A stretch of DNA of 48,971 bases. Origin: Syntrophomonadaceae bacterium. Its GTDB lineage: Bacteria; Bacillota; Syntrophomonadia; Syntrophomonadales; Syntrophomonadaceae. The DNA lies in the NCBI GenBank assembly GCA_018432955.1, contig JAHDSE010000084.1, forward strand, positions 1 through 48,971, read 5' to 3'. Under the pieces are notes generated by a model that was not told the DNA's origin, ran no database searches, and was given only the letters and a program-made list of their open reading frames with translations. Each line of letters starts with the position of its first letter. Positions within the stretch are counted from its first letter, which is position 1. Below are positions 1-48,971 of this stretch, in pieces. The translations under genes and the position numbers were made by a program.

Positions 1-60
1 AACATTCCTTTCTGGTTTTTGGGATTTTTCGCAATCTCTAAAAACACCAGATTTTAATGG

Positions 61-93
61 AATGTTCCTGTGTTTTTCTGGAACATTTTTTCT
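61..93 (+). terminator. Intrinsic-terminator-like hairpin ending a plus-strand unit that lies upstream of the window
   Basis: AATGTTCC (61-68) pairs with GGAACATT (80-87) across an 11-nt loop and is followed by TTTTTCTT. No plus-strand ORF follows it. Confidence 0.45.
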
Positions 94-184
94 TATCCTG
101 GCAATGAAAACTCCATCCCGCTTCCAGGAGTTGATTCAGTTGCTAACCAGAGCTATTGAACTATCCTTTATTCCCTTGTATTAT

Positions 185-1606
185 TTACATCTTATAGTAA
201 GCCAGGTTATTCATTAGCTCTATATCCAGCTCGCCGTCAGCTTTTCTAAGTTTGTTGTAGCGAGCTTCAAGCAATTTAAGGTCTTTTGCTCTGTTATTAT
301 TGAATTTAGTGATTTGCTGATTATATAGGGGATGTTTTTCCAGGTTTTCGCGGACCGATTCAGAAAAAGGACAATGTTTAAACAATATTTCTCTGGCTAC
401 TTTATTCAATCGCAGTAATCCCTTGGATTCAAAATTAATCCAGATGTGATAGTCAGAAGCAAATATATCCCCCACATTATTGCGATGTTTGTCGATCTGC
501 ACTTTTACTTTTTCTTTCGCTTCCTCTGACAAATCCCGGTTTTTTTTGTAAAACTGTATGTAATTTCTATACTCACCGATCAATGAATCCTGAGATACTT
601 CATTTCGAGAATAACTAAACATGGCTCTGGATAATTCCCAGCGGAATTTGGACACTAATTCCACCATTAGGTTGTCCAGATTCTCAGCAGAAAAAATCGG
701 CAAAATAATACGACCAGGGGATGTCCTTACCCTGCCCGTCAATTCCTGCCACATTACTGCCCCTGCCCCAAAGGTAGGCATTAAAATAAAATCAGGCAGA
801 ACCGGTTTCATTATCAACTCTTTTTTTATCCCTTTCTTCGGACAATTGTAGACAATTTCCCGATGAAAAGCCGAGAAATCCACCTCGAGAACCTTATTAA
901 GGCTCTTTTCAATTTTATCTGCGGTAATCATTGATTTCGGTAAATCCTTGATTATCATTCCACTATGCAGGATCGGGAAATAGCCTCTCGTCTGCCGATA
1001 ACAAAGTCTCTGCCCAATTCTGAACAAATTATCAATCTCGTGAGCCAGGCGACCTTCGACGTTATTATCATATTCAGTTTTATCCCTCTCATGAAGCTCT
1101 CCCTTTTTTTTCTTTTCCCTGAATACGTCAAAATAATCCAAGCCGAATTCGTTAATCGAAGGGTCTTTTTCTCTGGTATATATCTTTGCCAGCCACTCTT
1201 GTCCATTATATACGGAATACCTGCCTGCAACAGCAGGTTTACAGATAAGTTCATAAAGGGCATTCGTATGTTCCGGCTGCAGAAGGTTTTCGTCGACATA
1301 GGCATACTGTAAAAACATATGATAAAGTGGACTAGAATTGTTTTCCAGTAATACTTTCTTAAATACAGCAGAGTAAACTTCGAAAAACACAGGGCTGATC
1401 TTCTCTCTAATTTTCCTGCTTTCCGAACCAGATTTATCCTGGATATTTCTGAACATCTCCAGGTTTTTTCTGAACACCTCCTTACGATCCGCAGGTATGG
1501 CAGCGTAATTCAAGATCCGCTCCGCACTATTCCTGAGCTCTTCAGGAATACTATCTTCTGCCCGCTTATCTCTTTGATCGGCAGCTTGCTTTAGTCTACG
1601 ATTCAT
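185..1606 (-). CDS. Hypothetical protein, 473 aa, no family recognised
   Basis: Longest ORF in the interval. The ATG is preceded by GAGGTG 8 nt upstream. The overlapping ORFs in other frames are short shadows. The protein is charged and Lys/Glu-rich, with no TM segment or catalytic motif I can name. Confidence 0.7.
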   Translation of the reverse strand: MNRRLKQAADQRDKRAEDSIPEELRNSAERILNYAAIPADRKEVFRKNLEMFRNIQDKSGSESRKIREKISPVFFEVYSAVFKKVLLENNSSPLYHMFLQYAYVDENLLQPEHTNALYELICKPAVAGRYSVYNGQEWLAKIYTREKDPSINEFGLDYFDVFREKKKKGELHERDKTEYDNNVEGRLAHEIDNLFRIGQRLCYRQTRGYFPILHSGMIIKDLPKSMITADKIEKSLNKVLEVDFSAFHREIVYNCPKKGIKKELIMKPVLPDFILMPTFGAGAVMWQELTGRVRTSPGRIILPIFSAENLDNLMVELVSKFRWELSRAMFSYSRNEVSQDSLIGEYRNYIQFYKKNRDLSEEAKEKVKVQIDKHRNNVGDIFASDYHIWINFESKGLLRLNKVAREILFKHCPFSESVRENLEKHPLYNQQITKFNNNRAKDLKLLEARYNKLRKADGELDIELMNNLAYYKM

Positions 1607-1869
1607 AAAAGATCACACCTCAATTGTTGTTTAAAGTAAATCTATAGTCATATTTTTTCAGATATCTCTATTATAATAGACTTATTAAAATTTTTCCATA
1701 TATGTTAACCTACTTTTCATTTTCCTTAATTTATTTGTTACTACTTGTTCTTGTTTGCAATTGTCATATTAAGTAAGATAAATATTTTCTCTTCTTATCG
1801 CTCATCAAACATATGCCAAGAAATCCTCAAAATGCTATAAAAATTTTTATGTTTCAATTCCAATCGTCA

Positions 1870-2169
1870 CTATTTGGAGATGCCTCTTGCCCAGTTCCTT
1901 TGCTTACATTTTGGACAGTATAGTTTTTTGTAGTTTACTCCACCATTAATGCCTACAATATTTTGCCACATATTGATTTCAAAGTTTTCCCCACATTTTT
2001 CGCAAATCCATTTATAACTGATTGTACTCCAATGTATCAGCATTATCAGACCTGCAAACAAGCTTAATATAGAAATAATTATTTTATTATTACCTGCTCC
2101 AACAAAAATCATAATTAATGAGACTGCAACTATAGCCATACTTGCTGCAAAATAGCCTTTATTTTTCAA
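1870..2169 (-). CDS. Small membrane protein with a C-terminal zinc ribbon (99 aa)
   Basis: Two hydrophobic helices (FAASMAIVAVSLIMIFVGAG and IIISILSLFAGLIMLIHW) are followed by CEKCG...CPKC. Its start overlaps the stop of the upstream nuclease gene by 11 nt. Confidence 0.6.
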   Translation of the reverse strand: MKNKGYFAASMAIVAVSLIMIFVGAGNNKIIISILSLFAGLIMLIHWSTISYKWICEKCGENFEINMWQNIVGINGGVNYKKLYCPKCKQRNWARGISK

Positions 2170-2944
2170 CCCGGCTCACTTCTTTACATAAGCCACAACA
2201 GTTTTTACAGGGCTTATAGCCTGCAGCCTCAGCTTCTTCAGGAGATTCAAACCATACCTGATTTTTTTCTTTAATGGTTTTAGCCCATTTACAAGTGGGA
2301 AGATGATATTTGTCACTGTTACGGCTTCCCAGATATTTCCCCTGTTCCATCTCCTGATTACCCTCGCTGCTTATTTCATCTTCTTCCAACTCCAATGCCC
2401 AGAGACCTCGCTTTGACTCCCGTGCTTCCTTCTGGGCAGCCGTGAAGCGTTCTACATATTTGACATTGGGCGGGAAAGTCGCCAGCCGGGCATAACCTTC
2501 CAGCAGCAAGGTCTCGTTGAACATCTCATCTCCCAGCCATACATAAGCCAATATTCGGCCGTATCTGTCCCTTTCTTCTACATCCAGTTCCAGGCGTATT
2601 TCCTGGCCCTTAAGCCTCTCTTTGCTAAAATCACTGGCCTCTTTTCCATAGGGTTCTTCGTCTTTTTCCGGATGTACAGTTTCCGGGGTATCTATCCCTA
2701 TCAATCTTACTTTTTCTTTGGTTTCTGCCATCTTCACTTCAATGGTATCCCCGTCAACCACACGGTTAACTATTATAACGTCTTGTTCCTCCTGGCAAGC
2801 AGAAAGGAACAGCGATATGAGGACTATTATCAACACCAGGGTAATCAGTCCAATTCTTTTACGGGGCTTTAAGAAAGGCATTGAAAAAAGACCCAGCAGA
2901 AGAACCGCACAGAGAACCGCATATAAAGTCTGCTCCATAATCAT
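2159..2944 (-). CDS. Membrane-anchored thermonuclease (SNase family) with a C-terminal Ada-like Cys-rich zinc domain
   Basis: N-terminal hydrophobic segments. SNase motifs VDGDTI, VRLIGIDTPE and YGRILAYVW. The C-terminus YHLPTCKW...GYKPCKNCC resembles the Ada-type metal-binding domain. Confidence 0.85.
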   Translation of the reverse strand: MIMEQTLYAVLCAVLLLGLFSMPFLKPRKRIGLITLVLIIVLISLFLSACQEEQDVIIVNRVVDGDTIEVKMAETKEKVRLIGIDTPETVHPEKDEEPYGKEASDFSKERLKGQEIRLELDVEERDRYGRILAYVWLGDEMFNETLLLEGYARLATFPPNVKYVERFTAAQKEARESKRGLWALELEEDEISSEGNQEMEQGKYLGSRNSDKYHLPTCKWAKTIKEKNQVWFESPEEAEAAGYKPCKNCCGLCKEVSRVEK

Positions 2945-3024
2945 CCCTCATCTTTGCTTGTATTGTTGCCAGCCTTTATTCGCATATTTTTCAGGTTGAA
3001 TCCTGCTCCAGAGTTACTTTTGGC

Positions 3025-5871
3025 TTAGCCAGGTTTTTTGGCTCGCTTTTTGGCCTGCAGAAGTCGAGAAATGCTATCCTCTTCTTTCGGGACTTCTTTA
3101 GCATTATTTTCTGCTTTCACTTCATCTCTGCTCTGAGTTGCTGTTTGCTCTAAAGGCTTATCATGAGCAGGGGGGGGTGACATCTCTGCATTCTGTATGG
3201 TTCTGGCCTGCTGTATATCCTGTAAACTCTTTTTTCTTTCCTGCAAACGGGATATCGAAGATGAGTCTGTCGCTTCTTCCTGAAGCCCTGATAGCTTCTG
3301 ACGGATTTCTTCCTTCCGGGATTTTATATCGGAGAATCCTATATTCAGCCTGCGGGCAGCAATATCCAGAGGCAGAATTATCAGTGCCAGCATAAGCAGG
3401 TAGGGCCAAAGTTCCAGTGCTCCTCTCACTGGGGCCAGATTATCGGCAAAGGCTTCACGCGGCTCGGTCAGGATTTTCCCTCCGCCTGATTCCAGTACCC
3501 GCTCAAGCATTTTTTCATCAAGCCCGGCAAAACTATATTCCGGAGAATAAGGAACTGCAACGCCACCGCTGACCGTTCTTAACTGCTGTCCATTCTCGTC
3601 CTGAGCGACAGTCATCATATAGACTCCAGCTTCCCGGCTTGAAAACCTGCCTTCGTAGCGTCCGGGAGCAACCGGCTGCAGAATAATCTCCTGTTTTTCC
3701 AGGCTGGGGCTTACTACACTGGCTGTTGTGGGTAAAATCCGGCTGTATTCGCTGGACTCTACTTGAATAAGCCCATGATTGCCTTCAATGCTGGCCTGTA
3801 AATTCAAAACTTCACTGCCCTGGGTCCTCGGTAAGAGCCAGGATATTATATTGGCCCAGAATCTGTTGTAATACTGCCAGCTAATCCAGGGTGTTGACCA
3901 TCGCCCGGAAACGTCACTGGTAAAGGCCACCGAACGACCCAGACCATATTGCCAGTGGGCCAGTAGCGGGTCTCCCCGATGACTGGCGAGAACCATCGCG
4001 GCAGTGTCCTTGGGAGATGTTGCCACATAACCATTCAGTTCAGGCACAGCAGCCAATCCGTCCATAACTGAGCTGGCTGCAGTCTGAACCGGTAAAAAAT
4101 CTTCTTCCACCAGATAGTGATTTAATGCCCTAATGGTTTCTTTGGTAAATATTTTAGGTATACTGGAAACATCCTCGCTGAAATAATATCTTCCCCGCCC
4201 CCATTTAGCCAGGGTTTCCATCAAATCCGTATCAGCATCTTCTCCAACCGCAACTGTGGACATGGTAATGTTCTCATTTTCCATTCTCCTGGCCAGGTAA
4301 TAGTAATCACCTGAAGTAGCTGATTGTCCGTCGGTGAGCAGTATTATATGCTTGTATTTGCACTCAGCATCCTTGAGGCTGCTGTAGGCCAAAGCCAATG
4401 AGGGGAAAATATTGGTCCCGCCTCCGGCTCTAATAGTAGCAATATCATCCTGTATGGCCTGCAGATCATCAGGGCTCTGCAGCTTCACTACCCACTGGCA
4501 GGCCTCATCAAAGGCTATAACTCCAATTTTATCCAGGGGTCCCAGAATACTGGTGGCCTGTATGGCCGCTTCTTTTGCCAGGTCTATTTTGCTGTAAGCT
4601 CCTTGTCCCCCGGACATACTTCCTGATTTATCAATAACCATCACCAACCCCAAACTGGGAATTTCAGCTTTGCCGCGCAAATCCATATGAACCGGCAGGG
4701 CCTTTTCCACCGGAGTATTAAAATATCCCCCCGGTCCAAAGCTCTGTTCTCCCCCCAGCATGATCAAACCGTTTCCCAGGTCGCGAACACTCGAGTGTAT
4801 CGCTTCCATAGCTTCGTTTCTTATTTCCTCTGCAGGAACATTGCACAGAGCAATTACTGCATAACGCTGTAGTTCGGCTAAACTGCCGGGTATCTCCAGG
4901 GGAGAAATGCATTTACTCTTTAGGCCCAGGGAACTCAGCGCCGCTTGCAAAGTCTTCCCTTCTCCGGCTTCCCCTTCTACCAGCAGCACTGTTGGCGGAC
5001 CATGGACAAGAGTAAAGGCACTGGCTTCGTTGTTCTCGGCAATAGTGTCTTCTTCGAATTCGGCAGTAACGCCGAAGCTAAAAAAGCCGCTTTCCTCAAT
5101 TGTTGAGGAATACACAAACTGGTTTTCACCTTTGCTGAGTCTCACCACTTCCTCAGCTATCAGAGTACGATCCCGAAATATCCTCAAAATTCCACTGCCG
5201 CCTGTATTGGAATGTATTCTTACTTTCAGGGGAAAACTCTCCCCGGCAAATAATTTTTGCGGTATTTCCAGGCTTTCTACTTTGCTCTCATGGCTTTCAG
5301 CCGGCTCCAGTGGCACCAGATCCACCCGCAGTTGTTTATTCGCCAGAAACTCAATTTCGCTTACAAGATCCCCCATATTTTCCCGGTAATCGGAAAACAA
5401 TACCAATCTTTTCTGAGAAGTTTCTGGTATCAGAGCATCAGCCAGCTCCAGCCCTTTTTCTATATTGCTGTGTCCCCTGTCCACCAAACTCTCTATGGAA
5501 GCGATTTCTGCATCCCGGGAAAGCGGCTGATCTACCCGGGCGTTTTCTCCGAATACCACTACCGCGGCTTTATCGTCAGCTTTCTTGTATTCTAAGGCTT
5601 CCTTTATAAAATTTTCCGCCATGTTTTTCCCCTGTTCACAACTGGCAGAAAGGTCTACTACAAATACCACTGATTGTTCATTAATTTTATAGCGCAATTG
5701 AAGGCCTGCCAGAGACAGTATAATACACAATATAAGGCCTACTCTCAATGCACAGATCAGTTTTCGCCTTCCAGCCGGCATCTGCCGGGCACTGCGATAC
5801 CAGAGGCGCACCGGATACAGAACCAGCGGTATCAGCAGCAAAATCCATGGATAATGGAAACTAATAGCCAC
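3025..5871 (-). CDS. Large membrane protein with two vWA domains (BatB-like) and a charged C-terminal tail
   Basis: Two MIDAS-type DxSxS motifs (VVDLSAS and VIDKSGSMSG), an N-terminal TM region and a late TM helix. I prefer the GTG at 5871 (GGGAGGTG 7 nt upstream) over the ORF-track TTG at 5892, which has no RBS. Confidence 0.85.
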   Translation of the reverse strand: MAISFHYPWILLLIPLVLYPVRLWYRSARQMPAGRRKLICALRVGLILCIILSLAGLQLRYKINEQSVVFVVDLSASCEQGKNMAENFIKEALEYKKADDKAAVVVFGENARVDQPLSRDAEIASIESLVDRGHSNIEKGLELADALIPETSQKRLVLFSDYRENMGDLVSEIEFLANKQLRVDLVPLEPAESHESKVESLEIPQKLFAGESFPLKVRIHSNTGGSGILRIFRDRTLIAEEVVRLSKGENQFVYSSTIEESGFFSFGVTAEFEEDTIAENNEASAFTLVHGPPTVLLVEGEAGEGKTLQAALSSLGLKSKCISPLEIPGSLAELQRYAVIALCNVPAEEIRNEAMEAIHSSVRDLGNGLIMLGGEQSFGPGGYFNTPVEKALPVHMDLRGKAEIPSLGLVMVIDKSGSMSGGQGAYSKIDLAKEAAIQATSILGPLDKIGVIAFDEACQWVVKLQSPDDLQAIQDDIATIRAGGGTNIFPSLALAYSSLKDAECKYKHIILLTDGQSATSGDYYYLARRMENENITMSTVAVGEDADTDLMETLAKWGRGRYYFSEDVSSIPKIFTKETIRALNHYLVEEDFLPVQTAASSVMDGLAAVPELNGYVATSPKDTAAMVLASHRGDPLLAHWQYGLGRSVAFTSDVSGRWSTPWISWQYYNRFWANIISWLLPRTQGSEVLNLQASIEGNHGLIQVESSEYSRILPTTASVVSPSLEKQEIILQPVAPGRYEGRFSSREAGVYMMTVAQDENGQQLRTVSGGVAVPYSPEYSFAGLDEKMLERVLESGGGKILTEPREAFADNLAPVRGALELWPYLLMLALIILPLDIAARRLNIGFSDIKSRKEEIRQKLSGLQEEATDSSSISRLQERKKSLQDIQQARTIQNAEMSPPPAHDKPLEQTATQSRDEVKAENNAKEVPKEEDSISRLLQAKKRAKKPG

Positions 5872-7693
5872 GCCGGTACACCTCCCATTCAAGTACGAGT
5901 ATCAAAAAAGCCATCCAGGCTAAAAAAATCCAGATTTCTTTTTTGCTAAGACGCAGCTTTTCCTCATTCTCCTGGGCAAATGCCTGTTTCCAGGAAAGCT
6001 CGCCCGGATTTATATCGGATTCCAGCCCATTCAACTTTTTCAGCACATAATAAAAGGGGGTTTCTTCATCGGCCTGCTTTACCATATAGAGGCCCGGAGC
6101 CATGGCGGGGAATTTATCAGGGAAAGGAGCCTGAAATTCCTGTTCTGCTTCTCCCTCTTTCTGAATAATAATGCTCTCGTTGTCTATATCTGTCATCTTA
6201 GGCAATGAAAAATAATTTTGCGAAGCATCCAGGATAAGAGTATTGCTGGAGGCAGGAAGCAGCCAGGAGCCCAAATTATTGATGAGAATAGGAAATCCCG
6301 TCTGCAGCGGGATATTACTGTTATGCAAATCGAAAGTAAATATTGCTATTCTTCTATTATCTTTTTCTCCAACAAGCAGGAGCGGCACTTCCTGGTATTG
6401 CAAAAGAGGGCGGCACCAGTTCGGTACTTCCACTTGCCGGCATTTGCTTATCTGCCAGTCATTAAGATCCACATAGTTCAAGAGGGGTTGGTTGTCAACA
6501 GGCTTGACCTGCTTGATACCAGTGAACTCGCCTTTGACCGGGATGAGGCTGTTGGAAACAGGAGGGTCAAGCAAAAGAATATTTCCCCTGGGTAAAGCCG
6601 TGGGCAAAAAACTGTCAAAAATATATAAATCAAAGTCATCCATTCCCTCCTCATAGTCCTGGGTACTGGTTTTATACAATTCCACACCAGGCAGAAGGAG
6701 CAGAGATTTTTCCAGGAAAACATTAGCCTGACTTACCAGGAGAATACGCCGATTATCTCTTTGTTCCAGCACAGCATAAGCCTGGTTATCGAGCATCAGT
6801 ACATCAGACCTGCTTAAACTGGCTTTGATAAAGGCTTCGTTCCCAGGATCAAGGTCTTCCCATATTATTTCACGGCTTTCCCCTGGCGGCAAACTGATTT
6901 CCCGGACATCGAGCAAAGCTTCACCTGCCTGTAATTTGAGCTCAGTTTTTCTTTCCTCGTTTCCATAATTATGTAAACGAGCCATAAGAATCATTTGTCT
7001 GGCCTCCTGGCGGGCAGCCAGGGCAGTAAGAGCCAGGTTGTCACTATCCCGGCCTATCCGGCGAAATTCCAATGGACAATCAAGCAAGAATTCATCTTCC
7101 ACAGGCGCAGTCCTGCCATCACTGAATACAATCACTGAAACATTGCCCGCATCTTCAGCCAGCGAAGCAATAATAGCAAGAACTGGTTCCGGCCTGGCAA
7201 CGCCGCAGCTAAGCTGAGCATCCTGAAGCGCCTTTTTGAGCATCAGTCGATCTCTGGAAGCAGATGCCAGAACCCGGGCTTCCTCCCCCATAGCTATCAA
7301 GCTCATTTCATCGTCTTTTCCCAATCCATCTATTAAATTTTCTATTTCTTTCCGGGCTTCTGCAAAACGTGAAGGAGAAATATCGTTGGCCATCATACTG
7401 CAGGAACAGTCCAGGACAACAATTATGTGACGGTCGCTATCTCCAGGGACTGGAAGATAAGGCCTGCTAAAAGCCAGAATCAGAATAGCTGCAGCCAGCA
7501 ACTGCAAAAACAGCAGCAGGTTTTTCTTAAGGCGCTGCCAGGGCATACTGGCTTCCATGTCTTTAAGAACCTGTTCCCATAAATAGGTGCTGGAAACCAG
7601 CATTTCCTGATATCGCCGTTTCAGGAGGTATAAAAGTATTATCAGAGGTATGATAACTGCAAAGAAAAAAGCTGATGGATTAAAAAACTCCAA
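5861..7693 (-). CDS. vWA-domain protein with a BatA-type N-terminal membrane anchor
   Basis: The N-terminus MEFFNPSAFFFAVIIPLIILLYLLKRR matches the aerotolerance-regulator N-terminal pattern. It has a MIDAS motif (VVLDCSCSM) and a C-terminal TM helix. Confidence 0.85.
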   Translation of the reverse strand: MEFFNPSAFFFAVIIPLIILLYLLKRRYQEMLVSSTYLWEQVLKDMEASMPWQRLKKNLLLFLQLLAAAILILAFSRPYLPVPGDSDRHIIVVLDCSCSMMANDISPSRFAEARKEIENLIDGLGKDDEMSLIAMGEEARVLASASRDRLMLKKALQDAQLSCGVARPEPVLAIIASLAEDAGNVSVIVFSDGRTAPVEDEFLLDCPLEFRRIGRDSDNLALTALAARQEARQMILMARLHNYGNEERKTELKLQAGEALLDVREISLPPGESREIIWEDLDPGNEAFIKASLSRSDVLMLDNQAYAVLEQRDNRRILLVSQANVFLEKSLLLLPGVELYKTSTQDYEEGMDDFDLYIFDSFLPTALPRGNILLLDPPVSNSLIPVKGEFTGIKQVKPVDNQPLLNYVDLNDWQISKCRQVEVPNWCRPLLQYQEVPLLLVGEKDNRRIAIFTFDLHNSNIPLQTGFPILINNLGSWLLPASSNTLILDASQNYFSLPKMTDIDNESIIIQKEGEAEQEFQAPFPDKFPAMAPGLYMVKQADEETPFYYVLKKLNGLESDINPGELSWKQAFAQENEEKLRLSKKEIWIFLAWMAFLILVLEWEVYRRGY

Positions 7694-7759
7694 TACTTTT
7701 CCCTCCTATTCATCAGAAATCGGGGTGAAGCAAAGGTTAAACAGATAATAGCATAATAA

Positions 7760-8638
7760 TCAGCCCAGTATTCCAGCCCTGGGCATGGACCGCAATATAA
7801 TATCTTCCAGAAGTTCATCACTGCAGATTTGTATAAAAGCCATACCTCGCCGGTGACAAAACTCCCTGGTCTCTGCAGTGAATTCCCGGATTTTCTTTTC
7901 ATAGGCTTTCAGCAAAGCAGTATTTATACTGATTTCCCGGATTTCTTTGCTTTCGCTATCCAGCAAGCGCCAGTCCCCATGTAAAACCGGGCTCAGTTCA
8001 TCCGGGGCCAGAATCTGCAGCAGGATTACTTCCTGCTTCAGGTATTGCAAATATTTCAGGCCTTCCTTGAAATCATGCGGTGACAGCAGGTCAGAAATTA
8101 TCAGAGAAACTCCGGGCCTGCGACTAAAGGGACCAAACTCCTTTATAGAATCACTGAGCCGGGTACTGCCTATCACTGGCAAAGCATCAAGAAAGCCCCA
8201 CACTTTTCTCAAGGCATTCCTGCCTCCCAGTGGCGGTTGATAAGAATACAAGTGTTCAGAGCAGGCAGCTATGGCAACCTGGTCATAAGCGGAAAGAGCC
8301 ATGTAAGCAAAAGCCCCTGCTATCTGTTTGGCCAGGCGGCTTTTTGACGGTTGTCCCCAGTCCATTGATTGGCTGGTATCCATAAAAATATTCAAGAGCA
8401 GATCCTGCTCCTCCACAAAAAGCTTAATAAAAAGCTTTTCTGAACGGGCATAGCTGTTCCAATCAATATAGCGAACATCATCACCCAGCGAATAACTGCG
8501 AAAATCGGCAAATTCCACAGAGTGTCCTTTCCTGGGTGAACGTCTTTCTCCCTGCTGGATTCCAGCCTTAAGTTTCTTGGTTCTCAAGGAAAGTCGCTGC
8601 AGTTGTTTGAGAAAATCCTCATTATAGAATTTCTCCAT
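7760..8638 (-). CDS. DUF58 domain protein (MoxR-associated)
   Basis: Hallmark motif FADFRSYSLGDDVRYIDWNSYARS. I chose the ATG at 8638 (GGAGGG 7 nt upstream). The ORF-track start at 8704 would overlap the MoxR gene by 38 nt. Confidence 0.85.
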   Translation of the reverse strand: MEKFYNEDFLKQLQRLSLRTKKLKAGIQQGERRSPRKGHSVEFADFRSYSLGDDVRYIDWNSYARSEKLFIKLFVEEQDLLLNIFMDTSQSMDWGQPSKSRLAKQIAGAFAYMALSAYDQVAIAACSEHLYSYQPPLGGRNALRKVWGFLDALPVIGSTRLSDSIKEFGPFSRRPGVSLIISDLLSPHDFKEGLKYLQYLKQEVILLQILAPDELSPVLHGDWRLLDSESKEIREISINTALLKAYEKKIREFTAETREFCHRRGMAFIQICSDELLEDIILRSMPRAGILG

Positions 8639-8666
8639 ACTGCTTCCCTCCGGTTTTTTCAATTTA

Positions 8667-9641
8667 TCATTCCTTGTCTCTGACTGCTTCAATAATTTCT
8701 GCAATCAACAAATCTGGATTGATACCTTCCGCTTCGCCTTCGAAATTGAGGAAAAAACGATGCCTCAGTGCCGGAAAAGCCAAGGCTTCAATATCCTCAA
8801 AAGCTACATTATATCTACCCTCAATGAGCGCCCGCACCTTCCCCGCAGCTATCAGGGCCTGGCCTCCCCGCGGTGAGACTCCGTAACGCACATATTTTTT
8901 TACACTATCAGGGGCATAAGTACTTTCAGGATGAGTAGCCATTACCATTCTGCCAGCCATAGCAGTTACCCGCTCGGAAACAGGTACTTCCCGGGCCAGT
9001 TCCATCATTCTTAAAACCTGCTCCCCTCCCATAACCTTTCTGGGTTCTTCCTGCCCTGAAGCTGTGGTGCTGCTAATTATATCTACCAGCTCTTTTTCTT
9101 CAGGGAATCCAACCATAAGCTTAAATAGAAAACGATCCATCTGAGCTTCCGGCAATGGATAAGTCCCTTCCATCTCCAGGGGATTCTGGGTAGCCAGCAC
9201 GAAAAACGGCCGCGGTAAGTTCCTGGTTTTTCCGCCGGCAGTCACTGTCTTTTCCTGCATAGCCTCCAGCATAGCGCTCTGGGTTTTTGGTGTAGCCCGA
9301 TTGATTTCATCAGCCAGAACTATGTTGGCAAAAACCGGGCCTGGCTGAAATTCAAAAAATTTTCGGCCATCCTGGTCTTCAGTGATAATATTTGTTCCCA
9401 TTATGTCCGAAGGCATTAAGTCAGGTGTAAATTGTATACGCTTGAATTCCAGAGACAGAACCTGTCCAACAGCACTTACCATTCGGGTTTTGCCCAAACC
9501 GGGAACTCCTTCCAAAAGGGCATTTCCTCCAGCCAGCATGCAAATGATAGTATTGCGGATTACATCATGCTGTCCAACTATAACCCTGGCAATTTCTGCT
9601 TCTATTTCCTTAACAGTTTGAGCAAAACTATCAAGCTCCAT
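8667..9641 (-). CDS. MoxR-family AAA+ ATPase
   Basis: Walker A GVPGLGKT, Walker B/sensor region VLADEINRATPKTQSAMLEAMQE, and a typical length of 324 aa. Confidence 0.95.
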   Translation of the reverse strand: MELDSFAQTVKEIEAEIARVIVGQHDVIRNTIICMLAGGNALLEGVPGLGKTRMVSAVGQVLSLEFKRIQFTPDLMPSDIMGTNIITEDQDGRKFFEFQPGPVFANIVLADEINRATPKTQSAMLEAMQEKTVTAGGKTRNLPRPFFVLATQNPLEMEGTYPLPEAQMDRFLFKLMVGFPEEKELVDIISSTTASGQEEPRKVMGGEQVLRMMELAREVPVSERVTAMAGRMVMATHPESTYAPDSVKKYVRYGVSPRGGQALIAAGKVRALIEGRYNVAFEDIEALAFPALRHRFFLNFEGEAEGINPDLLIAEIIEAVRDKE

Positions 9642-9694
9642 AATGTACCCCCTTGTTTTAAGATGTATATTAAATCACTTCCGAATTTCGCCTC

Positions 9695-11347
9695 TTATTC
9701 CAGGGAAGAGAAATAATCTCTGACTACATCGGCCATACCTGCCGGTATCGGGCTGCGATCCAGGGATTCCCGGGCCATCTGGCTGTAGTGTCCTACAAGT
9801 TCCTGGTAAGGCCGCAAAGCCTGATTAACGACAGCGGGATCGGCAGTATCAAATGTCTGCTGTGGACCTTCCCCGGCTTCTCCCTTTACAATAGAAGCAT
9901 CACCAGCCAGCCCGATTCTCGCCGGGTCAAAAATCTTTTCATATTCTCTCATACTCATTGCAGGAGAATTCAAATCTCCAGATGAAAAAGAACTGGAACT
10001 TTGCCCGGTCTGGGATTCATTCCCGGCACTGCTTCCCATACCGGCTCCCGGACCACTTCCCGCCCCCTGTCCGCCGCTGTTGTTTCCGGGGGTGTTTCCC
10101 GTACCTGAGCCACCGGTTCCCTGACCACTTCCTCCCCCTTCTCCACTTTCATTACTCCCACCGCTGGCTGAATCTCCTGTTCCTCCTTGATTCGAGGCCA
10201 GTTGTCCGCTGCTATTGCTGCTTCCTGCTGCCAATAGCCCTTGCCGGGCATTCTGCAGTGCTGCCTGAGCCAGACTCGCATCCATAGAGCCAGCGGCCTG
10301 GCTGCACATTCTTCCAATAGCACTATTCAATTCTGACTGTGGATTTCCGTTCCCTCCCTCCCCATTCTGCGTGGTATTAGCTGCATTTTTCAAAGCTGCC
10401 GCCAGTTCCGCAGGAATTTGGTCCAATGCTTTTTCCAGCATTTCTTCAACAGACTCTTCGCCTTCGGCACCCTCTCCTGGCATTTCGCCTTCCTTATCCA
10501 TTAAGCTGTTAAATTCTTTTTGACTTCCTTCTATATCACCGGCAGCCATCTTCTCAGCCAGTTCCCTGCTGGCTTCATTTTCTTTCATCTCCATAAGCAA
10601 TTCCTGAATATCATCACCAAATTCTCCCCCGGCCTGTTCTTCCTGTATTTGCGTCTGGGCTCTGGACAAAGCTTTTAACGCGTCTTCAAGCCTATCGGCT
10701 TCCTGCAGGTCTTTCTGTAGATCTTCCAGAAGGTCTATGAGTTCAGCCCTTTCTTCCAGAGGAAATTTTTCTTCCTTTTCCTGTAATCCTTTTTTGGCTT
10801 CTTCAATCTTTTTTTCCTGTACAGCTATTTCTTTTCTAATCTCTTCCTGCTTTTGCACCTGCTCCTGCATAGGATTGGGCAGATAAACCAGCAGCAACAA
10901 CAAGACGGCTGTCCCGGCTAAAACCCAGGTTTCACGTATCGGAGTAAAAAAGGGAATCTTTTCTTTCACATTTAATGCTTTAAGGTTTCTCAGGGCGTCT
11001 TCCCGCTGTCTCCTGGCTATATCACTATCCTGTCCTGATAATTCACAGGCCGTACTCGCCCTTTCCTTGAGACCACAGGCATCCGCACGACAGGCGGCCT
11101 CCCATATATCCGGTCTCTTAAAAAATGCTGTTGTCAAAGCCAGCAATAATACTACAGCAGACCCCAAAAGGCAAAAGGTCTTTACTTCCGCCCAGGGCCA
11201 GAAGCGGGATAAAATCAGGAAACAGGCGGAAGCAAGCATTCCTGCAGCCAGCCCCCGAAGCAGCCATTTAAAGTAATGCTGGTATGATATACGTTGCAGT
11301 ATAGAATAAAGGGCCTTTTCCAGTTCCTGGTCAACCTTCCTCCTCAT
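9695..11347 (-). CDS. Membrane protein with a coiled coil and a Gly/Ser/Asn-rich low-complexity region; first gene of the MoxR cluster
   Basis: Three hydrophobic helices in the N-terminal third, a Glu/Lys-rich heptad-like stretch, about 100 aa of G/S/N/Q low complexity, and a conserved-looking C-terminal tail. The start is preceded by GAGGTGGG. Confidence 0.7.
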   Translation of the reverse strand: MRRKVDQELEKALYSILQRISYQHYFKWLLRGLAAGMLASACFLILSRFWPWAEVKTFCLLGSAVVLLLALTTAFFKRPDIWEAACRADACGLKERASTACELSGQDSDIARRQREDALRNLKALNVKEKIPFFTPIRETWVLAGTAVLLLLLVYLPNPMQEQVQKQEEIRKEIAVQEKKIEEAKKGLQEKEEKFPLEERAELIDLLEDLQKDLQEADRLEDALKALSRAQTQIQEEQAGGEFGDDIQELLMEMKENEASRELAEKMAAGDIEGSQKEFNSLMDKEGEMPGEGAEGEESVEEMLEKALDQIPAELAAALKNAANTTQNGEGGNGNPQSELNSAIGRMCSQAAGSMDASLAQAALQNARQGLLAAGSSNSSGQLASNQGGTGDSASGGSNESGEGGGSGQGTGGSGTGNTPGNNSGGQGAGSGPGAGMGSSAGNESQTGQSSSSFSSGDLNSPAMSMREYEKIFDPARIGLAGDASIVKGEAGEGPQQTFDTADPAVVNQALRPYQELVGHYSQMARESLDRSPIPAGMADVVRDYFSSLE

Positions 11348-11416
11348 TTTCCCACCTCACTTAATTTATTTAATCAAAGCTTCGCAGTAGACAGATTTAA
11401 CGCCGTAGGAGTTTTA

Positions 11417-11723
11417 TTTGACACGGACTCGCTACGCTCGTACACAGATCCTGCGGACACAAATTAACACGGATTCGTTTTGTTGTTTTAGTTTAGTGGA
11501 CGACAAAAATTTTAGTCGATAGTTAATAAAATACTTGGCTTCCATTAATGTTTGTTTCAGGATAACGGAAGCTATAGCTTCCGTTATCCTGAAAACTAGA
11601 AAAAAAGCAATTTATTAACCATCCGTTCATATTGTAGATTCCAATAAATATAAAAACATTAAAGAAAAAAAATCAGTGTAAATCTGTTAAATCCGTGTGC
11701 GAGCGTAGCGAGACCGTGTCAAA
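11417..11723. repeat. Intergenic element of about 300 bp bounded by inverted repeats (MITE-like or a long-range RNA helix), with a perfect central palindrome
   Basis: The left arm TTTGACACGGACTCGCTACGCTCGTACACA (11417-11446) pairs with the reverse complement of the right arm TGTGCGAGCGTAGCGAGACCGTGTCAAA (11696-11723), with one mismatch and one indel. The interior is AT-rich and contains the perfect palindrome CAGGATAACGGAAGCT-AT-AGCTTCCGTTATCCTG (11558-11591). Confidence 0.6.
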
Positions 11724-11763
11724 AAACACCTTGTTGCGCATTATCTGTCTTATGCGTCAGTGA
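11721..11763 (-). terminator. Possible intrinsic terminator of fhs
   Basis: Minus strand reads CACUGACGCAU-AAGACAGAUA-AUGCGCAACAAGGUG followed by UUUUUU, directly after the fhs stop codon. The stem is interrupted by an internal loop. Confidence 0.4.
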
Positions 11764-11765
11764 TT

Positions 11766-13433
11766 TTAGAACAAACCTACTATTTCTCCGTTGGCTTTTA
11801 TATCTATTTTTTCGGCTGCGGGGGTTTTGCCCAGGCCCGGCATGGTCATTACAGCACCGGCGATGGCCACAATGAAGCCTGCCCCTGCTGATAGTTTTAT
11901 CTCCCGGATATTTACCCTAAAGCCCTGCGGACGTCCTTTCAGATTGGCATCATCTGACAGTGAATACTGGGTCTTGGCTATACATACAGGCAAATTACCA
12001 TAACCCAGTTTTTCCAGTTTGGCAATCATGTTATCTGCATCTTTGCTGTAATCCACCCCATCAGCACCATAGATTTTGTCGGCAATAATCTCTATTTTCT
12101 TTTTCAATGGCTGCTCAGTTGCATACAGTAAATTAAACTCCGAAGGCTTTTCAGCAGCAGCTATCACTTTTTTAGCCAATTCCAGCCCACCTTCACTTCC
12201 CCTGGCCCAGACCTGTGAAACTGCCACTTCCACTCCGAGAGCAGCACATTTCTTTACCACCAGCTCTATCTCCTCCTGGCTATCAGTGGGGAATTCATTT
12301 AAAGCCACTACTGCCGGAACTCCAAACAGTCTGATATTTTCCAACTGTTTTTCCAGATTGCCGATACCCTTTTCCAGGGCTTCCATATTGATTTCAGCAA
12401 GTTTTTCTTTGGCTACGCCGCCATGATTCTTTAATGCCCTTATACTGGCAACCACCACTACAGCATCAGGTTTTAAATCACCATACCTGCACTTCAAATC
12501 AAAGAACTTCTCAGCTCCCAGGTCAGCCCCGAATCCTGCCTCGGTCACCATATAATCCCCCAGTTTTAACCCCATCTGAGTTGCCATCAGGCTATTGCAG
12601 CCGTGAGCAATATTGGCAAAAGGTCCGCCATGAATAAAAGCGGGGGTATTTTCCAGGGTTTGTACCAGGTTAGGTTTTATAGCATCTTTCATAAGCAGGG
12701 CCATGGAACCTTCTGCTTTCAGATCGCCGGCGGTTACAGCCTCTCCCTCATAGGTATAAGCTACTACAATACGCCTGAATCTCTCCTTCAAATCCATCAA
12801 ATCAGAGGCCAGGCACAAAACAGCCATAAGCTCTGAAGCCACACTGATATCAAATCCTGATTCACGCGGTACACCATTAATCTTGCCGCCCAATCCTATT
12901 ACTATATTACGCAAAGCCCTTTCATTCAAGTCCATGGCCCTGCGCAACACTATTTGTCGGGGATCAATATTCAGGGCATTTCCCTGATGTATATGGTTGT
13001 CCAATATTGCTGCCAGGAGATTATGGGCTGTGGTAACCGCATGAATATCTCCGGTAAAATGAAGATTGATATCCTCCATGGGAACTACCTGGGAATAACC
13101 ACCTCCGGCGGCTCCTCCTTTTATGCCAAAACTTGGCCCCAGGGAAGGCTCGCGCAAGCCTATTATAGCTTTTTTACCAAGCTTGTTCAGAGCCATACCC
13201 AATCCAACTGTATTGGTGGTCTTGCCTTCTCCAGCCGGGGTAGGAGTAATAGCAGTAACCAGAACAAGTTTTCCCGAAGGCCGGTTTTTAATCCGCTCCC
13301 ACACCTTCAACGATACTTTGGCCTTATATTTGCCATAAAGCTCAATATCATCTTCCGATAAACCAATAATGCCGGCAATTTCTGTTATTGCTTTCATTGT
13401 CGCTTCCTGAGCAATTTCTATATCGCTTTTCAT
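11766..13433 (-). CDS. fhs: Formate--tetrahydrofolate ligase
   Basis: Full-length match to the family pattern, including [11 protein letters not shown], at 555 aa. Confidence 0.97.
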
Positions 13434-13507
13434 TTGTCGATTTTCTCCTTTATTGTTTTTTGTATACCATTGTAACTTATAATTATAATTCGTCCAATAT
13501 CATTATT

Positions 13508-14044
13508 TTATCTAAAAAGGAGATTGCAGATATATACGGCAGCAAAGAATCCTGTTATATCTGCAGTCAGGCCGGTAACTATGGAATAACGGTATTTTTT
13601 TATGCCAACGGCTCCAAAATACACTGTCAAAACAAAAAAAGTAGTATCAGTAGTCCCCTGCATCACAGATGCCAGCCTTCCAATAAAGGAATCCGGGCCA
13701 TACACTCTCATTAATTCGGTAGCCAGCCCCAGTACCCCGCTTCCAGACATGGGACGCATTATTGCCAGAGGTAGAACTTCGGATGGAGCACCTATTTGAT
13801 AAGTTAAAGGAGAGAGAAACTGAGTTAGATAGTCCATTGCCCCCGAAGCTCTGAAAACTGATATGGCCACCATCATACCCACAAGAAAAGGGATTATCTT
13901 AACTGCAGTTGTGAAACCCTCTTCAGCCCCTTCTACAAAGGATTCATAAACAGGTACTTTTTTTAGATAGCCATAAATCGGTATAATGAGCAAAAGCAAG
14001 GGGATAGCCCATTTGGAAACTAAGGTAAGAATACACAGGAGCAT
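13508..14044 (-). CDS. spmB: Spore maturation protein B
   Basis: Polytopic membrane protein of 178 aa with the nucleoside-recognition-type pattern, immediately downstream of spmA. Confidence 0.88.
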   Translation of the reverse strand: MLLCILTLVSKWAIPLLLLIIPIYGYLKKVPVYESFVEGAEEGFTTAVKIIPFLVGMMVAISVFRASGAMDYLTQFLSPLTYQIGAPSEVLPLAIMRPMSGSGVLGLATELMRVYGPDSFIGRLASVMQGTTDTTFFVLTVYFGAVGIKKYRYSIVTGLTADITGFFAAVYICNLLFR

Positions 14045-14047
14045 TTA

Positions 14048-14644
14048 TTAGTGCCTCCCCCAGCGGCTTTTACTGCGGAACCAGTAATCAAGAGAAACCG
14101 CAATAATCATGGCTATGGCAGTAGCAAAAATACAGGGACCTACTATTTCAGTAGGGTTGGCGGATTCACAAGAAAGGCGTACACCAATTATTGTTGCTGG
14201 GATTAAAGTTATACAGGAAGTGTTCAGGGCCAGAAAAGTACACATGGCTTCTGAAGCCTCATCTGACTGGGAATTAAGTTCCTGGAGCTCCTGCATGGCT
14301 TTCATCCCGAAAGGTGTAGCAGCATTCCCCAGTCCCAGCATATTGGCACTGAGGTTTAGAATTATCGCTCCCATAGCCGGGTGTTCCGGGGGAACACTGG
14401 GAAAAAGCTTGACCATTAAGGGTCTCATCAATCTGGCCAGGCTTTTGACCAGGCCGCCTTTTTCAGCAATTTTCATTATACCCAGCCAGAGCGCCATAAT
14501 CCCAATCAAATCAAAACAGACTTCAACAGCTCCCTTGGCTGCTCCCAGGGCAGCCTCGGTTACAATTTCAATATTACCGTTAGCAGCAGCTACAATAATT
14601 CCCGAAGTCAGGAGTAAAAGCCAGATTAAATTAAGCAAAATCAT
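14048..14644 (-). CDS. spmA: Spore maturation protein A
   Basis: Polytopic membrane protein of 198 aa, with a 3-nt gap to spmB. This is the classic spmA-spmB pair. Confidence 0.88.
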   Translation of the reverse strand: MILLNLIWLLLLTSGIIVAAANGNIEIVTEAALGAAKGAVEVCFDLIGIMALWLGIMKIAEKGGLVKSLARLMRPLMVKLFPSVPPEHPAMGAIILNLSANMLGLGNAATPFGMKAMQELQELNSQSDEASEAMCTFLALNTSCITLIPATIIGVRLSCESANPTEIVGPCIFATAIAMIIAVSLDYWFRSKSRWGRH

Positions 14645-14894
14645 ACCTCCACCAAGTCCGGTCTTTTAGAAGGTATGATTTTTCATGGAAAATTAGAACA
14701 ACCTATTCCCGTCATATTATCTTTAAAAACCTACTATTATGTTTCACATAAATTTAATCCGGCATGTCATTCTGTGAATCAGCCAAGCCACCTTAATCGT
14801 GAGCAAATAGAACATCATTAGTGCCCGGTGCCCGGAGGGTGAATCTTAAAATACTGCGGCTTTGCCTCAGGACGAGAAGCAATAAAAAAGCCAA

Positions 14895-15326
14895 TTAAGC
14901 AAAATCCTCATTTGTTTGTTTACTTATTTTATTCGTCTCTTTTTTAAACAGGTTTTCCAGCTTATCCATCAATTGCGGAGCAATATCCACTATTCTTTCA
15001 GCCAGCGGATTTCCTGAAACTGTCATTAATCTTATGTCATTCATTTTCACTACCAAACACCCTACCGGTTTTACTGATACTCCTGCGCCGCTGCCTCCGG
15101 CGAAGGGCAATTCCGGGTTCTTGGAAGACGCCAGGAGTTCATATTCTCCTCCACCGGCAGCAAAACCACAGGCTACCTGTGAGATGGGAATAATCACGGT
15201 TCCATCGTTGGTTTCTACAGCATCACCGACAACTGTATTTACATCAACCATTTCCTTGATGCTCTGCATAGCAGTCTGCATAAGCCCCTCTATAGGATGA
15301 CTCTGTTTTTCTCCATTTAAATCCAT
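14895..15326 (-). CDS. ytfJ: GerW/YtfJ-family sporulation protein
   Basis: HPIEGLMQTAMQSIKEMVDVNTVVGD...PISQVACGFAAGGGEY closely follows the Bacillus YtfJ pattern. Confidence 0.85.
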   Translation of the reverse strand: MDLNGEKQSHPIEGLMQTAMQSIKEMVDVNTVVGDAVETNDGTVIIPISQVACGFAAGGGEYELLASSKNPELPFAGGSGAGVSVKPVGCLVVKMNDIRLMTVSGNPLAERIVDIAPQLMDKLENLFKKETNKISKQTNEDFA

Positions 15327-15422
15327 TTATATACCTCCGTAATTTTATTGGTACAATTCTGAGACTCCGCCCATTTCTCAAGTGGCATAACAATCAAAAA
15401 GCCGCATTTTTAATTTCCAGGC

Positions 15423-16064
15423 TTATTGAGCCAGAGATTTTAAATATCTTTTAAATAGATATCCATAATAATAAAATCCTATAAGGATAATATGTGCTAT
15501 ACGCATCTTCAATATGCAGTTAAGCCTGCTTAAAAAGAAGCTGGAAACAAAATCGGGAGAAACGTTTAGAAAAATTTTTTCGATCCGGCTCTTATTGCTT
15601 AACTGGCTCACAATAATCCCTTTAAATGCCCACAGGCTTCCACTGGCAATAGCTGTTTTCATGGCATCGTTCATTCCTATACTGCTTCTCCAATCCAGGT
15701 TTTCAATAAGCAGGTATTTCAGATACATTCGAGATATTTTATAATATTGCATTTTTGAATCTGCTTCTTTGAAAAAGTCCAAAAAAAAATTAAACCCTGA
15801 ATCTTCCCTGAAAAGACTCAGCGGCTCATTTTTTGAATAATTGGCATTTTTTTCCTCTTTTTCAGCAGTAAAAAAACTACTGATCTTCAGCTCCAGATTC
15901 TCCAGATTATATTCTTGCGAACTATTCTTTATTGGACTTATAATTGCTGTTTTAAGAACCCGCTTATCCTTGTTCTCCAGCAATTCAAGTTTTATTTGTA
16001 TTCTTATACGTAGAGACAAAATAATTATCAATAATATGAAGCCTGAGAGTAAAATAACTTCCAT
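15423..16064 (-). CDS. DUF2953 (YtfI-like) sporulation-associated membrane protein
   Basis: N-terminal TM helix and a central IGMNDAMKTAIASGSLWAFKG motif. It sits directly upstream of ytfJ, as in the Bacillus ytfI-ytfJ pair. Confidence 0.7.
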   Translation of the reverse strand: MEVILLSGFILLIIILSLRIRIQIKLELLENKDKRVLKTAIISPIKNSSQEYNLENLELKISSFFTAEKEEKNANYSKNEPLSLFREDSGFNFFLDFFKEADSKMQYYKISRMYLKYLLIENLDWRSSIGMNDAMKTAIASGSLWAFKGIIVSQLSNKSRIEKIFLNVSPDFVSSFFLSRLNCILKMRIAHIILIGFYYYGYLFKRYLKSLAQ

Positions 16065-16119
16065 TGATACATACTCCTGTTTTTTTCATATTATTTCCAC
16101 AGATAACAGGTTTATGCAT

Positions 16120-16689
16120 CTATTCTTCTTTATCCCCTGTTGCTTCAATTATTTCCTCAATGCTGGAAATCACTTTGAACATCTCGTTATCAACATTCAG
16201 CTGAGCCCTTCCCAGCTCATAAGTTGGACAATGCAAATTATAGTCCTTGATCTTCTTGTCAATTTTTTCCAGGCTCAGGCGGCTTTCAAAATAAAAATGA
16301 GCCTTCCTTTGAGTAAACCTCTTCAAAGATATTTCGCTATGCTTATCATTGACAAAAAGATACGTATAGCGCTTGAAATAATCTACTCCCTGCCAGAATT
16401 TCTGGACATCGGCATCAATATCTTTGCCCAGTTCAATCCAATGGGGTGCAAAGTCATTGTCTTTAAGTATCTTAAAAGTCATTCTCAATTCAGGAGGCTC
16501 ATAGGGATTCTCATATAAATTCAGGGGTTTTCCCGCACCTTCAAGATTATCAAAATCTCCTCTTGCCTGGGCTTTTACTATCTGGTCTTCGACCAGATCC
16601 TGGGTACTGCTCATATAACGGGCCAATTTTTTTGCCTTTTGCGCTTTAATCTTTATTTCTTCTTCCAGAGATTTCTCCGACACCTGCAT
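16120..16689 (-). CDS. DUF1992 (DnaJC28-like) domain protein
   Basis: Motif RGDFDNLEGAGKPLNL. I chose the ATG at 16689, which has GAGGAGGAA upstream. The ORF-track N-terminal extension to 16878 lies inside scpB in another frame. Confidence 0.75.
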   Translation of the reverse strand: MQVSEKSLEEEIKIKAQKAKKLARYMSSTQDLVEDQIVKAQARGDFDNLEGAGKPLNLYENPYEPPELRMTFKILKDNDFAPHWIELGKDIDADVQKFWQGVDYFKRYTYLFVNDKHSEISLKRFTQRKAHFYFESRLSLEKIDKKIKDYNLHCPTYELGRAQLNVDNEMFKVISSIEEIIEATGDKEE

Positions 16690-17200
16690 TTTCCTCCTCA
16701 AGATCCGGCAATTCATCGATGCTGGATAAACCAAATAACCGCAAAAATTCGTCTGTGGTAACATAAAGAAGCGGTCTCCCTGCCACTGCCTTCTGCCCTG
16801 CTTCCTCAATAAGCCCTTTTTCCAGTAGGTTATTGATAATTTTATCCGACTTGACTCCCCGTATTTTTTCAATCTCAAGCCTGGTAACCGGCTGCTGGTA
16901 TGCTATAATTGCCAGGGTTTCCATTGCTGCAGCTGTCAACCTCCGGCGCACCGGTTTTTCCATCCTGCTTATAATATCCGAATAAAGAGGGTTGGTACAC
17001 ATTGCGAAAGCATTATCGACTTCTACAATCTGTATGCCTCTTTTTTCTTTATTATACTCCAAAATCATTTCACGCAAAATCATCTTCAGATCAAGCAGGG
17101 GAACATCCAATAATTCCACTAATTCATCTGTATTCACATAATCCGAACGCATGAAAAGAACGGCCTCCAATGCCGCTTTAAGCTCATCCCGCATCAACAT
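16646..17200 (-). CDS. scpB: Segregation and condensation protein B
   Basis: LEAVLFMRSDYV...ETLAIIAYQQPVTRLEIEKIRGV follows the ScpB pattern. It is adjacent to scpA. Confidence 0.93.
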   Translation of the reverse strand: MLMRDELKAALEAVLFMRSDYVNTDELVELLDVPLLDLKMILREMILEYNKEKRGIQIVEVDNAFAMCTNPLYSDIISRMEKPVRRRLTAAAMETLAIIAYQQPVTRLEIEKIRGVKSDKIINNLLEKGLIEEAGQKAVAGRPLLYVTTDEFLRLFGLSSIDELPDLEEENAGVGEISGRRNKD

Positions 17201-17201
17201 T

Positions 17202-17924
17202 TTACCCCGCCACCACCATACGTATTATTATTTCGGAAAAATACTCTTTTTGATAAGCATGAATCTTCTGTAAGCGAATCAGTTCCAATAAAGCCAAAAA
17301 AAGCACCAGAGCCTCTCTCTTATTGACTGCACCGGAAAACAGATCCTGGAAAACCAGTCCTTCGGGTCTGTTTTCCAACCGCCCCAATATTTCTTCCATT
17401 TTATCACCTATATTAATATCTCCTGTGGGTAGATAGAACTCACTGTCAACAGCCAATTTATCCCGTAAAAGGTTTTGATAGCTGCGAAACAGTACTTTGA
17501 GATCAGCCACTATCTCTTCTTTGCCTGTCAGTTCTGTATCCTTGGTTCTGAAAAACACTCTTTTGATTTCTCCACTCTGGCGAGCCAGCAGATAGTCAGC
17601 CACTTTCTTGTATTTTTTGTAATCCAACAGACTCCTGACCAGTTCTTCGCGGGGATCAGGAACATTATCTGCTTCATCTTCCACGAAAGCATTATTCCGG
17701 GGCAAGAGCATCCTGGACTTCAGATTAAGCAGATAAGAAGCCATCAGCAGAAAGTCCCCCAATCTTTCCAGGTCCAGATCCCCAGTTGATTGAAGGTATT
17801 TTAGATATTGATCACTAATTACCGCTACAGGTATATCATAAATATCCACTTCGTTTTTTTCAATTAGATATAAGAGAAGATCCATGGGCCCATGAAAGGC
17901 TTCCAGCTCAACAATATACGCCAT
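17202..17924 (-). CDS. scpA: Segregation and condensation protein A
   Basis: The N-terminus LEAFHGPMDLLLYLIEKNEVDIYDIPV is the kleisin ScpA signature. Confidence 0.93.
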   Translation of the reverse strand: MAYIVELEAFHGPMDLLLYLIEKNEVDIYDIPVAVISDQYLKYLQSTGDLDLERLGDFLLMASYLLNLKSRMLLPRNNAFVEDEADNVPDPREELVRSLLDYKKYKKVADYLLARQSGEIKRVFFRTKDTELTGKEEIVADLKVLFRSYQNLLRDKLAVDSEFYLPTGDINIGDKMEEILGRLENRPEGLVFQDLFSGAVNKREALVLFLALLELIRLQKIHAYQKEYFSEIIIRMVVAG

Positions 17925-18093
17925 TCAAATCACCCGCTTTGCTAATTAATAATTAGTAACTAATAATTATGGTGGAAATGCTGCGCATTTCTTGTTATCG
18001 CATGCTCACATTGTTGCAGCAACCGGCAGTCTTTAGCAATAAAATAAAGGGGGAAATGCCAGCTTTTCCTGGATTATATATTAACTATGATTA

Positions 18094-18714
18094 TTAAAAA
18101 ACTATCATATAGAGTATACCGCCTAAAAAGTTTGCCAAAGGCAGAAACACTTTTGATGCAATACCGGTGACAATAAATAGCAAAAGAAGCAGTGGTCCAT
18201 ATTGTTCCAGGGAATACAAAGCCTGAGCACCCGAATCCGGCAGTAAGCCGGCCAGTATTTTGGAACCATCCAGTGGCGGCAAAGGTATCAGGTTAAAGGC
18301 TGCGAGAATTAAGTTAATCTGGATCAAGGGCTGTACCATAGCCAACGAAATATTTGCCCATTCATAAGCCTGATAGGGAATAAGAAGCTTCAGCAGTATC
18401 ATGCCAATAAAAGCCAATACTATATTCATTCCCGGTCCAGCCAAAGATACCAGCATCATCCCCGTTTTAATGCTTGTACCTTTAAAATTCAGAGGATTTA
18501 CCGGAACCGGCTTGGCCCATCCGAAATGGAAGATAAATAACATTAAAAACCCTATAGGATCAATATGGGGGAAAGGGTTCAGGGTTAGTCTGCCATAGCT
18601 GTATGCAGTCTCGTCTCCCAGCCAGTAAGCCACTTTCCCATGGGCATATTCGTGAAATGTCAGAGCAATGATAATAGCCGGCAATGCTATCATCATACTA
18701 GTTATGGTCTGCAC
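18094..18714 (-). CDS. Site-2 protease family (peptidase M50) membrane metalloprotease
   Basis: An HEYAHG (HExxH) motif lies within the first TM region, and the protein is polytopic. Its start overlaps the stop of the upstream gene by 17 nt. Confidence 0.85.
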   Translation of the reverse strand: MQTITSMMIALPAIIIALTFHEYAHGKVAYWLGDETAYSYGRLTLNPFPHIDPIGFLMLFIFHFGWAKPVPVNPLNFKGTSIKTGMMLVSLAGPGMNIVLAFIGMILLKLLIPYQAYEWANISLAMVQPLIQINLILAAFNLIPLPPLDGSKILAGLLPDSGAQALYSLEQYGPLLLLLFIVTGIASKVFLPLANFLGGILYMIVF

Positions 18715-21337
18715 CTAAAAACCGCCCCTCTTTCATCCATTTTTGCACTGTTTCTATTTCATCTTCGCGACTGCTGACTTTTTCATCAAGCCTGAAATTA
18801 TATAGCTCTGCAAAAACCCGGCTGAATGCAGGACCTTCTTTGAGTCCCAGTTCTTTCAGATCATTACCGTTTATCTCCACCTTGACTCTATCTTTGAGTT
18901 CAATATAGCGGGCCAGGTTTTCCCATGCTTCTTCTTCTCTTACCAGTAATAGCAGATACACAATATTTTCTTTATACCAGCTTCCCAGGGTTCTGTCTAT
19001 CTCACTGGCCGGACAATCCGGTCTTTTCATCAAAGCCTGGGCTACTGCCGGAACTTGACGGGATTCGCATATGCACAAATGGGCATATTTGTCAAAAGGA
19101 TACCTTGCCAGTATCTGTTCCACTTCCTCCCTGCTTAAGCGGGCCAGAAGTATTATAAAGTACACAAGCCAGGATTTTACGTTATTTCTGTAATGTCTTT
19201 CTTCCCACCAGGCAGTCATGATCGGAACCCTTTTCAGGGTTATTCGGTTAAGGTGTTCCAGCTTCACTTCCGGTAGAATATACTTCCACACTCCGATATC
19301 TTTCATGCGGTCCAGAGCCAGGCCAGGGTCTTTTTCACTGAGAATAAGTATTAGTTCGCTCATTACCCTTTTGTAGGAAAGCTTGCCCAGCATCCGGCGT
19401 TCAATAGCATCTCGTGCAAAACGCAGGGTATCTTCCTCAATGGTAAATTTATAACGCTGTTCAAAACGAATTGCTCTGAGAATTCTGGTAGGATCCTCAA
19501 CAAAACTCATATTGTATAGAATACGGATATAACCTTTTTCCAAATCCCTGCGACCGCCAAAATAATCGATAAGATTCCCAAATCTTTCGGGGTTTAAACA
19601 TATAGCCAGGGTATTAATGGTAAAATCCCTGCGATACATATCCTCCCTTATAGATGACTTTTCCACCCTGGGTAAAGCCGCTGGGAATTCATAATACTCG
19701 GTCCTGGCAGTAGCCACATCAATTTTACTGCCGTCGAGCAAAAAAACTACGGCTGTTCTGAATCTCTCGTGGATACGTGCCCTGCCTCCCAACACCTCAG
19801 CCAGATTCCGGGCCAGAATCTCTCCGTCTCCCTCCACTACCAGATCAATATCAAAATTGGGTACCTGCAGAAAAAGATCCCTGACAAACCCTCCAACAGA
19901 ATAGACCGTACAGTTCATCCCTTCAGCCAATTCTCCTGCCACTTGTAATATGGACAGTATTTTGGATGGTAAACGCTCTTCCATTATGTCCAGGCAGTTC
20001 TCCTGCTCGTCCCCGCTGAAGGAATAGAGAACCTCATGGTCTTCAGGATAGTCTTCACCATGGAGAGTTCTTAATATATCAGTACGGGATACTATTCCTA
20101 TCAGTCTTCCATCCTCGATTACCGGTAACCTGCCAATATCGTTCTCCACCATTATTTTTTGTACTTCGCCAACTGTAGTATCCGGTATAACCGACAAGAC
20201 AGCACTGGTCATAAAGCCTTTTACCGGTGCATGCTCCAGTTCGTGAACCTTGGCTTTGTCTACATCTCTCCGGGAAATAACCCCTATCACTTTGTCTTCA
20301 TCAACTACCGGCATACCCGTATGCCCGTATCTCAACATTATTCGTCCCGCTTCCTCCATGCTTATGTACATGGGAATAGTCTTAACCGGGCTGGACATAA
20401 TATCAGATACCATCAATGCAGGACTGACTTTATCCCCCAGTGCTTCCATCAATAATTGAACAACTTCTTCGGTAGACTTTTTCTTTACTACAGCTGATGC
20501 TGCTTTTTCATGTCCCCTTCCACCTACAACTTTCAAAACATCGTTTATCTTTATGTTGTTTGTCCGGCTTCTGCCTACAACATTAACCTTACCCTGCATC
20601 GAGGCAACTACGAAAACTACATCAGAGTTTTCGACTTCCAGCAAGCGATAGCTGACCATATCCAGTCCAGGTATAAAATCATTGCTTTCAGAAACTGCCA
20701 GAACAACATCCATGTTTTTTATTCGGTAATGGCGCGCTGAATTAAGCAGTTCCTGCAGGAGCTGTCTTTGCTCCCCGGAAAAGGGTTGTTCCATAAAATT
20801 GGCGACTACAGAGAGATTAGCCCCCCGACTCAACAAAAAGGCAGCAGCCGAAAGATCCCTGGGCGTTGTAGAACTGAACAAGAGGCTCCCTGTATCCTCA
20901 TATATTCCCAGGGCCAGAATAGTAGCATCAAAACCGCTAATACCAATATTACGAGCAATGATTTCTTCAACCAGTATAGTGGTTGCTGCTCCAACTTGAT
21001 GTACTTCTTTAATACTGCCCGGTAAATCATCAGGTGAAGACGGATGGTGGTCATAAATGTGAAAATCCAGACCATCTCGTCTGGCTAAGTCCTTGAGGTG
21101 TCCGAGGCGATTGGCATTGGCAGTATCGACAACTATCATACGCTCAACACTATCAAGTGCTATTTCTTTGGGACTCCTTATCATTAATAAATCCTTGTAA
21201 AGCGCCATAAATTTCTTGACATTCTTGGAAAGTGTTCCCGAAAACACTTTAACAGCAGCAGGATATAGCTTTCCAGCTGCAACCATACTGGCCAGACCGT
21301 CAAAATCGACGGCATTATGAGAAGTAATTATTTCCAC
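18698..21337 (-). CDS. DHH/DHHA1 phosphoesterase - CBS pair - poly(A) polymerase/CCA-transferase-family nucleotidyltransferase fusion protein
   Basis: N-terminal SHNAVDFDGLAS and YDHHP (DHH) motifs, two CBS-like repeats, then GGFVRDLFL...DIDLVVEGD and RRDFTINTLA nucleotidyltransferase motifs, and a C-terminal helical region. Confidence 0.85.
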   Translation of the reverse strand: MEIITSHNAVDFDGLASMVAAGKLYPAAVKVFSGTLSKNVKKFMALYKDLLMIRSPKEIALDSVERMIVVDTANANRLGHLKDLARRDGLDFHIYDHHPSSPDDLPGSIKEVHQVGAATTILVEEIIARNIGISGFDATILALGIYEDTGSLLFSSTTPRDLSAAAFLLSRGANLSVVANFMEQPFSGEQRQLLQELLNSARHYRIKNMDVVLAVSESNDFIPGLDMVSYRLLEVENSDVVFVVASMQGKVNVVGRSRTNNIKINDVLKVVGGRGHEKAASAVVKKKSTEEVVQLLMEALGDKVSPALMVSDIMSSPVKTIPMYISMEEAGRIMLRYGHTGMPVVDEDKVIGVISRRDVDKAKVHELEHAPVKGFMTSAVLSVIPDTTVGEVQKIMVENDIGRLPVIEDGRLIGIVSRTDILRTLHGEDYPEDHEVLYSFSGDEQENCLDIMEERLPSKILSILQVAGELAEGMNCTVYSVGGFVRDLFLQVPNFDIDLVVEGDGEILARNLAEVLGGRARIHERFRTAVVFLLDGSKIDVATARTEYYEFPAALPRVEKSSIREDMYRRDFTINTLAICLNPERFGNLIDYFGGRRDLEKGYIRILYNMSFVEDPTRILRAIRFEQRYKFTIEEDTLRFARDAIERRMLGKLSYKRVMSELILILSEKDPGLALDRMKDIGVWKYILPEVKLEHLNRITLKRVPIMTAWWEERHYRNNVKSWLVYFIILLARLSREEVEQILARYPFDKYAHLCICESRQVPAVAQALMKRPDCPASEIDRTLGSWYKENIVYLLLLVREEEAWENLARYIELKDRVKVEINGNDLKELGLKEGPAFSRVFAELYNFRLDEKVSSREDEIETVQKWMKEGRFLGADHN

Positions 21338-21522
21338 AACAAAACTCCTATTCTAAGATACCTGCATTATATCACAAAACACTGGAAGATGAAGGATAAG
21401 CCCCAGGCCCAGTTTACCAGGATAAGAAAAAACAAACATCTTTTTCTCCTGTCCGGATGTCAGCCAGGAAGATATTCAAAAGGCTTTTGGACCTAAACAA
21501 TAGAGCTTATTTTTTATTTTGG

Positions 21523-21683
21523 AAAGTCAAGAACCAGGTTTAGCAACCTGGCTCTTGGAGTACTCTGATTTATTAATTATTAGTGCTGGAGTATTACAAG
21601 CTTTCCAGCTTTGTGTCATTCATTACCAGATCCTCTTATCAAGTCGGCAAAACCCTCATTTGCAGCCCCCGGCCCTTTAAGAG
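21523..21683 (-). pseudogene. Frameshifted relic of a lysA 3' end plus its downstream hairpin; direct repeat of 30554-30723
   Basis: By-eye alignment to the genuine lysA 3' end shows about three quarters identity. Conceptual translation gives LKGPGAANEGFADLI and EDLVMNDTKLESL-stop, against lysA LKPAMVLVNEGSADLI and EDLIRNDRMVARL-stop, with the stop codons aligned. A deletion of about 19 nt breaks the frame. The hairpin GAACCAGGTT-TAGC-AACCTGGCTC is conserved. Confidence 0.75.
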
Positions 21684-22603
21684 CCTGAGACGATCTTTCC
21701 GGTCAGAGAGGTATCATAGCCTATATGCTGTTCAACCGCCCGTTTATATGCGCTAGAGTTTATAACTGCCTGTATCTGCTGCCATTCAGGCTTTTCTGCT
21801 GTTTCCTGAAGAATAACCAGATCAAACCGTTCCTTAAACAGGGGCACAAAATCCAAACCCATCCTTTGAGCTGCAAATTGAATGCCAATACCGAAATCCG
21901 CTTCTCCATTAGCAACCTTAAGTGCAACTCCCCAATGAGTCTTTTCTTCATTTTCATAGCCGTGAATCTGGCGGATTGGTATTTCGTTTTCCATCAAATA
22001 TTGATCTATTCTTAAACGGGTGCCGGAGCCTCTCTGCCGGTTTACAAAGCGAAGACCTTTTTTGCTTATATCTTCCCAGGATTTGATATTGTGTTTATTG
22101 CCTGCAGGGACTATCCAACCCTGGGACCTTTGCACCAGGTTAACAACCGTATAAGCTTCAGCCAGAAGGATGTGTTCTACGAAGGGTATATTATATTCCT
22201 GTAATTTTTTATCCCAAAGATGAATACCCGTTACTTGCGCTTCTCTGTGATAAAGAGCAATCAAGCCTTGCATACTACCTTTAAAAACCGTCTTAAGGGA
22301 AAAAGTAGAAGAGGAGTGATTCAAAAACTCTGCCAGCAGTTCAACGGATAGATCATGGCTGCCCATAAAACAAAAGCCATTATCTGAAGATACATCCTCG
22401 TGCGCCTCAGAATGCTCCTGGGGGCGTTTTTCACCTGAGTCTCCCTGCAAGTATTGCATTAGTAAATCATAATCAATACGTATTTTCCTTCCAATACGCT
22501 TAGAGGGGATTTCTCCCCGTTTTATTAGCTCGTACAGGGTGTATCTGGAAATTTTAAGTATTTGAGCAGCTTCCTCCGGGGTAAGGGGCGGATGATCAGA
22601 AAT
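21677..22603 (-). CDS. Transcriptional regulator: excisionase/MerR-type HTH fused to a molybdate/tungstate-type periplasmic-binding-protein-like domain
   Basis: The PBP-like body runs from 21677 to 22459. The 48 codons upstream are open in frame and encode LTPEEAAQILKISRYTLYELIKRGEIPSKRIGRKIRI (HTH_17-like). There is no ATG, GTG or TTG between the upstream TGA (22612-22610) and the ATG at 22459. The best candidate start is the ATT at 22603, which has GAAGGAG 10 nt upstream. Confidence 0.7.
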   Translation of the reverse strand: MSDHPPLTPEEAAQILKISRYTLYELIKRGEIPSKRIGRKIRIDYDLLMQYLQGDSGEKRPQEHSEAHEDVSSDNGFCFMGSHDLSVELLAEFLNHSSSTFSLKTVFKGSMQGLIALYHREAQVTGIHLWDKKLQEYNIPFVEHILLAEAYTVVNLVQRSQGWIVPAGNKHNIKSWEDISKKGLRFVNRQRGSGTRLRIDQYLMENEIPIRQIHGYENEEKTHWGVALKVANGEADFGIGIQFAAQRMGLDFVPLFKERFDLVILQETAEKPEWQQIQAVINSSAYKRAVEQHIGYDTSLTGKIVSGS

Positions 22604-22914
22604 GGGTAGTCAGCTCCTTCCGCATATCAGTAAATAATCTCAATTAACAAATCTATTTCATTTCAATTATACTGCTTTCTATCATTGTTTTAAAAATAAC
22701 ATTCAGGGTAGGAGCATGTCAACTTACTACGGATTATTAAAAACCCAAATATCTCCTTTAATATCCAAGATGTTCTGATTGTCTTAATAATTATAAACTT
22801 ACCATTAATATTGGCATAATTAAAGATGTCTATGCTTTTTTTGCCGCAAGTAGTTTTCTTATTTGAGTTTTCCTGAGCAATATTAGATTTCCAGGTTCTT
22901 CACTTAAATCCTAT

Positions 22915-22946
22915 AGAAAAAAAAAGCTTCCCGCAAAAGCGGGAAG
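22915..22946 (-). terminator. Intrinsic terminator of the fdh operon
   Basis: Minus strand reads CUUCCCGC-UUUU-GCGGGAAG followed by a run of nine U, 155 nt downstream of the fdhE stop. Confidence 0.85.
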
Positions 22947-23100
22947 AAAAAGATTGGGATTGTATGAAAAAAGCCTAAGCTCTTTCATCAATAATAATAT
23001 GTGCACTCAGCCTGTTTGCACTGTCCAACAAAGACATACCTCCAGACTATCCTTCAGTGCGATAAATTCCTCAATATATTAAAATTAATAATATTTGGCT

Positions 23101-23874
23101 TTAGTTAATTTGATTATCTTTTCTAACCTGTTCTTCTATCCAGCGTTCGGTTGCATAATTCAACGGAAGCGTTCTCATATCTTCCCATAAATAATCTACA
23201 GCAGAAAGCTTGCGCCCATCTATTTCCTTGAAATACTGCCCGCAGATCTGACAAACACCCATTTCAATTCCTGGAAAAGCTTCATTGTCAAAATATAAGA
23301 GTTTCTTGGAATCTTCACTACCGCAAAACAGACAACCGGTACGTTGTACAGGCCATTCAAAGCTGCATGTGCTGCAGTGCATCACTCTTTTGCCATCAGG
23401 TTCGGTCAGAACCGCCAGGGTTGAAATTTCGCCACAAACCGGGCAAGCCACCACATTCTTCTCTGGATTCTCGGACGCACGGGGATTGAATTTTTGCTCC
23501 GGCACTCCCTTTTCACTGACGGCCTGGCTGGCAAGCTTTGCCACACCACTAACTGCCATTTGAAAACGGCTTGCCATTTCCGGGTTCATCGTGTTTTTAC
23601 CCAGCTTCAACTGCTCCCACAGCTCCTGCAGTTTTAAATCAGTTATTTCTACTTTGGCAGAGATATTTAATCTCTGCCAAAGCTCAATAATCGCATCCTG
23701 GGGTAAATCAGTAATAGGTAAATATGGGGATTCTTTATTCATGCTCAAACCAGCCAGCCAATATGAACCACGTTTCCGTATCCATTCATCAACCTCAAGT
23801 TTGAGCTGACGATACTTCTGGTAGGCTTGTTCCAGGTTCTCAGTAACTAGCAATTGGTTTTTTTCTGCAGTCAT
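23101..23874 (-). CDS. fdhE: Formate dehydrogenase accessory protein FdhE
   Basis: Four CxxC pairs (CPVCG, CSTCS, CLFCG, CQICG) with the FdhE spacing. It is the last gene of the fdh operon. Confidence 0.85.
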   Translation of the reverse strand: MTAEKNQLLVTENLEQAYQKYRQLKLEVDEWIRKRGSYWLAGLSMNKESPYLPITDLPQDAIIELWQRLNISAKVEITDLKLQELWEQLKLGKNTMNPEMASRFQMAVSGVAKLASQAVSEKGVPEQKFNPRASENPEKNVVACPVCGEISTLAVLTEPDGKRVMHCSTCSFEWPVQRTGCLFCGSEDSKKLLYFDNEAFPGIEMGVCQICGQYFKEIDGRKLSAVDYLWEDMRTLPLNYATERWIEEQVRKDNQIN

Positions 23875-23887
23875 TAAAATTCTCCTC

Positions 23888-24550
23888 TTATTCTCTTATG
23901 GTTTCTTTAGCCTCTTCGTTATACCATTTTTCGTAGTGTTCATAAGCAAACTTGGCCGGAACCCAACCAGTAAAAATACCCTTTAAAGCCTGATTCGAAT
24001 CAGGATGAAGTACTCCCAGATATAGATGGGCAATCAAAAGAGCAGCCATAAAGAGTGCGCAGGCAGCATGTATGGGATATGCCCACTGTACCACTACAGC
24101 TGGCATGGAAGAAGCAAACCACATAATGTAACCGCTGATAACAATACCAAGTGTTCCAAGAATGGTAAACATAGAGTTCAACTTTTCACCACCGTTAAAC
24201 TTACCCTGGGGCGGAAATGGTTTATGCCCGCCAAAGAATTCTATACCAAAATTCTTGGCATGAGCCAAATCAGCTTTACGGAAGTTAACGACATCTTTAA
24301 ACCAGCGCCGCATCTGGCGTGCGCCTTGTCCTTTGCCAATAAATCCTACAAGCATACCCAACGTAAACAGCACAGCAACGACACGATGAATATTTCTGCT
24401 TACTTGAATCCCGCCGAATATGTTCATGGCCGGTTGAAAAGCGATGACCAGCACGCCCAGCCCGGTAAAAAGCAACAATAGAAATGCAATGCCGTGACAC
24501 CAGTGAACAAAACGCTCTCCTGCTGAGAAACGATATACCTCTTTTGCCAT
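23888..24550 (-). CDS. fdnI: Formate dehydrogenase gamma subunit (membrane b-type cytochrome)
   Basis: Four TM helices with conserved His residues (FVHWCH, NIHRV, IAHLYLGVLH), placed directly after the Fe-S subunit gene. Confidence 0.85.
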   Translation of the reverse strand: MAKEVYRFSAGERFVHWCHGIAFLLLLFTGLGVLVIAFQPAMNIFGGIQVSRNIHRVVAVLFTLGMLVGFIGKGQGARQMRRWFKDVVNFRKADLAHAKNFGIEFFGGHKPFPPQGKFNGGEKLNSMFTILGTLGIVISGYIMWFASSMPAVVVQWAYPIHAACALFMAALLIAHLYLGVLHPDSNQALKGIFTGWVPAKFAYEHYEKWYNEEAKETIRE

Positions 24551-24552
24551 AT

Positions 24553-25365
24553 CTACATACCTCCTTCGTCGTGGGATTCTGCGATATTTTTCGCTCTGTT
24601 GGCATAATTACCCCTGAGTAAATTGGCAATAACCCCTACAGTGATAGCTGCAGCCGAAGCACCAATTGCGATACCACCCAGCGGATGAACTATATCTTTC
24701 CAAAGAGTCAAAGATATCGGCGATGTGGGATTTAAAGGAAGCCCATAAGCATCTGGCCTATCCTGCAGCAGATAAACATAAGTCGTGCCGCCCATTAATT
24801 TATCACCATACAAATGTGCTTTCGGATTTGTTAATTGAAGCTCTGCTACCCGTGCCTGGGCTTTGGGCATCAGCTCATCACGATCGCCAAACTGTATCGC
24901 TCCGGTCTGACAGACTTGAGCACATGCCGGCTTCATTCCATTTTCAACGCGGTCAATACAACCATTGCATTTGTACATTTTATTAGTGGCTTCATCAATC
25001 TTGGGAACACCCCATGGACAGTTCGCCACACAATAACCGCAACCAATGCATTTGTCTCTGTCTACCAAAGTATATCCTGATTCTGTCTTATAGATGGCAT
25101 CGGACGAACAAGCCTTCATACAAGCAGGATCATCGCAATGGAAGCACTGTAATTTCAGCATATTAAAATGCATTTTATTATCATAGTATTCTTCTTTGAA
25201 CCTGACATAGGTATAGGTAGTGGGTGTAAAATCAGCCTGGGTCTGATAGCTGCTTATGCGTCGTGTCTTTTCAGCCGGAAGGTCGTTCCAGGCTTTGCAG
25301 GCCACTGAACACGCCTTACACCCGGTACATAATGAAGTATCAATAAAAACCATTTTTTTTGCCAT
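24553..25365 (-). CDS. fdnH: Formate dehydrogenase beta subunit (4Fe-4S clusters, C-terminal membrane anchor)
   Basis: Multiple CxxCxxCxxxC ferredoxin motifs and a C-terminal TM helix. I chose the ATG at 25365 (AAGGAGGG upstream), which falls just after the alpha-subunit stop codon. Confidence 0.9.
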   Translation of the reverse strand: MAKKMVFIDTSLCTGCKACSVACKAWNDLPAEKTRRISSYQTQADFTPTTYTYVRFKEEYYDNKMHFNMLKLQCFHCDDPACMKACSSDAIYKTESGYTLVDRDKCIGCGYCVANCPWGVPKIDEATNKMYKCNGCIDRVENGMKPACAQVCQTGAIQFGDRDELMPKAQARVAELQLTNPKAHLYGDKLMGGTTYVYLLQDRPDAYGLPLNPTSPISLTLWKDIVHPLGGIAIGASAAAITVGVIANLLRGNYANRAKNIAESHDEGGM

Positions 25366-25367
25366 CG

Positions 25368-28300
25368 TTAAGCCCTCCTTATGTTGACAAGACAGCATTT
25401 ATACTCAGGAGTTCCAGCTCCGGGATCCAGAGCAGCCATTGTCACATTGTTCGTACTGGGACCAGGACTCAAGCTGGCAAAACCCCAGCTCCACGGCATA
25501 CCGATAGTTTCCTGATCTTTACCGTTGATTTTAAGAGTCTGGATCCGGTCGGTCACCAGGGCACGTACTACTAACTTGCCGCGGGCAGAGGATACTTCGA
25601 CTTCATCCCCTTCTTTGACACCTATTTTATTAGCCAGGTTTTTACTTATTTCAGCATAAGGCTCAGGTGCTATCTCATTCAGCCAGGGAATATTGCGGGT
25701 AATCGCCCCGGCACAGAAGTGCTCGACAACCCCATATGAAGTAAGAACATAGGGATATTCACCCGGGTTGCCAAATTCAGTTGAGATAATCTTGGCACAG
25801 GGATTGTTCTGCACACTGGGATGCAGGATATTGGATGTCGGGCTTTCAATCGGTTCATAGAATTCAGGCATCGGCCCATCCACCGTCATGCCTGCTCCAC
25901 GGATCGGAACAGACGCAATGGATTCTGTCGGAGTAGCAACTGCACCGCTCATATAAGTAGCTGCAAACAATCGTCCCACGCCTTCCGGATTCTGTTTGAA
26001 ACCCGTCTTGCCTTCTGGAGTATCAGGACCTTTGGTCTTGTCGACCACGTCAGGTCCGTCATTCCCTACCCATAGATTCTGCGCAGCATCCCACCAGATC
26101 AGCTTGCGCCTGGAATCAACCGGCTGGCCTTGGGCATCACAGGAGCAGCGGTTATAAAGGACGCGGATATTGCCAGGCCAGGCAAAAGCATAATCTTTGT
26201 TCAGGCCCAGACCTGTAGGATCGGCATTACCGCGGCGATCAGCCAGGTTTTGGCCTTCTGGTGTTACCCCGGTATATAACCAGTTTCCAGTGGAAACCGT
26301 GCCGACCGGGGCTGACAGGTATTCGCCTATCGTGGCAATCGGTTTGCCGGTAGTGTCATTATACCCATTGAGCTCCTGAAGAACCTTTAATGGTTCGGCT
26401 TCATGCGGGCCATAATCCCAGTTGGCTTTCAAAATCGGTTCATCCTTGGGATCAGTGCTTCCGGCATAAAGAGCACGCACTTTCTTAAAAATGTGATCCA
26501 GCATATCCAAATCAGGGTGTACGCCGTTGAGAGGTGGCAAAGCCACTTCTTTCCACTGAATCAGGCGGGAAGAATTGGTCATGCTGCCGGCCTTTTCATA
26601 TACGAAAGCAGCGGGCAGGAAGATTACCTCGGTCTGAATCTCCGCCGGATTTAACCCTTCTTCTTTCCAGAACTGGGCGGTTTCTGTGTTGAATATGTCG
26701 GCCACTACCAGCATTTCCAGCGCAGACAGGCCTCGGGCCACCAGTTTCCTGTCCGGAATGGAAACTGTGGAATTGGAACCCCAGTTGAGGAGAAGCTTAA
26801 ACTGTCCTTCTTCCATTTTACCGAAGAAATGGGTCTGAGTCGGCATATTGGAAGGATTGTTCTTGGGCAGCCACTGATATCCGTATTCGTTTTCGGCTGT
26901 GGCGTTTTTGCCAAACCAGGCCTTGAGCAGAGCTACCAATGGTCTATGTTGAACCGAGCCTTTATTCCTTGCAAAATCATTCAGGGTTTTTTCTTGATTA
27001 GTGGGATAAGGAATATACCCCGGCAGGTTGGCATTCAAATTGGCCATATCGGTAGAACCCTGAACATTGGGTTCGCCTCGCAGAGCCTGTATGCCTCCGC
27101 CAGCCTTGCCCATATTGCCCAGAAGCAACTGAATGATCGCATAGCAGCGAATACCCTGCACCCCGGTGGTATGCTGGGTCATGCCCAGGGCATAGAAGAT
27201 GTTGCCAGGATTAGCTGCAGCAAAGGTATCGGCTATCAGCTTGATTTTGGCAACTGGTATTCCGCTGATGCTTGAAGCTACATCAAAGGTATATCTGGAA
27301 TAGTGGGCTTTAAGCTTTTGGAAAACACAGTCCGGATCATCCAGGCTATTTGCCTTTACCGGTTTACCCTCAGCATCCAGCTGATAGGCCCAGCTTGCGT
27401 AATCATACTTCTTGGTTTCAGGATTAAATCCGGAAAACATGCCATCTTTAAATTCAAAATCCTTGCTTACCTTATAAAGCGCATTGGTAAAATTCATAAC
27501 ATAGAATTCATTATAAAGCCTATTTTCGATATAATAATTGATCATTGAACCCAGGTAAGCTATATCGGTTCCGGGACGAATCTGAGCAAAGATATCCGCC
27601 TGGGAAGCGGTACGTGTAAAACGCGGGTCGACAACAATCACCTTGGCGCCTTTCGCCCGGGCACGGTTTACCCATTTCATGGCAATTGGATGACATTCCG
27701 CACAATTGCTGCCTGCGATCAAGAAACACTCAGAGTTCTGCATATCCTGCCAGGAGTTGGTCATGGCACCGCGTCCAAATGAAGGTGACAAACTCGCCAC
27801 CGTGGGCGCGTGTCAGATACGTGCCTGGTGTTCGTGATACGGTGTCCCGATCAGGCGGGCAATCTTGGAAAGCAGGTAGCTTTCTTCATTGTCGACCTCG
27901 GCCGAACCTAACATACAAATACCTTCAGCCCGGTTAACCGTAACTGTTTCTTTCTCTCCGGTTTTGGTATTTGTAATCTCATCAGTGCTCGTCCAGGTCT
28001 TATCTCTGACCTCCTTGATTTTCTTGGCAATGCGATCATAAGCTTCTTCCCAGGAAATATCCACGAATTTGTCAGAGCCCGGGGCACGATAAAGCGGATT
28101 TTTCGGACGTTCCGGAGAGTAAGCCACCTGTGCCAGGCTGGCTGCCTTGGGGCAAAGGCTTCCTTCATTGATGGGATTGTCCGGGTTCCCATCGAGGTGG
28201 ACCAGTTTTCCGTCCTTAACATGCAGGAGAAGCCCGCATCCACCTGAGCAAAAGTGACAGATACTGGGTATCTTTGTGCATCCTGCCAGCTTCAGTGCAT

Positions 28301-28409
28301 ATCCCTGTGCGGCAGTTGCTTCCAGGTTAAACCCCACTCCAGAAGCAACTACGGCAGCGGATAAACCTGAAAGCTTCAGAAATCCACGACGAGTAACTTT
28401 CATCACCAA
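25368..28409 (-). CDS. fdnG: Formate dehydrogenase alpha subunit: Tat-exported molybdo/tungstopterin selenoprotein (1013 aa, with TGA 27815-27813 read as Sec)
   Basis: The two ORF-track pieces (27813..28409 and 25368..27800) are in the same frame and separated only by a TGA. The junction reads YHEHQARI-U-HAPTVASLSPSFGRGAMTN, the conserved FdnG/FdhF Sec active-site context. The N-terminus carries a twin-arginine signal (TRRGFLKLS) and a CxxCxxGC 4Fe-4S motif. Confidence 0.92.
27767..27815 (-). promoter_or_regulatory. Sec UGA codon plus a candidate bacterial SECIS hairpin
   Basis: The mRNA reads UGA CACGCGCC-CAC-GGUGGCG-AGUU-UGUCACC-UUCAUUU-GGACGCGGUG. The apical hairpin starts 11 nt after the UGA, the same spacing as in E. 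coli fdhF. A lower helix CACGCGCC/GGACGCGGUG closes it, with bulges. Confidence 0.6.
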
Positions 28410-28803
28410 TCTCTACCTCCCTTAATATACTACTAAAACCTGCAAATACTCCTTTTGCCAGAGTACCTGATTGCATTTACGCATAAATTTTGTAAATTTA
28501 TGGTGGATATGAACCCCTGAGTAATTTTGCGAATAATGGCCTGATTACATTAATCTGTATTCTGATCACCAGACTTTCCCTGCCTTATCTGGTATTTGCT
28601 TCAACTCCTTATTCATGCTCACCCGGAGTCATTCCCTCCTCTCATATTTAAAATATTAAAAATCCATTATTTTTGAATAATTAAGCAAATAAATCGATGG
28701 GATAAGCAAAACGGTTCAAGCCAACGCCACAAAAAAACCATTCTTGGATTTTATTACCAATATAGCCCAGCTACTATCTATCAATTCTCAGCAAGGCTTT
28801 TAG

Positions 28804-28894
28804 GCTCCTTTCCAACAATGGGAGGCCAATCCGTTTCCAAATTAACCCAACGGCTTGCTATCGTGGCTTTTGCTTTAGATAGAAAGCTCGGAGC
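28804..28894 (-). promoter_or_regulatory. Candidate Moco/Tuco (molybdenum/tungsten cofactor) riboswitch aptamer upstream of the fdh operon
   Basis: Minus strand reads GCUCCGAGC...GGAAACGG...GGCCUCCC...GGAAAGGAGC. It carries the hallmark CUCCGAGC 5' element and the GCCUCCC 3' element. P1 is GCUCC/GGAGC, and nested helices GCUUU/AAAGC, GCCA/UGGC and CCGUU/AACGG can be drawn. The genomic context (Moco-dependent enzyme, moeA) fits. Confidence 0.6.
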
Positions 28895-29058
28895 TATACA
28901 ATTGTCTTAGCAATACATCTACCAATAAAACTATTACAACATGTCTCATGCTACTTAATGCTACTATTTGAAACTAAATATAACATAAACCAATTATTTT
29001 GTCATTAATTAAAATAAATTTTTTTATACCAATACAACTAACATTCAATTATAATTAA

Positions 29059-29066
29059 TGTATAAT
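29059..29066 (+). promoter_or_regulatory. Possible extended -10 promoter element for moeA
   Basis: TGTATAAT lies in a very AT-rich tract about 75 nt upstream of the moeA ATG. I found no convincing -35 element. Confidence 0.3.
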
Positions 29067-29140
29067 ATAATAAACATAAATAATATAAACTTTGCGTTTA
29101 TTAACCAAGAATAAATCATAGCGGTAGAGGTAGGTTGTTT

Positions 29141-30379
29141 ATGAATAGACTTCAGTTAGTAAATGATCAATTATTGGAACCTTTTGATTTGGACGAAGCG
29201 GTTTCTATCAGTTGCGACAGTATTCAAGCCATGGACACCGAGTGCATGCATATATATGATGTATACAGGCGGGTGGCCGCAGATAATATAGCCAGTTTTA
29301 TTGATATACCCAATTTTGACCGTTCGGCAATGGATGGCTACGCAATTGGCAAGACTGATCTAAAAAGACTCCAAGCTCGAAGACCGTTGCGTTTGAGAGT
29401 AGCTTCTATTATTGGAGCCGGTTCAATTGAAAACAGGCCAATAAAGCCCGGGGAAACCTGTAGAATTATGACCGGGGCTTTGCTTCCAGAAGGCAGCGTT
29501 GCGGTTATTAAACAAGAGGATGTTGAGATAATAAATGAAAACTATATAATTGTCAGCTTCAGGCCTCGGCGGGGTGAAAATATTCGAAGATCCGGCCACG
29601 AATTGAGGTCTGGAGACATAGTTGCAGCCAGGGGGCAGGTTTTAAAATCGGAAATCCTGGAAAGAATAGCTGCTTGTGGAATAGAAAGGATTCCAGTATA
29701 TAAAGTGCCTCGCGTATATATTATAGATACGGGAAATGAGTTGCTTTTACCTGGGTCCCCCATCAAAAAAGGATGCATATATTGCAGCAACCGTAGCCTA
29801 ATAGCATGCAAAATAACCAGCAGCGGAGCTTTACCATTGCTGTCACCTTCTGTGATTAACGATGATCTGCAAACCATCGTAACTGCAATAAAAATGGCAG
29901 CCCAGGTCTCTGACATGGTAATAGTAAGCGGGGGAACCGGCAACGGCCTTTTCGACCTGGTTGGCAACGCATTCGAGTATTTGAATGCCCCGCTTCTTTT
30001 TAAAGGCATAAACGTCTTTCCTGGAAAAAGTACTTCTGCTGCGCTTCTCAATGGTAAACTTGTTTTCAATCTGTCCGGGAGCCCCTCTGCAGCCGGGATG
30101 TTGTTTGAAGCTCTGGTAAAACCTGCCCTGCTTAAACTAAAAGGAGAGTCATTGTATAAAGGGGATTGGTTTGATATAGAGCTGGCCAGCCCCATTGATC
30201 ATTTAAAACCTGGTCGCAGCCTGCACCGGGGAGAAATGATTATTAAACAGGGACGTGCCTACGCTCTGCCGGTAAGCCGAAAAGACATTAATACAGGAAA
30301 AATTCCTTTACTGTTGGATATAAACAAAAGGTCGGAAAAAGAAGCAGTCATCGTTAAAGCTAAACTAATTGCAGATTAA
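29141..30379 (+). CDS. moeA: Molybdopterin molybdotransferase MoeA
   Basis: SAMDGYA motif, VIVSGGTGNG (MoCF-biosynthesis domain), and about 410 aa. I prefer the ATG at 29141 (AGAGGTAGG RBS) to the ORF-track TTG at 29135. It is the only convincing plus-strand gene in the window. Confidence 0.9.
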   Translation: MNRLQLVNDQLLEPFDLDEAVSISCDSIQAMDTECMHIYDVYRRVAADNIASFIDIPNFDRSAMDGYAIGKTDLKRLQARRPLRLRVASIIGAGSIENRPIKPGETCRIMTGALLPEGSVAVIKQEDVEIINENYIIVSFRPRRGENIRRSGHELRSGDIVAARGQVLKSEILERIAACGIERIPVYKVPRVYIIDTGNELLLPGSPIKKGCIYCSNRSLIACKITSSGALPLLSPSVINDDLQTIVTAIKMAAQVSDMVIVSGGTGNGLFDLVGNAFEYLNAPLLFKGINVFPGKSTSAALLNGKLVFNLSGSPSAAGMLFEALVKPALLKLKGESLYKGDWFDIELASPIDHLKPGRSLHRGEMIIKQGRAYALPVSRKDINTGKIPLLLDINKRSEKEAVIVKAKLIAD

Positions 30380-30553
30380 GCGCTGGAACTTCCCTCTTAT
30401 CGATAATAAGGTTGCAGCCGCCTGCAAAGGGATAGAACTATTCGCGTTATTACTATACGCCACTCGATCAACATATCCTTCATACGCCTCAATTGCAGCA
30501 TTTGAATAATTCCTCGACCTTTACCTTTTTTCTCGTACTGTCATTTTTTACAG

Positions 30554-30723
30554 CCTGAGAGCCAGGTTTATCAACCTGGCTCTCAGGCGTGCTCTGATAT
30601 AAATTAGTGTTGGGATTATAATCTTGCCACCATTCTGTCATTTCTTATCAGGTCCTCGTAATCTTCCCGTTTAATAATCAAGTCGGCAGAACCCTCGTTT
30701 ACCAGAACCATTGCCGGTTTAAG
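30554..30723 (-). repeat. Intact copy of the direct repeat: lysA 3' end plus a perfect 15-bp-stem hairpin
   Basis: CCTGAGAGCCAGGTT-TATC-AACCTGGCTCTCAGG spans 30554-30587, with no U-tract on either strand. Positions 30616-30723 are the last lysA codons. This copy is homologous to 21523-21683. Confidence 0.75.
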
Positions 30724-31923
30724 CAAACGGTTATAGTTGCTGGCCATGGAATAAGTGTAAGCACCGGTTGCAAAAACTGCCAGAATATCTCCTGATTCCA
30801 CCCTGGGCAATTGAGCATCCCAGATCAGCATATCCCCGGATTCACAGCACTTGCCCGCAATGGAAACGGTCTCCACAGGGCTCTGATCTGCCTTGTTAGC
30901 CAGTATAGCCAGGTATCTGGCATTATAAAGCGCAGGACGCGGGTTATCAGTCATTCCCCCATCAACCGCCACATATTTTCTTATTCCTTTAACCTCTTTA
31001 AATGAACCGATAGTATAAAGGGTTATTCCTGCAGGACCAGCAATAGCCCTTCCCGGCTCTACAATAACCCTGGGTATTTTTATACCCAGTTTCTCTGCTT
31101 TCTCCTTGACTGTAAGCATAACTGCTTTCGCCCACTCCGAGGGATCACACGGTTCATCACCATGATAATAATGAATCCCAAAACCGCCTCCCAGATCCAG
31201 TTCATCAAATTCATGAGCAAGAATCTCTTTAACTTCGCCCAAAAAGCCCATCATAATTGCAGTAGCATGCCTGAAGGACTCCATCTCAAATATCTGTGAA
31301 CCTATATGACAATGCAAGCCTATCAGATTAAGGCCCTCACTTTTGATAGCAGCCTTTACACCTTCCATAGCCTGCCCGTCACTAAGAGTAAAACCAAATT
31401 TGGAGTCTATCTGCCCGGTCTGGATATATTCATGGGTATGAGCCTCGACTCCCGGTGTAATCCGCAGCATTATATCCTGCTGCTTTTTTTCTTCCAGGCA
31501 TATGGAATTCAACAATTGAAGTTCAAAAAAATTATCTACTACTATACGGCTTACTCCCATTTCAAGAGCCATTTCTATCTCTTCGCGGCTTTTGTTATTC
31601 CCGTGAAAATAAACCCTTTCCATAGGAAACCCAGCTTTCATAGCTGTGTAGAGTTCTCCTCCAGACACTACATCAAGTCCCAGACCCTCTTCCTCAACCA
31701 TTCGGTAAACTGACAGGGTACTCAGCGTCTTGCTGGCATAGAGCACCATTGACTCCCCCAGCCTGTCAAATGCTTCTCTGAATTTCCGGCAATTTTGACG
31801 AAAGCCCTGCTCATCCAGTACCCATAACGGAGTACCGAATTCTTTTGCTATATCAAGGGTATCCATGCCCCCTATTTCGAGATGACCTTCAGCATTGATT
31901 TTCATAGTACCTGTAAGCTGCAA
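30616..31923 (-). CDS. lysA: Diaminopimelate decarboxylase
   Basis: GHLEIGG...FGTPLWVLD N-terminus, a YASKT PLP-lysine region, and CESGD near the C-terminus. I prefer the TTG at 31923 (GAGGAG 10 nt upstream, and an N-terminal length like Bacillus LysA). The ORF-track maximum start is 31941 and an ATG alternative lies at 31905. Confidence 0.92.
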   Translation of the reverse strand: MQLTGTMKINAEGHLEIGGMDTLDIAKEFGTPLWVLDEQGFRQNCRKFREAFDRLGESMVLYASKTLSTLSVYRMVEEEGLGLDVVSGGELYTAMKAGFPMERVYFHGNNKSREEIEMALEMGVSRIVVDNFFELQLLNSICLEEKKQQDIMLRITPGVEAHTHEYIQTGQIDSKFGFTLSDGQAMEGVKAAIKSEGLNLIGLHCHIGSQIFEMESFRHATAIMMGFLGEVKEILAHEFDELDLGGGFGIHYYHGDEPCDPSEWAKAVMLTVKEKAEKLGIKIPRVIVEPGRAIAGPAGITLYTIGSFKEVKGIRKYVAVDGGMTDNPRPALYNARYLAILANKADQSPVETVSIAGKCCESGDMLIWDAQLPRVESGDILAVFATGAYTYSMASNYNRLLKPAMVLVNEGSADLIIKREDYEDLIRNDRMVARL

Positions 31924-31963
31924 ATCCCCCACACTCCTCAAAATTCCTCATAAAATTGTGCTT

Positions 31964-31993
31964 ATTGTAACATTATCCTCCTGAAACAGTCAA
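31964..31993 (-). promoter_or_regulatory. Sigma-A-type promoter for lysA
   Basis: Minus strand reads TTGACT, an 18-nt spacer, then TACAAT. It lies between the tRNA-cluster terminator and lysA. Confidence 0.55.
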
Positions 31994-32045
31994 TAGAACA
32001 GGAGACGCATAGAACAGAGAACCTTCCCTTGTTCTACGCTCTAAT

Positions 32046-32075
32046 CTAAAAAAACCGTGGATATTCCACGGTTTT
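32046..32075 (-). terminator. Intrinsic terminator after the tRNA cluster
   Basis: Minus strand reads AACCGUGG-AAUAU-CCACGGUU followed by seven U. Confidence 0.8.
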
Positions 32076-32085
32076 CACATTTCTA

Positions 32086-32161
32086 TGGTGGGCGATGACG
32101 GGCTTGAACCGCCGACCCCCTGCTTGTAAGGCAGGTGCTCTCCCAACTGAGCTAATCGCCC
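32086..32161 (-). tRNA. tRNA-Val (anticodon UAC)
   Basis: The reverse complement GGGCGATTAGCTCAGTTGGGAGAGCACCTGCCTTACAAGCAGGGGGTCGGCGGTTCAAGCCCGTCATCGCCCACCA folds as a cloverleaf with anticodon loop CUUACAA and an encoded CCA. Confidence 0.95.
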
Positions 32162-32166
32162 TTTTA

Positions 32167-32241
32167 TGGTGACCCCTAGGGGACTCGAACCCCTGTTACC
32201 GCCGTGAAAGGGCGGTGTCTTAACCGCTTGACCAAGGGGCC
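32167..32241 (-). tRNA. tRNA-Glu (anticodon UUC)
   Basis: The reverse complement GGCCCCTTGGTCAAGCGGTTAAGACACCGCCCTTTCACGGCGGTAACAGGGGTTCGAGTCCCCTAGGGGTCACCA is near-identical in pattern to Bacillus tRNA-Glu, with an encoded CCA. Confidence 0.95.
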
Positions 32242-32333
32242 AAAACTGAAGTCGGAGGCGAACTGGATAAAATCGGCTATGCCTATTGCTACAATTATTC
32301 TGACTTCCGACCTCTGACATCTGACATCCAAAA

Positions 32334-32409
32334 TGGTGGGCCTACCAGGACTCGAACCTGGGACCAACCGGTTATGAGCCGGTGGCTCTTCCAACTGAGC
32401 TATAGGCCC
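32334..32409 (-). tRNA. tRNA with CAU anticodon; probably tRNA-Ile2 (lysidine-modified) rather than elongator Met
   Basis: The reverse complement is GGGCCTATAGCTCAGTTGGAAGAGCCACCGGCTCATAACCGGTTGGTCCCAGGTTCGAGTCCTGGTAGGCCCACCA. The acceptor stem GGGCCTA/TAGGCCC is the one typical of Firmicute tRNA-Ile. It is not an initiator, because it lacks the three G-C pairs in the anticodon stem. Confidence 0.9.
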
Positions 32410-32437
32410 GCGTATTCCGGGAAACCCCGCAAGAGTT

Positions 32438-32466
32438 AGTATATAAAATATCTCCGCAAAGGTCAA
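32438..32466 (-). promoter_or_regulatory. Sigma-A-type promoter for the Ile2/Glu/Val tRNA cluster
   Basis: Minus strand reads TTGACC, a 17-nt spacer, then TATACT, about 28 nt upstream of the tRNA 5' end. Confidence 0.6.
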
Positions 32467-32548
32467 TAGCAAAAGGCTATTATTCATAAATTCTGTGCAG
32501 ATAATATTTGCGGACCCCAGCAAGTTAAAATATTTCGGCTTGATTCAT

Positions 32549-32580
32549 TTAAAAAGCGGTAACTTTTGAGGGTTACCGCT
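32549..32580 (-). terminator. Intrinsic terminator after tRNA-Asn
   Basis: Minus strand reads GCGGUAAC-CCUCAAAA-GUUACCGC followed by UUUUU. Confidence 0.7.
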
Positions 32581-32591
32581 ATCTTTAACAA

Positions 32592-32666
32592 TGGCTCCCC
32601 GAGTAGGATTCGAACCTACAACCCTCCGGTTAACAGCCGGATGCTCTACCGTTGAGCTATCGAGGA
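32592..32666 (-). tRNA. tRNA-Asn (anticodon GUU)
   Basis: The reverse complement TCCTCGATAGCTCAACGGTAGAGCATCCGGCTGTTAACCGGAGGGTTGTAGGTTCGAATCCTACTCGGGGAGCCA folds as a cloverleaf with anticodon loop CUGUUAA. Confidence 0.95.
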
Positions 32667-32721
32667 AAATGCCCCAACGAAAATCATTATATATCGCTGC
32701 TGCTCACTTGTCAATACTATT

Positions 32722-33801
32722 CTATTCAATATAGTCTTTGAGCTTCTTGCTACGGGAAGGATGCCTCAGTTTTCTCAGGGCCTTGGCTTCAATTTGCCTT
32801 ATTCTCTCCCTGGTAACCCCAAATTCCTGCCCTACTTCTTCCAGAGTTCTGGGTCTGCCATCATCCAGTCCAAATCTCAGTCGCAGGACCTTTTCCTCTC
32901 TTTCGGTAAGGGTATTCAATATTCCATCCAGATGCTCCCGCAACAAAACAAAAGAAGCTGACTCCTCCGGCGACTCTGCGTCTTCATCAGTGATGAAATC
33001 TCCCAGATGACTATCGTCCTCTTCTCCGATAGGAGTTTCCAATGAAACTGGTTCCTGCGCCACTTTCATTATCTCGATTACCCTCTCAACAGAAATATCC
33101 ATTTCGTCTGCCACCTCACTGGGTAAAGGTTCTCTTCCCAGTGTCTGCAGCAAACTTCTCTGTATCCGGGATAATTTATTTATTGTCTCCACCATGTGCA
33201 CCGGTATCCTGATCGTACGTGCCTGGTCAGCAATAGCCCTCGTAATAGCCTGCCTTATCCACCAGGTAGCATAAGTACTGAATTTGTATCCTTTTCGGTA
33301 GTCAAATTTTTCCACAGCCTTCATAAGTCCCAGGTTACCTTCTTGGATAAGATCGAGAAAGAGCATGCCTCTGCCTACATAACGTTTAGCTATACTGACA
33401 ACCAGCCGCAGATTTGCCTCAACCAGCTGCCTTTTTGCTTCTTCCTCACCCTCTTCAATTCTCTGGGCAAGTTCTTTTTCTTCTGCTGCTGTCAGCAGAG
33501 ATACTCTGCCAATTTCTTTGAGATACATACGAACCGGGTCATCAATCTCTATGCCGTCCGGAATAACTACGTTTTCAGTCTCAATACTATCATTTTCGCC
33601 ATCTTCTCCATCGCTTTCTCCTTCAGCACCTATATTGATCCCCAATGACTGAAGATGCTCAAATATATCATCTATATTATCTGCTTGCAGATTAAAACCC
33701 TGTAAATCTTCGGTAATCTCTTCGTAAGTCAAATTCTTCTTTTTCTTCCCCTTTTCAGCAAGAACACTTATTGCTTCTGCTAGTTTTCTATCCGGTTTCA
33801 T
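32722..33801 (-). CDS. rpoD: Primary RNA polymerase sigma factor (SigA/RpoD)
   Basis: Regions 1.2 to 4.2 are recognisable ([45 protein letters not shown]). It lies downstream of dnaG with a 4-nt overlap. Confidence 0.97.
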
Positions 33802-35588
33802 CTTATCCCCCCTTCCTGGGATCTATTCAAGAATGTATTTAGACTTAGAATATAGTTCAGCAATCTATAAAAATCTCCATCGGCTTTTAAGCCCTCCAGT
33901 TGTTTAAACATCTTATTCCAACGGGCTTTAAGCCTTATTTGTTGAACTCTGCGAATAAATTCTTCTATTTCTCTGTTCTCAACTTGCTTGCTTTCCTGAC
34001 ACAAGAACATTATTCTGGCAAGGCAGGAAGTGAGTTCTCCTTGGCCAATTATTTTACTGATTTTTTCCAATCTCTGTTCTTCGCTTCCTTCCATTTCATC
34101 ATATATTTTTGCCAGTTTTTTATATTCATCTTGAGCAAAAAAACTCAAGCCTATGGTTGCTTTAATTTTCTCGAATACCTGTAAATTTTTAAACATAGCT
34201 CCCAGTATTTTCTCTTGAATGCTATAATTGCCGTATTCAATATTATCCCTTATTTTTCTAGTTTTATTCTTTTTAATGTCTTTCCTCAGCGTATTACGGG
34301 TACTCAACTCTCTTAAAATCAGGTTTTCTTCAATCATCAAGTTCTGAGCCAGAATTTTAACATAATAGTCTTTTTCCAGTTCACTATCCATTCCCTCAAT
34401 ATCATCCCGTAATAATTCTATTATTCTTATTCTGGCTTCCAGGTTCAGCTCTTTTTCAAGCTTAATATATCTATTAAGCTTATATTCAATATAACTAAGT
34501 TTATTATTCTTTATATATTGCAGAAATTCCTCTTTTCCTAATAATTCAATGTATTCATCCGGGTCGTTTTCTGCCGGGAGAGTAACAACCGAAGTTTTTA
34601 GACCTTCAGTCACCAGAATATCAATTGTCCTCATGGTCTCCCTCTGCCCTGCTTCATCTCCATCGAAAATAATTATCGCTTTTTCAGCATACCTGGCCAA
34701 AAGCCTTGCCTGCTCTCGAGTAAAGGCTGTTCCCAGTGAAGCTACAGAATTTCTTATTCCAGCCTGCTGCAATTTAATGCAATCCAGATAACCTTCCACT
34801 ATTATTACTTCGTTAAGTAAACGAACTGCGTTTTTCCCCTGGTACAAACCAAAAAGTGTATTGCGTTTGGAAAAGATCTCAGTTTCAGGAGTATTTAAGT
34901 ATTTGGGCAGACTATCGTCTAAGACCCTGCCGCCGAATCCTACAATTTCACCATTATAATGGTATATAGGAAAAATAATGCGTTTTCTGAATAAATCATA
35001 AAAGGTGTTCCTTTTTTCATTACGCTTTATTACACCAGAGAGTTTCACATACTCCTGAGAAAAACCTTTCTTCAAAAGATAGTTTTCCAGGTTGTTCCAG
35101 CTGTCAGGTGCCAGACCCAGATTAAATTCTTCAATTGTCTCATTATTAATGCCGCGTTTTTCCAGATACTTTCTCGCTGCCAGTGCTCTGCTGCCCAAAA
35201 GATAATCGTGATAGAATTCTGCCGCAGCCTTATTGATTTCAGTAACTTTTTTCCGTTTATCGGCTTTTTTATCTTTCCGGGAAGACAGTAACTCAACTCC
35301 GGCTTTTGCTGCCAGCATTTCCACCGCTTCATTGAATCCCAGTCCATCACGCCTCATCACAAAGGAATAGAGGTCGCCTCCGGCATGACAACCAAAGCAA
35401 TAAAACATGTTTTTTTCCGGAGTAACACTAAATGACGGCGTCTTTTCCTGGTGAAAGGGGCATAAGCCCCAATAGCGATTCCCTTTGCGGCTTAGACTGG
35501 TTGTTTCTGAAACTATATCAACAATATCCAGCCGCATTTCTATTTCACGCAGCAAGTGTTCATCATAATATCCGGTCATTTTCTCCAC
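33798..35588 (-). CDS. dnaG: DNA primase
   Basis: Zinc finger [13 protein letters not shown]...CFGC, and a TOPRIM region EGYLDCI...DGDEAGQ. Confidence 0.95.
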
Positions 35589-35765
35589 CTACTATTCTAT
35601 GTTTACACCCAAAATCCTTCTCGATATTCGAATTTTGTCAATAATTAAATCTCATTTGTTCCAAAGTGATAATCAATTTCTACAGCAATTTTTTAAAGGA
35701 TCCTGGAAATTTATATTCCCATCCAGCGAAAAATCCCCTTCTTTCTGGCTTAGAGATGGCTATTA

Positions 35766-36860
35766 TTAATTGACAGTTTTCTCACCTTCATCAAGATTAA
35801 AGACTTTTTGAGCATCTGGAACCAGGGATTGGGGAACATAAATATCCTTGAACAATGATATACAATAGGCATCACTCATGCCGGCTATGTAATCGGCAAC
35901 CGCTGTCTCCACTCCTTCTTCATCAGCTATTTTTCGAAATAGAAGACTCATCTTCTGTGGATGCCTGCAATAATAATTGAATAAATGTTCAATTATAAAA
36001 CTGGCTCGACTTCGCTCAGCCTTACAAACACTTCCCCGGTAAATGGTCTCAAACATGAATTCCCGTAAACCTCTCAATGCATTGTCTATTATATGCCCGG
36101 GTTCAATCCTGGGACTAAGACCCTCTTTTATCAATCTCCGACTGCTATCAATGGTGTCAATTACCAGGGTAGCTATTCTTTTGCTATGGGTATTTCCCAG
36201 AATTTCCACAAATTCTTTCGGTATCTGTTCCAGAGTAAGCAATCCTGCTCTGATGGAATCATCTATATCATGCTGAACATAAGCTATTTTATCACTTAGA
36301 CGGATAACCTGACCTTCCAGGGTAAAAGCCTGCGAAGCATTTTTTTCATAACCACTGTGATGAAGTACACCATCGAGAACTTCCTGGGTCAAATTAAGAC
36401 CATTCCGTCCTTTATGCTGTTCTATTCTGGTCAGAACCCGAATGCTGTTCTCATTATGCCGAAATCCACCTGATATCAAGCTATTGAGGGTTTGTTCACC
36501 AGCATGAGCAAATGGCGTATGACCCACATCATGCGCCAGGGCTATGGCTTCAATCAAATCAATATTAAGATTCAATCCTGCTCCAATCGTCTTGGCTATT
36601 TGATTTACTTCCAGGGTATGGGTCAAACGGCTTCGGTAATGATCTCCCGGTGGTGCAATGAATACCTGGGTCTTGTGTTTTAGACGCCGGAAAGATTTGG
36701 AATGAACCACCCTATCCCGGTCTACCATGAAACAGGTTCTGACCGGATCGGCTTCTTCAAACTCGATCCTTCCCCTGGACCTAATAGCTAAACTTGCATA
36801 ATCGCTTAGCCAGGCCTTTTCCCTTTGCTCAATTTCTTCCCTGATACTCATGCTTTTCAC
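35766..36860 (-). CDS. dGTPase-like deoxynucleoside triphosphate triphosphohydrolase (HD domain)
   Basis: RTCFMVDRDRVVHSKSFRRLKHKTQV and HDVGHTPFAHAGE motifs of the Dgt-like HD family. Confidence 0.88.
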   Translation of the reverse strand: MKSMSIREEIEQREKAWLSDYASLAIRSRGRIEFEEADPVRTCFMVDRDRVVHSKSFRRLKHKTQVFIAPPGDHYRSRLTHTLEVNQIAKTIGAGLNLNIDLIEAIALAHDVGHTPFAHAGEQTLNSLISGGFRHNENSIRVLTRIEQHKGRNGLNLTQEVLDGVLHHSGYEKNASQAFTLEGQVIRLSDKIAYVQHDIDDSIRAGLLTLEQIPKEFVEILGNTHSKRIATLVIDTIDSSRRLIKEGLSPRIEPGHIIDNALRGLREFMFETIYRGSVCKAERSRASFIIEHLFNYYCRHPQKMSLLFRKIADEEGVETAVADYIAGMSDAYCISLFKDIYVPQSLVPDAQKVFNLDEGEKTVN

Positions 36861-36934
36861 CTCTAATAAAAAAATCCTCCAGCCCAGGCCCGAGGATTAA
36901 TAATTGAATTATCCAGCTAAACCGCAACCGATGT

Positions 36935-37543
36935 TCACCTTTTCCTCAAATCTCTGGTAGCCTCAGCTACTTGAAATATTCGTTTTCCCAGTATTTGACT
37001 ACGCTTAATAGCATTTTCATCTTCCTGTGATGGTCTCTGGGCCGCAGCACCCATATGCCCACAATCATCTTCATAATACCCATCACCGACACAAATCATT
37101 CCCTGAACCAAAAACATATCATGTATGGCCCTCAAGGTAGTTTCCTGTCCGCCAAATCTTGAGCCGCCCACAGTAACTGCTCCTCCCACAACATTGAGAA
37201 GTTTTTTTTCTGCCCTGAGTGATCTGCTCTTATCCCAGAATGCCTTCAACTGAGCTGATACTGTTCCAAAATATACCGGACTCCCAACTATCAAACCATC
37301 TGCCCTGGAAAGCAGTTCAAAAACCTTCCCCAATTCCTTTCCTTCAGCGCATTTTGCTGAGCAGGGTGATGAACAGGCAACACAGAACGGATTCTTTTGA
37401 TCTTTCAATATCTGCTGGCAATGAATAATCTCTGTTTTTGCTCCCAGGCTGGAACATTGAGAAATAGCCTTACCCAGGAGGAAAGCTGTATTGCCGTCTT
37501 TTTTGGGGCTTCCATTGATTGCTACGATGAACGTATCAGTCAC
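36935..37543 (-). CDS. NADPH-dependent FMN reductase-family flavoprotein with a compact Cys cluster (iron-sulfur flavoprotein-like)
   Basis: Flavodoxin-like N-terminus INGSPKKDGNT, Cys cluster CVACSSPCSAKC, and GSPVYFGTVSAQLK. Confidence 0.75.
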   Translation of the reverse strand: MTDTFIVAINGSPKKDGNTAFLLGKAISQCSSLGAKTEIIHCQQILKDQKNPFCVACSSPCSAKCAEGKELGKVFELLSRADGLIVGSPVYFGTVSAQLKAFWDKSRSLRAEKKLLNVVGGAVTVGGSRFGGQETTLRAIHDMFLVQGMICVGDGYYEDDCGHMGAAAQRPSQEDENAIKRSQILGKRIFQVAEATRDLRKR

Positions 37544-37810
37544 TATTCCACCTCCGTATTATTTTCTATACTACAATATAGACCGAAAATCCTTTATTTA
37601 TAATCAGATATTTTCTTTTATAGAATGTATACATAATTAAGCATTTTGCACAATTGCTATTATCATATCATCAGGCAAAAGAGCCAGACCTGCATATCGG
37701 CAGACTGACCCTTTCTTGCTTTTTATAAAATTCAAGCATTATTTGTTTGCTATTCGCTCTAAAACGGACAGCAAAAACTGTACCCTTGTGTGCTTCAGTA
37801 ATATTTTAAT

Positions 37811-40456
37811 TTAATTATTAGCTAATTTGGCCTGGGCTGCAGCCAGCCTGGCTACCGGAATCCTGTAAGGGGAACAGCTAACATAATTAAGTCCCAGAAT
37901 ATGGCAGAATTCGATGGAGCTTGGTTCTCCGCCGTGCTCCCCGCAAATCCCCATGAGCATGTCTTTTTTAACTGCCCGTGCCTTTTCTACTGCCAGGCGC
38001 ATGAGGCTGCCAACGCCCTTGCGGTCCAGTACTGCAAAGGGGTTATCCTTGATAATTTTCTGTTCCAGATAAACTGGAATAAATTTTCCTTCTGCATCAT
38101 CACGACTGAATCCCAGGGTAGTCTGGGTCAGATCGTTGGTTCCAAAGGAGAAAAATTCTGCTTCTGTTGCAATCTCATCTGCTGTTAAACATGCCCGGGG
38201 TAGTTCCAGCATGGTTCCTACAGCGAAATCCAGTTCAACTCCGCTCTCTGCCTTAACTGCCTGGTATTCTTCTACAATCATGGCCTTAAGAATAGTCAAT
38301 TCCGCAAGATCCATAACCAGAGGGATTTCGATTTCCGCAAAATTATCCACGCCCTCAGTCTTCAGCATAGTCATGGCTTCAAAAACAGCCCTGGCCTGCA
38401 TCCGATATATTTCCGGGAAAGTCAGACCCAGGCGACACCCTCGGTGTCCCAGCATAGGATTGGCTTCCGAAAGACTATGTATTTTTTTCAGCAGTTCTTC
38501 CTTCTCAATTATCAGTTTTTCATCAGACTTGTTGTTCTTCATTTCAATTATTTCTACCAGCAAAGACTCGCGATCAGGCAGGAATTCATGCAGTGGCGGA
38601 TCCAATAAACGTATGGTCACCGGATAAGGAGCCATAGCCTTTAAAATCCCGTAAAAATCTTCTCTCTGAAAAGGCAATAATTTGCTCAGGGCAATTTCTC
38701 TGGCAGGCAAATTCTCAGCCAGAATCATCTCCTGTACTATAGGCAAACGTTCAGCAGCCATAAACATGTGCTCTGTACGGCACAGTCCAATTCCTTCAGC
38801 GCCAAATTCTCTGGCTTTGGCCGCATCCTCAGGAGTATCGGCATTAGCTCTGACTGCCAGGCTCTTGTGCTTGTTAGCCCACTGGAGAAGAGTCTCAAAT
38901 TCATCCGACAATGTGGGTTCAATCATGGGTACTTCTCCCAGCATGACATCACCATTCGCACCGTTTATACTGATGATATCTCCTTCATTGACTACAATTC
39001 CATTTACCTGAAAATTCCTGCTGTCAGCATCTATTCTAATAGCCTCACAACCGCAGACACAGGGCCTTCCCATTCCACGCGCCACTACTGCGGCATGGGA
39101 AGTCATCCCTCCGCGTGAGGTTAATACTCCTTCTGCATATACAATACCGTGAATATCATCTGGAGTCGTCTCACTCCTTACCAATATTACCTTTTCCCCG
39201 GCTTCTCCCATTCTCTCTGCCAGATCAGCATCAAATACAACCTTCCCGGAAGCAGCCCCTGGTGAAGCAGGAAGCCCTATGGCTATTGCTTCCATTTCAA
39301 CACTGCTGTCAATCTGCCGGTGGAGAAGCTGATGAAGTTGTTCTGCATCCACCCTCTTGAGTGCTTCTTCAATGGATATCAAGCCTTCATTAACCATATC
39401 CACAGCAACTTTGACGGCAGCTCTCGCGGTACGTTTTCCATTCCTGGTCTGCAGCATATACAGTTTTCCTCTTTCAACCGTGAATTCTATGTCCTGCAGA
39501 TCACGATAGTGACTTTCAAGCTTCTGGCATGTGTCAATAAACTGATCATATACTCCTGATAATTCATCCTTTAATCTGGAAATTGCAATCGGAGTTCTGA
39601 TACCGGCAACAACATCTTCTCCCTGAGCATTTACCAGAAATTCTCCGTATAGTTCTTTTTGCCCGGTTGAAGGGTTACGGGTAAAAGCCACACCGGTTCC
39701 ACAATCATTACCCATGTTCCCAAAGGCCATACATTGAATATTTACTGCTGTTCCCAGGTTTTCATCGATCTTGTTGATACGCCTGTAGACTATGGCCCGC
39801 TGATTGTTCCATGAATCAAAAACCGCCTTGATAGCCAGTGTTAATTGTTCTTTAACATCCTGGGGAAAACTGAAATTCTTTTTCTCTCTTACCAGGTCCT
39901 TTTGCTCCTCAATCATTAATTTGAGCTCTTCGGCCGGTATCTCATAATCAAATATGACAGACAGCTTTCTTTTATATTTTTCTACAATTTCATCAAAAAC
40001 TCCATGCTCCATCTCCAGAACCACATTACTGAACATTTGAATAAATCTACGGTAACAATCATAGGCAAACCTTTCATCACCTGTCAGTACAGCCAGTCCC
40101 TGGACAGACTCATCATTAAGGCCAAGATTCAGTATGGTATCCATCATACCCGGCATAGATACTGCTGCTCCCGACCTGACTGAAACCAGCAGTGGATTAT
40201 TTTTGTCCCCAAAAGCCTTGCCGGTTTTATTCTCAAGTATCTTAAGCGCCTGCAAAATATCTTCCAGTATATTATCAAAAAAGTCCTCATTTGAAGCCAG
40301 GTAATTATTACAGGCCTCGCTGCTTATTGTGAAGCCAGGAGGAACCGGCAACCCAATCCGGGTCATTTCGGCCAGATTAGCACCCTTGCCTCCCAGAAGC
40401 ATACGCATATCTGAGCTGCCCTCTTCGAACAAATAGATAAACTTCTTTTTAGACAT
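37811..40456 (-). CDS. ppdK: Pyruvate, phosphate dikinase
   Basis: Phospho-histidine motif GGMTSHAAVVARG, a PEP-utilising C-terminal domain (NDLTQ, GICGE), and 881 aa. Confidence 0.96.
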   Translation of the reverse strand: MSKKKFIYLFEEGSSDMRMLLGGKGANLAEMTRIGLPVPPGFTISSEACNNYLASNEDFFDNILEDILQALKILENKTGKAFGDKNNPLLVSVRSGAAVSMPGMMDTILNLGLNDESVQGLAVLTGDERFAYDCYRRFIQMFSNVVLEMEHGVFDEIVEKYKRKLSVIFDYEIPAEELKLMIEEQKDLVREKKNFSFPQDVKEQLTLAIKAVFDSWNNQRAIVYRRINKIDENLGTAVNIQCMAFGNMGNDCGTGVAFTRNPSTGQKELYGEFLVNAQGEDVVAGIRTPIAISRLKDELSGVYDQFIDTCQKLESHYRDLQDIEFTVERGKLYMLQTRNGKRTARAAVKVAVDMVNEGLISIEEALKRVDAEQLHQLLHRQIDSSVEMEAIAIGLPASPGAASGKVVFDADLAERMGEAGEKVILVRSETTPDDIHGIVYAEGVLTSRGGMTSHAAVVARGMGRPCVCGCEAIRIDADSRNFQVNGIVVNEGDIISINGANGDVMLGEVPMIEPTLSDEFETLLQWANKHKSLAVRANADTPEDAAKAREFGAEGIGLCRTEHMFMAAERLPIVQEMILAENLPAREIALSKLLPFQREDFYGILKAMAPYPVTIRLLDPPLHEFLPDRESLLVEIIEMKNNKSDEKLIIEKEELLKKIHSLSEANPMLGHRGCRLGLTFPEIYRMQARAVFEAMTMLKTEGVDNFAEIEIPLVMDLAELTILKAMIVEEYQAVKAESGVELDFAVGTMLELPRACLTADEIATEAEFFSFGTNDLTQTTLGFSRDDAEGKFIPVYLEQKIIKDNPFAVLDRKGVGSLMRLAVEKARAVKKDMLMGICGEHGGEPSSIEFCHILGLNYVSCSPYRIPVARLAAAQAKLANN

Positions 40457-41285
40457 TGCTTAACCTCCTATAATATATCTCCAATATCTTGCTGGCGGTT
40501 TCCTCAACCGCCCGGTTCGTTACATTTATCACCGGGCAGCCGAGCTTCCTGATTACGTTGTTAGCAAATTCAAGCTCTTCCAGAATACGCTCAGGGTTAG
40601 CGTAGCTGGCCTGTCCTTTCAATCCCAGGCTTTTCAGTCTTTCCATACGTATATGATTCAATGGTTCCGGTTCAATAGTAAGAGCTACAACTTTGCCTTT
40701 TTCAGCAGCAAATAATTCATCAGGAAGCGATACTTCAGGAACCAGCGGCACATTGGCCACTTTGATGCGCTTATGTGCCAGGTACATGGAAAGTGGTGTT
40801 TTCGAGGTACGGGATACACCCACAAGTACTATGTCAGCCAGGTTAATTCCCCGGGGATCTTTTCCATCATCGTAGCGAACGGCAAATTCTACCGCCTCAA
40901 TCCGCCGGTAATACATTTCATCCACCTTACGTAAGAGGCCTGGCTCCCTCCTGGGTTCAATATCACTGATACTTTTGAAAGCATTCATTAAAGGCCCCAG
41001 GATATCAACACAGGATACTCCCGCCCTGTCAGCCTCTGTCCTCAAGTATTCTGCCAGGCCACTGATAACCAGGGTATAGGCAATTAAAAAATTCTTTTCT
41101 GCTGCTTGATGCACTATTTCGTCCAGGGTATCGGTATCAGAAATATTGGGTATCCGCCTGATCTCCATATTACCAGAGTTAAACTGGCTTGCAGCAGCGC
41201 GCACCACCATTTCAGCAGTCTCGCCTATGGAATCCGAAACAATAAAAACTCCAGGTAAATGCTTTGTCAAAACCGCAACCTCCAA
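40449..41285 (-). CDS. Pyruvate, phosphate dikinase regulatory protein (bifunctional kinase/pyrophosphorylase, DUF299/YqfL)
   Basis: P-loop GVSRTSKTP and the typical length of about 270 aa. It overlaps ppdK by 8 nt. Confidence 0.9.
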   Translation of the reverse strand: MEVAVLTKHLPGVFIVSDSIGETAEMVVRAAASQFNSGNMEIRRIPNISDTDTLDEIVHQAAEKNFLIAYTLVISGLAEYLRTEADRAGVSCVDILGPLMNAFKSISDIEPRREPGLLRKVDEMYYRRIEAVEFAVRYDDGKDPRGINLADIVLVGVSRTSKTPLSMYLAHKRIKVANVPLVPEVSLPDELFAAEKGKVVALTIEPEPLNHIRMERLKSLGLKGQASYANPERILEELEFANNVIRKLGCPVINVTNRAVEETASKILEIYYRRLSNV

Positions 41286-41322
41286 TTCATGAATTGCTTA
41301 AACAGCAATTATTAACATGCTT

Positions 41323-41976
41323 CTATTTATTGTCATCCGCCAGATCCAGAAATAATCTGGCAATGTTGGTTTTGGAAACCTTGCCTACTACCTCATATTT
41401 TTCCTCTCCTGTTTCATCAATATAGCATTTGACTACCGGGACGCTGTCGATCTCATGTTCGACGATCTTCTTAACTACCTCAACAACTGTATCATCCAGA
41501 TTGGCAGTAATAATATTGGGCATACGAGTCATAATGACACTCACCGGCATTTTGTGTATATCTGCCTGACCCAGGGTCGTTTTTAAAAAATCCTTGCGCG
41601 AAACTATCCCTACCAGAAATTTTTCTTGGTCAACTATAAATATACTGCCTGTGTCCTCGACAAATAAAGTGACAATAGCATCATAAATACTGCTGTTTTC
41701 TCTTAAGACCACCGGCATGGATTGCAGGTCTTTAACCCTGTACTGTTTAAGCATTCTCTTGATTTCATTGTTTACGCCTTCATTTTTAAACGTATAACCC
41801 ACCCTGGGTTTGGCTTCCAGAAAACCCGACATGGTCAATACAGCCAGATCTGGTCTTAGCGCAGCCCTGGTTACGTTAAGAATTTCGGCAATACTTTCCC
41901 CGGTTATAGGCTCCATTTTCTTGACTATTTCCAGAATTTTTTCTTGCCTTTCATTCAGCTCGATCATATTCACCAT
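41323..41976 (-). CDS. ccpN: CcpN-type transcriptional repressor (HTH plus two CBS domains)
   Basis: IELNERQEKILEIVKKMEPITGESIAEILNVTRAALRPDLAVLTMSGFLEAKPRVGY is closely collinear with Bacillus CcpN. The true start could be the ATG at 41967. Confidence 0.9.
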   Translation of the reverse strand: MVNMIELNERQEKILEIVKKMEPITGESIAEILNVTRAALRPDLAVLTMSGFLEAKPRVGYTFKNEGVNNEIKRMLKQYRVKDLQSMPVVLRENSSIYDAIVTLFVEDTGSIFIVDQEKFLVGIVSRKDFLKTTLGQADIHKMPVSVIMTRMPNIITANLDDTVVEVVKKIVEHEIDSVPVVKCYIDETGEEKYEVVGKVSKTNIARLFLDLADDNK

Positions 41977-42077
41977 CCAATTATGCTATACTTTTTAACT
42001 TAAATCACACTAATTATATATACTATATATATTAAAAAAATCCTGTATACAATAAAAAAAATCTTTAAAAAATTTTT

Positions 42078-44180
42078 TTATTGTACTATTTTACCGAAAT
42101 CGCCTATTGTATGACATAAATTGGCAATGGATTTTAATATCCCCAGACGAGCCGCCTTTAATTGTTCATCATCAACCATTACCATTACTGCCTCAAAGAA
42201 AACATCCAAATCAGGCCGGAGAATGGATATCTTCTGGAGAGCAGCATAATAGTCATTTTCTATTATCGCTTGTTTCACCTCGTCTTTTATAGAAGAAAAG
42301 CTGTCATACAGCTTCTTCTCACTTTCATCAATCAGGAATTCCTCTATCACGTTTTCCTCAGACCAGTTCCTGGACAAATTATGGGAACGGTTGTAAACCG
42401 TCATGAAATCATCAAAATACTCCGATTGTCTAAAATCCCGAATACTATTTGCCTTTTTAAAGATATTGTTGAGGTCGTAGTCTGTCAGCATAGTAACGGT
42501 ATCAATTACATCATATGAGAGTCCCCGGTCCAGAAGAACTCCTCTCATCCTCTGCATAATGAAATCCATTACTTCAGCTACAATGTCTCCCTTGCTGCTG
42601 TCCGGCTCAATGCTCTCAAAGTTCTCATAAGCTTTTTCCAGTGTTTTATCAAGGTGAATATTCAGCTTCTTATCCAATATGATATTTACAATTCCCAGGG
42701 TCTGCCTCCTCAAGGCGTAAGGGTCCTGGGAACCGGTAGGCTTTATTCCAATTGAAAAAGAACCCACCAGGTTATCTATTTTTTCTGCCAGGCTAAGAAC
42801 CATACCAGTTTCACTGGCAGGTATATGGTCCCCTGCAAACCTGGGCAGATAGTGTTCATAAATGGCTTCGCAGACCTCCTGGTCTTCACCACTGTGCAGG
42901 GCGTAGTATCGGCCCATAATACCCTGGAGCTCAGGAAATTCATAGACCATATTGCTGAGCAAATCAGCCTTGCAGAGTTTTGCTGCCCTCTGCAATTTTT
43001 CTTCAGTACTCAGCCCGCTTTCTTCAGCAATAAACCGGGATAGCTTCTCCAGTCTTTCCACTTTGTCCATAATAGAACCCAGGCGTTCATGGAATAGAAC
43101 ATTTTTGAGGCCGGGAACCATTTCTTTTAGGGGTTTTTTAATATCCTCTTTCCAGAAAAACAGGGCATCCTCCAGGCGGGCTTTTAATACTCTCTCGTTT
43201 CCTGCCTTTACCAGTTCCAGGCAATAATCCGTGCCATTCCTGACTCCAATGAATACGGGCAACAATTTACCCTCTTGATCAAAGACCGGGAAATATCTCT
43301 GGTGTTCAATCATGGAAGTGGTCAGGACCTCCTGAGGCACGTCCAGATAGGAAGCAGAAAACTCTCCATAAAACGCAGTTGGGTATTCCAAAAGATAAGT
43401 TACCTCTTCCAGGAGTTCTTCGTTTTCCATGGGAACCCCTCCAGCCTGGGCTGCCGCAAATTTCACCTGCTCCCATATCATTTTTTTTCTCTCTTTCTGG
43501 TTCAGAATTACATGGTTTTCTTCTAAAGCTTTTAGATAGCTTGTTAGATCATTCACTTCTATGGGACCTGAAGATAAAAATCGATGTCCATAAGTATATT
43601 TTGCACTTTTTACGTTCTCCAGCTCCATTTCAATACTCTCTTTCCCGTAAAAAGCCAGCAGCCACCTGAGAGGCCTGGCAAACCGGGTGTTATAATAAGC
43701 CCAGCGCATAGATTTGGGAAAAGTCAAAGTATTGATTATATCCACCAATATCCCGGCCAGCAGTTTTTTGGTTCTCTGGCCTTTTTCCTTTTTAAACGCA
43801 TAATAATATTCGACACCTGATACCTCACGGAGCTGCAGTCCCTCTTCTTCCAAGTGTTCCTGACCATGAAGCTTCCTGATATCCAGGCCCTGACTGCGGG
43901 CAAATCCCTGAAGGGCTTTAGTGGGTTTACCTTCGGCATCATAAGCAGCGCTTTTTTTGGGTCCCCGCTTTTCTATCAGGGCATCTTCCTGTTTTTCTTC
44001 CAGATTTTTAATTATCAAAGTCAAACGCCTTGGGGTACCCATTACTTGAATATCTGTGAAAGGTATTCTTTCATCGGTAAATTTTTTGGCCGCCAGATCC
44101 TGAAGATTATTCAGCACTCTGCTCATATATGCGGAAGGGATCTCTTCGACTCCGATTTCCAGCAGAAGTTCTCTTGCCAT
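42078..44180 (-). CDS. glyS: Glycine--tRNA ligase beta subunit
   Basis: 700 aa with the N-terminus LLEIGVEEIPS typical of GlyS. It follows glyQ after a 3-nt gap. Confidence 0.96.
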   Translation of the reverse strand: MARELLLEIGVEEIPSAYMSRVLNNLQDLAAKKFTDERIPFTDIQVMGTPRRLTLIIKNLEEKQEDALIEKRGPKKSAAYDAEGKPTKALQGFARSQGLDIRKLHGQEHLEEEGLQLREVSGVEYYYAFKKEKGQRTKKLLAGILVDIINTLTFPKSMRWAYYNTRFARPLRWLLAFYGKESIEMELENVKSAKYTYGHRFLSSGPIEVNDLTSYLKALEENHVILNQKERKKMIWEQVKFAAAQAGGVPMENEELLEEVTYLLEYPTAFYGEFSASYLDVPQEVLTTSMIEHQRYFPVFDQEGKLLPVFIGVRNGTDYCLELVKAGNERVLKARLEDALFFWKEDIKKPLKEMVPGLKNVLFHERLGSIMDKVERLEKLSRFIAEESGLSTEEKLQRAAKLCKADLLSNMVYEFPELQGIMGRYYALHSGEDQEVCEAIYEHYLPRFAGDHIPASETGMVLSLAEKIDNLVGSFSIGIKPTGSQDPYALRRQTLGIVNIILDKKLNIHLDKTLEKAYENFESIEPDSSKGDIVAEVMDFIMQRMRGVLLDRGLSYDVIDTVTMLTDYDLNNIFKKANSIRDFRQSEYFDDFMTVYNRSHNLSRNWSEENVIEEFLIDESEKKLYDSFSSIKDEVKQAIIENDYYAALQKISILRPDLDVFFEAVMVMVDDEQLKAARLGILKSIANLCHTIGDFGKIVQ

Positions 44181-44183
44181 CTC

Positions 44184-45092
44184 CTAAAGCACCTCCTCAT
44201 CTATAAAGCGTTTTCTTAGTTCTTCATCTTTCAACAGTGGATAGCGCAGTCTCTTTCTCTGTTCCAGGTATTCCCCGGCCACCAGACGGGCCAGATTACG
44301 TACTCTGGCTATATAACCCGTACGCTCAGTAACACTGATGGCTCCCCGGGCATCCAGAAGATTGAAAAGATGAGAACACTTGAGTACATAATCATAGGCC
44401 GGTTGAGGCCGGTGCTTTTCGGCAATATTTATAGCTTCTTTTTCACAAATATTGAACATCGTGGTTAAAGCAGCTGTATCAGCCAGTTCAAAATTATAAT
44501 GAGAATAGTCCACTTCGCTTTGATGATGGACATCACCATAACTAATACCATCTACCCATTCAATATCAAATACGCTTTCTTTATTTTGTATATACATGGC
44601 TATTCGCTCTATTCCATAAGTAATCTCCGCACAGACGGGTACACAATCAATCCCCCCGCACTGCTGGAAATAGGTGAACTGGGTTATCTCCATGCCATCC
44701 AGCCATATTTCCCAACCCAGACCCCAGGCACCCAGTGTCGGCGATTCCCAGTTGTCCTCAACCAGCCTGATATCATGTTGTCCCGGATCAATACCCAGAT
44801 ATTTCAAGCTTTCCAAATAGAGTTCTATGACATCGTCAGGCGATGGTTTCAGGATAACCTGGTACTGATAATAATGCTGTAAGCGGTTGGGGTTTTCTCC
44901 ATACCTCCCATCCGTGGGACGGCGGGAAGGTTCAACATAAGCTACATTCCAGGGTTCAGGCCCCAGTACTCGCAAAAAAGTAGCCGGGTTCATGGTTCCG
45001 GCACCCTTTTCCACATCATAAGGCTGTTGTAAAATACATCCTCGTTCAGCCCAGAAATTTTGCAGACGCAGGATTATTTCCTGAAAATTCAT
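44184..45092 (-). CDS. glyQ: Glycine--tRNA ligase alpha subunit
   Basis: [19 protein letters not shown]...[23 protein letters not shown] is the highly conserved GlyQ sequence. Confidence 0.97.
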
Positions 45093-45180
45093 CTTCTCTC
45101 TTAACCTCCTTGCTCTTAATCAAGCTCAATCTTGCTCACCTGTAAGCATTTTTGCTTATTTTCAGCATAGATTCAATAAA

Positions 45181-45375
45181 TAAAAAAACCCGTCTCCCAT
45201 GACAGGGACGGGTCTACCCGCGGTTCCACCCTGATTGGCCTGATGGCCCACCTCACAGAATTCAGGTTTTACTGACCAGAATGGCGTTCTTCCTGACAAC
45301 TCCAAAGCGCCTTCAAAAAGGTATCTCTGCCAGGTTTCCACCCCCCCTGGCTCTCTGAAGAGTTAACTCTTTTCT
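45181..45375 (-). promoter_or_regulatory. Glycine-specific T-box riboswitch leader of glyQS
   Basis: Minus strand carries Stem I with AGAGA and GGUGGAAA elements and a specifier region UGAA-GGC-G (Gly codon). The T-box sequence AAUCAGGGUGGAACCGCGGG lies at 45236-45217. It is followed by the terminator GACCCGUCCCUGUCAUGGGAGACGGGU and seven U. Confidence 0.88.
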
Positions 45376-45634
45376 ACTACTCTTTTTCATCATTGGAAAA
45401 CTTATTTATATTTTCAAAAATCCATAAATATTTTACCAGCAGCACTGATGCTTGTCAATCAAACCCTTATCTCCCGCAGGAAAATGTATTTAATGAGAAG
45501 CTTCCCCATGGCTATATATTTCCAATTAAGTTCTGGCAACGAATTCCACGAACCTCTTGCCCACCCTGAAAAAGGCTTTCCATTTCCACCAAGAGTCCGT
45601 ATTCATGCTCAAGTGTTTTCTTCTATCCCGGTTT

Positions 45635-48600
45635 TCATACCGAAACCGCCTCATCTGTATGGAAAAAATAAATATAACTTTCTTTTACCTTTAAGCCCTT
45701 TATCTTCTCCAGGGCATTTTTATACAAATTCAATTGTATACGGTATTGGGCAATCAGCTCTTCCCGGTTTTCAGGGCCAATACGATCTGTTTTGTAATCC
45801 AGGAGAACCAGTTCATTTCCTTCCTGGAAACAAAGATCGATAACTCCCTGAACCAGTAGTTCTTCACTGCTCTGACCCAGGCCCGGGAGCAATTCCCCTG
45901 CCCTCTGAACTACATTGAAAGGCAGTTCCCTGAAAACCTTTTCTGCCTGTAAAAGCCTTTGTCCTATTGCGGAATTGAAAAATACAAGGATTTTAAGCAG
46001 AGGCAGTGTTTTCACTTCTTCTTCAGTAAAAACTTCCTTTTCCAGCATCTCCTGAACCTGCCCCTGAAGCTCATCCAGGCTGTAGACCCGCTGCATATCC
46101 AGCTGTTGCATGAACAAATGCAGGATAGTCCCCCTGGCCGCTGCACTCAGTTCCTTTTTTCCCTGCAAAAAAGCCGGGACTGCTGTCAGAGCTGGTATGT
46201 TTACCCCAATACCGGCAATACCCCTGTGCTCATAATCCTTTATCTGGCTTACCGACAACTTGGACGGGATTATTACTGCATCCTGGTAGGGATATTGCCA
46301 GTTCAGCCGCCCCTCAATAAGCTCATGTTCACTTGAAACTGCTATTTTTTGCGGGGACTCCAACATCCTTCTCAATTCCTCTTCAGCTTCCTGTTTCAGT
46401 ATATTTTCCATGCTGATATCTGCCCGCTTCAGTATATCTATCTTCCATTTTGAACTATCATTCTGAATTTTCTCCTCAAACTCAGAAACACCCGCCAGTT
46501 TACGAAGTCTTTCTCCATCCTGATGAATCATAAGCACAGGCCCGATCCAATCCAGGTAATTCATAGCTTTACCCAGGTTGAGCGGATTAATGCCCCTGTT
46601 CCATTTTCTGGCATGCCCTTCTATATTTTTTAAAGAAGCTACCATAATCAACTTTTCTTTGGCCCTGGTACAGGCTACATAGAGTATCCTCATCTCCTCC
46701 GCCAGGTTTTCCAGTTTTATTGTATTCTTTATGGCCATCCGGGCAAGAGTATCGGTATGAATCCTTAGCTGGGGATCAACAAATCGCGGTCCAATTCCCA
46801 GTTCCTTGTGCAACAGCACCCTGGCACTGGTGTCAGCTTTATTAAACCTTTTTCCCATTCCTGCCAGTATTACTACGGGAAACTCCAGGCCTTTGCTTTT
46901 ATGCACGCTCATAATTCTGACCACATTATCATTTTCCCCCAGAATTCTGGCTGTCCCCATATCCCCAGTGCTGGAATTCAAGCGCTCCACGAAGTTTAAA
47001 AAGTTAAATAATCCCTTCAGCGAACTGCCCTGAAACTGCCTGGCCCGGTCAAACAATACTCTGAGATTGGCCTGTCTTTGAATCCCGCCAGGCATAGCCC
47101 CCACATAATAATAATATCCGGTTTCCATCAGCAGTTTCCAAATAAAATCATCAATGGAGAAAAAGCCAGCTTCAAGCTTCCAGGAGTTAATCTTCTCCAC
47201 AAAAGCCTGCAGACGTTGCTGGAGATCATTCTGATTCTTGTCCATATACTCCTCTACAGCCTCAAAATAGCTTTCCGCCTGGCTCTTAAGTCTAATTTCT
47301 ATCAGCTCTTCAACGCTGAAACCGCAGATCGGTGAACGCATGACACTCAAGAGGGGAATATCCTGTCTTTTGTTGTCAATCAATCTCAAGAGATTTAAAA
47401 AAATATTGACTTCTATGGCTTCAAAATAACCGCTGTTAATATCGGCATAAGCCGGTATTCCTTCTTTCAGAAAAGTATCCAGGAAAACACTGGCAGTATT
47501 GCGGGTTGCTCTCAACAATACCACTATATCCCGGTAATCAATACCCCTGAAGGATTCAAGCTCAGCATCAAAAATCTGCTGCCCCAGAAGTCCTTTAATG
47601 CGCCTGCTGAGCAAGCGGGCCTCCAGTTCTATATCATCCATTTCCTCCACTTCATTATCTATTTCCTGATCTGTCTCCTCACCCTCTTCATCGGAAAAAG
47701 AACTATCCGCATCTTTTTCCAGCAGCAAGAGCTCTACCTCGGTTCCCGCAGGCCCGGCAGATTGTCCCGCTTTACTTGTGCTCCCGCTTGTATTCCCATG
47801 AACTGCAGGCGGTTCAGGTACTCCCGGATACAAAGAAGCATTTTCATCATAGTCGATCTCTCCCAGCTCTTTGCTCATAATATTGGCGAATATATAGTTC
47901 ACTGCGTGAATAATGTTTGGACGACTGCGAAAATTGCTGCTGAGATCAATCCTTCTCCGTGTTGCCCCGTTTTCTTTCTGATAGCTGTGATATTTTTCCA
48001 TGAATATAGACGGGTCCGCCAAACGAAAGCGATAAATACTCTGCTTTACATCACCTACCAGAAAGAGATTGTTGTCTCTCCTGATAGAATTCAGGATTTT
48101 TTCCTGTACCAGGTTGCTGTCCTGGTATTCATCAAAAAAGATGTACTCAAAACGCTGCCGGTAATCCTGGGCGGCTTCATCTTCAGCCAGGATTTCCAGA
48201 GCATAATGTTCCAGATCATTAAAATCCAGCATGCCTTTTTCCATCTTTTTTTCCCGGTAAGCTGAATCAAAGGCAGCCAGCAATTCACAGAAGTATTTCA
48301 TGCAGGGATAAAGTTTATGTAAATCCTGTCTGCATTCCTCCGGGCTTTTATCCAGGCTTTTTTGTATATCCTTGATAATTCTTTTGCCTTCATCTCTTAT
48401 TGCCTTTGCTTTTTCTTTTAATTCCTCATCACATTCCGGCGAAACCCGTGGCAATCTTTTATGACGTATCCCCTGGAAACGGGAGTAAAAAGCATACAGA
48501 CCTTCTTCCAGAGAAGCAAGTAAGCCTTCTGTCATCTCCAGATCATCAATTATGGCATCCCGATACTGCAATGGGCCTCCTGGTAATTCCGTCAATTTTC

Positions 48601-48970
48601 CAGCTTCAAGAAATAAATCCCTGGCTCCGGCTACTTGCATGCTCAATTGCTGACCAAGCACCTTAATCCACGGACTTTTCTCAAACTCCTCCTTATCCAG
48701 CTTGAAATCTCTCACTTTCTCCTCCAGCCATTTCAAGGGATAGGGCTGGCTCTGGATAAAACTATAGCAATGCAGCACTAAGGTCTGCAGGGGCCCATCA
48801 TCTTTACTGGAACCAAACATTTCCACCAGATTCAAAAAATATTCACATGCCTTCTCGTATTCAGCTTCAAAAAGCTCTTCCAGCACTTCCTGTTTCATTA
48901 TTTCGGTCTCTACCGTATCTCCGATACGGAAATCAGGATCAACATCGAGTAAAAAAAAATATTTTCTCAC
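45635..48970 (-). CDS. addA: ATP-dependent helicase/nuclease subunit A (AddA), 5'-truncated by the window edge
   Basis: UvrD-like helicase motifs (FDEYQDSN, VGDVKQSIYRFR, MSVHKSKGLEFPVV) and a C-terminal RecB-type nuclease (GVIDLCF...LLDYKTD). The ORF is open to the end of the window. Confidence 0.93.
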   Translation of the reverse strand: MRKYFFLLDVDPDFRIGDTVETEIMKQEVLEELFEAEYEKACEYFLNLVEMFGSSKDDGPLQTLVLHCYSFIQSQPYPLKWLEEKVRDFKLDKEEFEKSPWIKVLGQQLSMQVAGARDLFLEAGKLTELPGGPLQYRDAIIDDLEMTEGLLASLEEGLYAFYSRFQGIRHKRLPRVSPECDEELKEKAKAIRDEGKRIIKDIQKSLDKSPEECRQDLHKLYPCMKYFCELLAAFDSAYREKKMEKGMLDFNDLEHYALEILAEDEAAQDYRQRFEYIFFDEYQDSNLVQEKILNSIRRDNNLFLVGDVKQSIYRFRLADPSIFMEKYHSYQKENGATRRRIDLSSNFRSRPNIIHAVNYIFANIMSKELGEIDYDENASLYPGVPEPPAVHGNTSGSTSKAGQSAGPAGTEVELLLLEKDADSSFSDEEGEETDQEIDNEVEEMDDIELEARLLSRRIKGLLGQQIFDAELESFRGIDYRDIVVLLRATRNTASVFLDTFLKEGIPAYADINSGYFEAIEVNIFLNLLRLIDNKRQDIPLLSVMRSPICGFSVEELIEIRLKSQAESYFEAVEEYMDKNQNDLQQRLQAFVEKINSWKLEAGFFSIDDFIWKLLMETGYYYYVGAMPGGIQRQANLRVLFDRARQFQGSSLKGLFNFLNFVERLNSSTGDMGTARILGENDNVVRIMSVHKSKGLEFPVVILAGMGKRFNKADTSARVLLHKELGIGPRFVDPQLRIHTDTLARMAIKNTIKLENLAEEMRILYVACTRAKEKLIMVASLKNIEGHARKWNRGINPLNLGKAMNYLDWIGPVLMIHQDGERLRKLAGVSEFEEKIQNDSSKWKIDILKRADISMENILKQEAEEELRRMLESPQKIAVSSEHELIEGRLNWQYPYQDAVIIPSKLSVSQIKDYEHRGIAGIGVNIPALTAVPAFLQGKKELSAAARGTILHLFMQQLDMQRVYSLDELQGQVQEMLEKEVFTEEEVKTLPLLKILVFFNSAIGQRLLQAEKVFRELPFNVVQRAGELLPGLGQSSEELLVQGVIDLCFQEGNELVLLDYKTDRIGPENREELIAQYRIQLNLYKNALEKIKGLKVKESYIYFFHTDEAVSV

Positions 48971-48971
48971 T

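Follow-up and report, generated by a model that had tools for sequence, protein, structure and literature searches.

The window, the 48,971-nt stretch of Syntrophomonadaceae DNA analysed here, encodes a complete FDH-2-type formate dehydrogenase (FDH) module of ~9 kb that is bracketed by two copies of the 3' end of lysA. Pfam and Rfam analyses together with sequence motifs recovered the gene content originally predicted between these copies: moeA, a Moco riboswitch, fdhA, an Fe-S subunit, a cytochrome b, fdhE and a regulator. At the left end of the module, moeA (molybdopterin molybdenum/tungsten transferase; 29135..30379, + strand; MoeA_N and MoCF_biosynth) is convergent with lysA and shares 77-87% identity with its module counterparts in L094, L101 and L104. 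The fdhA leader features a Moco (molybdenum/tungsten cofactor) riboswitch (28789..28905, - strand; RF01055, 69.5 bits with a gathering score of 36). The catalytic subunit gene fdhA (25368..28409, - strand; Molybdop_Fe4S4, Molybdopterin and Molydop_binding) has an in-frame TGA for selenocysteine at 27813-27815 (motif ARI-U-HAPTV) and encodes a twin-arginine (TAT) signal, TRRGFLK; FdhA is annotated as one 1011-aa product in L101. This is followed by fdhB, which encodes a 4Fe-4S subunit with a C-terminal membrane anchor (24553..25398, - strand; Fer4_11 and Form-deh_trans), and by genes for the cytochrome b subunit (23888..24550, - strand; Ni_hydr_CYTB) and an FdhE-like accessory protein (23101..23874, - strand; FdhE_central).

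A long intergenic region (22604..23100, - strand) separates fdhE from the regulator and carries a conserved terminator (22927-22946, identified by a terminator scan), the regulator promoter and a Shine-Dalgarno sequence. The corresponding gaps of L100, L101, L104 and L094 align with it, and a decayed gene at this position was rejected, as the gap is conserved module sequence. The regulator (21677..22603, - strand), assigned by Pfam (HTH_17 and PBP_like) and tblastn with P0122 and P0130, belongs to the type that senses molybdate or tungstate. Its HTH is in frame, and there is no ATG, GTG or TTG after the TGA at 22610-22612, so translation probably starts at an ATT (22601-22603).

The predicted subunits (Sec/TAT catalytic subunit, Fe-S subunit and cytochrome b) form the same set as Syntrophomonas wolfei FDH-2 (Swol_0797-0800), a butyrate-induced, externally oriented membrane FDH with a proposed role in reverse electron transport (Schmidt et al. 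2013, PMC3582634). The sole difference, known here from sequence, is location: the module lies between lysA and a DHH-CBS-CCA gene instead of beside nuoEF-type genes. The lysA gene itself (diaminopimelate decarboxylase; 30616..31941, - strand; PF02784 and PF00278) is intact, with full-length LysA homologues (93% identity to P0002 of L081, the closest relative), and has its own promoter, which is conserved in L081, L108 and L001.

Two copies of the lysA 3' end

A unit of ~165 nt is present twice in direct orientation; it spans the 35 terminal lysA codons and the 3' UTR and ends in a strong hairpin. Copy A (30553..30723, - strand) is the true end of the intact gene: these codons and the stop occupy 30616-30723, the 3' UTR follows at 30589-30615, and a hairpin whose 16-bp stem is perfect lies at 30553-30588. 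Copy B (21530..21681, - strand) comprises a dead lysA 3' fragment (21594-21681), a 3' UTR (21556-21593) and a 13-bp hairpin (21530-21555). MAFFT and local alignment paired 21530-21661 with 30558-30700, and similarity reaches a common CTTAAA at 21681 and 30723. Identity is ~76-77%, where about three quarters had been estimated by eye, and the local alignment score of 86 is far above that of dinucleotide shuffles (18.7 ± 2.2, maximum 26); the best score among 630 other window tiles was 28. The lysA end is duplicated, and same-orientation copies do flank the module as first proposed.

Both copies retain the hairpin, as AGAACCAGGTT-TAGC-AACCTGGCTCT and AGAGCCAGGTT-TATC-AACCTGGCTCT, and this motif has no further occurrence in the window. 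Its persistence in copy B is evident from both sequence and RNA folding in the lysA sense, which gave -23.6 kcal/mol (z = -4.6) for copy B and -36.7 kcal/mol (z = -7.5) for copy A. A U-tract is absent from both hairpins and neither was flagged by the terminator scan. Copy B still translates to LKGPGAANEGFADLI... and ...EDLVMNDTKLESL followed by a stop codon (21594-21596), whose predicted alignment with the lysA stop was borne out.

The original prediction described copy B as a diverged allele, not a product of decay, with its frame broken by a deletion of about 19 nt. The deletion is present, but copy B lacks 17 nt here by comparison with copy A: 3 nt in one loss and 14 nt in another, the latter limited to this strain and L082. 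In five other contigs of the species the relic is uninterrupted and in frame over 33 codons, which fits a diverged allele. In contrast, the PAMVLV motif is missing from the relic, the in-frame ancestral form included, and relic substitutions, counted by eye, are not significantly biased by codon position. The P-A of this motif is invariant but for one of the 120 LysA homologues listed, while the other positions are conservatively variable. A further 3-nt deletion lies upstream in copy B. The relic probably decayed after the insertion, through loss of PAMVLV, two 3-nt losses and, in this strain, the additional loss of 14 nt.

The empty site and the module in related genomes

Copy B adjoins a second relic (21438..21503, + strand), which corresponds to the last 21 codons and stop of a DUF2889 gene (IFFSCPDVSQEDIQKAFGPKQ) and shares 19/21 residues with the DUF2889 protein of L081 (tblastn, E = 6.6e-9). 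This gene is intact in L081 and L108-110 and is convergent with lysA in relatives. Beyond it lies the native downstream neighbour, a DHH-CBS-CCA nucleotidyltransferase gene (18698..21337, - strand) identified by Pfam and by alignment with L001 and L002, whose promoter (21350-21380) is conserved in relatives. Copy B is in its native flank and is therefore the displaced lysA end; most of DUF2889 would have been lost later than the module insertion.

The close-relative comparison consists of L081 alone, on a 1.9-kb contig, in which a single lysA end leads directly into the copy-B flank and on to DUF2889. The predicted adjacency of lysA and the DHH-CBS-CCA gene where the module is absent was found in two distant relatives (L001 and L002), while L108-110 have the order lysA, convergent DUF2889, DHH. 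The module also occurs in other genomic contexts. In other Syntrophomonas lineages it usually adjoins nuoEF (L094-098 and L104-105) or a nuoF-type gene end (L101-102) and never lysA; its right-hand neighbours vary among lineages, and it is circularly permuted in L114. No lysA-like flank accompanies the module copies in other genomes, nor was any donor arrangement found in which moeA and the module are joined to a lysA end. Judged from these comparisons of sequence, the 9-kb module was inserted here, within the 35 terminal codons of lysA.

A second lysA end can arise by other routes. Among 82 lysA loci screened, the sole other example is a plain tandem duplication in Saccharibacillus (L030), in the order lysA end, terminator, gene X, lysA' relic, second terminator, gene X paralogue. 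This is proof that a lysA 3'-end relic can form by simple tandem duplication begun inside lysA. The same origin here, with subsequent loss of the second downstream-gene copy, is highly improbable: the sequences after copies A and B are unrelated, which already contradicts it, and the ancestral DUF2889 flank follows copy B, so that a deletion would have had to rebuild the hairpin-DUF2889 junction exactly.

No integrase-associated second end turned up among the 82 loci, and no recombinase or integrase was found in the insert, alternative ORFs included, in keeping with the initial observation that none was visible. The GC content and codon usage of the module are native, so a foreign composition is not seen. 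The apparent island is a real insertion, but its reading as a self-integrating element did not hold up, given the lack of a recombinase, the native composition, a truncated regulator and the absence of a lysA-like flank elsewhere. A true integrative element at the lysA 3' end, with a lysA-like attP arm and mobility genes since deleted to leave the cargo, would account for the attL/attR topology, in which one gene end is a replacement and the native one is displaced together with its native flank. The indels of the ancestral relic, which are all in frame, and the differences from L081, which run in the direction of reciprocal hybrids, would also be compatible with it. We nevertheless consider such an element unlikely, since no recombinase remnant exists in any frame or gap, the module lacks a lysA-like flank in several other lineages, and the cargo regulator is itself cut at the junction, which would require a separate illegitimate entry of the module into the element. 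Like integrase islands at tRNA, tmRNA and protein-gene 3' ends, the locus features direct repeats, a new 3' end from the insert and an empty site in relatives; unlike them, it has no integrase, recurrent att sequence or compositional signature, and a cargo gene is truncated at its junction.

Junctions, divergence and origin of the insert

Both junctions of the insert could be positioned. At the right junction (21682..21690, - strand), regulator homology (…AAGATCGTCT--CAGGCT) meets lysA codon L400 (CTTAAA). Regulator homologues run on as ...GK(I/T)VY(E/Q)TPHS...RP before their stop, whereas the window departs after CAGGCT, and the regulator is short by ~10 codons, ending ...GKIVSGS. Its TAA stop (21677-21679) falls within the CTTAAA of the lysA relic, as had been noted originally. 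Alignments with the 3' ends of the L094, L100, L101, L104 and L114 regulator genes leave room for microhomology of no more than 3 nt, and the joint is illegitimate and cuts the regulator short. On the other side, homology to other modules ends at the moeA stop, and the left junction is contained in a 173-nt spacer (30380..30552) between this stop and hairpin A. The spacer has no blastn or tblastx match in the fetched loci or elsewhere in the window.

The two copies differ from L081 in distinct ways. In its left part, copy A differs at 5/105 nt and at 0/11 four-fold sites. Copy B has ~15 substitutions and 2 indels in ~83 nt of its left part and is less diverged on the right (~8/89); its 3' UTR is ~92% identical to L081 and the DUF2889 relic differs at 3/69 nt. 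The 3' UTR of copy A features nine unique changes and that of copy B one, a contrast picked post hoc for which constraint from the convergent DUF2889 transcript is an alternative cause. These differences point in the direction expected of a reciprocal crossover, although they are statistically not decisive, and the hybrid pattern is confounded because purifying selection on copy A alone would account for the L081 match of its left part. Over the stretch from the final codons to the end of the hairpin, copy A has ~13 unique changes, copy B 7-8 and L081 5-6, which is not significant in a relative-rate test. Copies A and B diverge by ~25%, equal to the neutral divergence that separates this species from L081 (24.6% at four-fold sites), so an in-situ duplication near the split fits equally. 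The event dates to about the time of this split.

One such duplication would be a duplicative insertion by template switching, which we regard as possible but doubtful. Replication would have stalled past the hairpin in lysA, switched to the module at its nuoEF-adjacent original locus on the same or a sister chromosome, copied from the moeA flank to near the regulator end and returned to lysA codon 400, leaving the insert between two native lysA ends that were identical at first. This would explain why one side of the repeat stops precisely at the hairpin and the other has an illegitimate joint, and it requires no donor linkage, integrase or foreign composition. The unique changes roughly form a star and every pairwise distance is near neutral divergence; furthermore, the module belongs natively to the genus, and other lineages have rearranged it without mobile-element genes, as in L114. 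It is less easily reconciled with the 3' UTR of copy A being the odd one out, with the uneven divergence along copy B, or with a spacer whose source was not found in the fetched loci or the window. To our knowledge, 9-kb template-switch insertions are poorly documented in bacteria, which we also count against it.

The most likely origin, to which we give roughly even chances, is integration anchored by homology, of DNA in which the module was joined to a lysA end, either by a Campbell-type single crossover or by homology-facilitated illegitimate recombination. The donor would have been a member of the same population or very closely related, and its DNA would have run from a lysA 3' end and hairpin through the 173-nt spacer into the module. 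This DNA would have recombined by homology with chromosomal lysA, as a circularised molecule if Campbell-type, and a dedicated integrase would not have been involved. The working end (copy A) would have stayed with lysA, with the other end (copy B) displaced 9 kb downstream beside DUF2889 and the DHH-CBS-CCA gene, while illegitimate joining of the far end would have cost the regulator its last ~10 codons and supplied a new stop within the relic. The nature of the incoming molecule is inferred, as is a crossover near the last eight lysA codons. The insertion is old and fixed in this one Syntrophomonas species, and the 9-kb block looks like a one-off recombination accident.

Known systems resemble both routes of homology-anchored integration, and for the first there is experimental precedent. 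A single crossover of a circular molecule with a partial gene end duplicates a 109-950 bp target with no integrase (Amarir-Bouhram et al. 2011, PMC3240628), and here, likewise, a direct target duplication (~165 nt) flanks the insert, one repeat completes the gene and there is no site-specific recombinase. However, those were laboratory events with E. coli plasmids, whereas this one is natural, old and species-fixed, involves a 9-kb energy-metabolism operon and would have had a presumed circular intermediate. Homology-facilitated illegitimate recombination usually deletes recipient DNA instead of duplicating it (PMC3240628), which differs from the lysA case. Even so, the locus resembles the orphan 3' ends of Rhs/CDI/T6SS effector loci (Kirchberger et al. 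2017, PMC5361080) in having one homology-anchored and one illegitimate side, and in an earlier 3' end that was displaced downstream and retained as a relic. Those loci undergo toxin-tip turnover under diversifying selection, often repeatedly, whereas here an unrelated operon is the cargo and lysA, a housekeeping gene, is unchanged in function.

On the upstream side of lysA, a cluster of tRNA-Asn, tRNA-Met, tRNA-Glu and tRNA-Val genes (32086..32666, - strand) was identified by ARAGORN and Rfam. In relatives the upstream neighbour is secDF (gene order in L108, ORFs in L001 and L002), which indicates that this side of lysA has also been rearranged.

The duplicated lysA end and its single-copy counterpart in relatives

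Formal alignment pairs 21530-21661 with 30558-30700 and runs on to a common CTTAAA at 21681 and 30723, giving a duplicated lysA-end unit of ~165 nt at ~76-77% identity. The local alignment score of 86 compares with 18.7 ± 2.2 (maximum 26) for dinucleotide shuffles and with 28 for the best of 630 other window tiles, and the hairpin motif occurs at two sites in the window, copy A (30553-30723, minus strand) and copy B (21530-21681, minus strand), so both chance similarity and a dispersed REP-like hairpin were ruled out. The hairpins fold at -36.7 kcal/mol (A) and -23.6 kcal/mol (B), both far better than shuffles; both lack a trailing U-tract and went unflagged in the terminator scan. This confirms the observation on which the original prediction was built, namely a two-copy repeat of the lysA end with a copy B that still translates as first read. 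Copy A is the end of the intact lysA gene, such that one of the direct repeats completes the target gene, and every gene concerned apart from moeA is on the minus strand.

The nearest genomes belong to Syntrophomonas (DTU018, 73% LysA identity; DTU019, 66%), and both carry an 878-886-aa DHH-CBS-CCA nucleotidyltransferase gene directly 3' of lysA, which is the adjacency that had been predicted for relatives lacking the module. A single closer LysA was found in the protein database (P0002, 93%), on a 1.9-kb Logan contig (L081). No other LysA fell between 77% and 100% identity, there was no DHH homologue between 74% and 100%, and a metagenome DNA-pattern scan for further close relatives or a donor linkage returned three chance matches only. 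L081 features one lysA end and hairpin, followed by ~95 nt homologous to the downstream flank of copy B and then a convergent DUF2889 gene, with moeA and FDH absent from the contig. Three further loci (L108-110, DHH 73% identical) have the order secDF, lysA, convergent DUF2889, DHH, and the ancestral locus of this subclade was therefore lysA, hairpin, convergent DUF2889 and DHH. In total, the unoccupied site with a single repeat copy is seen in L081, L001, L002 and L108-110, which rules out a conserved regulatory duplication common to relatives.

A trace of the ancestral order persists next to copy B. The stretch 21438-21503 (plus strand) encodes IFFSCPDVSQEDIQKAFGPKQ and a stop codon, the last 21 codons of the DUF2889 gene, which L081 and L108-110 retain intact in convergent orientation to lysA; 19 of the 21 residues are identical to L081 (E = 6.6e-9), and in-frame stops lie upstream. 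Copy B, which adjoins this relic, therefore sits in its native setting between the lysA and DUF2889 tails. Only 3 of 69 nt of the DUF2889 relic differ from L081, so the loss of the remaining ~145 codons was recent and separate from the lysA event. Nineteen contigs encoding an identical regulator protein were read, and all 10 of those shown have the arrangement of the window, which, on the contigs sampled, is therefore fixed in the species.

Upstream of lysA, the window carries a tRNA cluster behind sigA and dnaG (31942-32090), where relatives carry secDF, as called in L108 and as judged from ORFs of the corresponding size in L001 and L002. Synteny is thus broken a second time, at a lysA promoter that is itself conserved.

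Content, edges and composition of the formate dehydrogenase module

The gene content reported between the copies was recovered in full: moeA, a Moco riboswitch (RF01055, 69.5 bits), fdhA, a 4Fe-4S subunit, a cytochrome b, an FdhE-like protein and a regulator with HTH_17 and PBP_like domains. Pfam analysis gave an Fe4S4 plus molybdopterin architecture for FdhA, whose gene has an in-frame TGA in the active-site motif ARI-U-HAPTV and a TAT signal (TRRGFLK). Together with the Fe-S subunit, cytochrome b and FdhE, these features predict that the module encodes a membrane-bound selenocysteine formate dehydrogenase of the FDH-2 / FdnGHI type. The same subunit set is present in Syntrophomonas wolfei FDH-2 (Swol_0797-0800), a butyrate-induced membrane FDH (PMC3582634). 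Elsewhere in the window, a T-box leader (RF00230, 100.5 bits) lies upstream of glyQS (45201-45399, minus strand).

The 500-nt gap between fdhE and the regulator gene matches the equivalent gap in other modules, with conserved terminator, promoter and Shine-Dalgarno sequence, so a decayed integrase in this gap was ruled out. A canonical intrinsic terminator 3' of fdhE (CTTCCCGCTTTTGCGGGAAG followed by a T-run, 22927-22946, minus strand) is strongly conserved in all module copies and is followed by the conserved regulator promoter; the regulator therefore forms a separate transcription unit. Its HTH_17 domain is intact and in frame, and no ATG, GTG or TTG follows the upstream TGA at 22610-22612 (window 22590-22640, minus strand), which is why gene callers give a 260-aa regulator lacking the HTH. 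The likely start is an ATT at 22601-22603, 10 nt behind GGAAGGAG. The regulators of several related lineages are likewise called at 265-282 aa without the HTH.

Regulator homologues end in ...LTGK(I/T)VY(E/Q)TPHS...RP followed by a stop. At the right edge, regulator homology reaches ...AAGATCGTCT--CAGGCT and then gives way to lysA codon L400 (CTTAAA), with microhomology of at most 3 nt, and the regulator is short by ~10 codons, its new stop (TAA, 21677-21679, within the CTTAAA of copy B) being supplied by the lysA relic. The repeat starts exactly at this joint and stops exactly past the hairpin. On this comparison of termini, the right edge is an illegitimate joint and not an att core. At the left edge, homology to other modules ends at the moeA stop (30379), and the 173-nt spacer from there to hairpin A had no homologue in any sequence available.

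Pfam analysis of the main ORFs and of scanned alternative ORFs of at least 92 aa, covering the module apart from the riboswitch-moeA gap (28906-29134), detected no recombinase domains, which agrees with the first reading that no integrase or transposase lies inside. The module genes fall within the spread of the flanking genes in GC, GC3 and codon usage, so no foreign composition was detected by these measures. Protein identities between the window and L094, a locus with the module in another setting, were uninformative as a transfer signal (77-91% for module proteins, 53-88% for housekeeping proteins).

Positional instability of the module in Syntrophomonas

Syntrophomonas commonly carries homologues of the regulator (74-91% identity), and the module was found in other genomic contexts. 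In L094-098 the order is MoeA, NuoE, NuoF, module, FMN reductase, HD, DnaG, SigA; in L101-103 the module lies between a NuoF-type gene end (seen in L101 and L102) and DUF1287; in L104-106 between NuoE plus NuoF (seen in L104 and L105) and an ABC transporter; and in L100 it is followed by glutaredoxin and TfoX. L114 (6400-15004, GCA_964635975.1) is circularly permuted, with the regulator, a convergent moeA and then fdhA to fdhE, no regulator being visible past fdhE. L115 (1-2472) has an 88% identical regulator beside a very different FDH (FdhE only 52% and cytochrome b only 41% identical), so the regulator gene has been swapped between different FDH operons. None of the contexts examined (L094-098, L100, L101-106, L114 and L115) had lysA-like sequence next to the module. 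Across these contexts the module is native to the genus and positionally unstable, and is never accompanied by recombinase genes, while the L114 permutation points to rearrangement via tandem duplication or circular intermediates within the genus. A move of the module from an L094-like site upstream of the FMN reductase gene was rejected, as no regulator-end relic was present at 37544-37810.

These results bear on the idea of an integrating element. A decayed integrase element at the lysA 3' end would account for the direct repeats, one of which completes lysA, and for the unoccupied site in relatives. However, no integrase is present, the cargo gene at the right edge is cut, and no recurrence of the same element with its attachment sequence was seen, the module in several other lineages lacking a lysA-like flank, making this origin improbable. 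The original prediction therefore stands in part: insertion with a displaced relic is supported by the empty site in relatives, and the integrating element only in part, with the missing integrase, the lack of recurrence and the cut cargo gene counting against a classical integrative island. It is conceivable, although we regard it as a long shot, that the FDH-2 module is a recurrently mobile cargo-only unit that passes through a circular or linear intermediate, has no recombinase of its own and settles by acquired host homology. This would fit the variable right-hand neighbours, the L114 permutation and the L115 regulator beside a different FDH, and the lysA locus would then be a case caught in the act, with reciprocal hybrid repeats.

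For syntrophy, a key FDH operon that is positionally unstable across Syntrophomonas bears on how syntrophs reshuffle this operon.

Divergence of the two copies and route of insertion

As a neutral yardstick, the lysA genes of the window and L081 differ at 45 of 183 four-fold sites (24.6%). In unconstrained parts, every pairwise distance between copy A, copy B and L081 is ~20-25%, which dates the event to roughly the time at which the L081 species split off. Over the last 36 lysA codons (30616-30723), all 11 four-fold sites match L081, whereas 45 of 172 differ in the remainder of the gene (p ~0.045); chance, constraint acting locally or a small conversion tract could each account for this deficit.

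Similarity to L081 is distributed unevenly along the two copies. To the left of approximately the last 8 codons, copy A differs from L081 at 5 of 105 nt (and 0 of 11 four-fold sites), and copy B by ~15 substitutions plus two indels in ~83 nt. In the 3' UTR, copy B is ~92% identical to L081 and has one unique change, against nine in copy A, including a 5-nt and a 1-nt indel; in the hairpin the three sequences form roughly a star, and past it L081 homology is found in copy B only. The direction of these differences fits a copy A with a native head and incoming tail and a copy B with an incoming head and native tail, in a test weakened by selection on copy A and by few sites. Such hybrids would mean a reciprocal crossover near AAGAAATGACA. 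Purifying selection on copy A, the functional one, is enough by itself to explain the left-hand pattern, the 3' UTR contrast was chosen post hoc, after the data had been seen, and the copy B UTR could owe its conservation to constraint from the convergent DUF2889 transcript. Counts of unique changes over the stretch that runs from the last codons to the end of the hairpin (~13 in A, 7-8 in B, 5-6 in L081) do not differ significantly. The UTRs of more distant relatives (66-73% LysA identity) were unalignable and gave no information on which copy is native.

The frame break in the lysA relic is an extra 14-nt deletion, a strain polymorphism of the window and L082 (21640-21655 compared with L084:10779-10883). 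Five other contigs from the species have an uninterrupted relic, in frame for 33 codons (LKGPGAANEGFADLIIKRDYEDLVMNDTKLESL and a stop), and both older relic indels are 3 nt. The motif PAMVLV is gone from the relic; of the 120 LysA homologues listed, a single one departs from P-A, and the remaining positions show conservative changes only. Used as a test for a once-functional allele, relic substitutions by codon position (1:4:6, by eye) are not significantly uneven. The suggestion of a diverged allele thus gains from the in-frame relic in five other contigs but loses from the missing PAMVLV and the non-significant codon-position bias. For most of its divergence, the relic did not serve as a working LysA end.

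Homology-anchored integration (a Campbell single crossover or HFIR) is the best fit to the locus, and we hold it with moderate confidence. Incoming DNA in which a lysA end was joined to the module would have recombined with chromosomal lysA without a recombinase, and an illegitimate joint would have closed the heterologous DNA, fusing the regulator minus ~10 codons to lysA L400. In Escherichia coli, circular molecules missing part of a cloned gene end integrate by single crossover to give 109-950 bp duplications with no integrase (PMC3240628). As in that system, the insert in the window is bracketed by a target duplication without an integrase, and its ~165 nt fall within the reported range (PMC3240628). 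The weak point is the donor, as none of the fetched loci joins a lysA end to the module and the metagenome pattern scan gave chance matches only. The main rival, a template-switch duplicative insertion starting just past the hairpin and returning at codon 400, makes a donor unnecessary, but it has to explain away the odd UTR of copy A and seems rather unlikely.

The window adds a new and well-documented natural case to a known type of event, and under homology-anchored integration it would be a natural example of a process seen chiefly in the laboratory. An operon of core energy metabolism was relocated or acquired without mobile-element genes, leaving as traces only a duplicated gene end and a cut cargo gene. 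Such insertions may be under-recognised, as island finders seek integrases and skewed composition. For annotation, gene-end relics can provide neighbouring genes with stop codons, as for the regulator here.

When 82 lysA loci were screened for a further copy of the lysA end, only the window and L030 (Saccharibacillus sp. O16) had one, so this gene end is not commonly used as an att site. Plain tandem duplication is highly improbable for the window, where the flanks of copies A and B are unrelated. In L030 (11131-12390), an independent lysA relic with a ~60-nt internal deletion belongs to a ~1-kb tandem duplication of the last ~200 nt of lysA, a terminator and a Cu_amine_oxidN1 gene, with homologous downstream flanks, so relics can arise by tandem duplication.
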